From positions 1,057,820 to 1,121,819 of the forward strand of contig NW_003314302.1 in assembly GCF_000143415.4 (NCBI RefSeq): 64,000 nt of DNA. The letters are read 5' to 3'. How positions within the stretch are numbered: the first letter of the stretch is position 1; every line of letters starts with the position of its first letter. Of this stretch, positions 1 to 64,000 are shown one piece after another. Source of the DNA: Selaginella moellendorffii. Its lineage: Eukaryota; Plantae; Lycopodiophyta. Position numbers and translations under genes: made by a program. Below the pieces are notes generated by a model. It worked only from the letters and a program-made list of their open reading frames with translations. It was not told the origin of the DNA and ran no database searches.

Positions 1-2126
1 ACTCCGAGAACGTCAGCTTCCTGATTTCATTATAGATGCTCTCCACGTCCAAAGTGGGACTGCTCAGCTTCGCTGTGGCTGCTGCGTTCTCTTCCATCAG
101 GTCTTTGGTGATGTCTATCTCGTCCAGAGCATCCTTGATACCGGCGAGTGCATCATTCTGGGACGAAGCTGAAGATGACGGGGGAGACATGTTGTACTCT
201 CCGGATCGAAGGCCCAGGTAGTATTCGTACAATCCTGGTCTTGGCGAGTGACCCTTTCCCGCAAGTTTTGCAGGTGCTGCGGTGGCACTGGATTGCTTAT
301 TGGCTTCAACACCTGCATGCTCACAAGTCATTTGGTGCAAAGAGCGTTTGCAAACTCGGCAACTTACAGGAAAGAATTGTTTCAAGGTGAGTTGACGTTC
401 TTAGCTCTTCGAGGTTTTCACTTTGAGTTGACAAGATTTCATCAGTCTTCTCTTCTTTGCCAGGTTCCGGTTCGTTCTGCCAAAAGCGAAAAAACAGTGA
501 TCTATCTATCTAGATGCGATTTCAGTGGCGTACCTTAGCTTGGTCCGGAATTGTGTCGGATGTCTTTTTTTCTTCGTCTCGCACAAGGTCGTGGTGAGTG
601 ACAGCCTTTTCCGCTAACTCACTGGTCACTCTCTGCACAATGGCTTTCAGAGCAGCTGCCGCAGACGCCGAAAGCAAATCGCCTTCCTCGTCTCCAACAC
701 CGAACGAAGCTCTTGTCGACAGAGCCGGTGATTTAGACGAGGCTCTGCTTCCCGCAGCTGGCGAAGGCGCATATGGCGAGACTTTTCCATTTCTCTCGGA
801 TACAGCCGGTGAACTTTTGCTATCTTTCAACGAAGCCAACGAGGCCCTCGACGTGTTTTTGCTCGAGCTATCTGCGGCGATGTCAGCTGGAACGGTCTGG
901 GACTTGAAAACCTCGGGAAGTGGAGCAGGTGAAGCGCTCCTGCTGCTATGTCTCTTGGCGATCTCGACTGCCACAGCCGGTGAGGAATGTCTACTAGCCT
1001 GACTTATAATCTGTGCCGGCGACGGGCTTCTGCTAACATGCCTCCTGAAACTACTCAACAGTTGCCTAGGAGAGGATGCTCTGGATTCTACGTCTGCATG
1101 CGCTGGTGATGGTGCTCGAGACGATGCTTTCGACTCTGCAGCAGAATGCAACACCGGTGCCAGCGACAAACCTCTAGACTCGAGGGTGGTGATCTTTGGT
1201 GATGAACCTCTGCACTCGCAAACCAGTGGCCGAGGAGCGGGCGATGGTGTCCTGCTGCTAAGTCTCCTCAAAGTGGAGTTTGCACTCTCTTCCAACTTTT
1301 CCTGACTGACAACCGGAACTTCAGCCGCAGGTACTTCGGATGGCGGCGATGGAGCTCGCGGCGATGGAGCTCTTGACGAGGCTCTGGATGAAGCTCTCGA
1401 CTCGGCGGCTAAGGCTGCCGAGGCAACGAGATCGTCGGGAGGAAGAAGCTCTTGTGAAGCCGCGACGATCGGCTCAGCGGCAGGAGAAGCTGCAGTGCTT
1501 TTCGGTGTCGAGGCTCGGGAATCCGTGACGTTTGGCTGCGGAGCTGGTGTTCTGATAAGCTGCTGTCTCCTCGCCGAGAGTAACGAAGAGGTACTAGTGA
1601 AGTTTATATTCACTGCTACATTCCTCTCCTCCAACTTCTCTATCACCGATTGACAGGAGTAGCAGAGTTGGAACTCGGGTGGTGGCGATGGAGCTCTGAT
1701 CAATCCAGCAGCAGTGGAAGTATCCAAAGCAGGCTCCAGGATCTCGGCCTCCAAAACTTGGGCGGTTTCCACAACCTCGGCAGTGTCCACTACTTCGGCA
1801 GTAGCGGAGGAATCCAAGCCAGGCTCGGCGAATTCAGCAGCAGCTGGGAAGTCCCCGGAGTCGAGAGTAGCGGCGGATTGCACGTCACTTCCAAGTTGCG
1901 TCGCGATTGAATCGCTCGTAGGCCGGGGCGAAGAACTGGAATCTCTGAAACTCGGGCCAATCTGTGGCCGTGGAGCCGGCGAGGGCGATCGAGCGGCGAC
2001 TTCTTCGTTTCTCTTCGCTGCTGCCAAGGCACAAGAGGTGCTTTTGTTGCAATTCGCCGCTCTCACACTCTGCGCGACGTTCCCTACTGCTGTTTCAGTG
2101 CTCTCTTTCGATGCTCCACACCCCAT
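1..2126 (-). CDS. Ser/Pro/Ala-rich, probably disordered protein with N-terminal myristoylation/palmitoylation signal (MGCGASK); 3' end runs off window
   Basis: ORF 522-2126. Spliced model read by eye: exons 2126-534, 476-368, 312-<1, with GT-AG introns of 57 and 55 bp that keep the frame (..DQAK|NEPEPGKEEK..ILS|CVEANKQ..). Confidence 0.75.
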
Positions 2127-2779
2127 TTTCCACAGAAAAGAAGAATCTTTGCTCTCGCGCTCGCGCTAGAAGAAGATGGCTCCTTCTCCTTCGTTCATCG
2201 TGCCCTAAAAACCATAACTAACTATCGCGCGGCATTTTTCTCTTTTGAATGCCAGCCGTTGGATGGGAGCGACGAAAATCTTCCATACTAGGAGAGAGCA
2301 TATTCTCCGGGGTCACCTACCCACATTTAGAAAAGCGCGCCTTACGGATAGGATTTTTAATCCAACGGTCGATCGCGTGGCGCATTCCGGAGTGCCCAAT
2401 CGTGCGGCTGGGACGAGCTGACGGTACGGGTACGGCAGACCCCTTCGTTCTGCCGCATCCTTAGTGCTCGAGGCTTTGATCGTCCGTCGCCGGGGAAAGG
2501 AAAGCTCCCTAGGGCACTGGATCTGGAGCGCACAGCAGCGGCATTGCCAGGGCCAGATCGATCTTGCTCGTCGCGGCGGCCAGGAGTTTGTAGCGCGCGG
2601 CCGAGGTTTGTAGGAGAGAGAGGGATTTCCCGGCGGAGCTGCTAGCCCGCTGTGTTGGCGGGATCTCTCCGGCTCCGGCATGAGAGCGGCATTCTAAGGC
2701 GCTAGAATCTCAGCTAGGGCTTTGCGAGCGCGCGATTCTCTTTGTCGGAAATCCCCCGGTCTTTCTCGAGAATCCTGCC
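2127..2779. promoter_or_regulatory. Divergent (bidirectional) promoter region
   Basis: GC-rich ~650-bp interval between head-to-head ATGs at 2126 (-) and 2780 (+). Confidence 0.5.
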
Positions 2780-4018
2780 ATGGCGACGACAACGGCCTCC
2801 CCAGAAGCGGCCATAGCGGAGGCGTCGCTAGTGGCGGATAGCGACATTGTCCGAGAGATTGGGCTGGTTCTCAACAGCGCCGACTTGTCCACCACGTCCA
2901 TGAGCGACATAAGGGCGGTGCTGGAGAAGAACTTGGGGGTGGAGCTCGCCCACAAGAAGGATTTCATCCGGCAGCAAGTCGATGAGTTCCTGGCACACAA
3001 CACGAGCCTGGGATCCTTGGTCAAGGGCGACGAGGAGGCGAATGCCACTGCTCCGGCGCAGGAGGAGCAGCAGGGCACTGCCGAGGATTCGCTTCCAAAC
3101 GATCAGGAGCTCGAGCAATTCAGAGAGAACATCGAGCTCGCGATCGAAGACAGGTAACTCTCTTCTTTTCTAGTTCGTTTGTTTTTCTTTGTTTTGTTCT
3201 TTTGGGTTCTAATGCCGCTCTTGTGTTGCAGTACTCCCAAGGAGAAGAAGAAGCGGGGAGGACTTAACAAGCTCTGCCGTCTCTCGCCGGAGCTCCAGGC
3301 AATTATAGGAGAGGAATCCTTGCCTAGGACCCAGGTAGGCTTGTTTTTCTTTTCCTGAAAGCATTTTTTTAGCTTGCTTGCATTGCTCGTCTCGTCGTCA
3401 GGTGGTGAAGCAGCTCTGGGTTTACATCCGTGCTCACAACTTACAAGATCCCGAGAACAAGAGGAACATCATTTGCGATGATCCCTTGCGTGAGCTGTTT
3501 GGGACGGACCAAACTGACATGTTCCAAATGAATAAGCTTTTATCCAAGCACATTTGGACTATAACCGAAGAGGGTGAGTGTTTTGGCTTTTGCCCGAGTC
3601 AAAATGGTGACCACAAAGATTGCTTCCTTGATTGTGCAGGGGCCGAAGATTCGGAGCCCAAGACAAAGAGGCAGAAGAAGGATTCCGGGAAAGGGAAAGC
3701 GTCGGGATTCCTTGTCCCATCTCCGATCTCAGACGCCCTCCAAAAGTTTTTTGGTACTGGCGAAAGCGAGGTGACGAGGAGCGAGGTCGTAAAGCGGATT
3801 TGGGACTACATTAGGAGCAACCAACTTCAGGTAGCTCTCAACGACAAAACTCTCTCTTTTCTCACAGGTTTAATGTTGCGTTTACTTGTGCGCAGGATCC
3901 TACCGATAAGAAGAAGATCCTCTGTGACAATAAACTACAGGAGCTTTTTGAATGCGATAGCTTCTTGGGGTTTACCATGCCCAAGCTTCTGGCCTCGCAC
4001 TTCGTGACATCCTCCTGA
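2780..4018 (+). CDS. DEK-C plus double SWIB/MDM2 domain protein (UAF30/Tri1-like)
   Basis: Exons 2780-3153, 3232-3334, 3402-3573, 3640-3830, 3896-4018 with GT-AG introns. DEK-C motif (ADLSTTSMSDIRAVLEKNLGVEL..KDFIRQQVD) and two SWIB motifs (VVKQLWVYIRAHNLQDPENKRNIICDD; VVKRIWDYIRSNQLQDPTDKKKILCD). Confidence 0.9.
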
Positions 4019-4420
4019 CTGACACAACCGGTGAGCAATTTCATCTGCCTAGTTCCCAGAAACTTTGTCTAACGTCGAGCTTTCCCTGGCAGGTCACAAT
4101 AAGGTAAAGGACATATACACTATACTTCCTTGCTCGCGAAGCTACAAAACACTCACACAGCAGACAGGAACTCATAGGTACGTGAATCGTGATCTTCCTC
4201 ACGACATAGTATATTTATAATTGCAGATAGACAGACTTCTGTTACTACTACTGAAGCTTTGTGCTGCTGCTGGTGGCTATTGCTTCTAAGAGAAGCATTT
4301 CAGCTCACAGGGGCAGTAGAACACTGACTGTAATTTCTATTAACTTTTGTATTCATTCTTGGAAACGAAAGACTGTCTAGAGCTCCGGGAAGATGAAAAC
4401 GATCGATAAGATGTTGGATC

Positions 4421-4878
4421 TCACACTTTCTGGAGCTGCCAAAGCTGATTAGTCAGCCGATCAGGATGGCAGTCTTGGAAGTCTATAAGCGAACTTCCTA
4501 TTCGAAAAAAGCATAGAAGTGAGAATCTTACCACCTCCTTGGGTGCTATTCCATGACGCAGGTAAAGACCGCTCCTTTCATTCATCAGAGCGAATCCAAA
4601 GCCACCATAAGCATCCTGGAAGCGGCCCAAACGGAACGATTGCTCCCAGATCTAAACAACAGGAAACGTAAATTGTGAGACAGACAAACAAACAAGAAAG
4701 GAAGAACGAAAACCTGAGCGTCGTCCCCATCCTTTAAGTTGGTTAGAATCGCAGACCCATTCTTGTCGATTGAAACAACTTTAGAAGACGTTGAAACGAT
4801 TCTTAGCTTCTGGGATGACGATACTTCATCAAACACACCAACAAGAAGAAGAAGAAGAAGAAGGAAGAAGACAACCAT
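4421..4878 (-). CDS. Signal-peptide Euonymus-lectin (EUL/ricin-B)-like protein, C-terminal part apparently deleted (possible pseudogene)
   Basis: Hydrophobic leader MVVFFLLLLLLLVG; exons 4878-4714 and from 4651; DDAQ|IW and NQLW QxW motifs; same first-intron position as the 54174-54782 paralog; third exon much shorter than the paralog's. Confidence 0.6.
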
Positions 4879-5020
4879 GTTTTTGCCAAAGGAGAAGAAG
4901 CCCTTGTAGAAACAAACACAAGAAAAACGCTTGAGGAAGATCGAAAAGAACTGGCTGCGAACTTGGAGGTGAAACACATTTTGTGTTTGTGTCCTTTGTC
5001 CTCTCAAGGACAAAACTATG

Positions 5021-5220
5021 TGATCAATGGATTCTTCTTACTTCTTAGGAATAAAATCACTCTAAAGTTTTTGTGTTAAGACATAAGCGCATTGCGATAT
5101 GTAATCCATGGATTTTTCTTGCTTCTTAGGAATAAAATCGCTCTAAAGTTAAGACATAAGCGCATTGAGATATGTAATCAATGGATTTTGCTTACTTCTT
5201 AGGAATACAATCACTCTAAG
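5021..5220. repeat. ~70-bp imperfect tandem triplication
   Basis: ATC(A/C)ATGGATT..CTTCTTAGGAATA(A/C)AATC(A/G)CTCTAA occurs three times, with TAAGACATAAGCGCATTG between units. Confidence 0.85.
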
Positions 5221-7850
5221 CATCTTGTGCTATGCTTGGGCCTTCTTGAGTGAATGTAGCATCCTGTTCTTGTTCCTGGGCTTGAGACTCATCTGGCTTA
5301 GACCCATGCTTTGCAGCAGCTTGCACCACTCTGTCCTGCACGGCTGTTGTTGATGGAGAGGTTGCCAACTCCAGTTTACTTGTCCTGGGCTGTCCTCCAA
5401 GCCACTCAAGAATAACCCTGAGTGGCGCTTGCAAAACTCTGGACAGAGAACAAAAGACAATGCAGAGACTTTTAGAGCTGCAAGGCCCAAAAAAGCTTCA
5501 TTTCTACCTCAGATCAGCGGCAAAGTCGTCTGCACTCTCGTATGACTGAAGTCGTTGATAGATTAACTACAAAAGAAGCACCGGTTATACAAAATTGTCG
5601 CTCGAATCAAATCGTCTTTCGGTTTAACCTGTACGATAGCAATCACTCCAAGCAATTGAAGAGTTTTCTCCCACTCTGCCAAGATAGATGGGTATTACCA
5701 ATGGAGTAATTTCTCTCTTCTTACCAGACAAAGCATAAATAGAAGCAAGAGATCCCTGCATTCAAGCAGCGTGATAAGAATAGGATCTTAAGAGCTTGAA
5801 AACATAACCACTGACCACAGCTATAGCAGCTATTCCAGCTGGTTTGAGTTCCTCCACAACTGCCTCGGTTTCCTGGCACGACAAATCTTTGTTACCACAC
5901 AGCAGGACAACTTGCGTTGAAATACAAACCTCCTTGAGAATTTTGAGTGGTGTTTCTTGTCCTTCAGGCTTTTGTCCTAGGCCGGTTTTCAACCAGGCAG
6001 CAAATCCACCCTCTAGACGATACGATCTCTACATGCAAAATTGCAACGTCAGTGGAAGAGAGATCAAACCGGCGATGCCTACTCTTATCCCGACTTTTCT
6101 CAATGCTTTTGCAATTTTCTTCGATTGAGTACCATCAGCGTCCATGACGACAACCTTTGAGGTGGACTGCATTGCAGTCAGAAAGAGTTAGAAATGGAGG
6201 GTTTGGATCCGATTGCTACTCACCGTGACGTTTCTCAAGTTGCAAATCAAGGTTGCTGTTAGCAAGCTATTTACATCATCTGCACTTCTCAAGAGATCTC
6301 GCACAGGACGCTCTACCTGAACTGAAATTTGTATGCATCAGGAATAGAGATATATGCATATATATCCGCTTACCTCCAGGCCAGTAATGCTCGCAAGCTT
6401 AAATCGAGCTCCTCTTCTGACGTCCGGAACACCATCTCGCTCTTTTAATTCCTGGAGTTTTGGCGAGAGAATGAACACCCCCCAATAATCAAGAGTTTGA
6501 GCTAACCTGCGGCCGTACGTCGACGAGCACAACCTTCTCCTTTTTAAGCATGTCAAACACAGTATCTGCCGAAAGATCGCCAGCATAACCACCATACTTC
6601 GAGTCCCAAAGTAAAAACCTGGAAAGGCAAGCCACTCGATTTCTTTCAGTGTTGCATTTACAAACTTCTTACCCCACGTAAGCACTTCCACCTCCAACCA
6701 GAAATATCGGAATGATAGGATTTTCGGGATCAATACCCACGGCTTTTTCCAAGCTCACAGCAGCATCAAAAGACTGTGCATTGTTCCAAAGCATGAACTA
6801 GAGAGAGAAAGAGAAATCACAAAATACCTGATGTAGTACCGAACTCAATGGCGCAAAAACGTTTTGCTCCGCACTGCTCAGGGCGTTCTGTACTTCGGAT
6901 GGCGCTGAGCCTTTCGCTAAGCTGTACACGTCCGATACAGCATGGCCAACTCCTCCAACGCCATTCTTCACGAATATGACGACCTCCTTGAGCGCATTGT
7001 TGACGGGAGTTCCAGTCCGAAAGGGACTCGTAAGATCTATCGAAAGACCGGGGGGATTCGACGACGGCTGATCATCAACCTTCTCCCCAGCTCCCTTTAT
7101 CACCCTCAAGATGGATCCGTTGATACTGTCATACGCGTCCTGGATAGAGTTCTCAGCCTTGTTTATAGATCCTGTGATGGAGTCCCTGATCCCACCGAAG
7201 AAGTTCGCGCCACTCTCTTGGATCTCGGACAGTGTGCTCGAGACATCCTCAGCCGCGCCTTTCAACGCATCGGAGGCCTCCTTCGCGGCCGAAGATAATG
7301 GATTTCCACCCAGCTCTCCTCCATCCGGTACGTCTAGAACACCACCACCTTGACTCTCTTCTCCAGGAGCCAATGAAAAGTCTGGTATCAAGTCATCGCC
7401 ACCTTGGGGTGGTGCTTCCAGCTGAGGAGCTTCCACTGCATCACTGGAAAAAATGCCGGGCTTGGGCAAATCGCTGTCACTGGCAACCTCTGGCAAATAC
7501 ATCGCTCCAGTCCCAGAAGAAAGACTAGAGGCATCATCTCCTGGAAAATTTGATGCTCCAGCACTGGATGAGACATCATCGGCAAGTACTTCATCGACGA
7601 ATTTCAAACCACCGCTGTGAATTCCCTTGTTTCCTAAACTGAAAGCCCTCCACCTCGCAGCAAGCTTGTCCGAGCTAGAAGCAAGATGACTTACAAACGG
7701 TCCATGGGACCGATTCCAGGAAATCTGCGAAGAAAACCATGAATCCGCTACTAGAACACGAGCGAGAGAACTTACCTGAGATCCTGGCGCCGACGCCACA
7801 ACCGGCTTGTAGAGATTGCAATTCACAGCAGCAGTAGCAGCAGTGGCCAT
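5216..7850 (-). CDS. Chloroplast rhodanese-domain / calcium-sensing-receptor-like thylakoid protein (multi-exon)
   Basis: Transit-peptide-like N-terminus; motifs ERDGVPDVRRGARFKLASI, ETPLKILKE and LATSPSTTAVQDRVVQAAAKHGSKP resemble the Arabidopsis At3g59780-type rhodanese family (from memory); stop at 5216. Confidence 0.8.
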
Positions 7851-7930
7851 GGCGCATTCTTTTCCTTGCGCCTCAGATCATCGTCCCCATACCATCGATC
7901 GAGGAAGAGACCTCGAAATAAATCCCAAAC

Positions 7931-7940
7931 GCTGACGTGG
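7931..7940. promoter_or_regulatory. G-box-like/bZIP element GCTGACGTGG in the 157-bp gap upstream of the plastid rhodanese-like gene
   Basis: TGACGTGG core ~85 bp upstream of ATG 7850. Confidence 0.35.
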
Positions 7941-8007
7941 AGTTTGGTATCTGGCACTGCCCAATAGGAGCCGTGACTACGTGGCAGTTTCTCAGCCAAT
8001 AGTACAC

Positions 8008-10188
8008 CTACACGAAGGCCGTAGCATACACATTGGCTAGCAAAATGTAAGTCGTTGGATGCCGGGGATCGACGGCCGAGATTTGTCCTGCGGCTCTCTG
8101 GGCCCTCTCCTCGTCCCCTTGTACGATACAAGACGAGAGCAATGCTCTCCACGCGACTCCATCGGCCTCGTACGGCATGTCTAGGACGAGTTCTTGTGCT
8201 CGATCGATCTGGCCGGATCGTCCCAGGAGGTCAATCATACAAATGTAGTGATCGATCACGAGATTCACACCAAAATCCTTGAGAATTCCCCGGAAAAACG
8301 CGAATCCCTCGTCAAACATCCCGCCATGGCTGCACGCCGACACAATCGACACGAGGCTCGCGAAATTGGGGCCGATTCCTTCGAGCAGCATCCGGAAGAA
8401 CAACTCTAGCATCGATCCCAGCTCGCCAATTCGCGCGTACCCATGGATCATCGCGTTCCACGCCGCCAAATCCCGCCTGGACAGCTCCTCAAAGATGGAG
8501 CTGGTGAGGGAGATATCCCCACACTGGGCATACATGTTTAGCAGGGCGGTCTCGATTTGGGGGTGGGATTCGAAACCCCGACCTCCCTCTGTGATGCGGC
8601 GGTGGATCTCTTTGCCCTGCTCCACGTCGGAAAGATTCGCACAAATCTCCAGCGCCACCGCGAATGTGACTCGATCCGGGGATACATCCATGGCGCGAAA
8701 TAGCGCCAGCGCCTCATCGTTTCTATCGTCCCCGGAATATGCCGATATCATCATGTTCCACGAGACAACGTTCTTTTGGGGCATTTGATCGAAAAATCTC
8801 TCCCTTGCCACGTCAATCTCTCCAAGGTTTATCAATCCCGAAACCATGGAGTTCCACGAAACCACGTCCCTCCGTGGCATTAGATCAAAGAATCTTTCAG
8901 CATGGTCGAAGTACCCGTTCTGGGCATATGCCGCTACCATGGCATTCCAGCTTACCAGATCTCGCCCGTCCATTTTCCTAAAGGTAATTTCCGACTGTTC
9001 GATCTGGCCATTTTGTCCGTACGCCGCGACCATCACGTTCCAAGAAAATATTGTCCACTTACACATTCTTGAGAATAGGGTTCTTGAGGAGTCCAGGTCG
9101 CCATTCTGGGCAAACGCAGCGATCAAGATGTGCCAAGACACAATGTCCGCCTTTGGTAGATCTTCGAAGAGCTCCTTCGCGGCGACCATATCGCGCGCCT
9201 CGGCCTCGGCGGTAAGAATCGCGTTCCAAGAAACGATGTCGGTCGCAGGAAATCTCTCAAACAGGCCTTTGGCATCGAGTAAGCGGCCGATCTGGACGAA
9301 TCCGGAGATCGTCGCGTTCCAGGACACCAGATCCCGCTCAGGCATCGCGTCCAAGCAGCGCGTCGCCTGGTCCATGTCCCCGATCGATGCGTAGGCCGTC
9401 AGGATCGCGTTCCAGGAAACGATATTTCGGCACGGCATCCTCAAGAACATCGTTCTTGCCCAGTCCAGCTCCTGGTTCTCGGCGTAGCAAGTGATCAGGA
9501 TCGTCCAGGAGAAGACATTGGTCTCGGGCGAGAGATCGAAGAGAAATTTCGCCCGAGGCAGCTCGCCGCTCTCGGCATAGGCAGCGACGATCGCGTTCCA
9601 AGACACGACGTTCCTGAGCGGCATCCGGTCGAAGATCTGGCAGGCCTGGAGGAGATCGTCGTGCTGCGCGCACGCCGTGACGATGAAATTCCAGGACGTG
9701 ACATTCCTCTCCCTCATCGCATCGAAGATGGCCAGGGCGCGGCGGAGATCTCCGCTGTGGATGTAGGCAACGAGCATCGCGTTCCAGGACACCACATCCC
9801 TCTCCAGCATCGACGAGAAGATCCTCTCGGCGTCATGGATCTCGCAGCTCTGGGCACAGGCCGTGAGCATCGAGTTCCAGGACACGAGATTCCGGCACGG
9901 CATTCGCTGGAACAGCGCCCCAGCGTGGTGGAATCCAGCGGATTGGAGCGTGGCAGCGAGAAGGATCGTCCAGGAGTAGACATTGCGATCGATGATCCTT
10001 TCGAAGGCAGCGCGGGCGTCTTGGATGCTGCCACAGTCGCCATACATTCTCACCAGGAGATTGCCCAGGTAGGTGTGGCGATCGAAGCCATAGCTGGCGA
10101 GATGCCCGTGCAGGTCCCTAGCGTCTTGGAGAGACTTGAGGCTCCCACACTCGCGGATCCTTGAGGCATATGCCTCGATCGTATACAT
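8008..10188 (-). CDS. PLS-class (E-type) pentatricopeptide repeat protein with a long run of 31-aa S motifs
   Basis: Intronless ORF; repeated 'R(D/N)VVSWNAM' units; C-terminal ACSHGG..HYICMIDLLGRSG..MPYEADGVAWRALL..YILLANVY E domain; no DYW; first ATG at 10188. Confidence 0.93.
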   Translation of the reverse strand: MYTIEAYASRIRECGSLKSLQDARDLHGHLASYGFDRHTYLGNLLVRMYGDCGSIQDARAAFERIIDRNVYSWTILLAATLQSAGFHHAGALFQRMPCRNLVSWNSMLTACAQSCEIHDAERIFSSMLERDVVSWNAMLVAYIHSGDLRRALAIFDAMRERNVTSWNFIVTACAQHDDLLQACQIFDRMPLRNVVSWNAIVAAYAESGELPRAKFLFDLSPETNVFSWTILITCYAENQELDWARTMFLRMPCRNIVSWNAILTAYASIGDMDQATRCLDAMPERDLVSWNATISGFVQIGRLLDAKGLFERFPATDIVSWNAILTAEAEARDMVAAKELFEDLPKADIVSWHILIAAFAQNGDLDSSRTLFSRMCKWTIFSWNVMVAAYGQNGQIEQSEITFRKMDGRDLVSWNAMVAAYAQNGYFDHAERFFDLMPRRDVVSWNSMVSGLINLGEIDVARERFFDQMPQKNVVSWNMMISAYSGDDRNDEALALFRAMDVSPDRVTFAVALEICANLSDVEQGKEIHRRITEGGRGFESHPQIETALLNMYAQCGDISLTSSIFEELSRRDLAAWNAMIHGYARIGELGSMLELFFRMLLEGIGPNFASLVSIVSACSHGGMFDEGFAFFRGILKDFGVNLVIDHYICMIDLLGRSGQIDRAQELVLDMPYEADGVAWRALLSSCIVQGDEERAQRAAGQISAVDPRHPTTYILLANVYATAFV

Positions 10189-10212
10189 TCTCCGGCTCTT
10201 TCTAACCTGAAG

Positions 10213-11560
10213 TTTATTGGTTATGGTGACCACATGAAGGCTTATAAGCTCAACAGCCTTTCCAGTTCAAAAATCCTTCACAGTCGTGATGTGATCTTTG
10301 ATGAGCCTCGGACTTATCCTACTCCCAGTCTTCCCACAGCCATCGAGCCCCCAGTCAAGCGTCAACAGTTTGAGGCAATTAACAGTGATGGAGCACTTGT
10401 AGCACTATTCGGCATTGGAAATGGAACTCCACTCTTACTACTGGACACCAGCGGCATCCAGGCACAGGTGATGCAGCCTCGGGAGTGCATGACCTTGCTA
10501 AGGCAGGAATAGGGGAGTTAGGCTTAGGTGGGAGTACTTCGCATCCTCAACCTCACAGATCTACCAAACTCCACAAGCTCAAGCTAGGGAGCATGCCCAG
10601 ATTGATCCTAGCAACTCCGATGCTTTTTACTATCCTTCTGCTCTTCCAACATTAAAGCAAACCATCCTCAAGCTTCCTCCCCAGTTTTTCAACTACTCTT
10701 CTCCGAAGGGCAAGATATTCTAGCCCCCAAGAATTTGCATGAAAGCTTTCTCCAGTCCAAAGTGATAGCAGCGACAGGCAGCTGCAAATTTGGAGTACTC
10801 ATCCCTGATGGAGAATGATACTTCAGAGCTTGTTGATTTACCAAGTTAGGAACCAATCAAGATGATGTGAATTTTTCACATGGACAGTAGTGTTGTCAAA
10901 TATAAGGCCAGATTAGTAAGAAAAGGTTATTCTCAGATTACAATGAAATGTTCTCTCTAGTTGTGAAGATGCCTCCATCTGCATGCTACTTAATCTTGCT
11001 GCCCAAGAGCATTCAAAGTGGAGCAGCTTGATGTCACTACACCATTTCTCTATAGCAATTTCAATGAGGAAGTTTATGTTCTTCAGCCAGAAGGATATAT
11101 TGTCCCAGGCCAGGAGCGCCAGGAGTGCTTAAGAAGGCTTTATATGGACTGAAGCAATCTCCAAGGCAGTGGTATACCAAGACGATTAGTTATCTCCTTT
11201 CAATTGGCTTTCTTTAACACTTCAAGTGACACAAATGTCTATTTAGGCAAGTTAAAGGTTTGATTTGCTCTATATGTGGATGACTGTCTCCTCTTTGGTC
11301 CCACAAGAAAAATGTCATAGCAGTTTAAATGTGAGCTTCAAGCACGCTTCAAGATGGTGGATCTCAGCCTTGCTTGTTTTTGCTTAGTCATTAAGATCTC
11401 AGGTAATGCAGCTCAATTCAGCATTAAGATTTCAGCATAAGGATATAGAGGAGATCCTTGCTAAGTTTGCATTAGCCAAGTTGAAGCCCATGGAAGCTAC
11501 ACTTCATCTCAGCATGACACAAGCACCTCAAACACTTGAAAAACATGCATAGTAGTCTAG
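10213..11560 (+). mobile_element. Degenerate Ty1/copia integrase-RT remnant
   Basis: [44 protein letters not shown] and LYVDD motifs broken by stops and frameshifts. Confidence 0.85.
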
Positions 11561-11609
11561 TGTATTTTATGGTGTCTATACATCTATACCTAGTGGTTGC
11601 AGAAAGGTG

Positions 11610-13680
11610 CCTTGTGCCACATGGCTCGCCCATGTGGAGAGACATGAGTTTTCACTAATTCATTATATTATACAAAAGGTTGATTTTAATTATTTTGAAT
11701 GGGGATTAATTGACTAGTCAACTGTGATTATTGATTAGCCGTAAAAGTATTAAATAGTCAATTGGTTCACAAACTTTTTTTGATTGATGTCAAAAAAGTA
11801 TTTGTAAATTTCTCCACAAACATTCAATAAGTTTATTCTTGAACATGAAGAAGAATGTTTAAAACATTACATGCTTCAATGTAATACTCAGAAATTTTAG
11901 CAAAATGTACCTTAATTCATTTTGGAAAACCATCATAGTTAAACATTTAATGCTAAGCTCCTTTGCAAGAAGCAAGATAAGGAAGTGGACAATACAAGCA
12001 AGTTGGGCAACATGGGATCATGCCCAATTAGGTACCATTATTCAACTGTGCTAGAATTGCTAAATGCCATTGTTCAATTGCTAGAATTTAATTGTTCTTA
12101 ACTTGCATTTTAGGGCACAAATTAAGTTTTTGTACGGAGGGTGGTCAGTCTCCCGGCCAAACACAGTCACGACCAACAATGCATATGCATTTCCATTGTA
12201 CAATTTCACCTTTCGTTAGATGGTATTGGAGCAATGCCTAGAGAGCAAGAAGAATTTGAAACCGTGGGATCAGGGCAACACTTGGTAGGGTGAATCAGGG
12301 CCATATGGGACGACTAAGAACCTGGACCTAAACTTGAACGACTGGGATTGGGTGTTGGCACCCATGGCAGCCACTGTTCCTACAAATCTGCCTCCAAATC
12401 CACCACCTCAAATCCGACTGTGCACCAAATCTCTTCAACATCCCATTGCATTTTTCTATAGAAGCAGTTTCATGCACTGGTGATGGCTGAAGGGGACAAC
12501 CTCAAAGATCATCTTGCTACTGTGCAAACAATCCTAGATGATCTGAAGGATGGGGAAGCAAATATAGAGGATGAAGAAGAAGCAGAGTTGGTGCTCGTCA
12601 CCCTTCCTCCATCCTTTATGCTTGCTCCCACATCCTTAAGATCATTTAGGATTGTTTGCACAGCAGCAAGATGATCCTTGAGGTCGTCCTCCAGCCATCA
12701 CCAGTGCATGAAGCTGCTTCCATAGAAAAATGTGATGGGATGTTGAAGGGATTTGGTAAGTCTGTTTCATGGCCTCCCATGCTTCCTTTGCACCCTTGCA
12801 CCAATGCAATGGAATTCTTGCCCCTCCAGCACTGCGTGGAATTTGCCCAAAGCTCTCTGGTCCTTGCGATACTTGGCAGTTTCATAGATGACTACAGTCG
12901 TCACACTATGATCTACCCTATGGCTCGCAAATCCCAATCGTTACACTACTTCCAGACTGGGAGAAACACAAACTGGGAAAATGCTCAAGCGATTGATAAG
13001 TGATGGTGGAGGCGAATTCACTTCCAATGCTTTCAACCAGCTGTGTGAGAAAGGTGGGATTGTGCGAGAACTTACAACGCGAGAGACTCCACAACAGAAT
13101 GGCGTAGCTGAGCACAAGAATCGCACGCTAGTGGAGAGTGCTCGGGCAATGCTACTTTCCAGTGGTTTAAGCTTCTGGTTTCACGCTGTCTTGACGGCGA
13201 ACAACCGGCTCCCCACCTCTGCGCTCGCTGGCATCACTCCTGAAGACCTACAGTTACGCATCTGAGAATATTCGGGTGTGAGCGCGCAAGAAATTGGACC
13301 CCAAGAGCCAGCAAGATCCAGAGAATCCTTGATCTCGGGCTACAGCCTCGATCACAAAGCCTATCGCCTCTGGAATCCAATCACGAAGCAGGAGATCCTG
13401 AGCAGAGATTTGGTTTTCAACGAGAATTCGTTTCTTCCTTCCACATCCAGACCTACCTTGACTGAAGAAAATGACGTTCAAGCGGAACAAGATCAGTTGA
13501 TTGTCTGCACGATCACTGTGCCGCTTCAAACAGTCCCTATGCATCAACCCATGCCCGCTTCTATTCCAACACCACCAATGCTGCTACCTCCTCCAAATCC
13601 TCCACGCAGATTGATCCGCATAAGGCGGGTTATTGAGCGTCTCATCGAGACAATGGTCTCATCTCGTGCAGCTAAAACTC
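11610..13680 (+). mobile_element. Heavily deleted copy of the same copia family as 25103-29515, with an internal inversion at ~12620-12880
   Basis: LTR-like TGTGCCACATGG.. at ~11613; CCTTTCGTTAGA-TGGTATTGGAGC PBS at ~12220; gag and integrase pieces (SDGGGEF, TPQQNGVAE) colinear with the intact element. Confidence 0.85.
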
Positions 13681-14262
13681 TGTATCAATTAAAAACCTAG
13701 GCTCAAGGGATTCTGACCTTAAACCAAAGGCTGCATCGGAGCCATAGATTAAATCATGCACAGCATATAGTATATGTTAGCAGTTAGAATTGCTAACCTT
13801 TCAAAAGGGGGAATCCAAATTGTGGATCCCTATTTCCATTCCATCATTTTTTTTATCAATACATAGCATTCTTTTTCTCGTGCTTCTTCTCAGCCCTTGG
13901 AGATGCAAGCCCTTTTCTCTTTTGTTTTCTTACTAACAATAGATTTCCAGCAAAGAGGAGTTTTCACACCTCTTCATTTGGCAACCACGGCTTTTGAATT
14001 CCCCTTCAAGTTTACAAATTCTTCCGTTCTTTCTCCATTCTCTGTGCGTAGATAGCAAGAATGATCAAGCAATCTACCCAACTCGCCAAAATTCACTACC
14101 CAATTCACCACCCAATTCGCCCAAATTCAACAAGCAAATGCCACCACCAACATGGATCAACGGCGTCCAAGCGGTTGCCACCCAACGCAGTAGAGGCAGA
14201 CGCTTCCCAAAGGAGATCTTTGAAGAATCTGAAAGCTCTCTCTCAAGATCTCCGAGTCTAAT

Positions 14263-14667
14263 TGTCAGGAATCCCCCAATTCTTGCCATATTCCTGACTC
14301 TCGCCGGATTCCTGACCTGCAGACCACATTCCTAACTCTCGAGACACTTCCCTATTCCTGACTCTCAAGACATTCCTAACTCTCGAGACACTTCCCTATT
14401 CCTGACTCTCAAGACACTTCCCGATTCCTAAGTCTTGAGCCACATTCCTGATATTGATGTGGCGCCTCCTCGACCTCAGCTATATTTAGGCCGTCCTCGA
14501 TCCAAGAGTGGTGGAGCTTCATCAACTTATAGTATATATAGGTTAGCCTTGTTCCATTTCTCCACAATCTGAATCAACACCAGTCTAAGGCCTCTTCTTT
14601 GTTTTCACTAGCTTTTTATCTTTGTCTTTAGCATTTTCCAGTCTTGATCTTGTTGGGGGTCTTGACA
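14263..14667 (+). repeat. 5' LTR (U3 contains ATTCCT(G/A)ACTCTC subrepeats; TATA ~14533)
   Basis: Direct repeat of 19494-19898; about 9 substitutions by eye, mostly transitions. Confidence 0.97.
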
Positions 14668-14764
14668 GTTTGATTCAGATTGTGGTTTTTGCTTTTCTTT
14701 TAGCTCGCTTTGATTCTTTGATTGCCTTTGTCTTTTTCCCCCTTTCTTTTCTTTCTTCTTGCCA

Positions 14765-15736
14765 ATGGAGTCTCCAAGCCATCCTGATTTCTTTGCCGAA
14801 GTCCTTGCAAAAATCCAGTTTGAGAATACCGAGCTGAAGGCGACCCTTCTTCGCATGCAGCAGGAGCTTGCTTCACTTTCGGCTCAAGGATCTAGCAAAG
14901 TTCCTGAACCGAAGGTGAGTTTCCCGGCAAAATTTTCAGGCAAGCGTTCGGAGCTTCGTGGATTTTTGAACCAAATGGAGCTGATCTTTGCACTTCAACA
15001 TCAGCGGTACCCCACTCCCGAGTCTCAAATCGGCGCGATTGGGACGTTGCTCGAGGGTGCAGCTTTGTCATGGTTTTCTCCTCTTCTGGAGAAGAGCATG
15101 AAAGGGGTCGTGGTTCCGGAGCTGATGGATCTTCAATTGTTCAAAGAGAAGCTTGAAGCATGTTTTGGCGAGACGGATCGGGTTCGGGCTGCTACCACAA
15201 AGATGAGACGTCTCTCTCAGGGGTCTCGTCCTGCCTCGATCTACGCTGCAGAGTTCCAACTCCTTGCCTTGGACACTTAGTGGGATGAGCGAGCCTTGAT
15301 TGACCAATTTCGTTTCGGCCTCAACAACGGTGTCAAGGATTTGTTGCTCACCATGGAGGATCCCAAGGACCTGTCGGACGCCATCAACAAAGCTGTTCGA
15401 TGTGACAATCATCTCTTTGAACGTCGTTAGGAAAGTCGCCGCGCCGCTGTTTTTCCGTCCCAGACTCAGGAATCCCAGCTTGAGTCTTCGGGGCATAGTC
15501 CTGAGCCTACTGCTTCGGTCCCAATGGATATTTCTGGTACTCCCCGACTCATTAGAGGGAAGTTGAGTCCTGCTGAGAAGCAACGTCGAATATCTCATAA
15601 TCTTTGCCTCTACTGTGCTGATCCTAATCACAAAGCAGCTGTGTGTCCCAAGAAGCCTCCCCGATTGCTCGAGTTCACTTTGCCTCAAAGTCCACCTCTG
15701 TTGCAGTCGGGAAACGACCCTGTCCAAACAAAGTAG
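14765..15736 (+). pseudogene. Chromovirus gag with two in-frame TAG stops
   Basis: PAKFSGKRSELRGFL..LEGAALSWF; TAG at 15278-15280 and ~15428; CCHC knuckle CLYCADPNHKAAVC. Confidence 0.85.
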
Positions 15737-18700
15737 GAGCTGTCTGTTTGGACTCCCTGAATAAAAATCACTTTTCTTCCTTATCAAGCTCCTCACCACC
15801 TTTCATCAAAGCCACCACCAATTCCCGCAACTTCCGCGTCCCATGTCTCCTTTCTTTCACCGGACAATTAGGACTCAAGGCTTTGGCGCTACTGGACTCG
15901 GGTGCAACTTCCTGCTTCATGGACACGGACTTTGCTGCCCGACATCACGTTCCTCTTTCTCCTACCATACGGGATCTGAGGGTTGAAGGCATCGGCAGGC
16001 ATTTTGTGTCTCCATCTTCTGGACTTAGGGAAACGTTGCCCGTTCGAGTACACATTGGGTCCACTGTCACCGATATCGCCTTCAACATCATCAACAGCAA
16101 GTCCTCCTCTATGGTGCTCGGTCTTCCTTGGTTCCAACTACATCAGCCTCAGATTTGTTGGAAGGACTTACAGCTCATCTCTCCCACATCACCATCTCCC
16201 ACGGCTTCCCCTGCTGTTTATCGAGTCCGAATCAGGAAAAGTTCCCTAAACTCAAATCGGGGTTCTGTTCCTGACTCTACGAAGTTTTCACCCTCTTCTT
16301 TTCCCTCTCTTCCATCTTACACTGGACAGTATCCTCGTCTCATCATTCCATTTAGTCATACACCTCCTCCTATCTCCACAATCACTATGCAAGAACTCCT
16401 TCATGAAGAACCTATTTTCCTTTTTGCTTTGCATGTTTTTCCTGTCAGTCTTCCTGAGAAGTATCATGATTTTGGGGATGTGTTTGACAAGAAAAAAGCT
16501 AGTGTATTGCCTACTCATCGGCCTTATGACTGTCCTATTGATTTACAGGAAGGAGTGTCGCCTCCGTGGGGGCCTATCTACGGGTTATCCCCGTCCGAGC
16601 TTAAGGCCCTCAAAGAGTACGTGGATGAGAACCTTGCCTCAGGGTTCATTCAGCATTCGCAGTCCCCAGCTGGAGCGCCTGTCTTCTTTGTCAAGAAGAA
16701 GGATGGGAGTTTGCGGCTAGTCATCGATTACCGAGGTTTGAACAATGTGACTATTCAGAACCGTTATCCGCTGCCCCTGATCTCAGACCTGTTGGAACGC
16801 CTCGACGGTGCCCGCTTCTTCACCAAGATTGACCTCTGTGGCGCATACAACCTGATCCGGATCCGGCCTGGTGATGAATGGAAGATTGCGTTCCGAACCC
16901 GCTATGGCCACTTCGAGTACACTGTCATGCCATTTGGCTTGACAAATGCTCCAGCAGTTTTCCAACACATGGCGAACGACGTCTTTCGGGAGTTTCTTGA
17001 TCAGATGGTGATCGTCTACCTCGATGACATCCTCATCTACTCAAGAACTCAGGAGGAGCACAACGAACATGTACGCAAGGTGCTAGCAAAGCTACAAGAA
17101 CACGGCCTATACGCAAAGCTTGAGAAATGTTCCTTCGATCAGCAGTCTGTGGAGTTCCTTGGGTACATTGTCACTCCTGAGGGTATCACGATGGATCCTG
17201 CCAAAGTCAAGACTATTCTCGAGTGGGAGCCTCCACAATCAATGTCGGACGTTCAGGTTTTCCTTGGCTTTGCCAACTTCTACCCCAAATTCATTAATCA
17301 CTACTCTAACATTGTCCTTCCTCTCATGCATCTCACTCGCAAGGATGTTCCCTTCTCTTGGTCTACTGCTGCCCAGCACGCCTTCGACACTCTCAAGGCA
17401 GCCTTTAGTTCTGCTCCCGTTTTGATCCATGCTGATTCCTCACAACCTTTCTTCATCGAGGCTGACGCCTCCAACTTTGCCATCGGTGTTGTGCTGTCTC
17501 AACTCGGAGCGGATCAAGAACTTCATCCGGTCGCTTTCCATTCTCGGAAATTCCAGTCTGCGGAGATCAATTACGAAATCCACGACAAGGAGCTCCTTGC
17601 CATCGTGGATTCCTTTGGAGAGTGGCGCCGTTTCTTGGAGGGGGCGGGCCATCAAACAACAGTCTGGACGGATCACAAAAATCTCGAGTACTTTGCCACT
17701 TCTCGAGTTTTAAGCCGTCGTCAAGCAAGGTGGGCACAATTCCTGAGTCGGTTTGACTTTGTTATCAAGTACAGACCTGGAAAGCTTCAAGGTCTTCCTG
17801 ATGCTCTTTCAAGGCGCTCCTATCTCAGTCTCAGGCCTGGTAATCCTGCCTTCGATCAACAGGATCAAATTATCCTCGGTCCTAATCGGCTTCAAGTTAT
17901 GGCAATTTCCCTGGCCCCTCAGGACTCCTCCTTGATGGATGCCATCAGAAACGATCTTCAATCCGATGATCTCGCCAGCGACATTTTCCCCCATCTTCAG
18001 GCTGGACACCCTGTGACTCCCGACTGCCGGCGATTTGACGAGTTCGAGTTCTTAGATGGCTTATTATACCATGGGGAGCAGCTTTACGTTCCTGAAGGTG
18101 ATGCTCGAAGGTTGGTCCTAATGGCATGCCACGATAGCCCGACTGCTGGTCACTTCGGCATTGCGAAAACCTATGAGCTAGTTGCACGGGACTTTTGGTG
18201 GCCTCACATGGACGACTACATCAAAGCTTTTGTTACCTCCTGTGACACTTGCGCCCGGAATAAAGTACCTCGCCACCTTCCTTCAGATTTGCTTCGTTCC
18301 CTTCCAGTCCCTTCAGGTCCTTGGGAATCCATCTCCATGGATTTCTTGAGTGATCTTCCGAGTTCTAGAGGCTTCAACAGCATTTTAGTCGTGGTGGATC
18401 GCTTCACAAAGATGGCGCACTTCTTGCCATGTACCAAGGAGTTTTCGGGCGAGGACATGGCAAAACTGGTATTCAGGGAAATTTTCCGACTTCATGGGAT
18501 TCCTACAGATGTGGTTTTGGATCGGGGGCCTCAGTTCATCTCTCATTTCTGGCAACGGTTTTTGCAGCTGCTTGGAGTGAAGGCCAACCTCTCTTCGGCG
18601 TATCATCCTCAAATTGATGGGCAGTCCGAGCAAACGATTCAGACGTTGGAACAATTCTTGAGGTGCTTTATCAACTATCATCAGGATAACTGGTTCGATA

Positions 18701-19482
18701 TCCTTCCCCTTGCTGAGTTCTCCTATAACAACTCTATTCACTCCTCTCTTCGAATTTCCCCCTTCTTTGCAAACTCTGGCCGAAATCCCCGATTCAATCT
18801 CTCACTTCTTTCTCCATCCGAATCCTCTCATTCAAATCCCCGCTCTAAGGCATTTGTCTCCAACCTCCAAGAAATCCACAACTCCATCTCCTTCCACCTC
18901 CATCGTGCTCAGGAATCTCACAAAACATTTGCCAATGCCCATCGTCAGGATTGTCCCCCTTACAATATCGGGGATAAAGTTTGGCTCCTCAGGCAAAATA
19001 TCTCCACCACCAGGCCCTGTCCAAAACTTGATTTCAAACGCCTCGGTCCTTTCCCTATCACTGTCATCATTAATCCTGTCACTTATCGCCTTGCACTTCC
19101 CTCCTCATATCAAATTCACCCCGTTTTTCATTCCTCTCTCCTTGAGCCTTATATTCCCAGTCCTATTCCCAATCGGGTCATTCCTCCACCTCCACCAGTG
19201 CAGCTCGAGGATGGGTCTGAGTACGAGGTTCAGGACATCCTTGATTCCAAGATTTCACGGTCTAAACTCTACTATCTGGTTGACTGGAAGGGTTACGGGC
19301 CTGAAGAACGCACTTGGGAACCTGCGGACAACCTGATTCATTCTCCTGACCTTGTTCAGGACTTCCACCGCCGCTATCCTAGTCGTCCCAGTCCTCATTC
19401 TTTTTCTCCATCTCCCATCCCTCACCGCTCATCTCATCCTCCTCGTCGTTCTCATTCACATTCTCGTTCCACTCGTTCTTGA
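15643..19482 (+). CDS. pol: Chromovirus pol polyprotein (protease, RT, RNase H, integrase, chromodomain), entered by -1 frameshift
   Basis: LLDSGA, YLDDILI, DAS..G..L, HDKELLAI, HHCC (HDSPTAGH..CDTC), GPF, YEVQDILD..YLVDWKGY..TWEP. Confidence 0.95.
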   Translation: MSQEASPIARVHFASKSTSVAVGKRPCPNKVGAVCLDSLNKNHFSSLSSSSPPFIKATTNSRNFRVPCLLSFTGQLGLKALALLDSGATSCFMDTDFAARHHVPLSPTIRDLRVEGIGRHFVSPSSGLRETLPVRVHIGSTVTDIAFNIINSKSSSMVLGLPWFQLHQPQICWKDLQLISPTSPSPTASPAVYRVRIRKSSLNSNRGSVPDSTKFSPSSFPSLPSYTGQYPRLIIPFSHTPPPISTITMQELLHEEPIFLFALHVFPVSLPEKYHDFGDVFDKKKASVLPTHRPYDCPIDLQEGVSPPWGPIYGLSPSELKALKEYVDENLASGFIQHSQSPAGAPVFFVKKKDGSLRLVIDYRGLNNVTIQNRYPLPLISDLLERLDGARFFTKIDLCGAYNLIRIRPGDEWKIAFRTRYGHFEYTVMPFGLTNAPAVFQHMANDVFREFLDQMVIVYLDDILIYSRTQEEHNEHVRKVLAKLQEHGLYAKLEKCSFDQQSVEFLGYIVTPEGITMDPAKVKTILEWEPPQSMSDVQVFLGFANFYPKFINHYSNIVLPLMHLTRKDVPFSWSTAAQHAFDTLKAAFSSAPVLIHADSSQPFFIEADASNFAIGVVLSQLGADQELHPVAFHSRKFQSAEINYEIHDKELLAIVDSFGEWRRFLEGAGHQTTVWTDHKNLEYFATSRVLSRRQARWAQFLSRFDFVIKYRPGKLQGLPDALSRRSYLSLRPGNPAFDQQDQIILGPNRLQVMAISLAPQDSSLMDAIRNDLQSDDLASDIFPHLQAGHPVTPDCRRFDEFEFLDGLLYHGEQLYVPEGDARRLVLMACHDSPTAGHFGIAKTYELVARDFWWPHMDDYIKAFVTSCDTCARNKVPRHLPSDLLRSLPVPSGPWESISMDFLSDLPSSRGFNSILVVVDRFTKMAHFLPCTKEFSGEDMAKLVFREIFRLHGIPTDVVLDRGPQFISHFWQRFLQLLGVKANLSSAYHPQIDGQSEQTIQTLEQFLRCFINYHQDNWFDILPLAEFSYNNSIHSSLRISPFFANSGRNPRFNLSLLSPSESSHSNPRSKAFVSNLQEIHNSISFHLHRAQESHKTFANAHRQDCPPYNIGDKVWLLRQNISTTRPCPKLDFKRLGPFPITVIINPVTYRLALPSSYQIHPVFHSSLLEPYIPSPIPNRVIPPPPPVQLEDGSEYEVQDILDSKISRSKLYYLVDWKGYGPEERTWEPADNLIHSPDLVQDFHRRYPSRPSPHSFSPSPIPHRSSHPPRRSHSHSRSTRS
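15709..15760 (+). promoter_or_regulatory. -1 ribosomal frameshift signal (G GGA AAC plus stem-loop/pseudoknot)
   Basis: Heptamer GGGAAAC at 15709-15715 in the gag frame; GTCCAAACA (15722-15730) pairs with TGTTTGGAC (15745-15753); pol is in the -1 frame. Confidence 0.85.
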
Positions 19483-19493
19483 GGAGGGGGTGC

Positions 19494-19898
19494 TGTCAGG
19501 AATCCCCCAATTCTTGCCATATTCCTGACTCTCGCTGGATTCTTGACCTGCAGACCACATTCCTGACTCTCAAGACACTTCCTTATTCCTGACTCTCAAG
19601 ACATTCCTAACTCTCGAGACACTTCCCTATTCCTGACTCTCAAGACACTTCCCGATTCCTAAGTCTTGAGCCACATTCCTGATATTGATGTGGCGCCTCC
19701 TCGACCTCAGCTATATTTAAGCCGTCCTTGATCCAAGAGTGGTGGAGCTTCATCAACCTATAGTATATATAGGTTAGCCTTGTTCCATTTCTCCACAATC
19801 TGAATCAACACCAGTCTAAGGCCTCTTCTTTGTTTTCACTAGCTTTTTCTCTTTGTCTTTAGCATTTTCCAGTCTTGATCTTGTTGGGGGTCTTGACA
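19494..19898 (+). repeat. 3' LTR of the chromovirus
   Basis: Direct repeat of 14263-14667, preceded by PPT. Confidence 0.97.
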
Positions 19899-20944
19899 CC
19901 AATCACCAACAAAGACCACCAACAGCCCTCTTTGACAAGAAACTCCAATTTACCAGCACCTTCATCAGCACATGCCTTTAGCAGCTTCATTGGCGAACTC
20001 CATCTTCGAGCACAAGACCACCCACTCCAAGCTCGAGACCTCAACCAGCGCACTTGACACAAACCGACACCACTGCCGAAACGAACCCATCTTTCGTGCA
20101 GTCGTCAATCCTAGTGCTCCAACACAATTCCAATTCCTGCGCCCACTCCAAATACCAAAGCACATCCTCAAAACCTACACCAATGAAGAACCCATCACTC
20201 TGTTACCCGGTATTGGAGAACTCGTCGAGGGACAACTTGACAACGCACCACCAATTTTTCAACAACCCCTCTGACAGAGTCAGCAGCTCAGCACTGAAAC
20301 AACAGTCCGAACTTGGTTCGAAATCAACATGTTCTCTGCAACAACTCTCACCAATCACGCCATCACCCAATCCAGACTCAAATAACTAGATGACATTATC
20401 GAAGAAATCATTCCAAACAAACAAGAATATCCAAAACTCTTCATCGAACTCCATCTCAGCACCAGCAAGTGGAAGACCAGTCTGCATATGGCACCAGCAC
20501 ACTCGACCAACACAACTCGGCTGAACACAACCCAACCCAACACACACTACCGTCGATATTTGCACTGAAAAGAAAGAACAAGCTCACAACGACTTTATCG
20601 ACAATTGGCCCACCAACAGTCTTCCCGAAGTTCTGCCCGAACTGCATGATTGACTGCAGACACAAATCTGACACCGACAACCAGTAGAAGAATGCATATA
20701 TCCAAAACCACGAAGAACATCCAGCAAGTTGGAAGAAGACCAACAATAGCTTATCTAACGTTTAGATAGAGATTTGAAGAATTTAGAAACAAAGAGAAGT
20801 TAAATCAAGTTGTTAGACCCTCCAAGAGAGAGAATTACATCCAACACAAATTATTACTGCGACCTAACTCCGACAAATTAGTATCGGACATCTGCGAAGA
20901 ATACAACAACTACACAACACCACCGGACACACCACCGGCAGGAC

Positions 20945-21062
20945 CCTCGACGACACCCACTGAAGTGCCCAAGCCTGAATCAACACCCTCGACAGCACCC
21001 ACCAAAGTGCCCGAGCCTGAATCAACACCCTCGATAGCACCCACTGAAGTGCCCGAGCCCGA
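20945..21062 (+). repeat. 42-bp tandem repeat (about 3 copies) encoding STPSTAPTEVPEPE
   Basis: CCCTCGA(C/T).. recurs at ~20945, ~20987 and ~21029. Confidence 0.85.
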
Positions 21063-21722
21063 CCGAACATTTGAGCAGTCAACACAGACTACGCCTAAGC
21101 AACAAAACATTTTTCAAGCAGCATACAACCACTTCAAAGGTACATTCACCAACCCCATCTACAGTGACGACGAACGATGAAGTTTCCCACCCAGCTTCAG
21201 ACCAGCACTATTTTCACCATACCGACCGATCTTCACAACACCAATATATTGTGAGTGAGCTAGAGACTCTCCAACCCAGCACGTCTCTTGCACCTCGCTG
21301 TGACCTCAGGCTGTGCTTAGTTGGAGAGGCATACGATCAATGCACCCTTCTATTCCTTAGGGAAGTCTGATCACACCATATATTTTACACATGATTTTAA
21401 GAGCGTTCAAAATGATTGCTAGGCAGTTCTGAAGTTTAGTGTGGTTATTCAGGGCAGCAGTGTGCCTCCTAGTTTTTTACTCCCATTGGAATTTTCAGGC
21501 AGCCAAAGAGCGAGGAACTCGGAGATGGTGAAGATGCGCCAGCGTTGTCAGATTGAAAAGGAGAATGAGCTTTGGCGGAGACTGAGGGAAGTGCCCAAGT
21601 GGCCAATAGTCATCCAATCTATTTAGTCTTTCATTCTGATGGACTCACCGACAAATCTCCCAAATTTTAGGGCAACAATCCTAAAACTAAAACAAACTCT
21701 TAAAAGTAGAAAATACAAGATA

Positions 21723-22681
21723 TTAGCCACACATAAACAGGGCATCAAACCGAGATTGATTTGCTTTTGCTAATCGAATCAGCTTTGCAATCCAGTCTGT
21801 GGCCAGAATCTCTTCCACCTTCAAGCTTGCCAATGGGAATGGAACAATCTCTTTTGCTTTGAGACATGCCTCGTACAAGCTTGGATCGCGGGGAGCCTCA
21901 TACGCTGCTAAAATCTCTGCAAGCCCATCAGCTGGAGTCAAGAAACCATCATGATCTGTGTCGACTGAGTTGAACCTCATGAAGATTTCAGTCTGATTGT
22001 TAGGCTCTCGATGCGTACAGAAGTTGTTATGGTGGTAGTAAACAAAAGCTTGGCTAAACTCACTGAAGTCGATCCTCCCATCTTTGTTTGCATCTTGCAC
22101 GTTGTACAACCACATTTGCAATTTGCTGCCACTTTTGTCCTTGATCCTCTCTGGGCTCAGGCAGTTCTTGAACTCCACCCAATTAAGGACCCCATCACCG
22201 TTTTCATCACAAGCATCATAATAGGATCGATGATAGTGTTCTGACAATAGGAAAAACTGAAAGCCAAAGCTTTTGTATGGGATTGCCCTGGGTAGCATCA
22301 TCATCTTCCAATCCAGATAATCCATGGCATACTCGTACCAACCTAAAACACCATCCTTATTTCTGTCTTTACGTTGCCAGGTAAACTGGTCACGGATGTC
22401 ATGCTGCTTATCAAACCAAGCATCAGCCTCTTCCCTGGTAATATTACCATCTCTGGGATTTACATCCATCTCATCAAGGTATTCTCGAGCAGTCATCTTT
22501 TCGAGCTCAGTTGGTGGAACATGTAAATTATAATAACAATGATTTTCTCTTTCTGCAAGATTTGTTTTTAATACATGCAATTAAGAATTAAAGTTGCCAA
22601 CAACATACCTGATCTTGTTATTTTACTTTGTGCGCCTTGAGTAACCATGGCCAACACAAACATCACCACAATCAAATCCAT
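21723..22681 (-). CDS. Secreted calumenin/CREC-like multi-EF-hand protein, copy A (intact)
   Basis: Exon 1 22681-22609 (signal peptide MDLIVVMFVLAMVTQG), 56-bp intron, exon 2 22552-21723; EF loops DVNPRDGNITREE, DRNKDGVLGWYE, DENGDGVLNWVE, DANKDGRIDFSE, DTDHDGFLTPAD. Confidence 0.88.
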
Positions 22682-22739
22682 ACTAGCTTAGGGTTACTCC
22701 AAAAGCATGGTATATATATGCCTTGGTAAAACCATATAT

Positions 22740-23710
22740 TAAGCAAATATCTTTTGCCTTTGTCATTCCTCGGGAGCAGGATGCTCTTGTCCAAGGCAAG
22801 GATTTCTCACTGTGGAAGAAACTTATTGAGGCATGTCTGTGGAGTGCATTTGCACCTACCTTAGCCATGGGATCTTACTCAAGTCAGACATGGAGCAAGG
22901 AGCAAGGAGCTGACCATCTCTGGAAATGGCTGAAGGACATGTATATGGCAAAACGTCTGATTTGGAAGTGATGAGGCTTCATTCAGTCTTGGACGCTTTC
23001 ATCTTTGAAGATGGTGGGGATATACAACAGCGGGATTCTTTGAGTAGGTTTTCTCAAGGCAAGGAACACAAGGTTCTAACTAGAGCTGGACCTCCTCGTT
23101 TGACGAGGCAGCAATGAAGCTCATGAACACTTCTCAGCTGCATAAGGAATGCTCAAACTTATGAGGTACACCATGCCATGTTTGCAAAAAGGTTAAAGAT
23201 GAGCTCTACCCGTGGAGGCTGTGGGAGGCCAGACATGACTGGAGGCTGTCATGGGTGAGGAGGGCGTACCTCCTATAGTGGTAGATCTACCACACAGCAA
23301 CATGGAGGACGTCCTGACAGGACGTTTTGCAGTGGTCAAGATGCTAATCGTGAACCGATGCGTGTGGTCGAGAATCATATTTGGCTGAACCGGTTCTCAT
23401 GCGAACCACCTTTTGCCAAACCAGTTTGGCCAGGTCCGGGGTGATGTTGCACGAAATGGCCAAGATGGTGTGGTTGTTTTTTGTAAATTGGATTCTTTGG
23501 TCGGCACTGAAGTTTTTGAATTGGTTTTAAGCTAGATTCTAGTTTTAAGGTTTTGCAAAAGGAGGGGCGCGGCAGGAAAATCTGGTTTTGGAACCTATGG
23601 GTAATTCTTTCGGATAATCAATCTGCTATTGCTCTTTCAGAAATTAGAGATATTACAAAGCATATATGGGAGGATCAGATTGCTGATTTATTCACAACGC
23701 TTGGAGTGTG
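22740..23710 (+). mobile_element. Collapsed copia remnant (gag joined to RNase H)
   Basis: LWKWLK..YGKTSDLEVMRL gag-like piece; SDNQSAIAL..TKHI..DQIADLFT RNase H piece; inverted copy at 44745-45660. Confidence 0.7.
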
Positions 23711-23713
23711 AAC

Positions 23714-23890
23714 CGTACCTTATGCTTGGTTCTAGGGAACTGGCATGCTTTTTATATATCCTTCAACGGGAAGAACTTTAAACCACCAACCTACAGAAAA
23801 TCGAATTATGTGGTTTTTGACTCTGGTACGAAAAGTTCAATCAGCTTTAACAGCCAATCATCCAAGAATCAATTACTTTGAGACGGAGTT
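23714..23890 (+). pseudogene. Aspartic protease gene fragment
   Basis: PYLMLGSREL..FNGKNFKPPTYRKSNYVVFDSGTKS matches the 32580-33873 gene. Confidence 0.8.
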
Positions 23891-24888
23891 GTGCTTCACG
23901 GCTTCAAACAACTTGCGGTCCAACTGCCATGGCCTCACAGGAAGCGTCTTACTGGCGTGTAGCAATGGAAGCCGAGATTTCTTCACAGCACAAGAACGAG
24001 AGACATGTTCTTGTTTCTACTGTGCCTTCCAATAGCCAGGCGCGATTTGTGGCGAAAGGATGCTCGCAAGTTCCTGGACTTGACTACAACGACACCTTCG
24101 CTTCAATGGTTAAGCATTCTACTCTTCGTTCCTTGATTAATTTTGCTGCGGTGGGAGACTTTGATCTGGAACAGATGTGACCACAGCGTTTCTTTATGGC
24201 GAGCTTGAAGAAGAAATCTATATGGCACAGCCAGAAGGATTTCTAGCCGCTGGAAAAGAGGATCATCTCTGGCTTCTCAAGAAAGCTGTCTACGGCTTGA
24301 AACAAGCACCGGTACAAACGCTTTGATGATTTTATACTAAGTGTGGCCTTTCCCGTAGCGAGGCAGGCCCGAATCTTTATATTTGGGTGGACGGTGAATC
24401 ATTTGTGATCATCGCTCTTTATGTTGATGATACTCTTGTCACCCATAATCATCGCTTACTGTTTCTCCAGGATAAGCGAGATCTTTGCAGCCAATTCGAG
24501 ATGAAAACTCTTGGCTAGGCTTCCTACTTTCTTGGCATGGAACTTGTGCGTGATTGCTCTCAACGCATCACCAAGCCAAGTATATAGAAGAGATGCTGGC
24601 CAGGTTTTCTATGACGAGCTCTAATCCAGTGGCGACACCAATGGAACCAGGCTGCCAACTTTCCCGAGCCATGTCGCCTGAGACAGAGGACGACAAGAGA
24701 GCCATGGACTCCATCCCTTACAGACAAGCTGTTGGCAGCCTCATGTATCCAGCTGTTTGTAGGCACCCAGATATTTCTTTTGCCGTGAGCAAAGTTAGCC
24801 AATTCCTGGCTAATTCTGGATCTCAACATTGGGCAGCGGTAAAACGCATCGTCAGGTACCTTTGTGGTACTACTTACCTTGGATTGTG

Positions 24889-27800
24889 CTACCAGGGAAA
24901 AGAGCTTACCCTCACGGTGCTGATTTTGGGGGAGACTGTGACACACGCAAGTCCACCTCTGGCTATGGCAGTCTCATGGTGCAGCAGGAAGCAAAGTACA
25001 GTGGCAACTTCTATCACTGAAGCAGAATATTTGGCAGCCTCACAAGCTACCAAAGAAGGTGTGTGGCTACGCTCACTACTTTCTAACCTTGGTGTGAGTG
25101 TGCTCTCAACACTCCCACTGGCACTGTGGCCATCACGAGTGATGCTCATCAGTGGAGAAAGTCCCAGCCCTTCGCGATGGACTTGAAATCGATATCGGGG
25201 TAGTGCTTTTGTGAAGATATCTGCAACCTGAGTGGTTGTGTCGCAGTAGATCAGCTCAATTGTGCCATCTTCCACTTTCTCACGAACAAAATGATGATGA
25301 ATCCCAAAGTGTTTGGTGCGTGAATGAAAGCGAGGATTGGCCGCTAACGCAATGCAGCTTTGATTGTCGCAGAAGAGGCGAGTGGGAGTCTTCACACTCA
25401 CACCAAGGTTAGAAAGTAGTGAGCGTAACCACACACCTTCTTTGGTAGCTTGTGAGGCTGCCAAATATTCTGCTTCAGTACTAGAGGTTGCCACGGTACT
25501 TTGCTTCCTGCTGCACCACGAGACTGTCGCACTACCCAGGGAAAACGAATAGCCAGAGGTGGACTTGCGTGTGTCACAGTCTCCCCCAAAATCAGCATCA
25601 CAGTACCCCGTGAGGGTAAGCGCTTTTCCCTGGTAGCACAATCCAAGGTAAGTAGTACCTCGAAGGTACCTGAAGATGCGTTTCACCGCTGCCCAATGTT
25701 GAGATCCAGGATTAGCCAGGAATTGGCTAACTTTGCTCACGGCAAAAGAAATATCTGGGTGTGTACAAACAGCTGGATACATGAGACTGCCAACAGCTTG
25801 TCTGTAAGGGATGGAGTCCATGGCTCTCTTGTCGTCCTCTGTCTCAGGAGACATGGCTTGTGAAAGCTGGCAGCCTAGTTCCATTGGTGTCGCCACTGGA
25901 TTAGAGCTCGTCATAGAAAACCTGGCCAGCATATCTTCTATATACTTGGCTTGGTGAAGATAGATAGTGCGTTGAGAGCGATCATGCACAAGTTCCATGC
26001 CAAGAAAGTAGGAAGCCGAGCCAAGAGTTTTCATCTCAAATTGGCTGCAAAGATCTCGCTTAACCTGGAGAAACATTAAGCGATGATTATGGATGACAAG
26101 AGTATCATCAACATAAAGAGCGATGATCACAAATGATTCACCCTCCACCCCAATATAAAGATTCGGGTCTGCCTCGCTATGGGAAAAGCCCACACTTAGT
26201 ATAAAATCGTCAAAGCGTTTGTACCAAGATCTGGGTGCTTGTTTCAAGCCGTAGACTGCTTTCTTGAGAAGCCAGAGATGATCCTCTTTTCCAGCGGCTA
26301 GAAATCCTTCTGGCTGTGCCATATAGATTTCTTCTTCAAGCGCACCATAAAGGAACGCCGTGGTCACATCCATCTGTTCCAGATCAAAGTCTCCCACCGC
26401 AGCAAAATTAATCAAGGAATGAAGAGTAGAATGCTTAACCACTGGAGCGAAGGTGTCGTTGTAGTCAAGTCCAGGAACTTGCGAGCATCCTTTCGCCACC
26501 AATCGCGCCTTGTAGCGAACCGAGCCATCAGGATTAAGCTTCAGAGCATACACCCACATGCTCTTGATAATCTGGCGATTGGAAGGCACAGTTGGAACAA
26601 GAACATGTGTCTCGTTCTTTTGCTGTGAAGCAATCTCGGCTTCCATTGCTACACGCCAGTAAGACGCTTCCTGTGAGGCCATGGCTTCTCCATAGGTCCT
26701 CGGAACAGTAGGAGTCCCAGCTGCACGAGAGGAGACCATTGTCTCGATGAGACGCTCAGTAGGCCGCCTTGTGCGGATCGATCTGCGTAGAGGATCTGGA
26801 GGAGGCGGCGGGGTTGGTGGTGTTGGAGTAGAAGCGGGCATAGATTGTTGCATAGGGACTGTTTGAAGCGGCACAGTGATCGTGCCGACAGTCAACTGAT
26901 CTTGTTCCGCTTCAACGTCATTTTCTTCGGTCAAGGTAGGTCTGGAAGTAGAACCTTGACTAGAAGGAAGAAACGAATTCTCGTTGAAAACCACATCTCT
27001 GCTCAGGATCTCCTGCTTCGTGATTGGATTCCAGAGACGATAGGCTTTGTGATCGAGGCTGTAGCCCACAAACACAGCCTTCTGGCTCTTGGGGTCCAAT
27101 TTCTTGCGCATTCCATCAGGGATGTGAGCCCACGCTTCACACCCGAATATTCTCAGATGCGTAACTGTACGTTTCTTGCCACTCCATGCTTCTTCAGGAG
27201 TGATGTCAGCAAGGGCAGAGGTGGGGAGCCGGTTCTGGAGATAGTTCGCCGTCAAGACAGCGTGAAACCAGAAGCTGCGAGGCAAACCACTGGAAAGTAG
27301 CATTGCCCGAGCACTCTCCACTAGTGTGCGATTCTTGCGCTCAGCTACGCCATTCTGTTGTGGAGTCTCTCGCGTTGTAAGTTCTCGCACAATCCCTCCT
27401 TGCTCACACAGCTGGTTGAAAGCATTGGAAGTGAATTCGCCTCCACCATCACTTCTCAATCGCTTGAGCATTTTCCCAGTTTGTGTTTCTCCCATATCCT
27501 TGAAAGTCTGGAAGTAGTGTAACGATTGGGATTTGCGAGCCATAGGGTAGATCATAGTGCGACGACTGTAGTCATCAATGAAACTGATAAAGTATTGGAT
27601 ACCTCCCACTGCTGTGGTGGCCATCGGGCCACACACATCAGTGTGTACAAGTTCCATGAGCTCTGTAGCTCGAGATGCTCCAGTCTTGGGGAAAGGTTGG
27701 CGAGTAGATTTTCCTAGCTGACAGCCCTGGCAAAATGGAAGAACGGCTCTTGGGTCCAGGTCTATACCTTCAACCATCTGCTCGCGTGCGAGCTGCTTGA

Positions 27801-27930
27801 TTCTATCAGCACTAGGATGCCCCAGGCGTGCGTGCCAAAGCTCCAGTGAGTGACTGGTCGTTGTCTTTTGTGCGTGTAGGCCCAGACTCCGTCCAGCAAG
27901 ATCTGGCAGCATGGTAAGGCGGTAGAGGTC
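24889..27930 (-). CDS. pol: Copia pol (GAG-pre-integrase, integrase, RT, RNase H); reads through into inverted host sequence
   Basis: WHARLGH, HTDVCGP, SDGGGEF, YKARLVAKG, LYVDD, DADF, EAEY, ADIFTK; separated from the gag-PR ORF by a frameshift at ~27937. Confidence 0.92.
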   Translation of the reverse strand, partial: DLYRLTMLPDLAGRSLGLHAQKTTTSHSLELWHARLGHPSADRIKQLAREQMVEGIDLDPRAVLPFCQGCQLGKSTRQPFPKTGASRATELMELVHTDVCGPMATTAVGGIQYFISFIDDYSRRTMIYPMARKSQSLHYFQTFKDMGETQTGKMLKRLRSDGGGEFTSNAFNQLCEQGGIVRELTTRETPQQNGVAERKNRTLVESARAMLLSSGLPRSFWFHAVLTANYLQNRLPTSALADITPEEAWSGKKRTVTHLRIFGCEAWAHIPDGMRKKLDPKSQKAVFVGYSLDHKAYRLWNPITKQEILSRDVVFNENSFLPSSQGSTSRPTLTEENDVEAEQDQLTVGTITVPLQTVPMQQSMPASTPTPPTPPPPPDPLRRSIRTRRPTERLIETMVSSRAAGTPTVPRTYGEAMASQEASYWRVAMEAEIASQQKNETHVLVPTVPSNRQIIKSMWVYALKLNPDGSVRYKARLVAKGCSQVPGLDYNDTFAPVVKHSTLHSLINFAAVGDFDLEQMDVTTAFLYGALEEEIYMAQPEGFLAAGKEDHLWLLKKAVYGLKQAPRSWYKRFDDFILSVGFSHSEADPNLYIGVEGESFVIIALYVDDTLVIHNHRLMFLQVKRDLCSQFEMKTLGSASYFLGMELVHDRSQRTIYLHQAKYIEDMLARFSMTSSNPVATPMELGCQLSQAMSPETEDDKRAMDSIPYRQAVGSLMYPAVCTHPDISFAVSKVSQFLANPGSQHWAAVKRIFRYLRGTTYLGLCYQGKALTLTGYCDADFGGDCDTRKSTSGYSFSLGSATVSWCSRKQSTVATSSTEAEYLAASQATKEGVWLRSLLSNLGVSVKTPTRLFCDNQSCIALAANPRFHSRTKHFGIHHHFVREKVEDGTIELIYCDTTTQVADIFTKALPRYRFQVHREGLGLSPLMSITRDGHSASGSVESTLTPRLESSERSHTPSLVACEAAKYSASVIEVATVLCFLLHHETAIARGGLACVTVSPKISTVRVSSFPW

Positions 27931-27936
27931 AGCCGT

Positions 27937-29162
27937 CCAGGCCGGGACGCTGTGAGGATGGCTCCTGTGGTCGAGATCAGCTGGAATTGGCGAGGTGTAA
28001 TGGCGAACTGATACCCATCCTCAGCAAATTGTCCCACAGAGAACAAATTAGCACATAAACCAGGAATATAAAGAACCTCGTGGATCTTTACGACTATTCC
28101 TTGTGGTAAAGTGAACTTGATGGTTCCAATTCCTTTCACAGCAAGCTGCTGGGCATTGCCAACGATGACATACTCCTCTGTGGCTGTAGGATCATAGGCT
28201 TCAAAGTACTTATCACTGTTGAACATATGGTCTGTAGCAGCAGAATCCAGGTAGATGCACTCTGTAGACAGTGCTGCCACTGCCATAGCTCGTGACAAGA
28301 TGAAGGCGTGTACCACCTTTTTCTTTGCATTGTTCCTTACAGGCTTGAGAGATGGATTTTTCACCCAGCATTGAGCTTCGTCATGGCCTTTCTTGTTGCA
28401 ATGAGAACACTTGGGCTTCTTGGATGAAGAGGCTCCTTGTTTCCCTTTGTTCACTGTTTCTTTCCTGAGAGAAGAGTAGAATGCAACGGCCTCTGATCCT
28501 GCTGTTGCTCTTCGTCTCAGATCATCGTCCTGGAGGCTACTGATCACGCCATTCAGGGTTAGAGGAGTTCCAGTGGTAGTGAGGCTACGTATGAGAGGAT
28601 CAAAGGATGGAGGAAGTGTGACGAGCACCAGCTCTGCTTCTTCTTCATCCTCTATGTTTGCTCCCACATCCTTAAGATCATCTAAGATTGTTCTCGCTGC
28701 AGCAAGATGATCCTTGAGGTCGTCCCCTTCAGCCATCACCAGTGCATGAAGCTGCTTCCGTAAAAAGATGCGATGGGATGTTGAAGGGATCTGGTAAGTT
28801 TGCTTCATGGCCTCCCACGCTTCCTTTGCACTCTTGCACCGTCCAATGCAATGGAATTCTCGCCCCTCCAGCGCTGCATGGAATTTGCCCAAAGCTCTCC
28901 GGTCCTTCTTGCGATACTTCGCAGTTTCATCCACTGTAGCTGTATCTGGAAGTGTCTCAGTTCCTGTGGTGATGTCCCAGAGGCCTCGTTCATCCATATA
29001 GGATTCGAATTTTGTCTTCCAGAAGCGCCAGTTCCTCCCATCAAATTTTGGTGGATTTGCGTCCACTGAAACGATATCCGCTGTAGGCACAGTCGGATTT
29101 GTGATGGGAGGGGAAATAGGTGGTGGATTTGGAGGGACATTTGTAGGAACAGTGGCTGCCAT
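27937..29162 (-). CDS. gag: Copia gag-protease
   Basis: PKFDGRNWRFWK, CSHCNKKGHDEAQC knuckle, YLDSAATDHM protease; ATG at 29162. Confidence 0.9.
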
Positions 29163-29211
29163 GGGTGCCGACACCCAATCCCACCACTCGTTCAAGTCTA
29201 GGTCCAGGTTC

Positions 29212-29352
29212 TTAGTCGTCCAGTGCCTCTTGCAAGGCCTGGAGCGCTTGGATTAGGGCACGCCTCTGTCTACGTAGACGGAGGCTCCGATTCACCCTAG
29301 CAAGTGTCGCCCTGATCCTACGGTTTCGAATTCTTCTCGCTCTCCTATGCAT
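29212..29352 (-). CDS. 46-aa Arg-rich uORF immediately after the PBS
   Basis: MHRRARRIRNRRIRATLARVNRSLRLRRQRRALIQALQALQEALDD*. Confidence 0.4.
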   Translation of the reverse strand: MHRRARRIRNRRIRATLARVNRSLRLRRQRRALIQALQALQEALDD

Positions 29353-29959
29353 TGCTCCGATACCATCTAACGAAAGGTGAAACCGTGTGATGGTGCTCAA
29401 GATCCGTCATAGCATATATGGAATGGAAAATGTACATATGTGTGACGTGGTGAACTGGTGAAGACTCGTGTCTCTCCAAGTGGACTAGCCACGTGGCACA
29501 GGGCCACTCTCAACAAGTGGCAACTTCTATCACTGAAGCAGAATATTTGGCAGCCTCACAAGCTACCAAAGAAGGTGTGTGGCTACGCTCACTACTTTCT
29601 AACCTTGGTGTGGGTGTGAAGACTCCCACTCGCCTCTTCTGCGACAATCAAAGTTGCATTGCGTTAGCGGCCAATCCTTGCTTTCATTCACGCACCAAAC
29701 ACTTTGGGATTCATCATCATTTTGTTCGTGAGAAAGTGGAAGATGGCACAATTGAGCTGATATACTGCTATACGACCACTCAGGTTGCAGATATATTCAC
29801 AAAAGCACTACCATTGCGAAGGGCTGGGACTTTCTCCAGTGCGTGCCACGTGGCTAGTCCACGTGGAGAGACGTGTCACACATATGTACATTTCCATTCC
29901 AAGGATCTTGAGCACCATCACACGGTTTCACCTTTCATTAGATGCAGTTGGTCAGGTCT

Positions 29960-30600
29960 CTCAGTTTCTAAACTAGCTTGTTGTCAAATGTCTCTTTCAC
30001 TACTTCAAGGGAACTAAAACGTTTGCTCTTCACCAACATCAGGATATGTTTTCTCTCCGGGCACTGGTGCAGTCACTTGACAGACAACCATTGCTCTTTC
30101 GTCAACAGAGGTCGCAGTTGCAGCTAAGAAGTGCATTTGGTTACATTAGCTTTTAAATGGACTCAGCTATTTTCAGCAAACACCGACACTTATCTACTGT
30201 GACAACCTCAGAGCGATAGGCATACCAAATATATAGAAGTACAATTTCACTTCATACGAGATTAAGTGACCCAGCAGGCTCTCGAGCTCATGCATTTTCC
30301 CACAAGAGACCAAGTCATTGATATCTTCACGATGGCTCTACCACCGAAGGCTCTTGTTCCAGAAGCATGCCAATGCAAGAAACCTCCACTTTTATGCTTG
30401 GGTGGGAGTGTTAGAATATCCATTGTTGTGGATATTTGAGGGAGCTCTCCAGATGTTCTAGAGTCTTCCAGAGGCTTCTAGAGAAGCAGTTAGCTGGTAG
30501 CAGCTCTAAGTAGTTATTGGTAGCTCACATATGTAGCTTCATTTCTTTCATATATGCAAGGTGTGTTCTTCTTCTCAAAAAGAGCCCCTCCAAAGAAATA
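29960..30600 (+). mobile_element. Older copia RNase H remnant with PPT and start of an LTR
   Basis: STSGYVF-like, TIALSSTE, IYCDNL, TKYIEV motifs; GGGTGGGAG-TGTTAGAA at ~30400-30416. Confidence 0.7.
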
Positions 30601-30619
30601 AGAGAACCTTTGGGAGTTA

Positions 30620-30885
30620 AGGTAAAGTATTTCTCTCTAATTTTTATTTAATTCCTATTTTATACCATTTCTTAAAGCTTAAATTTTCTTCTTTTCCTTT
30701 CAGGTGATTATAACATGTTGTTATGGAACTCAGGTACGGAAGACGTTCGTGGAGGCTACCACGTCATACGAGCAACCACAAACGTTTATTTTAGTCATTC
30801 CATCAAGAAACCAAATTCGATTACAGTGGAATTTGGTCAAAAAATGTTGACCAATTGAAGTTCGTTGAAGTTAATCTTGACTAAT
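30620..30885 (+). pseudogene. EUL lectin fragment (intron remnant plus last exon)
   Basis: LLWNSGTEDVRGGYHVIRATTNV matches 54174-54383 in the opposite orientation. Confidence 0.75.
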
Positions 30886-31371
30886 TCTGGAATCTGGACT
30901 CCTCGTCTCCGTCTTTCATTCTTTGCTAGATTCGTTTTGGGGGCGTGCTCGGGTCATACTGCCTTGTCAAGGCACGGCGCGCTAATTGAAAGAGGACAGA
31001 AGTGGTGTATTTTTTCTTTCACATCTCTAGATGATTGCGTGCTGCACTAGGGCCGGAGCGCCACAGCAGCGGCGCAGTGTGATATGTGCGTTCTAATTTT
31101 TTACTTCCACTGGAATTTTCAGGCAGCCAAAGAGCGAGGAACTCGGAGATGGTGAAGATGCGCCAGCGTCGTCAGAGTGACGAGCTTTCGAGGCTGAGGG
31201 ACGTGCCCACGAAGGCACAGCCAATAGCGATTCACCAAATCTGATTAGTTTGTTTTTTCCTTCTACCTACCAGTTTGCAAACTAAAACAAACTCTTGATT
31301 AAATTCAACGAAAGCCAAAACTACGCAGAGAAAATCAGACAAATAAGGTTTATCAACACATAAACAGGGGA

Positions 31372-32153
31372 TCAAATCGCTTTTGTTAACAAAATCATCT
31401 TCGCAATCCAGTCTGTAGCCAGAATCTCTTCCACCTTCAAGCTTGCCAATGGGAATGGAACAATCTCTTTTGCTTTAAGACATAAGCTTGGATCACGGGG
31501 AGCCTCGTACGCTGCTAAAATCTCTGCAAACCCATCAGCTGGAGTCAAGAAACCATCACAATCTCTACTGAGTTGAACCTCATGAAGATTGGTAGTAAAC
31601 AAAAGCTTGGCTAAACTCGCTGAAGTCGATCCTCCCATCCTTGTTTGCATCTTGCACATTGTACAACACATTTGCAATTTTCTGCCGTTGTTGCCCTTAA
31701 TCCTCTCTGGGCTCAGGCAGTTCTTGAACTCCACCCAGTTAAGAACCCCATCACCATTTTCATCACAGGCATTGTAATAGGATTGATGATAGTGTTCTGG
31801 CAATAGGAAGCCAAAGTTTTTGTATGGGATTGCACTCGGTAGCATCATCATCTTCCAATCCAGATAATCCATGGCATACTCGAACCAGCCCAAAACACCA
31901 TCCTTGTTTCTGTCTTTGCGTTGCCAGATGAATTCGTCGAGAATTGCATGCGGCTTATCAAGCCAAACATCAGCTTGCAATATTGCCATCTCTATTTACG
32001 TCCATCTCATCAAGGTATTTTCAAGCAGTCACCCTTTCGAGCTCAGTCGTAAATTACGATAATAAGGACCTTCCCTTGCTGCAACATCAACATAACTGAT
32101 CTTGTTATTTTACATTCCTTGAGTAACCATGGCCATCACCACAATCAAATCCA
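31372..32153 (-). pseudogene. Calumenin-like EF-hand copy B (deletions, frameshifts)
   Basis: Paralog of copy A with a frameshift at LQM|CCT and several deletions. Confidence 0.85.
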
Positions 32154-32255
32154 TACAGGGTTACTCGGCATAAAACCAAATGGCCGTTTCAACACAATTA
32201 GAACTAGCAATCTATTTAATGGAATTTATTTTCCAATAGTTAATACATGTTTTTA

Positions 32256-32565
32256 GGGCTCGCAGCTCTGGGCACAGGCCCTGAGCATCGAGTTCCAGGA
32301 CACGAGTGCCATGCCGGCATGGCATTGCGCCAGCGTGGTGGAATCCAGCGGATTGGAGCGTGGCAGCGAGAAGGATCGTCCAGGAGTAGACATTGCGATC
32401 GATGATCCTTTCGAAGGCAGCGCGGGCGTCTTGGATGCTGCCACAGTCGCCATACATTCTCACCAGGAGATTGCCCAGGTAGGTGTGGCGATCCCGTGCA
32501 GGTCCCTAGCGTCTACACTCGCGGATTCTTGAGGCATGTACATTCTTTCTAACCTGAAGTTCATT
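32256..32565 (-). pseudogene. 5' fragment duplicate of the PPR gene at 8008-10188
   Basis: RMYGDCGSIQDARAAFERIIDRNVYSWTILLAATLQSAGFHHAGA is identical to the PPR N-terminus. Confidence 0.9.
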
Positions 32566-32579
32566 CCATATTAAGCTTG

Positions 32580-33873
32580 TTAAGGACAAGAAGATTCAGC
32601 AAATGACAGTTCATACTCCTCCAGATCATATACAATCATATGATCTCGCTGCATTGCGTAGCCAAAGATCCCCATGATTGCATCGCCCTCTTCGTCCTTG
32701 ATTTCTAAGGATGCTAGCTCAGGACAATAAAACTCATGCAGCTGCATTGTGATGAAGTTTAGTTGTTTAACCTGGTTTAAGAAGAAAAAGAAAGAGTTTC
32801 AAAGCAATAAAAATGGATGGGTCTTTTGAACTTACAGTAAAATCGCCACCCTCGAAGTGAAACGTGATTGGATTGAATCGTGGTCGGGGTGTATACTGCC
32901 GTTGCCCATCTGGGGCGTAGCATCCACGCCCCGTTTTCACGTAGCCCAAGTCCGTCTCAAAGTACTTATTGATTTCTTGGATGATTGGCTGGTAAAGCTG
33001 ATTGATCAGAAATGTACTTTTCGTACCGGAGTCAAAAACCACATAATTTGATTTTCTGTAGGTTGGTGGTCTAAAGTTCTTCCCGTTAAAAGATATAGAT
33101 AGCAACTGGATCATATACTGTCTATCTGGTCTTGCTCGCATTTGGTTATAACTCCATTCTCCCAATTCTCTAGAACCAAGCATAAGGTACGGTGTGTCTG
33201 CTAAACGATCTAAGTACACTAATCCCTCATACCTATCAGTCAGGCAATAAGCAAATTTTCTGATCTGAAACTCATGTACCAGACCAAGTGTCCCTTGGGC
33301 AAACCCGACAATGCCATTTATCGCTGTCCAGTCTAGAGAGCCAAAGTTTTCCAGCCCTGTTCCTGCCCCTAACTTAATAAATCTAGCATCCCTCTGTTCT
33401 GGATCATCTGTTTCCAATTCCATCAAATCTTCAACCATAATCCCTGTAACTGAGTGATTTCCCATGTAGGACACCTTAAATTTGCATTGGTTGTTGTTAG
33501 TGCATTTGAAGGTTAAACCTGGGGGGCATTCGGCGCACCTCATAACTGTCCAGGAAGAGGATTCTTCTACAGATCTGTGGATCCAGGTTAGAAGGCTTCC
33601 TGTGTCGAAGATCAGGGTTTCCATTTTGGCATTTCCCATGGTGCCACGCTTCAGGTGCATCACCAGCGGATTGCTTTGGACAGGAATTGGCACACGGTCC
33701 ACGATCGCCAATGCCCGAAGGTGGTCCTGCTCTGGATTGTGAACAGAGGCATTTGTGGCTGGCCGGATTGGAATAGGTGTCCTCTTTGCAGCTGTAAAAA
33801 GGAAGAGGAAGAAAAGTAGACACAAAAGTCTGGAAGAGGTGTGCTCGAGATTTAGAGCCGAGGAGGAAGCCAT
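32580..33873 (-). CDS. Secreted/anchored A1 (pepsin/nepenthesin-like) aspartic protease
   Basis: ATG 33873; hydrophobic LLCLLFFLFLF; catalytic FDTGS and FDSGT; 64-bp intron 32835-32772; last exon ..GIFGYAMQRDHMIVYDLEEYELSFAESSCP*. Confidence 0.85.
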
Positions 33874-34499
33874 GGAAGATGGGAGCGTGAATGGTAGAGA
33901 GGAAGGACAGACTAGCTTGAAAGCACGCAGGCCGACGTGATGCAAGAAACAGCAATGTTTGTGCGCCGATTGGAGCTTTCGCTGCTCCAGACGTTGTGAT
34001 AAGCTCCAGGGCTCTTCACCCTTGGATGGCCGCTGGTTTTGGCTGCTGGAAGAGCTTGGTTTCCTCCGGAGGAGCTGCCGCTGGATCAATTCTTTCTTCG
34101 GACGGCATCGCTGCCTCTCCGCTCGATCCTCCTGCCGAATCTTCTCCCTCGCAATCGACTTGGGTCCTGGCCTGCCAAAGACGAGGTGCGCGAAGAAATT
34201 TCAGCAAGATTAGCTGAAAGATCTAAGAGGATGCCGATTACCTAGCAGTGCTCTTGGTATTAATCGCAGGGTTTTTCCAGAGTGATCTGATGACCCTGCT
34301 CGTGAAGCACTCTCCTTGCTCTCCGTGGTTTCCTTGGCCTTTTAAAGGAGTCTTCCAGCTCCTGCGAATCGCCAGCTTTTAACATGATCTACCAAACTTG
34401 TTTGGTAGCGAGTGTCGAAGACCACTGATCGTACTCTAGAAAAAAATAACTTTTTTCTTAAGATGATTTATGTTGATTTATCTCTCTGGCTATAAACTC

Positions 34500-35200
34500 A
34501 ATCACTATCCATTGACTTCGGCCACGTTCCATCCTGGATCATCTGCTCCGAGAGACTCAAAGCGTGGGTTGTTCTGTCACCCTCCCATTGTTCTTTCAGA
34601 GATATCCAAGATTAAAATCAAGACCTCCACCTTCTCTGACACCAGCCCATACACTTGTCCACCGAGTGACCTTTGAAGCACAATCCTCTAAATCTCGCTC
34701 TCCTTTCTCAAGCTTTGGAAAAGAGAAAAGACACTGACTTTTGATCACGGGCTGCCAAAAAACTTGCCCGCCATACGAATAGGCCTGTTGAAAGAAACAA
34801 CAAAACCCGACAGCCAATTTGCCAAACCGTAAGCCTGTGTCAAACACAAGGATGTCGTAACGTGTGCTTTGGGTATGTACTGCTTTTCTGACCACACTAT
34901 AGTTCTGGCGTCTTTTCGGTGACACGCAGTATATCCCTGATCGCCTCCACATACCACACAGCTGTTCAGCTCCATGCAGCTTAAGTGCCCGTTTAGTTCT
35001 GTGCTGAGGATGCGTGAAAGGTCCAGACCGTGTGGAGACACCACCAGCGGAGATATAGACTTCCTGCTTGGCTGGTTGTGTTCCATCCTGACCACCACGC
35101 ACGTTACTGCATCATCGTGGCCATAGAGAACCTGGCGAGGCTTGTCTGAGATGGCGAGTTGTTGGAAGATAGCCGAGTTTCCCATACTCCAGTGACGACA
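34500..35200 (-). pseudogene. Mosaic of BEACH-domain C-terminal WD40 fragment and P-type PPR fragment
   Basis: PRQVLYGHDDAVTCVVV..ELNGHLSCMELNS..CGGDQG; inverted copies at ~39890-40710 and ~55560-56340. Confidence 0.6.
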
Positions 35201-35851
35201 ATGCTGCCCTGAAACAGGAGGAAGTCCTTAGAACTGAGTGATAACTTACTAAATAACTAGAAAGAACAGCTTGGAGTTACCTCTTCTAGAAGTTTTCACA
35301 ACGTATCTCGTTACCTGATGGAATGAAGAGGATTAAAATACCTCTTCTCGCTCCTCGATGAAGTTTCCACAGCGTAGATTTCGTTACCTGCTGGAATTAA
35401 AAATAATTAGAAAGAGAAGAGCTTGGACCCTCTTCGGCAAAGTTTCCACAATGTAGCTTCCTCAGTGAAATTTAAAGTTTTTTATTCCAACGATCTGGAA
35501 CATCAAAGATCCTGAAGATTTTGTCTGCTCCAGAGTGATCATACCGAGCACGTCCATCGCTACAACTCGACTGGCTCACCGATTGTGAGCCTGTGCGCGA
35601 CGCCCGAGGATTGTTTCGAGGTTTTCGATCTACACTGTGGAAACTCTTGTTGAGATAGCACGAGGCTCTTTTAGCCGGCCAAATGAGTTGAAAATACCTA
35701 GACTAGACCAAAGAAATAAGAAAATTTCTGGGAGATTTCTGGAAATTTTCATTCTGACTTTTTTTAATTCCTTTTTTATAAGGTTTGGGATCTTTTATAC
35801 CATATATAGTTTTACCAATATACCATGCTTTTGGGGTAACCCTAAGCTAGT

Positions 35852-36860
35852 ATGGATTCGATTGTGGTGATGTTTGTATTGGCCATGGTTACTGCAGGCG
35901 CACAAAGTAAAATAACAAGATCAGGTATGTTGTTGGCAANNNNNNNNNNNNNNNNNNNNNNNNNNNNNNNNNNNNNNNNNNNNNNNNNNNNNNNNNNNNN
36001 NNNNNNNNNNNNNNNNNNNNNNNNNNNNNNNNNNNNNNNNNNNNNNNNNNNNNNNNNNNNNNNNNNNNNNNNNNNNNNNNNNNNNNNNNNNNNNNNNNNN
36101 NNNNNNNNNNNNNNNNNNNNNNNNNNNNNNNNNNNNNNNNNNNNNNNNNNNNNNNNNNNNNNNNNNNNNNNNNNNNNNNNNNNNNNNNNNNNNNNNNNNN
36201 NNNNNNNNNNNNNNNNNNNNNNNNNNNNNNNNACAGGATGGTGTTTTAGGGTGGTACGAGTTTGCCATGGATTATCTGGATTGGAGGATGATGATGCTAC
36301 CCAGGGTAATCCCATACAAAAACTTTGGCTTCCTATTGTCAGAACACTATCATCAATCCTATTACGATGCCTGTGATGAAAATGGTGATGGGGTTCTTAA
36401 CTGGGAGGAGTTCAAGAACTGCCTGAGCCCAGAGAGGATCAAGGGCAACAGCGGCAGAAAATTGCAGATGTGGTTGTACAACGTGCAAGATGCAAACAAG
36501 GACGGGAGGATTGACTTCAGCGAGTTTAGCCAAGCTTTTGTTTACTACCACAATAACAACTTCTGTACGCATCGAGAGCCTAACGACGAGACTGAAATCT
36601 TCACGAGGTTCATCTCAGTCGATAGAGATCGCGATGGTTTCTTGACTCCAGCTGATGGGTTTGCAGAGATTTTAGCAGCGTACGACGCTCCCCGCGATCC
36701 AAGCTTGTACGAGGCATGTCTCAAAGCAAAAGAGATTGTTCCATTCCCATTTGCAAGCTTGAAGGTGGAAGAGATTCTGGCCACAGACTGGATTGCAAAG
36801 CTGATTCTGTTAGCAAAAGCAGATCGATCTCGGTTTGATGCCCTGTTTATGTGTGGCTAA
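35852..36860 (+). CDS. Calumenin-like EF-hand copy C (spans an N gap; visible parts intact)
   Basis: Signal-peptide exon from 35852 with GTATGT donor; ORF 36267-36860 ending FDALFMCG. Confidence 0.75.
35940..36232. other. Assembly gap (N run)
   Basis: 293 N. Confidence 1.
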
Positions 36861-37309
36861 TAACCACATGAAACTTCAGAACTTCCTAGAAACCTTTTTG
36901 AACGCTCTTAAAATCATGTATAAAATACATCTATATACATACGATTGCACGATGTGATTGGACTTCTCCAAATTTGTTGGTAAGGAATAGAACTGATCTC
37001 CAACTAGGCACAGTGTAACAGTCCGGTTGGCTGATCCGAATCAAGCTCCTGACTAATGCCTGCTATATGAAAATCAACTACTGAAATAAAGAACCCATGT
37101 CCAAGTGCATTCCACAAATAAATCAAAGGTCTCGACTTCTTCCATTGTGTGACCACCTTAGGATGTAAATTCGCTTGCATCTGGAATCTCTAGTTCTATT
37201 GTTTTAAACGAGTGCTGTTTACAAATCTGTTACCCAAGAGGTGATATTTATGTTCGATGGTTATATGCTGTTGGATCTTTTAGAAACAAATATTGTAGAA
37301 AGAGAAGGT

Positions 37310-37700
37310 CCTAATTAACTGAGCTTGATGCTTGGCTTGATAAGCAGTATGACATTCGTGACGAATCAATCTGGCAACGCAAAGACAGAAACAAAGATGG
37401 TGTTTATCTGGATTGGAAGATGATGAGGCAATCCCTTTTAAAAGCTTTAGCTTTCAGATTGTCCCATTTATTACGATGATTGGGCGGATTTCAAGAACTG
37501 CCTGAGCCCAGAGAGGACATGCAGACAAGGACTGGAGGATTGACTTCAGCGCATGAGGCTCCCAGTGATCCAAGCTTGTATACTCAAGGCATGTCTCAAA
37601 GCATTTAGGAGATTGTTCCATTCCCATTGAAGGTAAAAGAGATTCTGGCTACAGACTGGATTGCGAAGTTGATTCTGTTAGCGTTCGCAGTTCGCCAGCC
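37310..37700 (+). pseudogene. Calumenin-like EF-hand copy D (heavily deleted)
   Basis: AWLDKQYDIRD..WQRKDRNKDG..KNCLSPER..EILATDWIAKLILL pieces. Confidence 0.75.
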
Positions 37701-38619
37701 TAATATCTTGTTGATAAACTGAATTTCCATTTTTTCTGCGCAGTTTTGGCTTTCGTTGAATCCAATCAAGAGTTTTGTTTTAGTTTGCAGGCATAGATCA
37801 GAAGGAAAGGAAAAACAAACTAAACATATTGTTCCCAGTCTTTCTCAATTAAAAACTCGCAGCGCTTGACCACGTAGGAACTGTAAAATGCCTAGAAAGA
37901 AACTTTCATCTCTAACAGCGTGTTGATCGAATGTCTTTCTGTGTGTTCGCTCGAGCAAAAGCCTCTTTGACATTCTCCGTCAGCCGGCCTTCGTGGGCAC
38001 GTCCCAGCCTCCACCAAAGCTCCTTCTTCTTTTCAGTCTGACGACGCTGACGCTCTTCGTGCATCTTCACCGTCTCCGAGTTCCTCGCTCTTTGGCTGCC
38101 TGAAAATTCCATTGGAATTCAAAAAGTAGAAGGTATCACACCTGCATTCTTTTCCTCGCGAGTTCGTCCTTATAGAGACTTGAGCTTCGTTTATGCTTGC
38201 TGTTGGACAAGCAACCTTCTTTTGTTCTTCATATATCACCCTTGTCTATCCTCGCTTCCAAAAACTTCAGCTTAATGCTTGAAAATCGGCTCGCCTTTGG
38301 CGACTGGCTTCTCATTCCTATAAAAAAAGAGGAAGGGCTGCGAACCTGGATGTGAACCTGAGCTGGGTTCCATGCGAGATTGGTCCTGCGCCTTCGCCGC
38401 TGCTGTGGTGCTCCCGCCCTAGTCTGCAGTATGCAATCGTCTAGGGAAAAGAAAGAAAGAACACGCTCTTCCTCGCCACGCCTAGCCTAGCAACGTGATT
38501 TCCAGCCACGCTGCTTCTATCCTCTTCGAGCTAGCGCGCCATGCCTTGACTGGCTCTTCCAACCCAGCATGACCTCGGGCAAGCCGAGCACGCCCCCAAA
38601 AGATCAGGCAAAGCCAGAA

Positions 38620-39197
38620 TTAATCAAGATTAACTTCAACGAATTTCCATAATTGGTCAGCTCTTTTTTGACCAACTTCCACTGTAATCGAATTTGGTTT
38701 CTTGATGGACAGACTCAGATAAACGTTTGTGGTTGCCCGTATGAAGTAGTAGCCTCCCGTACCGAGTTCCATAATAAGTCTGAATCATCAAAATATTGTG
38801 TTATAATCACCTGGAATAAAAACATTTTAAAAAATAAAGCTTAAAAAATGATGATAAATACCTCTCCGGGTGACATGTCATGGTGAAGATAAGTTTGAGT
38901 CTCGAAATTCTTGAGAGAATATGCAAATAGCCCACTTGAATCTCGTAACCGGCCCATGGCATATGAAAGCTCCCAAACCTTATAAAAAGGAAATTAAAGA
39001 TAAATTATAGAGAAATATTTTACCTGGTAGTTGTATTATGATTAAGCAACAGTTCCAGTGCCATGATTAACAGAAATAACTTTAGAAGGATTGGTTAATG
39101 AAACAATGTGAACCAATCTTACACCGTCCACAACAACTCAATCCAGTGATTCTACTGATTTTGTAAGTAAGAAGATAAAGAGGAGGTAACACAGCAT
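38620..39197 (-). pseudogene. EUL lectin pseudogene (duplicate of 54174-54782)
   Basis: CGA>TGA stop after SLD in exon 1, plus deletions. Confidence 0.85.
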
Positions 39198-39200
39198 GCT

Positions 39201-39227
39201 AGAGAGAGAGAGAGAGAGAGAGAGAGA
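39201..39227. repeat. (AG)n microsatellite just upstream of the EUL pseudogene ATG
   Basis: About 13 AG units; much shorter in the 54789 copy. Confidence 0.9.
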
Positions 39228-40799
39228 TGGTTAGAACAAATTCTTGGAGAAAGAAAGAGAGAGTAAGAGTACCTGTTGTGGTGTTGAATTCAGAGAAAAG
39301 TTGATGCTGCGTCTCCTCTTTCCCTTGAGCTAAACGGAAGAACCTATAGCCTAGTGTTTTAGAAATGCTTATATTTATACTCCAACATAGACCTTAGTTG
39401 GTAGCCAACAAATGTTTGGTTGTGGCATGTTTAGTTAGTGATGTTTAGTTGGTTTGTTTTGTTCATTCTCACGCTAGAGACTCTCCAACCCAGCACAAAT
39501 TGAAAGAATCTGCACGCTCGCCACCATCACTGAAAGAATTCGTAAACCGATTTCAATGGCGAGGGGTTCGATACTTGACAGGGTTAGGGTTTTAGGATTC
39601 AACGTGAGCTCGGCATGATCATACAAAATCTTCAGTAACTTTGATGTTCCGAAATTTCCGAGGAGAATAGGTATCTTTTCTTTGTAATTATTTTTATCCC
39701 AATCTTGGAAACTTCACTGAAGAGGGAGAAGAGGTAACTTCCGTAACGAGATATACGCCCTATATACGTTGTGGAAACTTCACCGAGGAGGGAGATCCAA
39801 GCTCTTTTCTTTCTAATTATTTTAGTGCCATCAGGTAACGAGATCTATGTTGTGAATACTTTGATCTTGTTTTGGATGAATGGTGGAACAGATCCAAGTA
39901 TGTCGGTGTCTCCGCACGGTCTGGACCTTTCACGCGTCCTTGGTGAATGGCCAAACGGGCACTTAAGCTGCATGGAGCTGAATAGCTGTGGCGAGTTTGT
40001 GGTGTGTGGAGGAGTGCGCAAGCTACTGCGTGTCAACGAAAAGGTGGTCAGACGCCAGAACTATAGTGTGGTAAGAAAAGCTTAACACGTTCTTGTGTTG
40101 ACACAGGCTTTGAACGGTTTGGCCGTCGGTGAGCGACATGAGCTAAGTCCCAATGGTCGCAACTCATCAGGCATTTCGTTGTAGCTAATTCTTGCAGGAA
40201 GAGGTAATTCCATGCTAACTTCACATTTTATTCTTCTGAATGTATTGTTGTTTCTTGTAAGGCCTATTCAGTGGAGCTTACACAAAGAAGATGATTGAAA
40301 CGATGGCGGGTATCAAAAGTCAATGTACATCTCTTTTTTATTTTTCTAGGCCAAAGAGGCAAGGATGGCTCTATTAATCTTTTCAAGGCCTGAGAAAGGA
40401 GAGTGAGATTCAGAGGATTGTGCTTCAAAGGTCACTCTGGTGGACGCTCTTTGCAAGTCGGACCAGCCTCATGAAGCATATGGGCTGGTGTCAGAGATGG
40501 TGAAGAAGGGGTGCTCTCCGCTTTCGCAAGGTGGAGGTCTTGATGCTACTCAAGAACATGTCTCAACGATAATCTTGGATATCTTTCATCAACGATAATC
40601 TTGGATATCTCTGAAAGAAACAATCGCGCACAGGCTGCTCAATGCGCTGGCCAAGGGGGACAAAACAACCAACACTTTTGAGTCTCTCGGAGCAGATGAT
40701 CCATGAGGGCGGGGTTCCATGCGTCCCCCTGGGGAAACTGGTTCCATGCACGAATTGAGGGGAAGGAACCCGGTGTCCCCCCACAAAATTCTCCCGGGT

Positions 40800-41250
40800 A
40801 TAGAACAATCTCTTATGCTTTGAGACATGCCTCGTACAAGCTTGGGGAGACTCGTACAAAATCTCTGCAAGCCCATCAGCTGGAGTCAAGAAACCATCAC
40901 GATCTCTGTCGACTGAGTTGAAGCTTTTGTTTACTACCACTATAACAACTTCTGTACGCATCTAGAGCTTCGATGAGACTGAAATCTTCACGAAGCTTGG
41001 CTAAATTTGCTGGCGATCCTCCCATCCTTGTTTGCATCTTGCACGTTGTACAACCACATTTGTAATTTGCTGCCCTTATCCTCAGTCCACCCAGTTAAGA
41101 ACCCCGTTCACCATTTTCATCACACGCATAGTATTAGGATCGATGATAATGTTTTGGCAATTGGAAAAACTGGGTATTGCCCTGGGTAGCATTATCATTT
41201 TCCAATTCAAATAATCCATGTCCATCTTTGTTTCTGTCTTTGCGTTGCCA
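40800..41250 (-). pseudogene. Calumenin-like EF-hand copy E (fragmented, inversion at ~40921-40990)
   Basis: Minus-strand EF-hand pieces with a plus-oriented AFVYYHYNNFCTH segment. Confidence 0.75.
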
Positions 41251-41795
41251 GGTGATACAAAGTCAGGTACTCAATAAATGTGAGATGCCATATTGATGGA
41301 ATCTCATGAGGGATATTTTATGTAGACCAATGGTTAAATGCCACGTCGCATGTGAGTTGGCTTTATTTATTTAAAACTTATTATAATTTACATGTGAGCT
41401 TGAAAAAATTACTGTTTTTTCATTCATATACCAGACCGAGGTCACATAAACTGCTTGTTAATGATTGCGCAAGCGTCTTGTTTCTTCCTCCCGATCTCTT
41501 CATCACAGGCATCGTAGGAATTCGTTGCGAGAACTGACACGCGGCGTCATTTGCTTGGCCTTGTCCGACGTGTATTATCTGCCTTTTTTACAGGTATGTT
41601 TTAGGGCTACTGGCTGGGAATCCAATGGTACGCAGCTCGAATTCGTCACAGCCTGGATGAGGCGCTTGATTCCGGGTAGCTTGAGAGGTATGTGGAGCCT
41701 CTTGGCTTGAGTGAGTTTTTCTTCGGCGAAACTTTCTTTGGGACGTTTGTAGAGCACTAGAACAGGAAATGCAAGGGGAGTGTTGGGTTGATTTT

Positions 41796-41977
41796 ATGGC
41801 TGTGAGCGTGACCGTGGTTTTTTGGAATTCGTTCTTCCAACAAGTTCCCATCTAGAAGTTCATGTACGACCAGTCCAGTAACAGGGATTCCTGCGTCTCT
41901 ATTTGGTGGGTCACTGGAAGGCAAAGATGCTTTTTCTCTTGGAAGGAAGAAGAAGAGCTTGAGGCTTCCAAGGCAAA
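41796..41977 (+). pseudogene. Truncated duplicate of the ESV1 5' end
   Basis: ATGGCTGTGAGCGTGACCGTGG..AGGCTTCCAAGGCA matches 57486-57663, with an early frameshift. Confidence 0.85.
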
Positions 41978-42792
41978 CTTGCTCATCCATCTCGCAGGCA
42001 AGGTGGTGGTAGAGAGAAGCTACAGTGTGAAAACGTTTCACCATAAATATGTGTGCATAGTGACTTTACTTCTGTGACTGGTTCTAACACATGTCCTTAC
42101 ACTTTGATCTCACTGTAATTAACGAAATATTCAGCAAATTTGCAAAAGAAAAGTTTAATACCTTCAATGCATCTGCTCCTGATCCAGCACCATTTTGTTA
42201 GTGCACATGCCATTAGGCTTTCAAAATAATTTGGTTACAGAAAGAAATATAAAGAAGACATCTGTGAGTGAAGGAAAGTAACTCGGCCTCATCTCCAAGC
42301 AGACACATGACTGAGACACAAGGAGAGTTCCCTAGTGACTATGACTGGGACACAAGGAAGACTGAGAAATCAGAATCTCCATAGCTTCTCTCCACCACCT
42401 CGTAGATAACAAATCTGCAAATCTGCACCAACTCTTTCACTGCATCAAGAACAGGGAAATCTTCTGCTCATGCACCGCAAGCAAGCAGAGCAGCGGAGTA
42501 CATGGTGTAACAGCTGTCACCACGCCCTCTTCCCTCCCCAACCACACATGCATGCCACCCATTGGCCGCCACAACATTGAGCTGATATTCCCACAAACCA
42601 TGGCTATTAGCCCTGGCCCTAGCCTCGAGAACCATGGCTTCTGTTGCTGCCGCGGGCCCGGGATTGGACGGCCGCAGGGTCTGGGCCCTTCATTCTTATA
42701 TATATAGATAGATGGTCTACAAACAAACTGTTGATTGAATTCAATGACAGCCAAAATTAGGAAATGGAAATTCAAGGTTTATGAACAAGATA

Positions 42793-43733
42793 TTAGCCAC
42801 ACATAAACAGGGCATCAAACCGAGATCGATCTGCTTTTGCTAGCAGAATCAGCTTTGCAATCCAGTCTGTAGCCAGAATCTCTTCCACCTTCAAGCTTGC
42901 CAATGGGAATGGAACAATCTCTTTTGCTTTGAGACATGCCTCGTACAAGCTTGGATCGCGGGGAGCCTCGTATGCTGCTAAAATCTCTGCAAGCCCATCA
43001 GCTGGAGTCAAGAAACCATCATGATCTCTGTCGATTGAGTTGAACCTCATGAAGATTTCAGTCTCATTGTTAGGCTCTCGATGTGTACAAAAGTTGTTAT
43101 GGTGGTAGTAAACAAAAGCTTGGCTAAACTCGCTGAAGTCGATCCTCCCATCTTTGTTTGCATCTTGCACGTTGTACAACCACATTTGCAATTTGCTGCC
43201 ACTTTTGTCCTTGATCCTCTCTGGGCTCAGGCAGTTCTTGAACTCCACCCAATTAAGAACCCCATCACCATTTTCATCACAAGCGTCATAATAAGATCGA
43301 TGATAGTGTTCTGGTAATGGGAAAAGCTGAAATTCAAAGTTTTTGTATGGGATTGCCCTGGGTAGCATCATCATCTTCCAATCCAAATAATCCATGGCAT
43401 ACTCGTACCAACCTAAAACACCATCCTTATTTCTGTCTTTACGTTGCCAGATGAATTGGTCGCGGATGTCATGCTGCTTATCAAACCATGCATCAGCCTC
43501 TTCCCTAGTAATATTGCCATCTCTATTTACGTCCATCTCATCAAGGTATTTTTGAGCAGTCATCCTTTCGAGCTCAGTCGGTGGAATATGTAAATTACGA
43601 TAACAAGGACCTTAATTTGTTTTTAATACATGCAAAGAATTGAAGTTCCCATCAACATACCTGATCTTGTTATTTTACTATGTGCACCTTGAGTAACCAT
43701 GGCCAACACAAATATCACCACAATTAAATCCAT
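42793..43733 (-). CDS. Calumenin-like EF-hand copy F (apparently intact)
   Basis: Exon 1 43733-43661, 50-bp intron with AAG acceptor, exon 2 43610-42793 in frame (GPCYRNLHIPPTELERMTAQKY..FDALFMCG). Confidence 0.8.
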
Positions 43734-43809
43734 ACTAGCTTAGGGTTACTCGAAAAGCATATATGGTAACTTGTTAACAACGTATGGGAATTAGTTGATT
43801 TATTGTTGA

Positions 43810-44120
43810 GTGCCATGCCCGCATGGCAATCAGCGCCCCAGCGTGGTGGAATCCACCGCCTGGCAGCGAGAAGGATCGTCCAGGAGTAGACATTGCGATC
43901 GATAATCCTGGTGAAGGCAGCGCGGGCGTCTTGGATGCTGCCACAGTCGCCATAGGAGATTGCCCAGGTAGGTCTGGCGATCGAAGCCATAGTTGGCGAG
44001 ATGCCCGTGCAGGTCCCTAGCATCTTTGAGAGACTTGAGGCTCCCACACTCGCGGATCCGTGAGGCATATGCCTCGATCGTATACATTCTCAAGCTCTTT
44101 CTAACCTGAAGTTTATTCCA
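43810..44120 (-). pseudogene. Second 5' fragment duplicate of the PPR gene
   Basis: NKLQVRKSLRMYTIEAYASRIRECGSLKSL..; frameshifted. Confidence 0.88.
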
Positions 44121-44129
44121 TATGCTTGT

Positions 44130-44742
44130 TAAGGACCTCCAGATCATATATAATCATATGTGCGTAGCCACATTCTCCAGCTCTTTCTAACCTGAAGTTT
44201 ATTCCATAAGCTTGTTAAGATCATATACAATCATATGATCTCGCTACATTGTGTAGCCAAAGATCCCCATAATTGCATCGCCCTCTTCGTTGTTCTTGAT
44301 TTCTAAGGATGCCACTGTGATGAAGTTTAGTTGTTAACCTGGTTTAAGAAGAAAAAAAGAAACAGTTTCAAAGCAATAAAAATGAATGGTCTTTTGAACT
44401 TACAGTAAAATCGCCACCCTCGAAGTGAAACGTGATTGGGTTGAATCGTGGCCGGGGTGTATATGCCGTTGCCCATCTGGGGTGTAGCACGTACCTCTAC
44501 GCCCGTTTTCACATAGCCTAACTCCGTCTCAAAGTACTTATTGATTTCTTGGATGATTGGCTGGTAAAGCTGATTGATCAGAAATGTAGTTTTCCTACCC
44601 ATGTCAAAAACCACATAATTTGATTTTCTGTAGGTTGGTGGTCTAAAGTTCTTCCTGTAGAAAGCAACTGGATCATATACTGTTTATCTGGTCTTACTCG
44701 CATTTGGTTATAACTCCATCCCTAGAACCAAACATAAGGTAC
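44130..44742 (-). pseudogene. Aspartic protease C-terminal fragment
   Basis: VVFDMGRKTTFLINQLYQPIIQEINKYFETELG matches the intact gene; DSG motif lost. Confidence 0.85.
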
Positions 44743-44744
44743 AG

Positions 44745-45660
44745 TTCACACTCCAAGCGTTTGTGAATAAAATCAGCAATCTGATCCTCCCATATATGCT
44801 TTGTCCTGGTGTAATATCTCTGATTTCTGAAAGAGCAATAGCAGACTGATTATCTGGAAGAATTACCGTAGGTTCCTGCACTCAACCAGATTTTCCTGTA
44901 GCGCCCCTCTTTTTGCAAAAAACTAATCCAATTTACAAAAAACAACCACTCCATTTCGTGCAACTTCACCCTGGACCTGGCCAAACTGGTTTGGCAGAAA
45001 GTAGTTCGCATGAGAACCGGTTCAGCCAAATCTGATTCTCGACCAATGTGAGTTTCACGCATCGGTTCACGATTAGCATCTTGACCACTGCGAAAAGTCC
45101 TGTCAGGACGTCCTCCATGTTGCTGTGGGGTAGAAGTTACTCTACCACTATAGGAGGTACGTCCTCCTCGCAGCCTCCACTGTCATGTCTGGCCTCCCAC
45201 AGCCTCCACGGGTAGAGCTCATCTCTAACCTTTTTGCAAACATGGCGTGGTGTACCTCATAAGTTGAGTCTTCCTCATGAGCTTCATTGCTGCCTCGTCA
45301 AACGAGGAGGTCCACCTCTCTCTCTCTCTCTAACGTTTCACTGTTTGCATCGAGTTAGAACATTGTATTCCTTGCCTTGAGCTGAGATCTACAAAAAACA
45401 TACTCAAAGAGTCCACATGCTATTGCATATCCCCACCATGTTCAACATGCAAGCGTCCAAAACTGAATGAAGCTTCATCACTTCCAAATCAGACTTTTTG
45501 CCATATACATGTCATTCAGCCATTTCCAGAGATGGTTTGCTCCTTGCTCCATGTCTGACTTGAGTAAGATCCCATGGCTAAGGCACTCCACTGTCTGTTC
45601 AGACATGCCTCAATAAGTTTCTTCCACATTGAGAAATCCTAGGGCTTGGTCCAAAAGGTA
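44745..45660 (-). mobile_element. Collapsed copia remnant, inverted duplicate of 22740-23710
   Basis: Reverse-complement match to 22740-23710. Confidence 0.75.
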
Positions 45661-45730
45661 AAAGATATTCACTAAAGATAAACCATATATGGTTTTACCG
45701 GATATATTTTTGGAGTAGCCCTAAGCTAGT

Positions 45731-48700
45731 ATGGATTTGTTTGTGTTGGTTACATAAGGCGCACAAAGTAAAATTACAAGATCAGGTATGTTGTTGGCAA
45801 CTTTAATTTTTAATTGCATGAAATCTTGCTGTCGCTCCTCGTGACAACACAGCAGCGACGTGGAGAATCACTGCTGCTTAACCTCGTCTCTAGCCTCTTT
45901 GGCAACCTCTGCTAGAACCTCTACCAACATCCTAACCCAGGGCTGCCCACAAGTCGGACAACCCACACAGATTAGTTGATTTTGAGTGATTCTTGCTATG
46001 ATGCGCTCCTCAAACAATTGTAGTCACCACTGCACTACCAACCTCTGCTCCACATGCTCCAAGGCTATTGGACGAGGCATCCTTCCAAAAATTTTTCCTT
46101 TTATTTCACTCCCTTCACTTCTATATACAAGTTATGCCTGGAAATTGGTCATCCCCCCTGTCGTCAACCTCTGGCACCAAGGGATGCACCCTGTTTTCAG
46201 CCATATATTCCCTTATTCCCCCACTATAACCAAAAAAAGAAGGAAGAAACCCTGACTTTGACCAAGTCTTGTTCTTGAGCTGACTCTGGCCCTTGACATC
46301 ACCCCGGTGACAATTGTGCTCCATCCCCGGAGCACTCCTCTCTAGAGGGAACTTGGTAGTGCTGCAGTTGAGCTCCATTCACCAGTGTGAGCAAAGGATT
46401 ACCAGCAAAATCCTCCAGCTTGATTGAGCCATTGATATTCATAGCCTTCATGCGATAAGGCCCAATCTAGCGGATCTTAAGCTTTCCTAGACGCTTCCAG
46501 TACTTGCTCTCATACAGTAGCACGAGATCTCCTACCTGAAAACTCTTAGCCTGTAAATGACGATCATACCACTTCTTGCGTTGACATTGGAGAGCTTCAC
46601 GAGCTTGGAAAGCAAGGAGGCGAGTCTCATCCAGCACCACATCTGTGAAGGGAAGAGGAAATCCATCCCGCCTCGTTGCAGCATTAAGGTGGCGATAATT
46701 CACGCACACTCTAAGTTTACCATTCTTCTTCCGAACCACTACAATTGATGAGAGCCAATCTGTAGCCTCCACTTCTTCAATAAATCCTGCATCCAACAGC
46801 TTCTGAAGCTCTTCACGCACAGCCTTAGCATAGCTCAGATTCATCTTATAAGATCTTTGCCGTTGTGGCACTGCAAGGGAATCCTGTGTTGCACCAGCTC
46901 CAGATCTACTCCAGCAAGTTCAGCATAGCTCCATGCGAACACATCTTGAAACTCCAAAAATAGTTGACGATAAACTTCCACCTCCTCCTTGGTGAGTTGG
47001 TGTCCCACCAGTAACTCACGTTGCTCGTCACCAACTTACTCCATAAACACAGCCTGTGTCTGGGGTGCCCCTCCAAAATAATCTGAATCGACTTGAGAAC
47101 AAGCGGAAGTCTCCTTGAGTGGAAGATCAGCAACCTGCTTCTTAAAAAAATACCTGGGATAATTTCCTACTTCCAGCTCAGCTGTTGGCACCACTTCCAT
47201 GGAAAGTTGATGACCAGCTAGCTCTTGAGGTCCATCCCTAATCTGAATTGGCTGAGTTGGTGATGATTTGAGCATACTACAATCCTTGCATGCTGCCACT
47301 TCCTTGCTTTTTAACCTTGAAGGCTTCTCGACTTTCAGCATGTAAGAAAAGTGATAGTCAAATGCACTAATATCAGACAAGATGATTGTCCGAGATTGAT
47401 GATTATCATCTTCCACCACCAGAGTACCAGTCACATAGTCATGACTAGCCTGCACCTGGAAAAGCCAAGCTGCTCCCAAAGTAACTGGTACACTGGTCAC
47501 AGTGCCCTCGATCACATAAAAAGGCATCTTGTGAAAGTCTCCCTCACCAATCACCACGTTGGAACTCACGAGACCCAGCACTGGAAAAACTCCACCATCG
47601 GCACAAACAGAAATATAATGCCCAGGAAGAGCTGTAATCGCCAAGCCTGCTTGAGCTGCTCCATCTTTTGTCAAAAAGTTGCCAAGTGCTCCTGGATCCA
47701 CCATTGCTGTGAGTTCCACATTCTGAAAAAATGCTGTGAGATGCATTGCTTTGGTTCCTCCCATCCAGGCCTCAGAACTATCCACTATCTGGAACGCCAC
47801 TGGCATTGGCACAACTTGATTTTCAGCTCCTAATCCCAACACTGTGATAAAAATTTGCTCACTGGGCTCGTCGCCTTCTTCCATGCTGATCTACACTCTA
47901 TCACTGCCATGTGGATTTGGAATCCACAAGTGAAGCGGATCGTTCCACTGATGAGACACTCTTGCCGCCTTTAATAAATCTCGTCCCAGCAGGATATAGT
48001 TGTCCATTTTCCAGGGTGCCACTAGAAAATCCAAGTTGACTGGAAATTCTGGTATCTTGATCGTCAAACCTGGAACTCTATATACAATCTGCTTTAACTC
48101 TCCTGCTCGCATAGCCCAGCACGGCTGCTCCACTGGAATGCTTTGAGCTGTATGCTTGGGATGTATTAGAGCTGTCTTCATCCTCCTGTTCTGCCCCAAG
48201 TACTCGCTGTGCCCTAGGGTGAAAATGAACTTGGGCTTTAACACAATTATTGCCATCGCCAATGGCAAGAATTCCTGTGCCGCTTGGAGAAGCCAAGGAC
48301 ATCCGAGCAGCAGTGGATAGCCCAACATGCCCTCCTTCATCTTCAAGACCACAAAATCAATATGGAACACTAGACCAGCAATCTGAGTGCAAACACCGGC
48401 ACGATTCCTCTTGGCTGGACATGTCTCTAGTCGGCCATTTTAACCATAAATGGCACTAGAATTGGTTTTGGAAGATTGAACTTTTGCCATGTCTCCTCAG
48501 GCAAAATATTCACCCCACTTCCACCATCGATCACAGCGGGACGGATCAACTCGCCTTGCATCTCTACGTCTATACAGGGGGAACTGAGATCTGTGATAAG
48601 GGGCCAAGCTGAATTAACCAGTACTTCTCAATGTCCTTTCATGGCCACAGCCAACACTTTCCTCATGCCTGGAGCCAATTGCAAGAGCTGAGCAAATGTG

Positions 48701-51700
48701 ATATTCGGGCGTTGACTGTCTAAGTCTTGAAGAATATTGTATGGCTGCATTTCCAGATTCAACACGCGTTTCCACTTCCTATGTAGCGCCTTGGTGACTT
48801 CCTAGCCCTTGTCAAGAGCCCTAACTGGGGTAGCTAACTGGTTTATCTTGGTCATTTGTAGCCGGTGGATCTGATCTGGGCTGTTTGCTCCCTCTTTTCT
48901 CCTTGCGGTTCTTTCTTGCAATTTTCTTTAGGTCATCCTCTTCCTCAGCATCCTCAATTATAGAGTTCTCCATCTGTTGACACCTCCGTGCCCATGTCAT
49001 AACTCCAGATTCTAGTGCAGCTTGCTGGACAAAAATTGCATTGCTTTCTACAAGCCCCTTTCCCTTGCTTGGCTTGAGCTTATGTGGGCAATTGTCTTGC
49101 TCGTGCAAGCCCTGTGTCTGACAGATTCCACATATGGGCTGATACCCAATCTGCTTCTTGGGATGTGGACAGTTTGATGAAATGTGGCCCATCTCATCGC
49201 AATTCCAGCGTTGAACAGGTCCTCTACAGGGAGCTCCTTGTCCACGGCTACCTAGAATTGGTGCTGCTGCATATACTGGAATCATATCTGGCATATACCC
49301 TTGAATCACTGGCTCATAGCTCATGGTCTAGATTGGAGGAGAAAACGGGCGTTGAAACCAGGTCGATGCTCGAGCCGAAGATGGTGGTGATGATGGCGCA
49401 GTCTGGATGTAACTGGTAGGGATTGCTGGATTTCCTGGCTTGTAAAAACAATCCTTTGAGCGATGATTAGTTTGCCGGCAATACTGACACTTCTCTCGAT
49501 TCACTAGTGGCTGTGGACACTCATTTGGGTAGTGTTCATAATTGTTGCATCGCACACACCAAATGGTTTCTTGTTGCCGCATGTGGCCTGCTTTGTACCC
49601 CTCTGACCTAGTTCAATTGCAAGTTTTTGTCATGGCTTCCACCATGTCTTCCTTTGTTTTCTTCATCTCTGCTTGGATGTCCATTGTAGTTGCCGCTAGA
49701 TTTGGAACTACACTTGTTGAAGCTTGCCATTGTTGCTGTTGCTAGTAGCTATAATCCATCATCCCAAGACTTGTTCCAAAGACTCCAAAAGGCTGTTGTC
49801 TAATAGGTATTGGTTGTTGCGGTGTGCTTCCAGGTCCTCCCATCATAGAAGTCATCATTCCATCGCTGAAAGCTCCCAATCCAAGATTACTGAAGTGGTG
49901 TCTCATCTTGAGCTGCGCTTGTTACCAGGTTCCCGCCAGACAAATTGCATCGGCCAAGGTTTGTGGATTATGGCACGAGACATGAAAGCTAACTGCATGA
50001 GGCAAGCCATTTGTGTAATATTGTGCTTGTTCTTCTTCTATCGGCTGCGGTTGCTTCTTAAGGATCAATCCCTTGAACCTTAATGTATAGCTTTGTAAAC
50101 TCTCGCCTGGCAAGAGTTGGAAATGACTCAGATCACTTATGAGTCGCTGTGAAAAGCCTACCGGCCGAAAGGTAGCCAAAAAGGATGCCCTTAACGCTGC
50201 CCAATCTGTTGCTGTTGGAACTTGAGCCATCCATTCTGCAGCTATGCCCTGTAACGTGGCTGGAAAAAGTTTCTTGCAATCTGCTGCATCTGCCTCATCA
50301 TTTGCTGTAGACGTATTCTCGAATGCTGTCACGTGGGCATCTGGATCTCCCATACCATTAAAGATGGTATACTTCATTTTTGTCGTTGTCATATTCCCTG
50401 CTTGTTGCTACTGAGATTGTTGTACTTGTTGGATTGGTGGTTGTTGCTGTTGCTCTATTGGCTGTTGCTGTGGCAGTGACGACTGGAACTCCTGCCACTC
50501 GTCTTCTTGTTTCTGATTGTTCTCCTGCTCGCTGAGAGGACTGCTTGGCCGAGGATTTGCACTCCTCGCTCTTGGACTCTCAGGATTATGAACCAGTGGC
50601 AGATTTCTCGCAAGAATTCTCGCCTCTCTCTCACGTCTCTACTTCATTCGTCTTTCCTCTCGCTCTTATGCTTCTACAAGTCTCACCAAGTACTCTTGAC
50701 TTCTTTGGCTCATACACCAAAAGGCCACGGATTGTTTGAGGAATGGCCTCGATTTGGTGAGGGCATCCTGGCTTCTCTTGGCGCTCACCCTTCTACCACA
50801 ATCTCCACGCTCGCTTTGTTTCCCGGGCAATGCACCAAAAGATGTTGCTCCTCACGACAGCACACTAGCAATGTGGAGAATCACTGCTGCCTAACCTCAT
50901 CTGTAGCCTCTTCAGCGACCTCTGCTAGAACCTCTACCAACATCCTAACCCAGATAACTCACACAGATTGGTTGATCTTGAGTGATTCTCGCACTCCTCA
51001 AATAATCGTAGTCGCCACTGCACTGCCAACCTTCACTCCACACGCTCCAAGGCTATTGGACGAAACATCCTTCCAAAAATTTTCCCTTTTATTTCACTCC
51101 TTTCACTTCTACATACAAGCTATGCCTGGAAATTGGTCGTCCCCCCTGTCGTCAACCTCTGGCACTAAGGGATGCTTTTTGGTTATAGTGGGGGAATATG
51201 TGGCTGAGACTTTGACCAAGTCTTATTCTTGAGCTAGCTCTGGCCCTCGACACTTGCATAAAGAGAAAATCCTTGTTATTATAATTTACATGTTCCACCA
51301 ACTAAGCTCGAAAAGATGTGGCAACGTAAAGACAGAAATAAGGATGGTGTTTTAGGTTGGTACGAGTATGCCATGGATTATTTGGATTAGAAAATAATGA
51401 TGCTACCCAGCGCAATCCCATACAAAACCTTTGACTTTCAGTTTTTCCCAGAACACTATCATTGATCTTATTATGACGCTTGTGATGAAAATGAACTCCA
51501 CCCAATTAAGAACCCCATCACCAAGAACTGCCTGAGCCCAGAGAGGATCAAGGACAAAAGTGGCAGAAAATTGCAAATGTGGTTGTACAACGTGCAAGAT
51601 GCAAACAAAGATGGGAGGATCTACTTCAGCGAGTTTAGCCAAGCTTTTGTTTACTACCACCATAACAACTTTTGTACACATCGAGAGCCTAACAATGAGA

Positions 51701-51966
51701 CTGAAATCTTCATGAGGTTCAACTCAATCGACAGAGATCATGATGGTTTCTTGACTCCAGCTGATGGGCTTGCAGAGATTTTAGCAGCATACGAGGCTCC
51801 CCGCAATCCAAGCTTGTACGAGGCATGTCTCAAAGCAAAAGAGATTGTTCCATTCCCATTGGCAAGCTTGAAGGTGGAAGAGATTCTGGCTACAGACTGG
51901 ATTGCAAAGCTGATTCTGTTAGCAAAAGCAGATCGATCTCAGTTTGATGCCCTATGTGTGGCTAAT
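45731..51966 (+). pseudogene. Calumenin-like EF-hand copy G, split by a gypsy insertion at the intron-1 acceptor
   Basis: Exon 1 from 45731; exon 2 resumes ~51260 with deletions and a 30-bp inversion. Confidence 0.85.
45830..51252 (-). mobile_element. Internally deleted non-chromovirus Ty3/gypsy LTR retrotransposon
   Basis: LTRs 45830-46298 and 50843-51252 (TG..CA); perfect TSD CTTGC (45825-45829, 51253-51257); PBS TGGTGCATTGCCCGGGAA 50837-50820; gag 50392-49922; RT N-terminus fused to integrase GPY/F tail. Confidence 0.93.
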
Positions 51967-52689
51967 ATCTTGTTCATAAACCTTATTTTTCTGAAATTTC
52001 ATTTTCTTGATGAATCACTATTGGCCACTTGGGCACGTCCCTCAGCCTCCGCCAAAGCTCATTCTCCTTTTCAATCTGACGACGCTGGCGCATCTTCACC
52101 ATCTCCGAGTTCCTCGCTCTTTGGCTGCCTGAAAATTCCAATGGAAGTAGAAACTAGAAGGCACACATCACACCGCCGCTGCTGCTGCCCTGTTTATGTG
52201 TGGCTAATAACCACATTTTACTTCAGAACTTCCTAGCAATCTTTTTGAACGCTCTTAAAGTCATGTCTAAAATATATCTATATTGCACGATATGATCGGA
52301 CTTCCCTAAGGAATTGCACTGATCGTATGCCTCTCCAACTAGGCACAGTGTAACAGCCGGTTGGCTCATGATCCGAATCAAGGTCCTGCTACTTACACAC
52401 CAATGCCTGCTATATGAAAATCAACTACTGAAATAAAGAACCCATTCCATTAATAAATCAAAGGCTTCGACTTCTTCCATTGTGTGACTGCCTTGCAAGG
52501 CCTTCCAGGATGTAAATTCACTTGTATCCTCATGAGCCCATCTGGAATCTCTAGTACTATTGTGTTAACAAATCCGTTACCCAAGGCATATACTTTTGGA
52601 GTAATATGGTTATGTTGTTGGTTCTTTCAACGTCGCTTGGCTGCCACAAGCCCGTTAAAAACAAATCTTGAAGGTATTGTATTTTACAT

Positions 52690-53270
52690 TCCCACCAACT
52701 GAGCTCGATAGGAGGCTGATGTTTGGTTTAATAAGCAGTATGACATTCATGAAGAATTCATCTGGCAACGCAAAGACAGAAACAAGGATTGTGTTTTAGG
52801 CTGGTACGAGTATCTCATGAACTATCTGGATTGGAAGATGGTGACCCTACCCAAGGCAATCCCTTTTAAAAGCTGATTTTCCCATTGCCAAAACATTTAC
52901 AGATCCTGTTGCGATGATTGGGCGGAGTTCAAGAAGTGCCTGAGGATCAAGAGTGCAAGATGCAAACAAGGACGGGAGGATTGACTTCAGCGAGTTTAAC
53001 CAAGCTTTTGTTTACTACCACCATAACAACTTGTGTCTGCAACAATGAGTGTAAAATTTTCATGAGGTTCAACTCAATTGACAGAGATCGGGATGGTTTC
53101 TTGACGCCAGCGAATCGGCTTACAGAGATCTTCGTGATCCAAGCTTGTATGCTGAAGGCATGTCTCAAAGCATTTAGGAGATTGTTCCATTCCCATTGGC
53201 AAGCTTCAAGGTAAAAGAGATTCTGGCTACAGACTGGATTGCGCAGCTGATTCTGTTAGCGTTCGCGGTT
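52690..53270 (+). pseudogene. Calumenin-like EF-hand copy H (deleted)
   Basis: WQRKDRNKD..WYEY..DANKDGRIDFSE..FMRFNSIDRDRDGFLTPA pieces. Confidence 0.78.
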
Positions 53271-54173
53271 TGTCAAACCTGTCTATATCTTGTTGATAAA
53301 CTGAATTTCCATTTTTTCTGCATACTTTTGGCTTTCTAGCTAGGCATAGATCAGAAGAAAAGGAAACACAGACTAAACAGATTTGATGAATTGTTATTTG
53401 GGCACTCTGTTCTCACCGGAGTCCGTCTTTCTCAACTGAAAACTCGCAACGCTTGACCACGTAGGAACTGTAAAATGCCTAGAAAGAAACTTTCATCTCT
53501 AACAGCGTGTTGATCGAATGTCTTTCTGTGTGTTCGCTCGAGCAAAAGCCTCTTTGACATTCTCCGTCAGCCGGCCTTCGTGGGCACGTCCCAGCCTCCA
53601 CCAAAGCTCCTTCTTCTTTTCAGTCTGAGTTCCTCGCTCCTTGGCTGCCTGAAAATTCCTTTGGAATTTAAAAACTAGAAGGCACATATCACACCTGCAT
53701 TCTTTTCCTCGCGAGTTCGTGCTTATAGAGCGAGACTTGAGCTTCGTTTATTCTTGCTGTTGGACAAGCAAGCTTCTTTTATTCTTCATACATCACCCGT
53801 TGTCTATGCTGCAATCAATCATAGCATCAGCATCAGAAAAACCTTCACTTCCAAAAACTTCAGCTGAATGCTTGAAATTCGGCTCACCTCGTCCCTTGGC
53901 GACCATCTTCTCATTCCTATAAAAAAAGAGGAATGGCAACATATCCTAGAGACTGTGAACCTGAGCTGGGTTCCATGCGAGATTGGCCCTGCGCCTTCGC
54001 CGCTGCTGTCTCCCGCCCTAGTCTCCAGTATGCAATCGTCTAGGGAAAAAAAGAAAGAACACGCTCTTCCTCGCCACGCCGATTTCCAGCCACGCTCTTC
54101 TGTGCTCTCCAGCTAGCGCGCCGTGCCTCTTCCAAAGCCAAGCGCCCCCAGTAAAGAATGCAAGAGTCTAGAA

Positions 54174-54782
54174 TTAATCGAGATTAACTTCAACGAATTT
54201 CCATAATTGGTCAGCTCTTTTTTGACCAACTTCCACTGTAATCGAATTTGGTTTCTTGATGGACAGACTCAGATAAACGTTTGTGGTTGCCCGTATTACG
54301 TAGTAGCCTCCACGAACGTCTTCCGTACCCGAGTTCCATAATAAGTCCGAATCAGGAATCTCAAAATATTGTGTTATAATCACCTGGAATAAAAACATTT
54401 TAAAAAATAAAGCTTAAAAAACGATGATAAATACCTCTCCGGGTGACATGCCATGGTGAAGATAAGTTTGAGTCTCGAAATTCTTGAGGGAATATGCAAA
54501 TAGCCCACTTGAATCTCGTAACCGGCCCATGGCATATGAAAGCTCCCAAACCTTATAAAAAGGAAATTAAAAAAAAATTATAGAGAAATATTTTACCTGG
54601 TAGTTGTCATTATGATTAAGGTCCGCTAAAACAACAGTTCCAGTGCCATGATTAACAGAAATAACTTTAGAAGGATTGGTTGATGAAACAATGCGAACCA
54701 ATCTTACACCGTCCACAACAACTCGATCCAGTGATTCTACTGATTTTGTAAGTAAGAAGATAAAGAGGAGGTAACACAGCAT
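54174..54782 (-). CDS. Signal-peptide Euonymus-type (EUL, ricin-B fold) lectin, 170 aa, intact
   Basis: Exons 54782-54597, 54551-54435, 54383-54174 (introns 45 and 51 bp); NYQ|VW, RDSSGLFAYSLKN..LHH, LLWNSGTEDVRGGYYVIR and DQLWKF align with the EUL consensus; probable 5'-UTR intron ~54784-54847. Confidence 0.8.
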
Positions 54783-55229
54783 GCTAGCGAGAGAGAGGAG
54801 AGATGGTTAGAACAAATTCTTGGAGAAAGAAAGAGAGAGTAAGAGTACCTGTTGTGGTGTTGAATTCAGAGAGAAGTTGATGCTGCGTTTCCACTTTCCC
54901 TCGAGCTAAAGGGAAGAGCCTATAGCCTAGTGTTTTAGAAATGCTTACATTTATACTCCAACATAGACCTTAGTTGGTAGCCAACAAATGTTTGGTTGTG
55001 GCATGTTTAGTTAGTGATGTTTAGTTGGTTTGTTTGTTCATTCTCAAGTTGTGAGTGAGCTAGAGACTCTCCAACCCAGCACAAATTGAAAGAATCTGCA
55101 CGCTCGCCACCATCACTGAAAGAATTCGCAAACCTATTCAATGGCGAGATTTCAATGACAGGGTTAGGGTTTTAGTGAGTCAACGCGGTCGTAGCGATTC
55201 TATGGACGGGATTTGGACGAGCTCAACTT

Positions 55230-55480
55230 TGATGTTCCGAAACTTCACTGAGGAGAAGAGTTATCTTTTCTTTGTAATTGTTTTTATTCCTCTTTGTCCC
55301 AATCTACGTTGTGGAAACTTCACCGAAGAGGAAGAAGAGGTAACTGTTTTTAATTCACGAGATATACGTTGTGAAAACTTCACCGAGGAGGGAGATCCAA
55401 GCTCTTTTCTTTCTAATTATTTTAGTTCCATCAGGTAATGAGATCTACGTTGTGAATACTTTGAGAAGAGGTAACTCCAA
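55230..55480. repeat. Array of imperfect (TACGTTGTG)GAAACTTCACCGAGGAG units
   Basis: About 4 units; also at ~39640-39860 and inverted at ~35280-35470. Confidence 0.7.
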
Positions 55481-57485
55481 GCTCCAATTATTTTTAATCC
55501 TCTTCGTTTCATAAGGTATCACTCAGTTCTAAGGATTTCCTCCTGTTTTGGATGAATGGTCGAACGGATCCAAGCAGGAAGTTTATGTCGGCACGGTCTC
55601 ACGCGTCCTCGGTGAATGGCCAGTGCAGAACTAAACGGGCACTTAAGCTGCATGGAGCTGAACAGCTGTGGTGAGTTCGTGGTGTGGAGTAGTAGTGTCC
55701 AAGTTTGCCAGAATGATGATAACCTTATCTATAATTCTTTACAAGCTACTGCGTGTCAACAAAAAGGTGGTCAGATGCCAGAACTATACTGTGGTAAGAA
55801 AAGCTTATATACCCAAAGCACACGACACAGGCTTTGAATGCTTTGGCCGTCGGTGAGCGACATGAAAGGAACCCCAACGGTCGCAACTCATCAGGCATTT
55901 CGTTGTAGCTTATTCTTGCATGAAGAGGTAATTCCATGCTAACTTCATTTCATTCTTCTAAATGTATTGTTGTTTCTTGTTGTTTCAGTGGAGCTTATGT
56001 AAGGAAGAAGATTGAAACGATGGCGGGTATCAAAAGTCAATGTACATCTTTTTTCTTTTTTATTTAGGCAAGGATGGCTCTATTGATCTTTCAGGACCTG
56101 ATAGAGATTTAGAGGATTGTGCTTCAAAGGTCACTCTGGTGGACGCTCTTTGCAAGTCGGGCCAGCCTCATGAAGCGTATGGGCTGGGTGAAGAAGGGCT
56201 GCTCTCCGCTTTCGGTCTTGATGCTACTCAAAAAACATGTCTCAACGATAATCTTGGAAGTGCTGAATGCGCTGGAGACGAGGCCAAGGGGGACAGAAAA
56301 ACCAACACTTTTGAGTCTCTCAGAGCAGATGATCCATGAGGGCGGGGTTCCATGCGTCCCCCTTGGGAAACTGGTTCCATGCACGAATTGAGGGGAAGGG
56401 ACCCCGGCCCCCCGAAAATTTCTCCCGGGAATGCAAATTTAGCTTCGCTATGTTTTGGCAAAAGGAAAAATTAGGGATGGGTAATCAAATAATCCATAGC
56501 CATCCTTGTTTTTTTCTTTGCGTTGCCAGGTGAATTGGTCACTGGAAAGTCACGCGACCAAAGTCAGGTAACTCGTGTACTCGTGGCTCATTGCAATTGG
56601 GTGAAGTTGTTATGACGATGATCATGGATGACACACACATAAGTATATTTTAGGATATTCTCTAGCGGAAAAATACCAATATGAGTTGTCTTTATTTATT
56701 TAAAACTTAAAGCCTTTTTGAAAAAATGGCTGTGTTTTCAATCCATAAAGCATGAGACCGAGGTCACATAAGCTGCTTGTTAATGATTGCCTCCGCTAGA
56801 GGGTTGAGTATCTTTTTCTGTAGGTATTTTAGCAAGCGTCTTGTTTCTTCCAAAGGCCAAACAGTAAAAGGCTACATTAATGTGTGGATACTTCAAAACT
56901 TCTGAGGTTTTGTTCCAGAAACTCTTAAACACATTATCATCCACATCAAAAATCTTCAACCATGAGCAAATAGCATTGATGTGGTCTTCTCTTTGTTCGC
57001 TCGAGAGCTCTCTTCCCGCTCGCTCGCTCGCTCGCCGCCGGGTGGTTTCGAGTATCCACCTTCAAGCTTTGCGGTGCCACATCCGCTGCTAAGATCTCTG
57101 CAAGCCGGTCAGCTGGCGTCAAGAAACCATCCCGATCTCTTCATCACAGGCATCGTAAATAGGATTTGTGCCAGGAATTCGTTGTGAGAACTGACACGCG
57201 GCGTCATTTGCTTGGCCTTGTCCGACGTGTATTATCTGCCTTTTTTACAGGTATGTTTTAGGGCTAGAGCAGGCCGATCCGGCGCTGGCTGGGAGTTCAC
57301 TGGAATCCAATGGTACGCAGCTCGAATTCGTCACAGCCTGGATGAGGTGCTTGATTCCGAGCTTGAGAGGTATGTGGAGCCTCTTGGCTTGAGTGAGCTA
57401 TTCTTCGGCGAAACTTTCTTTGGGACGTTTGTAGAGCACTAGAACAGGAAATGCAAGAGGGAGAGGGGAGTGTTGGGTTGATTTT

Positions 57486-59440
57486 ATGGCTGTGAGCGTG
57501 ACCGTGGGTTTTGGAATTGGTTCTTCCAACAAGTTCCCATCTAGAAGTTCATGTACGACCAGTCCAGTAACAGGGATTCCTGCGTCTCTATTTGGTGGGT
57601 CACTGAAAGGCAAGGATGCTTTTTCTCTTGGAAGGAAGAAGAAGAGCTTGAGGCTTCCAAGGCAGAAGAACTCGACGATAAGTTCTGTGTTTTTCAACGA
57701 GAAACACACCAGAAGCAATGAAGATGCGGTCACCTGTGGAATTCACCAAGTTTTGGAAGAACCATGGGAGAGAATGGTTGGTTTTAACTCCAAAGACCAA
57801 CGGCAGAAGCTGGTATCCACACCACAGGCCGTGCTACAAGCTCAAGCGTTTAGCTCGGCAAGGTATGGATTTTATTCGTTGGTGTGTGGCTTTAACTTCT
57901 ATTCCTTGAGTTTCAGGCTTAAGAATACTTCAAATGATCAAAGACGAACAAAGGTGAATTGTGTCTCTCAGCCCCGAGATACTCCACCCGCGAGAGGTTA
58001 TAAAACGTCTCTCTTCTATTTACCTTTCTTTGTTGATTGGATTCTTTGATGTACAGATACTGGAATCGCCAGTGAAAAGGACTGGGGCATCAAGATAAGC
58101 AGTGAGGTTTCCAATGATTCCGGAACAAATGAAGATGGAAGTACATGGTTCCGAGAGTGTGGAGAGGATCTTGGTGAAAATGGCTATCGGTGTCGCTATA
58201 CGGTTATGGGAGGACGAAGCAGCGATGGCTCCACGGAATGGAAGGAAACAGTACGTTTTAGCCTTTTTCAACTTAATAGCATAGCTTGCTTTTTCTAATA
58301 GTGGTGGGAAAAATGCGACTGGACGGGCTATAAGGAACTTGGTAAACTTTGTTTCGCTTATTTTTTCTTGTTTTACACTCTTGTGGATAGTGCAGGTGCT
58401 GAAAAGTCCGGCAAAAATGCTGAAGGCGATGCCTGGTGGGAAACCTGGCAGGAAATTCTGCGTCAAGATGAATTGAGGTGAGGAGATATTAAGACTGTTG
58501 AAATCCATTTTATGTGTTTTCTTGCGCAGTAACCTGGCTCGAATCGAAAGGACGGCACAGAAACAAGCGAAGCAAGGGAATGGGGAGGCCGGATGGTACG
58601 AGAAATGGTAAGAACACGTCGTATGATCAAGCTTAATATCACATCGTAGTTTTGGACCAGGTGGGAAAAGTATAATGCCAAGGGCTGGACAGAGAAAGGT
58701 GCTCACAAGTATGGAAGGCTCAATGAGCAGTCCTGGTGGGAGAAGTGGGGCGAACAATATGATGGACGAGGAGCAGTGCTAAAATGGTATGGAACTTTGG
58801 TTTTACTTTTGTCTTACCAGCTTGTATACTCGAACTCAAGTTAGGACTGATAAGTGGGCCGAGAATGCAACCGGGGAGAAATGGGGTGATAAGTGGGAAG
58901 AGAAGTTCCAAAATGGTGCGGGGACTCGGCAGGGGTGAGACATGGCATTCATCTAATGCTGAAAGTAAGTTATCAAATCTTTTCCTTCTCTTTTTCTAGA
59001 GGGTCTTTCAAAAGCCACCAAGCTCTAAGTTACTTCCAAAAGATACTGAGGCTCTCTTCTATATTTTCTTTTTCTCAAGGCTGGTCGAGGACTTGGGGTG
59101 AAGAGCACCTCGGCGACGGGTATGATTGAATTTGATGTTCTGCTTTTTACTAGCGATTGTCTTGTAACCTGTAGGAAAGTCCACAAATACGGAAAGAGCA
59201 CAAGTGGCGAAAGCTGGGATAGTGTTGTCACGGAGACCACTGTTTACAAGTATATTTTTGTTTTCCTTGCCTTTTCTTTTTGTTGACATAGATGTTTTTG
59301 CTTGTTCATGTAGTGCCGAGCCACATTATGGCTGGGTGGATGCTATCGGACAATCGACTCAACTCTTGAGCATTGAGCCGCGACCGAGGCCTCCTGGAGT
59401 GTACCCGGATCTTCCAAAACCAAAACAGCCAGATCAATAA
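57486..59440 (+). CDS. ESV1: EARLY STARVATION 1, Trp-rich starch-granule protein (multi-exon)
   Basis: DTGIASEKDWGI, GWTEKGAHKYGRLNEQSWWEKWGEQYDGRG, WSRTWGEEH, KVHKYGKSTSGESWD, AEPHYGW..STQLLSIEPRPRPPGVYP Pro-rich tail; transit-peptide-like N-terminus. Confidence 0.88.
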
Positions 59441-60097
59441 CACAGATTTCAAAGGTCAGTATTTTCTCATACTTCAGTTGATCTTAAAAAAAAACTCGTC
59501 CTTCATCTTGCAGAACAAGGACAAAGCTCCTGAAATTTTTGGCTGCTTCGCTTGAGCTTTCTCGATTTTTAGTCGCAAGTACTTTAGCAATGTGTTTCAT
59601 TTGAAGCGCCACCAGCCGAGTCACTTCTAAAGTCAGCTGGAAACAATTAGTCAGAGAGAGACGCTTGGCATATTTAAATTTTAATCATTGGTTAATATTA
59701 GCCATTTAAGTAGAGGAAGTTGGCCCCCGCCCTATCCCCACATGCGCGCGATGAATATTCATCCTTTTTTTGCCTTTTGGCTAAGATCTAGTGTAATATT
59801 TGTTCTTGTCAGTTTAATAGTTGATATGTATTAACCTAATTTTTTGTGGGTCACAAGCTACCTGGTCCTCTACGTGTTGCTTTGGCCTTACACTACCACT
59901 TTAGCCTGGCACAACCTAACCACCCAAATTTTAAACTTAAGAAGCACATTAGCTTGTGCTGGTTTTTTTGTAATGCCTTGAATTATTATTTCTAAATTAT
60001 CCGCGTGGATGACCAGACATTTTGTATATATGTACCTAATACATTAAAAACAATATTTACATTTTTACTAGCTATATAGTGGAACTTCGGTATTTAG

Positions 60098-62908
60098 TCA
60101 CTCCCCACCCATTAAGTTTGCCATTAGCGAGTAAGCCGCAGCCTCTTCTTTGTCGAACGTCATCACCTTCTCAAATGCAACCTTGCCCACGCCAGCATTC
60201 TTCCACGTTCTAGACGCGCTCAGCAATGACAGCCACGTCACCTTGTCCGGCTTGTGTGGCATTTCCTCCACCAATCTCAGCGCCTTGTCAAGCTGGTTTG
60301 TGCGGCCAAACAGATCCACCATACACGTGTAGTGTTGGACAGACGGCACAACGCCGCATTCTTGACACATCACCACCCGGAACACATGCTCGGCCCTGTC
60401 CACCAGTCCAGCGTGGCAGCAAGCATTGAGAATGGAGAGGAAAGTTACCCCGTCTGGGTGATAACCTTCTCCTCGCATATGGTAGAGTAAATCAAGCGTA
60501 ACTTTAATTTCACCCTCTCTAGAATATCCGCATATAAGGGAATTCCAGAGAACACTGTCGAGGATCCAAGCCTGGTCAAAAACGTGGCGGGCATTCCCCA
60601 TCCTCCCACCGCATTTGGAGTAAAAACTAACCATGCCAGTTACGATGTCAGTAACTTTCTCATAGCCACGGCGGTAAATTTCCCCCTGGATCCATTTCCC
60701 AGTCTCTAGATTTACCAAGTTACCACAGGCCATGAGCCCAGCAAGCAAAGCACCGGCGTCACACTCCAGTTTAACCACATGAGCAAATATCCCAAGAGCC
60801 AGGTCACTCTCACCATTCTCCACGTAAGCTTGGACGAGCTCTTTCCACGTCAACCTACCAAGGCCTTGACCACGGTCAAGGTCAAAGATCCGTTGAGCAT
60901 CTTCCAAGCTCCCACACTTGGAGTACATGTGAAAGAGGCTGTTCGTGAGGAAAGTATTGCCGGAGTTCGATTCCCACCAGTCGCAATTCCTGGCGCTCGA
61001 GTGAATCGCCATGCCTCTTTCCAGGCTCTTGAGCTTCACGAGCTTTCCGGCCACGAATTCTGCATCTTCTCGAGCGGCAAGAGCTGCGCAAGCTGCGAGA
61101 GCGGCGACGAATGCCCGGGAGTTTTTCTGGAAGTTGCGGCACTCGAAGAGATCCAAAGCGAGGGAGCTCTCGCCATTCTGGACGTATCCCAGGATCAACG
61201 AGTTCCACGAGACACAGTCGTGAGCTTTCATCCTGTCAAACACTGTCCGAGAACCCAGCATGAATCCACAATTTGAGTAGAGACTTACCAGAGCATTGCT
61301 GACAAAGATGTCCGAGTCACACAAGTTTCTCGCAGCTGCTGAGTGGATTTCCAAGGATTTCTCCAGGGAGTTGAGTTTCACGAGCTTTCCATCGACTTTT
61401 CGTCCCTGCTCTTTTGCTGCCAAACTGGAACAAGCCATTAGAGCAGCGACAAAAGCCCGAGAATTCAACACACAACCTGAGGTTTGCTCCAGTCTTTGAA
61501 AAACCTCCAAAGCAAGCTCACCACCACCACCATCTTCCGCGTATCCCTGTAGCAGTGATGTCCACGAAACGACGTCAGGATGTTTCAAACCGGTAAAAAC
61601 TTTCCTGGCGTCGTTTATGCTTCCACACTTCGCGTACATGTCAATCAGAGCATTGGCCACGAAGAGTTCCGAATCAAAGCCACAATCTCGAGCTTGAAGA
61701 TGTATCCTGGTTCCTTTCTCTGTGCAAAGCGTCTTCACCATTTTGCCGTCGAGTTCACAGCTTTGTTCACTTGCTGATAGCCCAGCACAGGCCATAGAAG
61801 CAGCCACAAACGTCCTAGCATCCGGCTGTATCAACTTTGCAACTCGCATGGCCTCAAAGAGCTCGAGAGCCAGCTCGTCCTCCCCGTTCTCTACATAGCC
61901 AAGCATTAGAGCGTTCCATGAAACAACACTGTGACGCTGCATGTTATCGAATACCTTCCTCGAATCGATCATGCTGCCGCACTTGGCGTAAGCATCCACC
62001 AGAGTGTTCTCGACGAAGATATCCCTGTGCTTTCCACACTGGGAGTGAACAGCCATGGCTTTCTCCAAAACCTTACGTCGATCAAGCTCTTCTTTTCCTG
62101 TTGCCAAGGCCAGGCTTCCACAAGCCATGAGAGCAGCCACGACAGTCCGAGCATCACGAAACAATGCCAGTGAAAAGAGCTCCAAAGCGATGGCAAACTC
62201 GTCGTTCTCTACACAGCCAAGCATCAGAGAGTTCCAGGACACGACGTCATGAAGAACCATACCGTCAAACACTCGTCGAGCGTCCATCAGGCTTCCACAC
62301 TTTGCGTATGAATTCACCAGAGCGTTTCCAACAAAGATCGCAGCGTCCAGTTTCATCTGTCGAGCCCGAGAGTGCACAGCCATGGTTTCTTCCAGAAACT
62401 TTAGCTTCACCACTCTTCCCTCGTCACCAATTCTTTGGCCGGCTTCGTCCGCAGCCAAATCCACACACGCCATAGCTGCAGCCACAAAACTTCTCGAGTT
62501 TGGTCTTTCCAAGCCAAAGAACAAGTCCAGAGCGAGCTTACTCTGTCCATTCTCCACATACCCCGCGATCAAAGCGTTCCACGAGACCACGTCGCGAGAA
62601 TCCATCGCGTCAAACACGCCTTGGGCTTCCACCATCGCCCTGCACTTAGAATACATATCAATCAATGCAGTGGCAACGAAAATGCGGGAGAGATCACCGT
62701 TCTCAAGAGCCGCGAGGTGCGCTTTCCTGCCGGAATCCAGATCCCCCAAGCTGCCACACGCCTTGAGCGCGGAAACAAGATCCATCGCAGCGAAATCCTG
62801 CTGCCCAACGCGGCACAGATGCTGGCGCCATACCTTGAAACCCGCAGCGCGGCAGCTCAAGCGTCTTGCCGTTCGCGCTCGTGAAAGAGCGCCATAGCGG
62901 AATTGCAT
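60098..62908 (-). CDS. PLS-class (E-type) PPR protein with expanded L-motif insertions
   Basis: Intronless 936-aa ORF; ALIDMYSKC..DVVSWN triplets; ACCHAGLV..HYTCMVDLFGR..MPHKPDKVTWLSLL E domain. Confidence 0.93.
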   Translation of the reverse strand: MQFRYGALSRARTARRLSCRAAGFKVWRQHLCRVGQQDFAAMDLVSALKACGSLGDLDSGRKAHLAALENGDLSRIFVATALIDMYSKCRAMVEAQGVFDAMDSRDVVSWNALIAGYVENGQSKLALDLFFGLERPNSRSFVAAAMACVDLAADEAGQRIGDEGRVVKLKFLEETMAVHSRARQMKLDAAIFVGNALVNSYAKCGSLMDARRVFDGMVLHDVVSWNSLMLGCVENDEFAIALELFSLALFRDARTVVAALMACGSLALATGKEELDRRKVLEKAMAVHSQCGKHRDIFVENTLVDAYAKCGSMIDSRKVFDNMQRHSVVSWNALMLGYVENGEDELALELFEAMRVAKLIQPDARTFVAASMACAGLSASEQSCELDGKMVKTLCTEKGTRIHLQARDCGFDSELFVANALIDMYAKCGSINDARKVFTGLKHPDVVSWTSLLQGYAEDGGGGELALEVFQRLEQTSGCVLNSRAFVAALMACSSLAAKEQGRKVDGKLVKLNSLEKSLEIHSAAARNLCDSDIFVSNALVSLYSNCGFMLGSRTVFDRMKAHDCVSWNSLILGYVQNGESSLALDLFECRNFQKNSRAFVAALAACAALAAREDAEFVAGKLVKLKSLERGMAIHSSARNCDWWESNSGNTFLTNSLFHMYSKCGSLEDAQRIFDLDRGQGLGRLTWKELVQAYVENGESDLALGIFAHVVKLECDAGALLAGLMACGNLVNLETGKWIQGEIYRRGYEKVTDIVTGMVSFYSKCGGRMGNARHVFDQAWILDSVLWNSLICGYSREGEIKVTLDLLYHMRGEGYHPDGVTFLSILNACCHAGLVDRAEHVFRVVMCQECGVVPSVQHYTCMVDLFGRTNQLDKALRLVEEMPHKPDKVTWLSLLSASRTWKNAGVGKVAFEKVMTFDKEEAAAYSLMANLMGGE

Positions 62909-63127
62909 TCTAGGGCAGATGCTGGCACAAGAATATTCTTAATCTATTGTAGAATATTCTTTAAAATGTAATAACAATTTATAATATTTTAGAATATTTT
63001 AGATCTAAACATGTTTATACCCGAAAAATAGAATGCCTGTGTGATTTTCGATTATATCATACACAGTGTTTGCTCTTTGGACAAGAAACTATGCAAATAA
63101 CTTACTGCCTGAGGCCTCTGGATCGCT

Positions 63128-64000
63128 TCAGTAATCATCCGAGTCCTCGTAGTAGCCATTCTCGTCCGATGAATCGTCGTATTCATCGATCGCCTTTGGA
63201 GCAGCGGCGATTTTGTCACTCGCCACCACCGCCGCTGCCGGTTGAACAGGCGGAGGCACAGCAACCGGAGCTGGAACTGGCTCCGCTTCTTCAACATCTT
63301 CTTCCTGCTCCACCACTTCAACATGTAGATCGAAACGAATCTAAGGAAAAGCTTCCAAAACAATCATAGAGAGAGAGCACAAGAACAGCAAAAGAAGAAA
63401 AAGGATATCCACATCTCGCGCAGTTCCTCCGGCCAGGATGTTCACCAGATCGTTCTCCACATTGTGCACGAAGTCTGGCTGCAAAAGAAAAACCAAGAAG
63501 ATCACAGTGACGAAGATCTTCTCTATGAATCTCACATTGATGATCTCGGCGTCTCTGCGAAATCGCCGCTTTCTCGCGTCTCTCATCGCCGGAGTGAGCC
63601 CGTCTTTGTGCTCCCCGCCCTCTGGAGCAGGCTCCTTGTTATCTCTCACGAGAATCATCTACACCCAAGAGCTGTAAGAAAACCCTTCCAGAAGAAACAC
63701 CAAGAGCTATAAGAACATCCTTCCGAGAAGAAGAAAACAGAGCTCCTTTGATCCTTACCTGGCCAATATCGGCCGCCTTGATGAGCACAGTATCGTCGTA
63801 AGTCTTGTAGGACTCCACGACGCAAGGAAGATCGACCAGCGATACCTCAAACTGGTCTTTCCCGATCGTAAACATCCCAGTTCTGGCATCTACAGGCGCA
63901 AGGAAGTCCTTCTAACCAAAGTAAAATCCCTTTGTTGTGATTACCTCGAAAGCAGATGTCGATCCCTTCGTCTTCCGGCGCTTGGGCGCGCTCGCTGAGC
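63128..64000 (-). CDS. TAF7: TFIID subunit 7 (TAFII55), 5' end outside the window
   Basis: LVDLPCVVESYKTYDDTVLIKAADIGQ|MILVR..GLTPAMRDARKRRFR; acidic tail EDSDDY*. Confidence 0.92.

Follow-up and report, generated by a model that had tools for sequence, protein, structure and literature searches.

A Ty1/copia element nested in antisense within a fragment of its own family in Selaginella moellendorffii: a probable rearrangement scar with predicted hairpin potential

The window analysed here is a stretch of 64,000 nucleotides of the Selaginella moellendorffii genome, in which a minus-strand Ty1/copia element (hereafter M, 25103-29515) is enclosed by a plus-strand fragment (hereafter P) that belongs to the same family and is present as two pieces, 23922-25102 (P1) and 29516-29944 (P2 and a decayed LTR). 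M and P share 95.7% nucleotide identity over 1.5 kb, in agreement with the initial annotation, which had described a minus-strand copia within plus-strand sequence of its own family; a nested and a host copy of one family on opposite strands constitute an autoinsertion. The host had also been taken for a copy of the family; the family assignment stands, but P is a 5'-truncated, deletion-riddled fragment and not a full copy. All the structural statements of that annotation were recovered, with offsets of at most ~30 bp. The surroundings of the locus are a patchwork rich in transposable elements (TEs) and pseudogenes. The features on which the following description is based are collected in Table 1.

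Table 1. Features of the nested copia locus (positions within the window)
Feature	Position	Strand	Remarks
Gag-protease reading frame of M	27762..29195	-	ORF list and Pfam
INT-RT-RNase H reading frame of M	24889..27912	-	crosses junction 25102/25103, 71 further codons antisense to P1
Single frame change of M, gag-PR to INT-RT-RH	27876..27930	-	frame -3 up to 27930, frame -2 from 27876
5' LTR of M, 150 bp	29366..29515	-	starts TGTTGAGAG
PBS, TGGTATCGGAGC	29354..29365	-	directly adjoins the M 5' LTR
Polypurine-tract (PPT) region of M, CCAGTGGGAG	25112..25121	-	position directly upstream of LTR start
3' LTR remnant of M, 9 bp, TGTTGAGAG	25103..25111	-	equals the first 9 nt of the 5' LTR, right after the PPT
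First canonical AAUAAA downstream of M	23687..23692	-	A+U-rich stretch just beyond arm B
P1, left piece of P (RT to mid RNase H)	23922..25102	+	95.75% identical to M, 1177 aligned columns
P2, right piece of P (rest of RNase H), 326 bp	29516..29841	+	inverted match of M 25150-25494
Decayed 3' LTR of P	29843..29944	+	98/100 aligned columns identical to M 5' LTR
Left copy of target duplication, 103 bp	25000..25102	+	right copy 29516-29618, 102/103 identical
Arm A (RT-RNase H of M, element positions 2831-4123)	25393..26685	-	inverted-repeat alignment, fold
Arm B in the minus-strand transcript	23926..25102	antisense of P1	inverted-repeat alignment
Hairpin loop, 290 nt	25103..25392	-	RNase H end, 3' untranslated stretch, PPT, 9-bp LTR remnant

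The Pfam matches of M follow the copia domain order gag - protease - integrase - RT - RNase H, with Retrotran_gag_2, Pol_BBD and DUF4219 in the first reading frame, and gag_pre-integrs, rve, SH3_retrovirus and RVT_2 in the second; moreover, four full-length copia polyproteins align collinearly to M, from about residue 13-18 through the last residue. M had been considered near-intact, and the 5' LTR, the PBS, gag and pol are indeed in place, but one frame break is found between protease and integrase. The 5' LTR carries a G-box (CACGTG) at LTR position 21, an ACGT at position 68 and a TATA-like motif at position 98, and no AATAAA was detected when its 150 bp were scanned. The adjoining PBS coincides with the plant initiator-Met PBS at 11 of 12 positions; no tRNA gene was found within the 64-kb window. 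The location of the PBS beside the 5' LTR, and of the PPT before the 3' LTR, is that expected of a copia element. The 3' LTR itself, as had been noticed, is reduced to 9 bp: TGTTGAGAG follows CCAGTGGGAG at 25103-25121, a 9-mer match with a chance probability there of ~4e-6, and P sequence comes immediately after. M has, in consequence, a single full LTR and is a truncated member of the family, not a complete element, and its pol reading frame enters P in antisense, as had also been reported, continuing 214 nt beyond the junction.

P starts at about 23922, within RT, where its 5' truncation abuts a TAXi-like pseudogene fragment. Relative to M, P1 shows seven deletions, is distributed over three reading frames and has two stop-creating substitutions, P2 (95.7% identical to M) shows one 20-nt deletion on the P side, and the 3' LTR of P has lost LTR positions 1-16 together with several internal blocks, the TATA-like motif included. 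The TATA-like motif and the G-box are both kept in the M LTR and gone from the P LTR. All 8 internal indels between M and P are deletions in P (two-sided sign test, p ~0.008), and M is open in two frames over ~1400 codons. Given that the indels are all on the P side, together with the disrupted frames and stops of P1 and the losses in the P LTR, M is the younger and better preserved of the two. P1 and P2, in turn, are assigned to one element because they show the same 95.7% identity to M, coincide at 102 of the 103 positions of their overlap, and share five P-specific SNPs.

The insertion of M is non-canonical, since the flanking direct repeat is not a short (4-6 bp) integrase target-site duplication (TSD) but a 103-bp duplication in place of the 5 bp of normal integration. 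Both duplicates carry the five P-specific variants against M, and the diagnostic SNP proposed to distinguish host and insert was confirmed (TCTATCACT in P, TCTAGTACT in M). The 5' LTR end of M is complete to its terminal TG, and the 3' LTR side is joined to P without microhomology.

These junctions bear on the possibility of an assembly chimera, in which case 25102/25103 and 29515/29516 would not exist in the plant. Repeat-driven misjoins fall in shared same-orientation sequence, whereas both junctions join non-homologous sequence; besides, the ends are structured, one junction lying exactly at the terminal TG of the LTR and the other consisting of the PPT plus 9 nt of LTR. The single difference between the 103-bp duplicates is as for real, slightly aged DNA, and the arms of the inverted repeat described below are 4.3% apart with 7 indels, and therefore are not a palindromic read artefact. 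A chimera would be favored by the repeat-rich nature of the region, by the presence of two haplotypes in the published assembly of S. moellendorffii, and by the lack of an independent record of the junction in a protein word search, where the junction-spanning ORF tail (residues 860-1007) retrieved only angiosperm copia proteins; their identity was 40-60%, and no alignment exceeded 63% of the query. We consider a chimera unlikely, and the structure is very probably real.

Regarding its origin, M, as a younger copy of the same family, would have entered the RNase H region of P in opposite orientation through a non-canonical event, and the decay of the older P by deletions may have occurred either before or after the arrival of M. 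Two routes both fit the sequence. The first one is a one-ended integration, in which integrase would join the complete LTR end, and the other end, incomplete or degraded, would be handled by host end-joining and fill-in. In the second one, M would have integrated normally and its 3' LTR would have been broken afterwards, the break being repaired with ~98 bp copied off an uninterrupted P allele and then by end-joining. Two other origins were rejected. A linearised 1-LTR or 2-LTR circle predicts either no repeated 9 nt or extra LTR sequence upstream of the 5' LTR, and neither situation is present; a microhomology join through the 8-nt CTCCCACT, which is located beside the left junction in both partners, was discarded given that the 9-bp LTR remnant separates CTCCCACT from P.

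The opposite orientation of M and P generates a main inverted repeat whose arms (A and B in Table 1) are 95.7% identical in the aligned columns, with 7 indels that total 116 nt and are all deletions in P. An inverted repeat of ~1.2 kb with a loop of ~290 bp had been anticipated, and both sizes hold, but not the term near-identical that was applied to the arms. The portion 25150-25392 of the loop doubles as the inverted match of P2 (29619-29841). When the minus-strand RNA was folded computationally, a minimum free energy of -2321 kcal/mol was obtained, versus -820 to -872 for five shuffles; in the predicted fold, 1139 pairs connect the two arms and 18 perfect helices reach at least 21 bp (899 bp in all), and 424 of the 1157 P1 21-mers are identical in M. 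The calculated structure, with ~1.2 kb of arms, 96% paired, thus agrees with the long-hairpin potential previously proposed, and an inverted duplication within a single transcript is also the long-hairpin arrangement of a locus of the Mu killer type (see below). No Rfam match was found in 20000-32000.

A hairpin of this kind could also arise if the element had folded back during reverse transcription, so that P1 would be a copy of M. A related fragment in the window with its own inverted gag piece (12424-12885) gives this snap-back some plausibility. Nevertheless, P1 matches P2 and not M at 5 of 5 diagnostic variants in the 103-bp overlap, P1 and P2 are equally distant from M (95.7%), the indels are exclusively on the P side, and the arm terminates at the 9-bp LTR remnant and not at a fold-back point. 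The sharing of SNPs and the indel asymmetry rule out that both arms were made off one template copy, and we regard a snap-back as extremely improbable.

A second inverted repeat is formed by the two LTRs (29366-29515 / 29843-29944), with a 327-nt loop and a fold of -282 kcal/mol (z -22). This pair would lie outside the own transcript of M and needs read-in transcription from outside. An EF-hand paralogue is present upstream on the minus strand (31378-32091); read-in from it as the driver of the LTR-LTR hairpin was judged less likely, given the AAUAAA signals at 30790 and 30648.

For the main hairpin, the proposed read-through of M into P is consistent with the signals present: M has neither 3' R/U5 nor an LTR terminator, no minus-strand AAUAAA was found between 25103 and 23926, and the first one, at 23692, is past arm B. 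Plant poly(A) signals are loose, and therefore a missing AAUAAA is weak evidence for read-through. A transcript started in the M 5' LTR should extend across P1 in antisense, probably as far as the AAUAAA at 23692. Devoid of 3' R/U5, this RNA would be unable to finish reverse transcription in cis, which would make M a dead-end copy. [quoted passage not shown]

Whether any such RNA is to be expected depends on the activity of the LTR. An inert fossil, in which the LTR is silent as in most plant TEs, no hairpin RNA is produced and only a nested-TE scar remains, has close to an even chance; the patchwork of TEs and pseudogenes in the region and the frame break in M are in line with it. The relative youth of M, with duplicates identical at 102 of 103 positions and open frames of ~1400 codons, points in the other direction, therefore the silence of M is not a given. 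Also against an inert fossil, long inverted repeats in plants tend to yield small RNAs even when transcription is low. Detectable hairpin siRNAs from this locus are given odds somewhat below even.

A stronger proposal is that the LTR-driven hairpin RNA is converted to siRNAs and that these act in trans to silence the copia family as a whole, in the way that Mu killer silences MuDR. The hairpin potential is large and read-through likely, the M LTR retains the TATA-like motif and the G-box lost by the P LTR, and there is a precedent in maize as well as a suggestive case in Arabidopsis. However, the main arms correspond to the part that codes for RT/RNase H and are devoid of LTR and promoter sequence, so they do not cover the promoter or the terminal region as in a locus of the Mu killer type, and any siRNAs would therefore be post-transcriptional rather than promoter-directed. 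In Arabidopsis, post-transcriptional gene silencing (PTGS) alone failed to silence EVD (PMC11624286). Furthermore, PMC5569507 reports that a 24-nt siRNA peak is not obvious in S. moellendorffii, and also cites missing CHH methylation for this species. Moreover, no further close copy of the family turned up as a potential target: the family in the 64-kb window comprises M, P and a relative of 84-92% identity that lies outside the arm region, and a protein word search with the RT/RNase H of the arm as the query returned thousands of copia proteins, the best of them 51% identical and none from Selaginella. We consider trans-silencing of this sort improbable, and a measurable family-wide effect equally so.

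One more fragment related to M, R, is present in this window at 11609-13679. The break points of R and P1 are within ~35 nt of each other in element coordinates. The idea that R and P1 are halves of one element was not supported, since their identity to M is 84% versus 95.7% and the intervening 10 kb are not one clean insertion.

Mu killer is an inverted duplication of a partial MuDR, transcribed from a flanking promoter; its hairpin extends over the 5' part of mudrA and over the terminal inverted repeat, which serves as the promoter, and its siRNAs and heritable silencing were reportedly shown by genetics. Like the M/P locus, Mu killer is a natural transposon inverted repeat that gives a long hairpin if transcribed, and the derivative itself is unable to transpose. 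In contrast, M/P derives from an LTR retrotransposon and would use its own LTR as promoter, whereas Mu killer is a DNA-transposon derivative with a flanking promoter; the two arms of M/P descend from separate copies that differ by 4.3% and include only RT/RNase H, and any silencing by them is hypothetical. In PMC11624286, with citation of Slotkin et al. 2003/2005, Mu killer of maize is referred to as an inverted-duplication silencing locus.

Another counterpart of M/P is an antisense self-nested EVD (ATCOPIA93) in one silenced rdr6-EVD Arabidopsis line (PMC11624286), also a Ty1/copia element in antisense within a copy of itself. It was suggested that silencing may start from hairpin or convergent dsRNA produced by that insertion (PMC11624286). 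According to its reconstruction from read pairs, the EVD case retains both LTRs along with a target-site duplication, and the hairpins proposed are those of the LTRs; M/P lacks the 3' LTR, has a 103-bp duplication and a decayed fragment as host, and forms its main hairpin internally, although an inverted LTR-LTR pair is present here too. Composite insertions with inverted Ac fragments, which are formed by alternative transposition in maize, produce 21-22-nt siRNAs from their transcribed regions, and dsRNA and heritable repression were demonstrated (bioRxiv 10.1101/2020.01.07.897926). In these insertions, as in M/P, aberrant transposition gives rise to an inverted repeat made up of the sequence of the element itself; they are class II and are transcribed from the promoter of the element or a flanking one, whereas M/P is class I and is described here only at the DNA level. 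Finally, in LTR-retrotransposon autoinsertions a younger copy is nested within an older one of the same family, as in M/P, but coding regions are not commonly targeted and ~80% show 5-bp TSDs (PMC6911290), in contrast with the RNase H coding target, the 103-bp duplication and the truncated LTR observed in this work.

The idea of hairpin silencing is itself already established by Mu killer and the antisense self-nested EVD, and judged by its sequence the M/P locus could be a nested-TE scar of ordinary appearance to which a well-known hypothesis has been attached. The reading that we favor, with a probability of roughly 60%, is that the locus represents a genuine rearrangement scar with latent hairpin potential, and at most a candidate silencer. 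We consider it quite unlikely, slightly more so than family-wide silencing as such, that the complete scheme operates, i.e. that a one-ended self-insertion made a dead-end copia whose read-through RNA yields 21-22-nt siRNAs that curb the family post-transcriptionally.

The junctions, with a full 5' LTR end, a 9-bp 3' LTR and a 103-bp duplication, are a rare natural footprint of non-canonical LTR-retrotransposon insertion. How plants first recognize active retrotransposons is still debated, and natural hairpin loci are among the few concrete answers; M/P adds a clean case, with arms marked by SNPs, from a plant outside the seed plants whose small-RNA landscape is unusual. The SNPs that distinguish the P-type and M-type arms could show whether Selaginella dices such loci, and into which size class. 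If the complete scheme were true, an LTR-driven hairpin generator would be at work in a lycophyte whose 24-nt siRNA/CHH-methylation pathway is not prominent.

Positions 23922-29944 contain two oppositely oriented copies of a single Ty1/copia family: a minus-strand element, M (25103-29515), lies inside a plus-strand fragment, P, which is split into the pieces P1 and P2 and ends in a decayed LTR (table below). The left neighbour of P1 is a fragment of a TAXi-like aspartic-protease pseudogene. By protein alignment M is collinear with four full-length database copia polyproteins from residue ~13-18 through the last residue, and in this alignment it shows no stop codon and a single frame change, between 27930 and 27876. 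The initial annotation had described a near-intact minus-strand copia with 5' LTR, PBS, gag and pol inside a plus-strand copy of its own family; all these parts are present, apart from the frame change, and the strand and family of the host were correctly assigned, but the host is only a two-piece fragment. The reduction of the 3' LTR to 9 bp was likewise correctly recognized, and plus-strand P sequence starts immediately after this remnant. The pol frame does run into the host in antisense, where it stays open for 71 codons past the joint, an extension to which we attach no meaning.

Features of the nested copia copies M and P
Feature	Position	Strand	Description
M 5' LTR	29366-29515	-	150 bp, starts TGTTGAGAG
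M PBS	29354-29365	-	TGGTATCGGAGC
M gag-protease frame	27762-29195	-	reading frame
M integrase-RT-RNase H frame	24889-27912	-	reading frame
M 3' end	25103-25111	-	LTR start, cut off after 9 nt; the purine tract CCAGTGGGAG precedes it
P1	~23922-25102	+	RT to mid RNase H
P2	29516-29841	+	remainder of RNase H
P LTR, decayed	29843-29944	+	directly after P2

The ~1.2-kb inverted repeat with a ~290-bp loop that had been proposed for this locus is real and far above chance. Its arms, 23926-25102 in P1 and 25393-26685 in M, are separated by a 290-nt spacer, and their gapped alignment contains 1127 matches, 50 mismatches (95.75% identity) and seven indels that amount to 116 nt in all; P2 is 95.7% identical to M 25150-25494, with one 20-nt indel. 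The minus-strand RNA from 26700 to 23900 is predicted to fold at -2321 kcal/mol, versus -820 to -872 in five shuffles. In this fold 1139 pairs connect the two arms, and there are 18 unbroken helices of at least 21 bp, together 899 bp (the longest, 88 bp). Identical 21-mers in M were found for 424 of the 1157 present in P1.

Internal indels between P and M are one-sided, all eight being deletions in P, and P1 requires three reading frames and carries two stop-creating substitutions where M is open. The LTR of P is identical to that of M at 98/100 aligned columns, and lacks positions 1-16 together with several internal blocks, the TATA-like motif among them. In addition, 103 bp are common to P1 and P2 (25000-25102 and 29516-29618, 102/103 identical), and at five sites both copies of this stretch differ from M in the same way. 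The one-sided indels, the decay of P and the shared variants thus indicate that P1 and P2 are parts of one older element and that M is a younger one. The possibility of a single element folded by snap-back during reverse transcription is ruled out by the P-side indels and the variants shared by P1 and P2. P and M differ by 64 substitutions, 27 of them synonymous (42% vs 23% expected at random), so part of this divergence arose with the lineages still under selection. An assembly or read artefact is probably not behind the arrangement: identical arms would be expected from a palindromic read artefact, whereas these are 95.75% identical, and a repeat-driven misjoin is expected within shared sequence in the same orientation, whereas both joints (25102/25103 and 29515/29516) connect non-homologous sequence, one of them exactly at the terminal TG of the LTR and the other at the polypurine tract (PPT) plus 9 nt. 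When the ORF tail across the junction was used in a protein word search, no second record of the joint was obtained.

Normal integration leaves two LTRs and usually a 5-bp duplication; at this locus only one end is perfect, the second being truncated and joined blunt, and the target duplication spans 103 bp. In LTR-retrotransposon autoinsertions, 5-bp TSDs represent ~80% of the TSDs (PMC6911290). Given that a full 5' LTR requires plus-strand strong-stop DNA, a complete 3' LTR must at one time have been available as template, and hence the 3' LTR of M was presumably lost once cDNA synthesis was over or nearly so. As judged from the sequence, two routes would fit. In the first one, a cDNA with a degraded or still single-stranded 3' LTR would have undergone one-ended integration, the host joining its other end to a nick ~100 bp away, with subsequent fill-in. 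In the second, normal integration would have been followed by a break inside the 3' LTR of M, a ~98-nt extension of the P1 end templated by an uninterrupted P allele, and end-joining of the extended end to the 9-bp LTR stub; the P-type SNPs in the extension fit this copying step. One difference in 103 bp would place the event very roughly at ~0.4 My, an estimate with a huge error that uses a rate borrowed from other plants (1.3e-8 per site per year). An 8-nt match, CTCCCACT, is present in both partners beside the left joint, at 25112-25119 and in the RNase H region of the family (e.g. 29623-29630); the 9-bp LTR remnant stands between this match and the joint, and in antisense of RNase H the match reads AGTGGGAG, the polypurine tract of M.

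A related copia fragment, R (11609-13679, plus strand), shares 84-92% nucleotide identity with M. It includes an LTR piece, PBS and leader, sense gag (12424-12617), antisense gag (12607-12885) and then integrase, and carries a small fold-back of its own (arms 12424-12576 and 12607-12757). The end of R (13673) and the start of P1 (23922) fall within ~35 nt in element coordinates (~2797 and ~2827). R and P1 could be the two parts of a single element with 10 kb between them, but their identity to M is unequal (84% vs 95.7%), and the nearness of the break points could be a coincidence. The decayed 3' LTR of P is followed directly by a piece of RNase H from another copia family (30021-30343, plus strand), in which P seems to be inserted, only ~25-40 codons from the spot homologous to the M site in P; this closeness could reflect a nesting hot spot, or chance. 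A Ty3/gypsy chromovirus (14263-19793, plus strand) shows 300-bp LTR cores 97% identical, a gag frame (14759-15280) and a 1279-aa pol frame with protease, RT, RNase H, integrase and chromodomain. EF-hand paralogues with 58-91% protein identity occur in both orientations (21461-22700, 31085-32166, 36235-36862, 42785-43760, 51319-51973 and others); the one near the locus shows 94% identity to SELMODRAFT_419239, and the four matches listed all come from S. moellendorffii. Interleaved with them are a TAXi-like aspartic-protease gene (32767-34089, minus strand) and fragments of it (23683-23833 and 44372-44718), and the cluster represents a gene pair that underwent segmental duplication and retrotransposon invasion. 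An intact-looking pentatricopeptide-repeat gene (PPR, E-motif; 741 aa) is located at 8008-10233 on the minus strand.

The sequence of M is devoid of a 3' R/U5 and of any LTR terminator. Its RNA would be unable to make the first strand transfer in cis, and M would thus be a dead-end copy. Transcripts started in its LTR should continue into P1 in antisense. A G-box is found at LTR position 21 and a TATA-like motif at 98; AATAAA is absent. On the minus strand no AAUAAA was found from 25103 to 23926, and the first one appears just past the P1 arm, at 23692, within sequence of 61% A+U; this placement would fit a transcript that holds the entire hairpin, although plant poly(A) signals are loose. If this RNA is made, Dicer-like enzymes should process it with no need for an RNA-dependent RNA polymerase. 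A second inverted repeat, absent from the initial annotation, is formed by the M 5' LTR and the P 3' LTR around a 327-nt loop (RNA fold -282 kcal/mol, z -22). It contains LTR sequence but sits upstream of the M start site and depends on read-in transcription; with such transcription from outside, the pair could give rise to LTR-directed dsRNA. The EF-hand paralogue upstream of it has AAUAAA at 30790 and 30648, before the pair is reached.

It had also been predicted that the locus is a 'killer', in which LTR-driven hairpin RNA would generate family-wide siRNAs as in maize Mu killer. This label is not earned, given the lack of LTR sequence in the arms, of an obvious 24-nt peak in the species and of a further close family copy. 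Mu killer covers the terminal repeat of MuDR, which is the MuDR promoter; in contrast, the 1.2-kb arms consist of RT/RNase H. For Arabidopsis EVD, PTGS did not bring silencing, and Pol IV-RdDM together with LTR siRNAs was required (PMC11624286). In S. moellendorffii, where the 24-nt peak is not obvious, missing CHH methylation has been cited and no phased siRNA clusters were found (PMC5569507). Beyond M and P, no close family copy was found in the window, the only relative being R, which does not overlap the arm region; among the protein database matches from a word search, the best for this region is 51% identical. Unlike these points, the LTR-LTR repeat would count in favour of the 'killer' reading.

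The concept of a hairpin-forming or self-nested transposable element is already established, and Mu killer is one known case of it. Other established cases are the Ac/Ds composite insertions (bioRxiv 10.1101/2020.01.07.897926) and an antisense self-nested EVD (PMC11624286), and 'autoinsertions' are a known class of LTR-retrotransposon insertion (PMC6911290). What distinguishes the present case is that, on sequence grounds, it appears to combine two genuinely distinct copies, nested in antisense, with a joint of non-canonical type.
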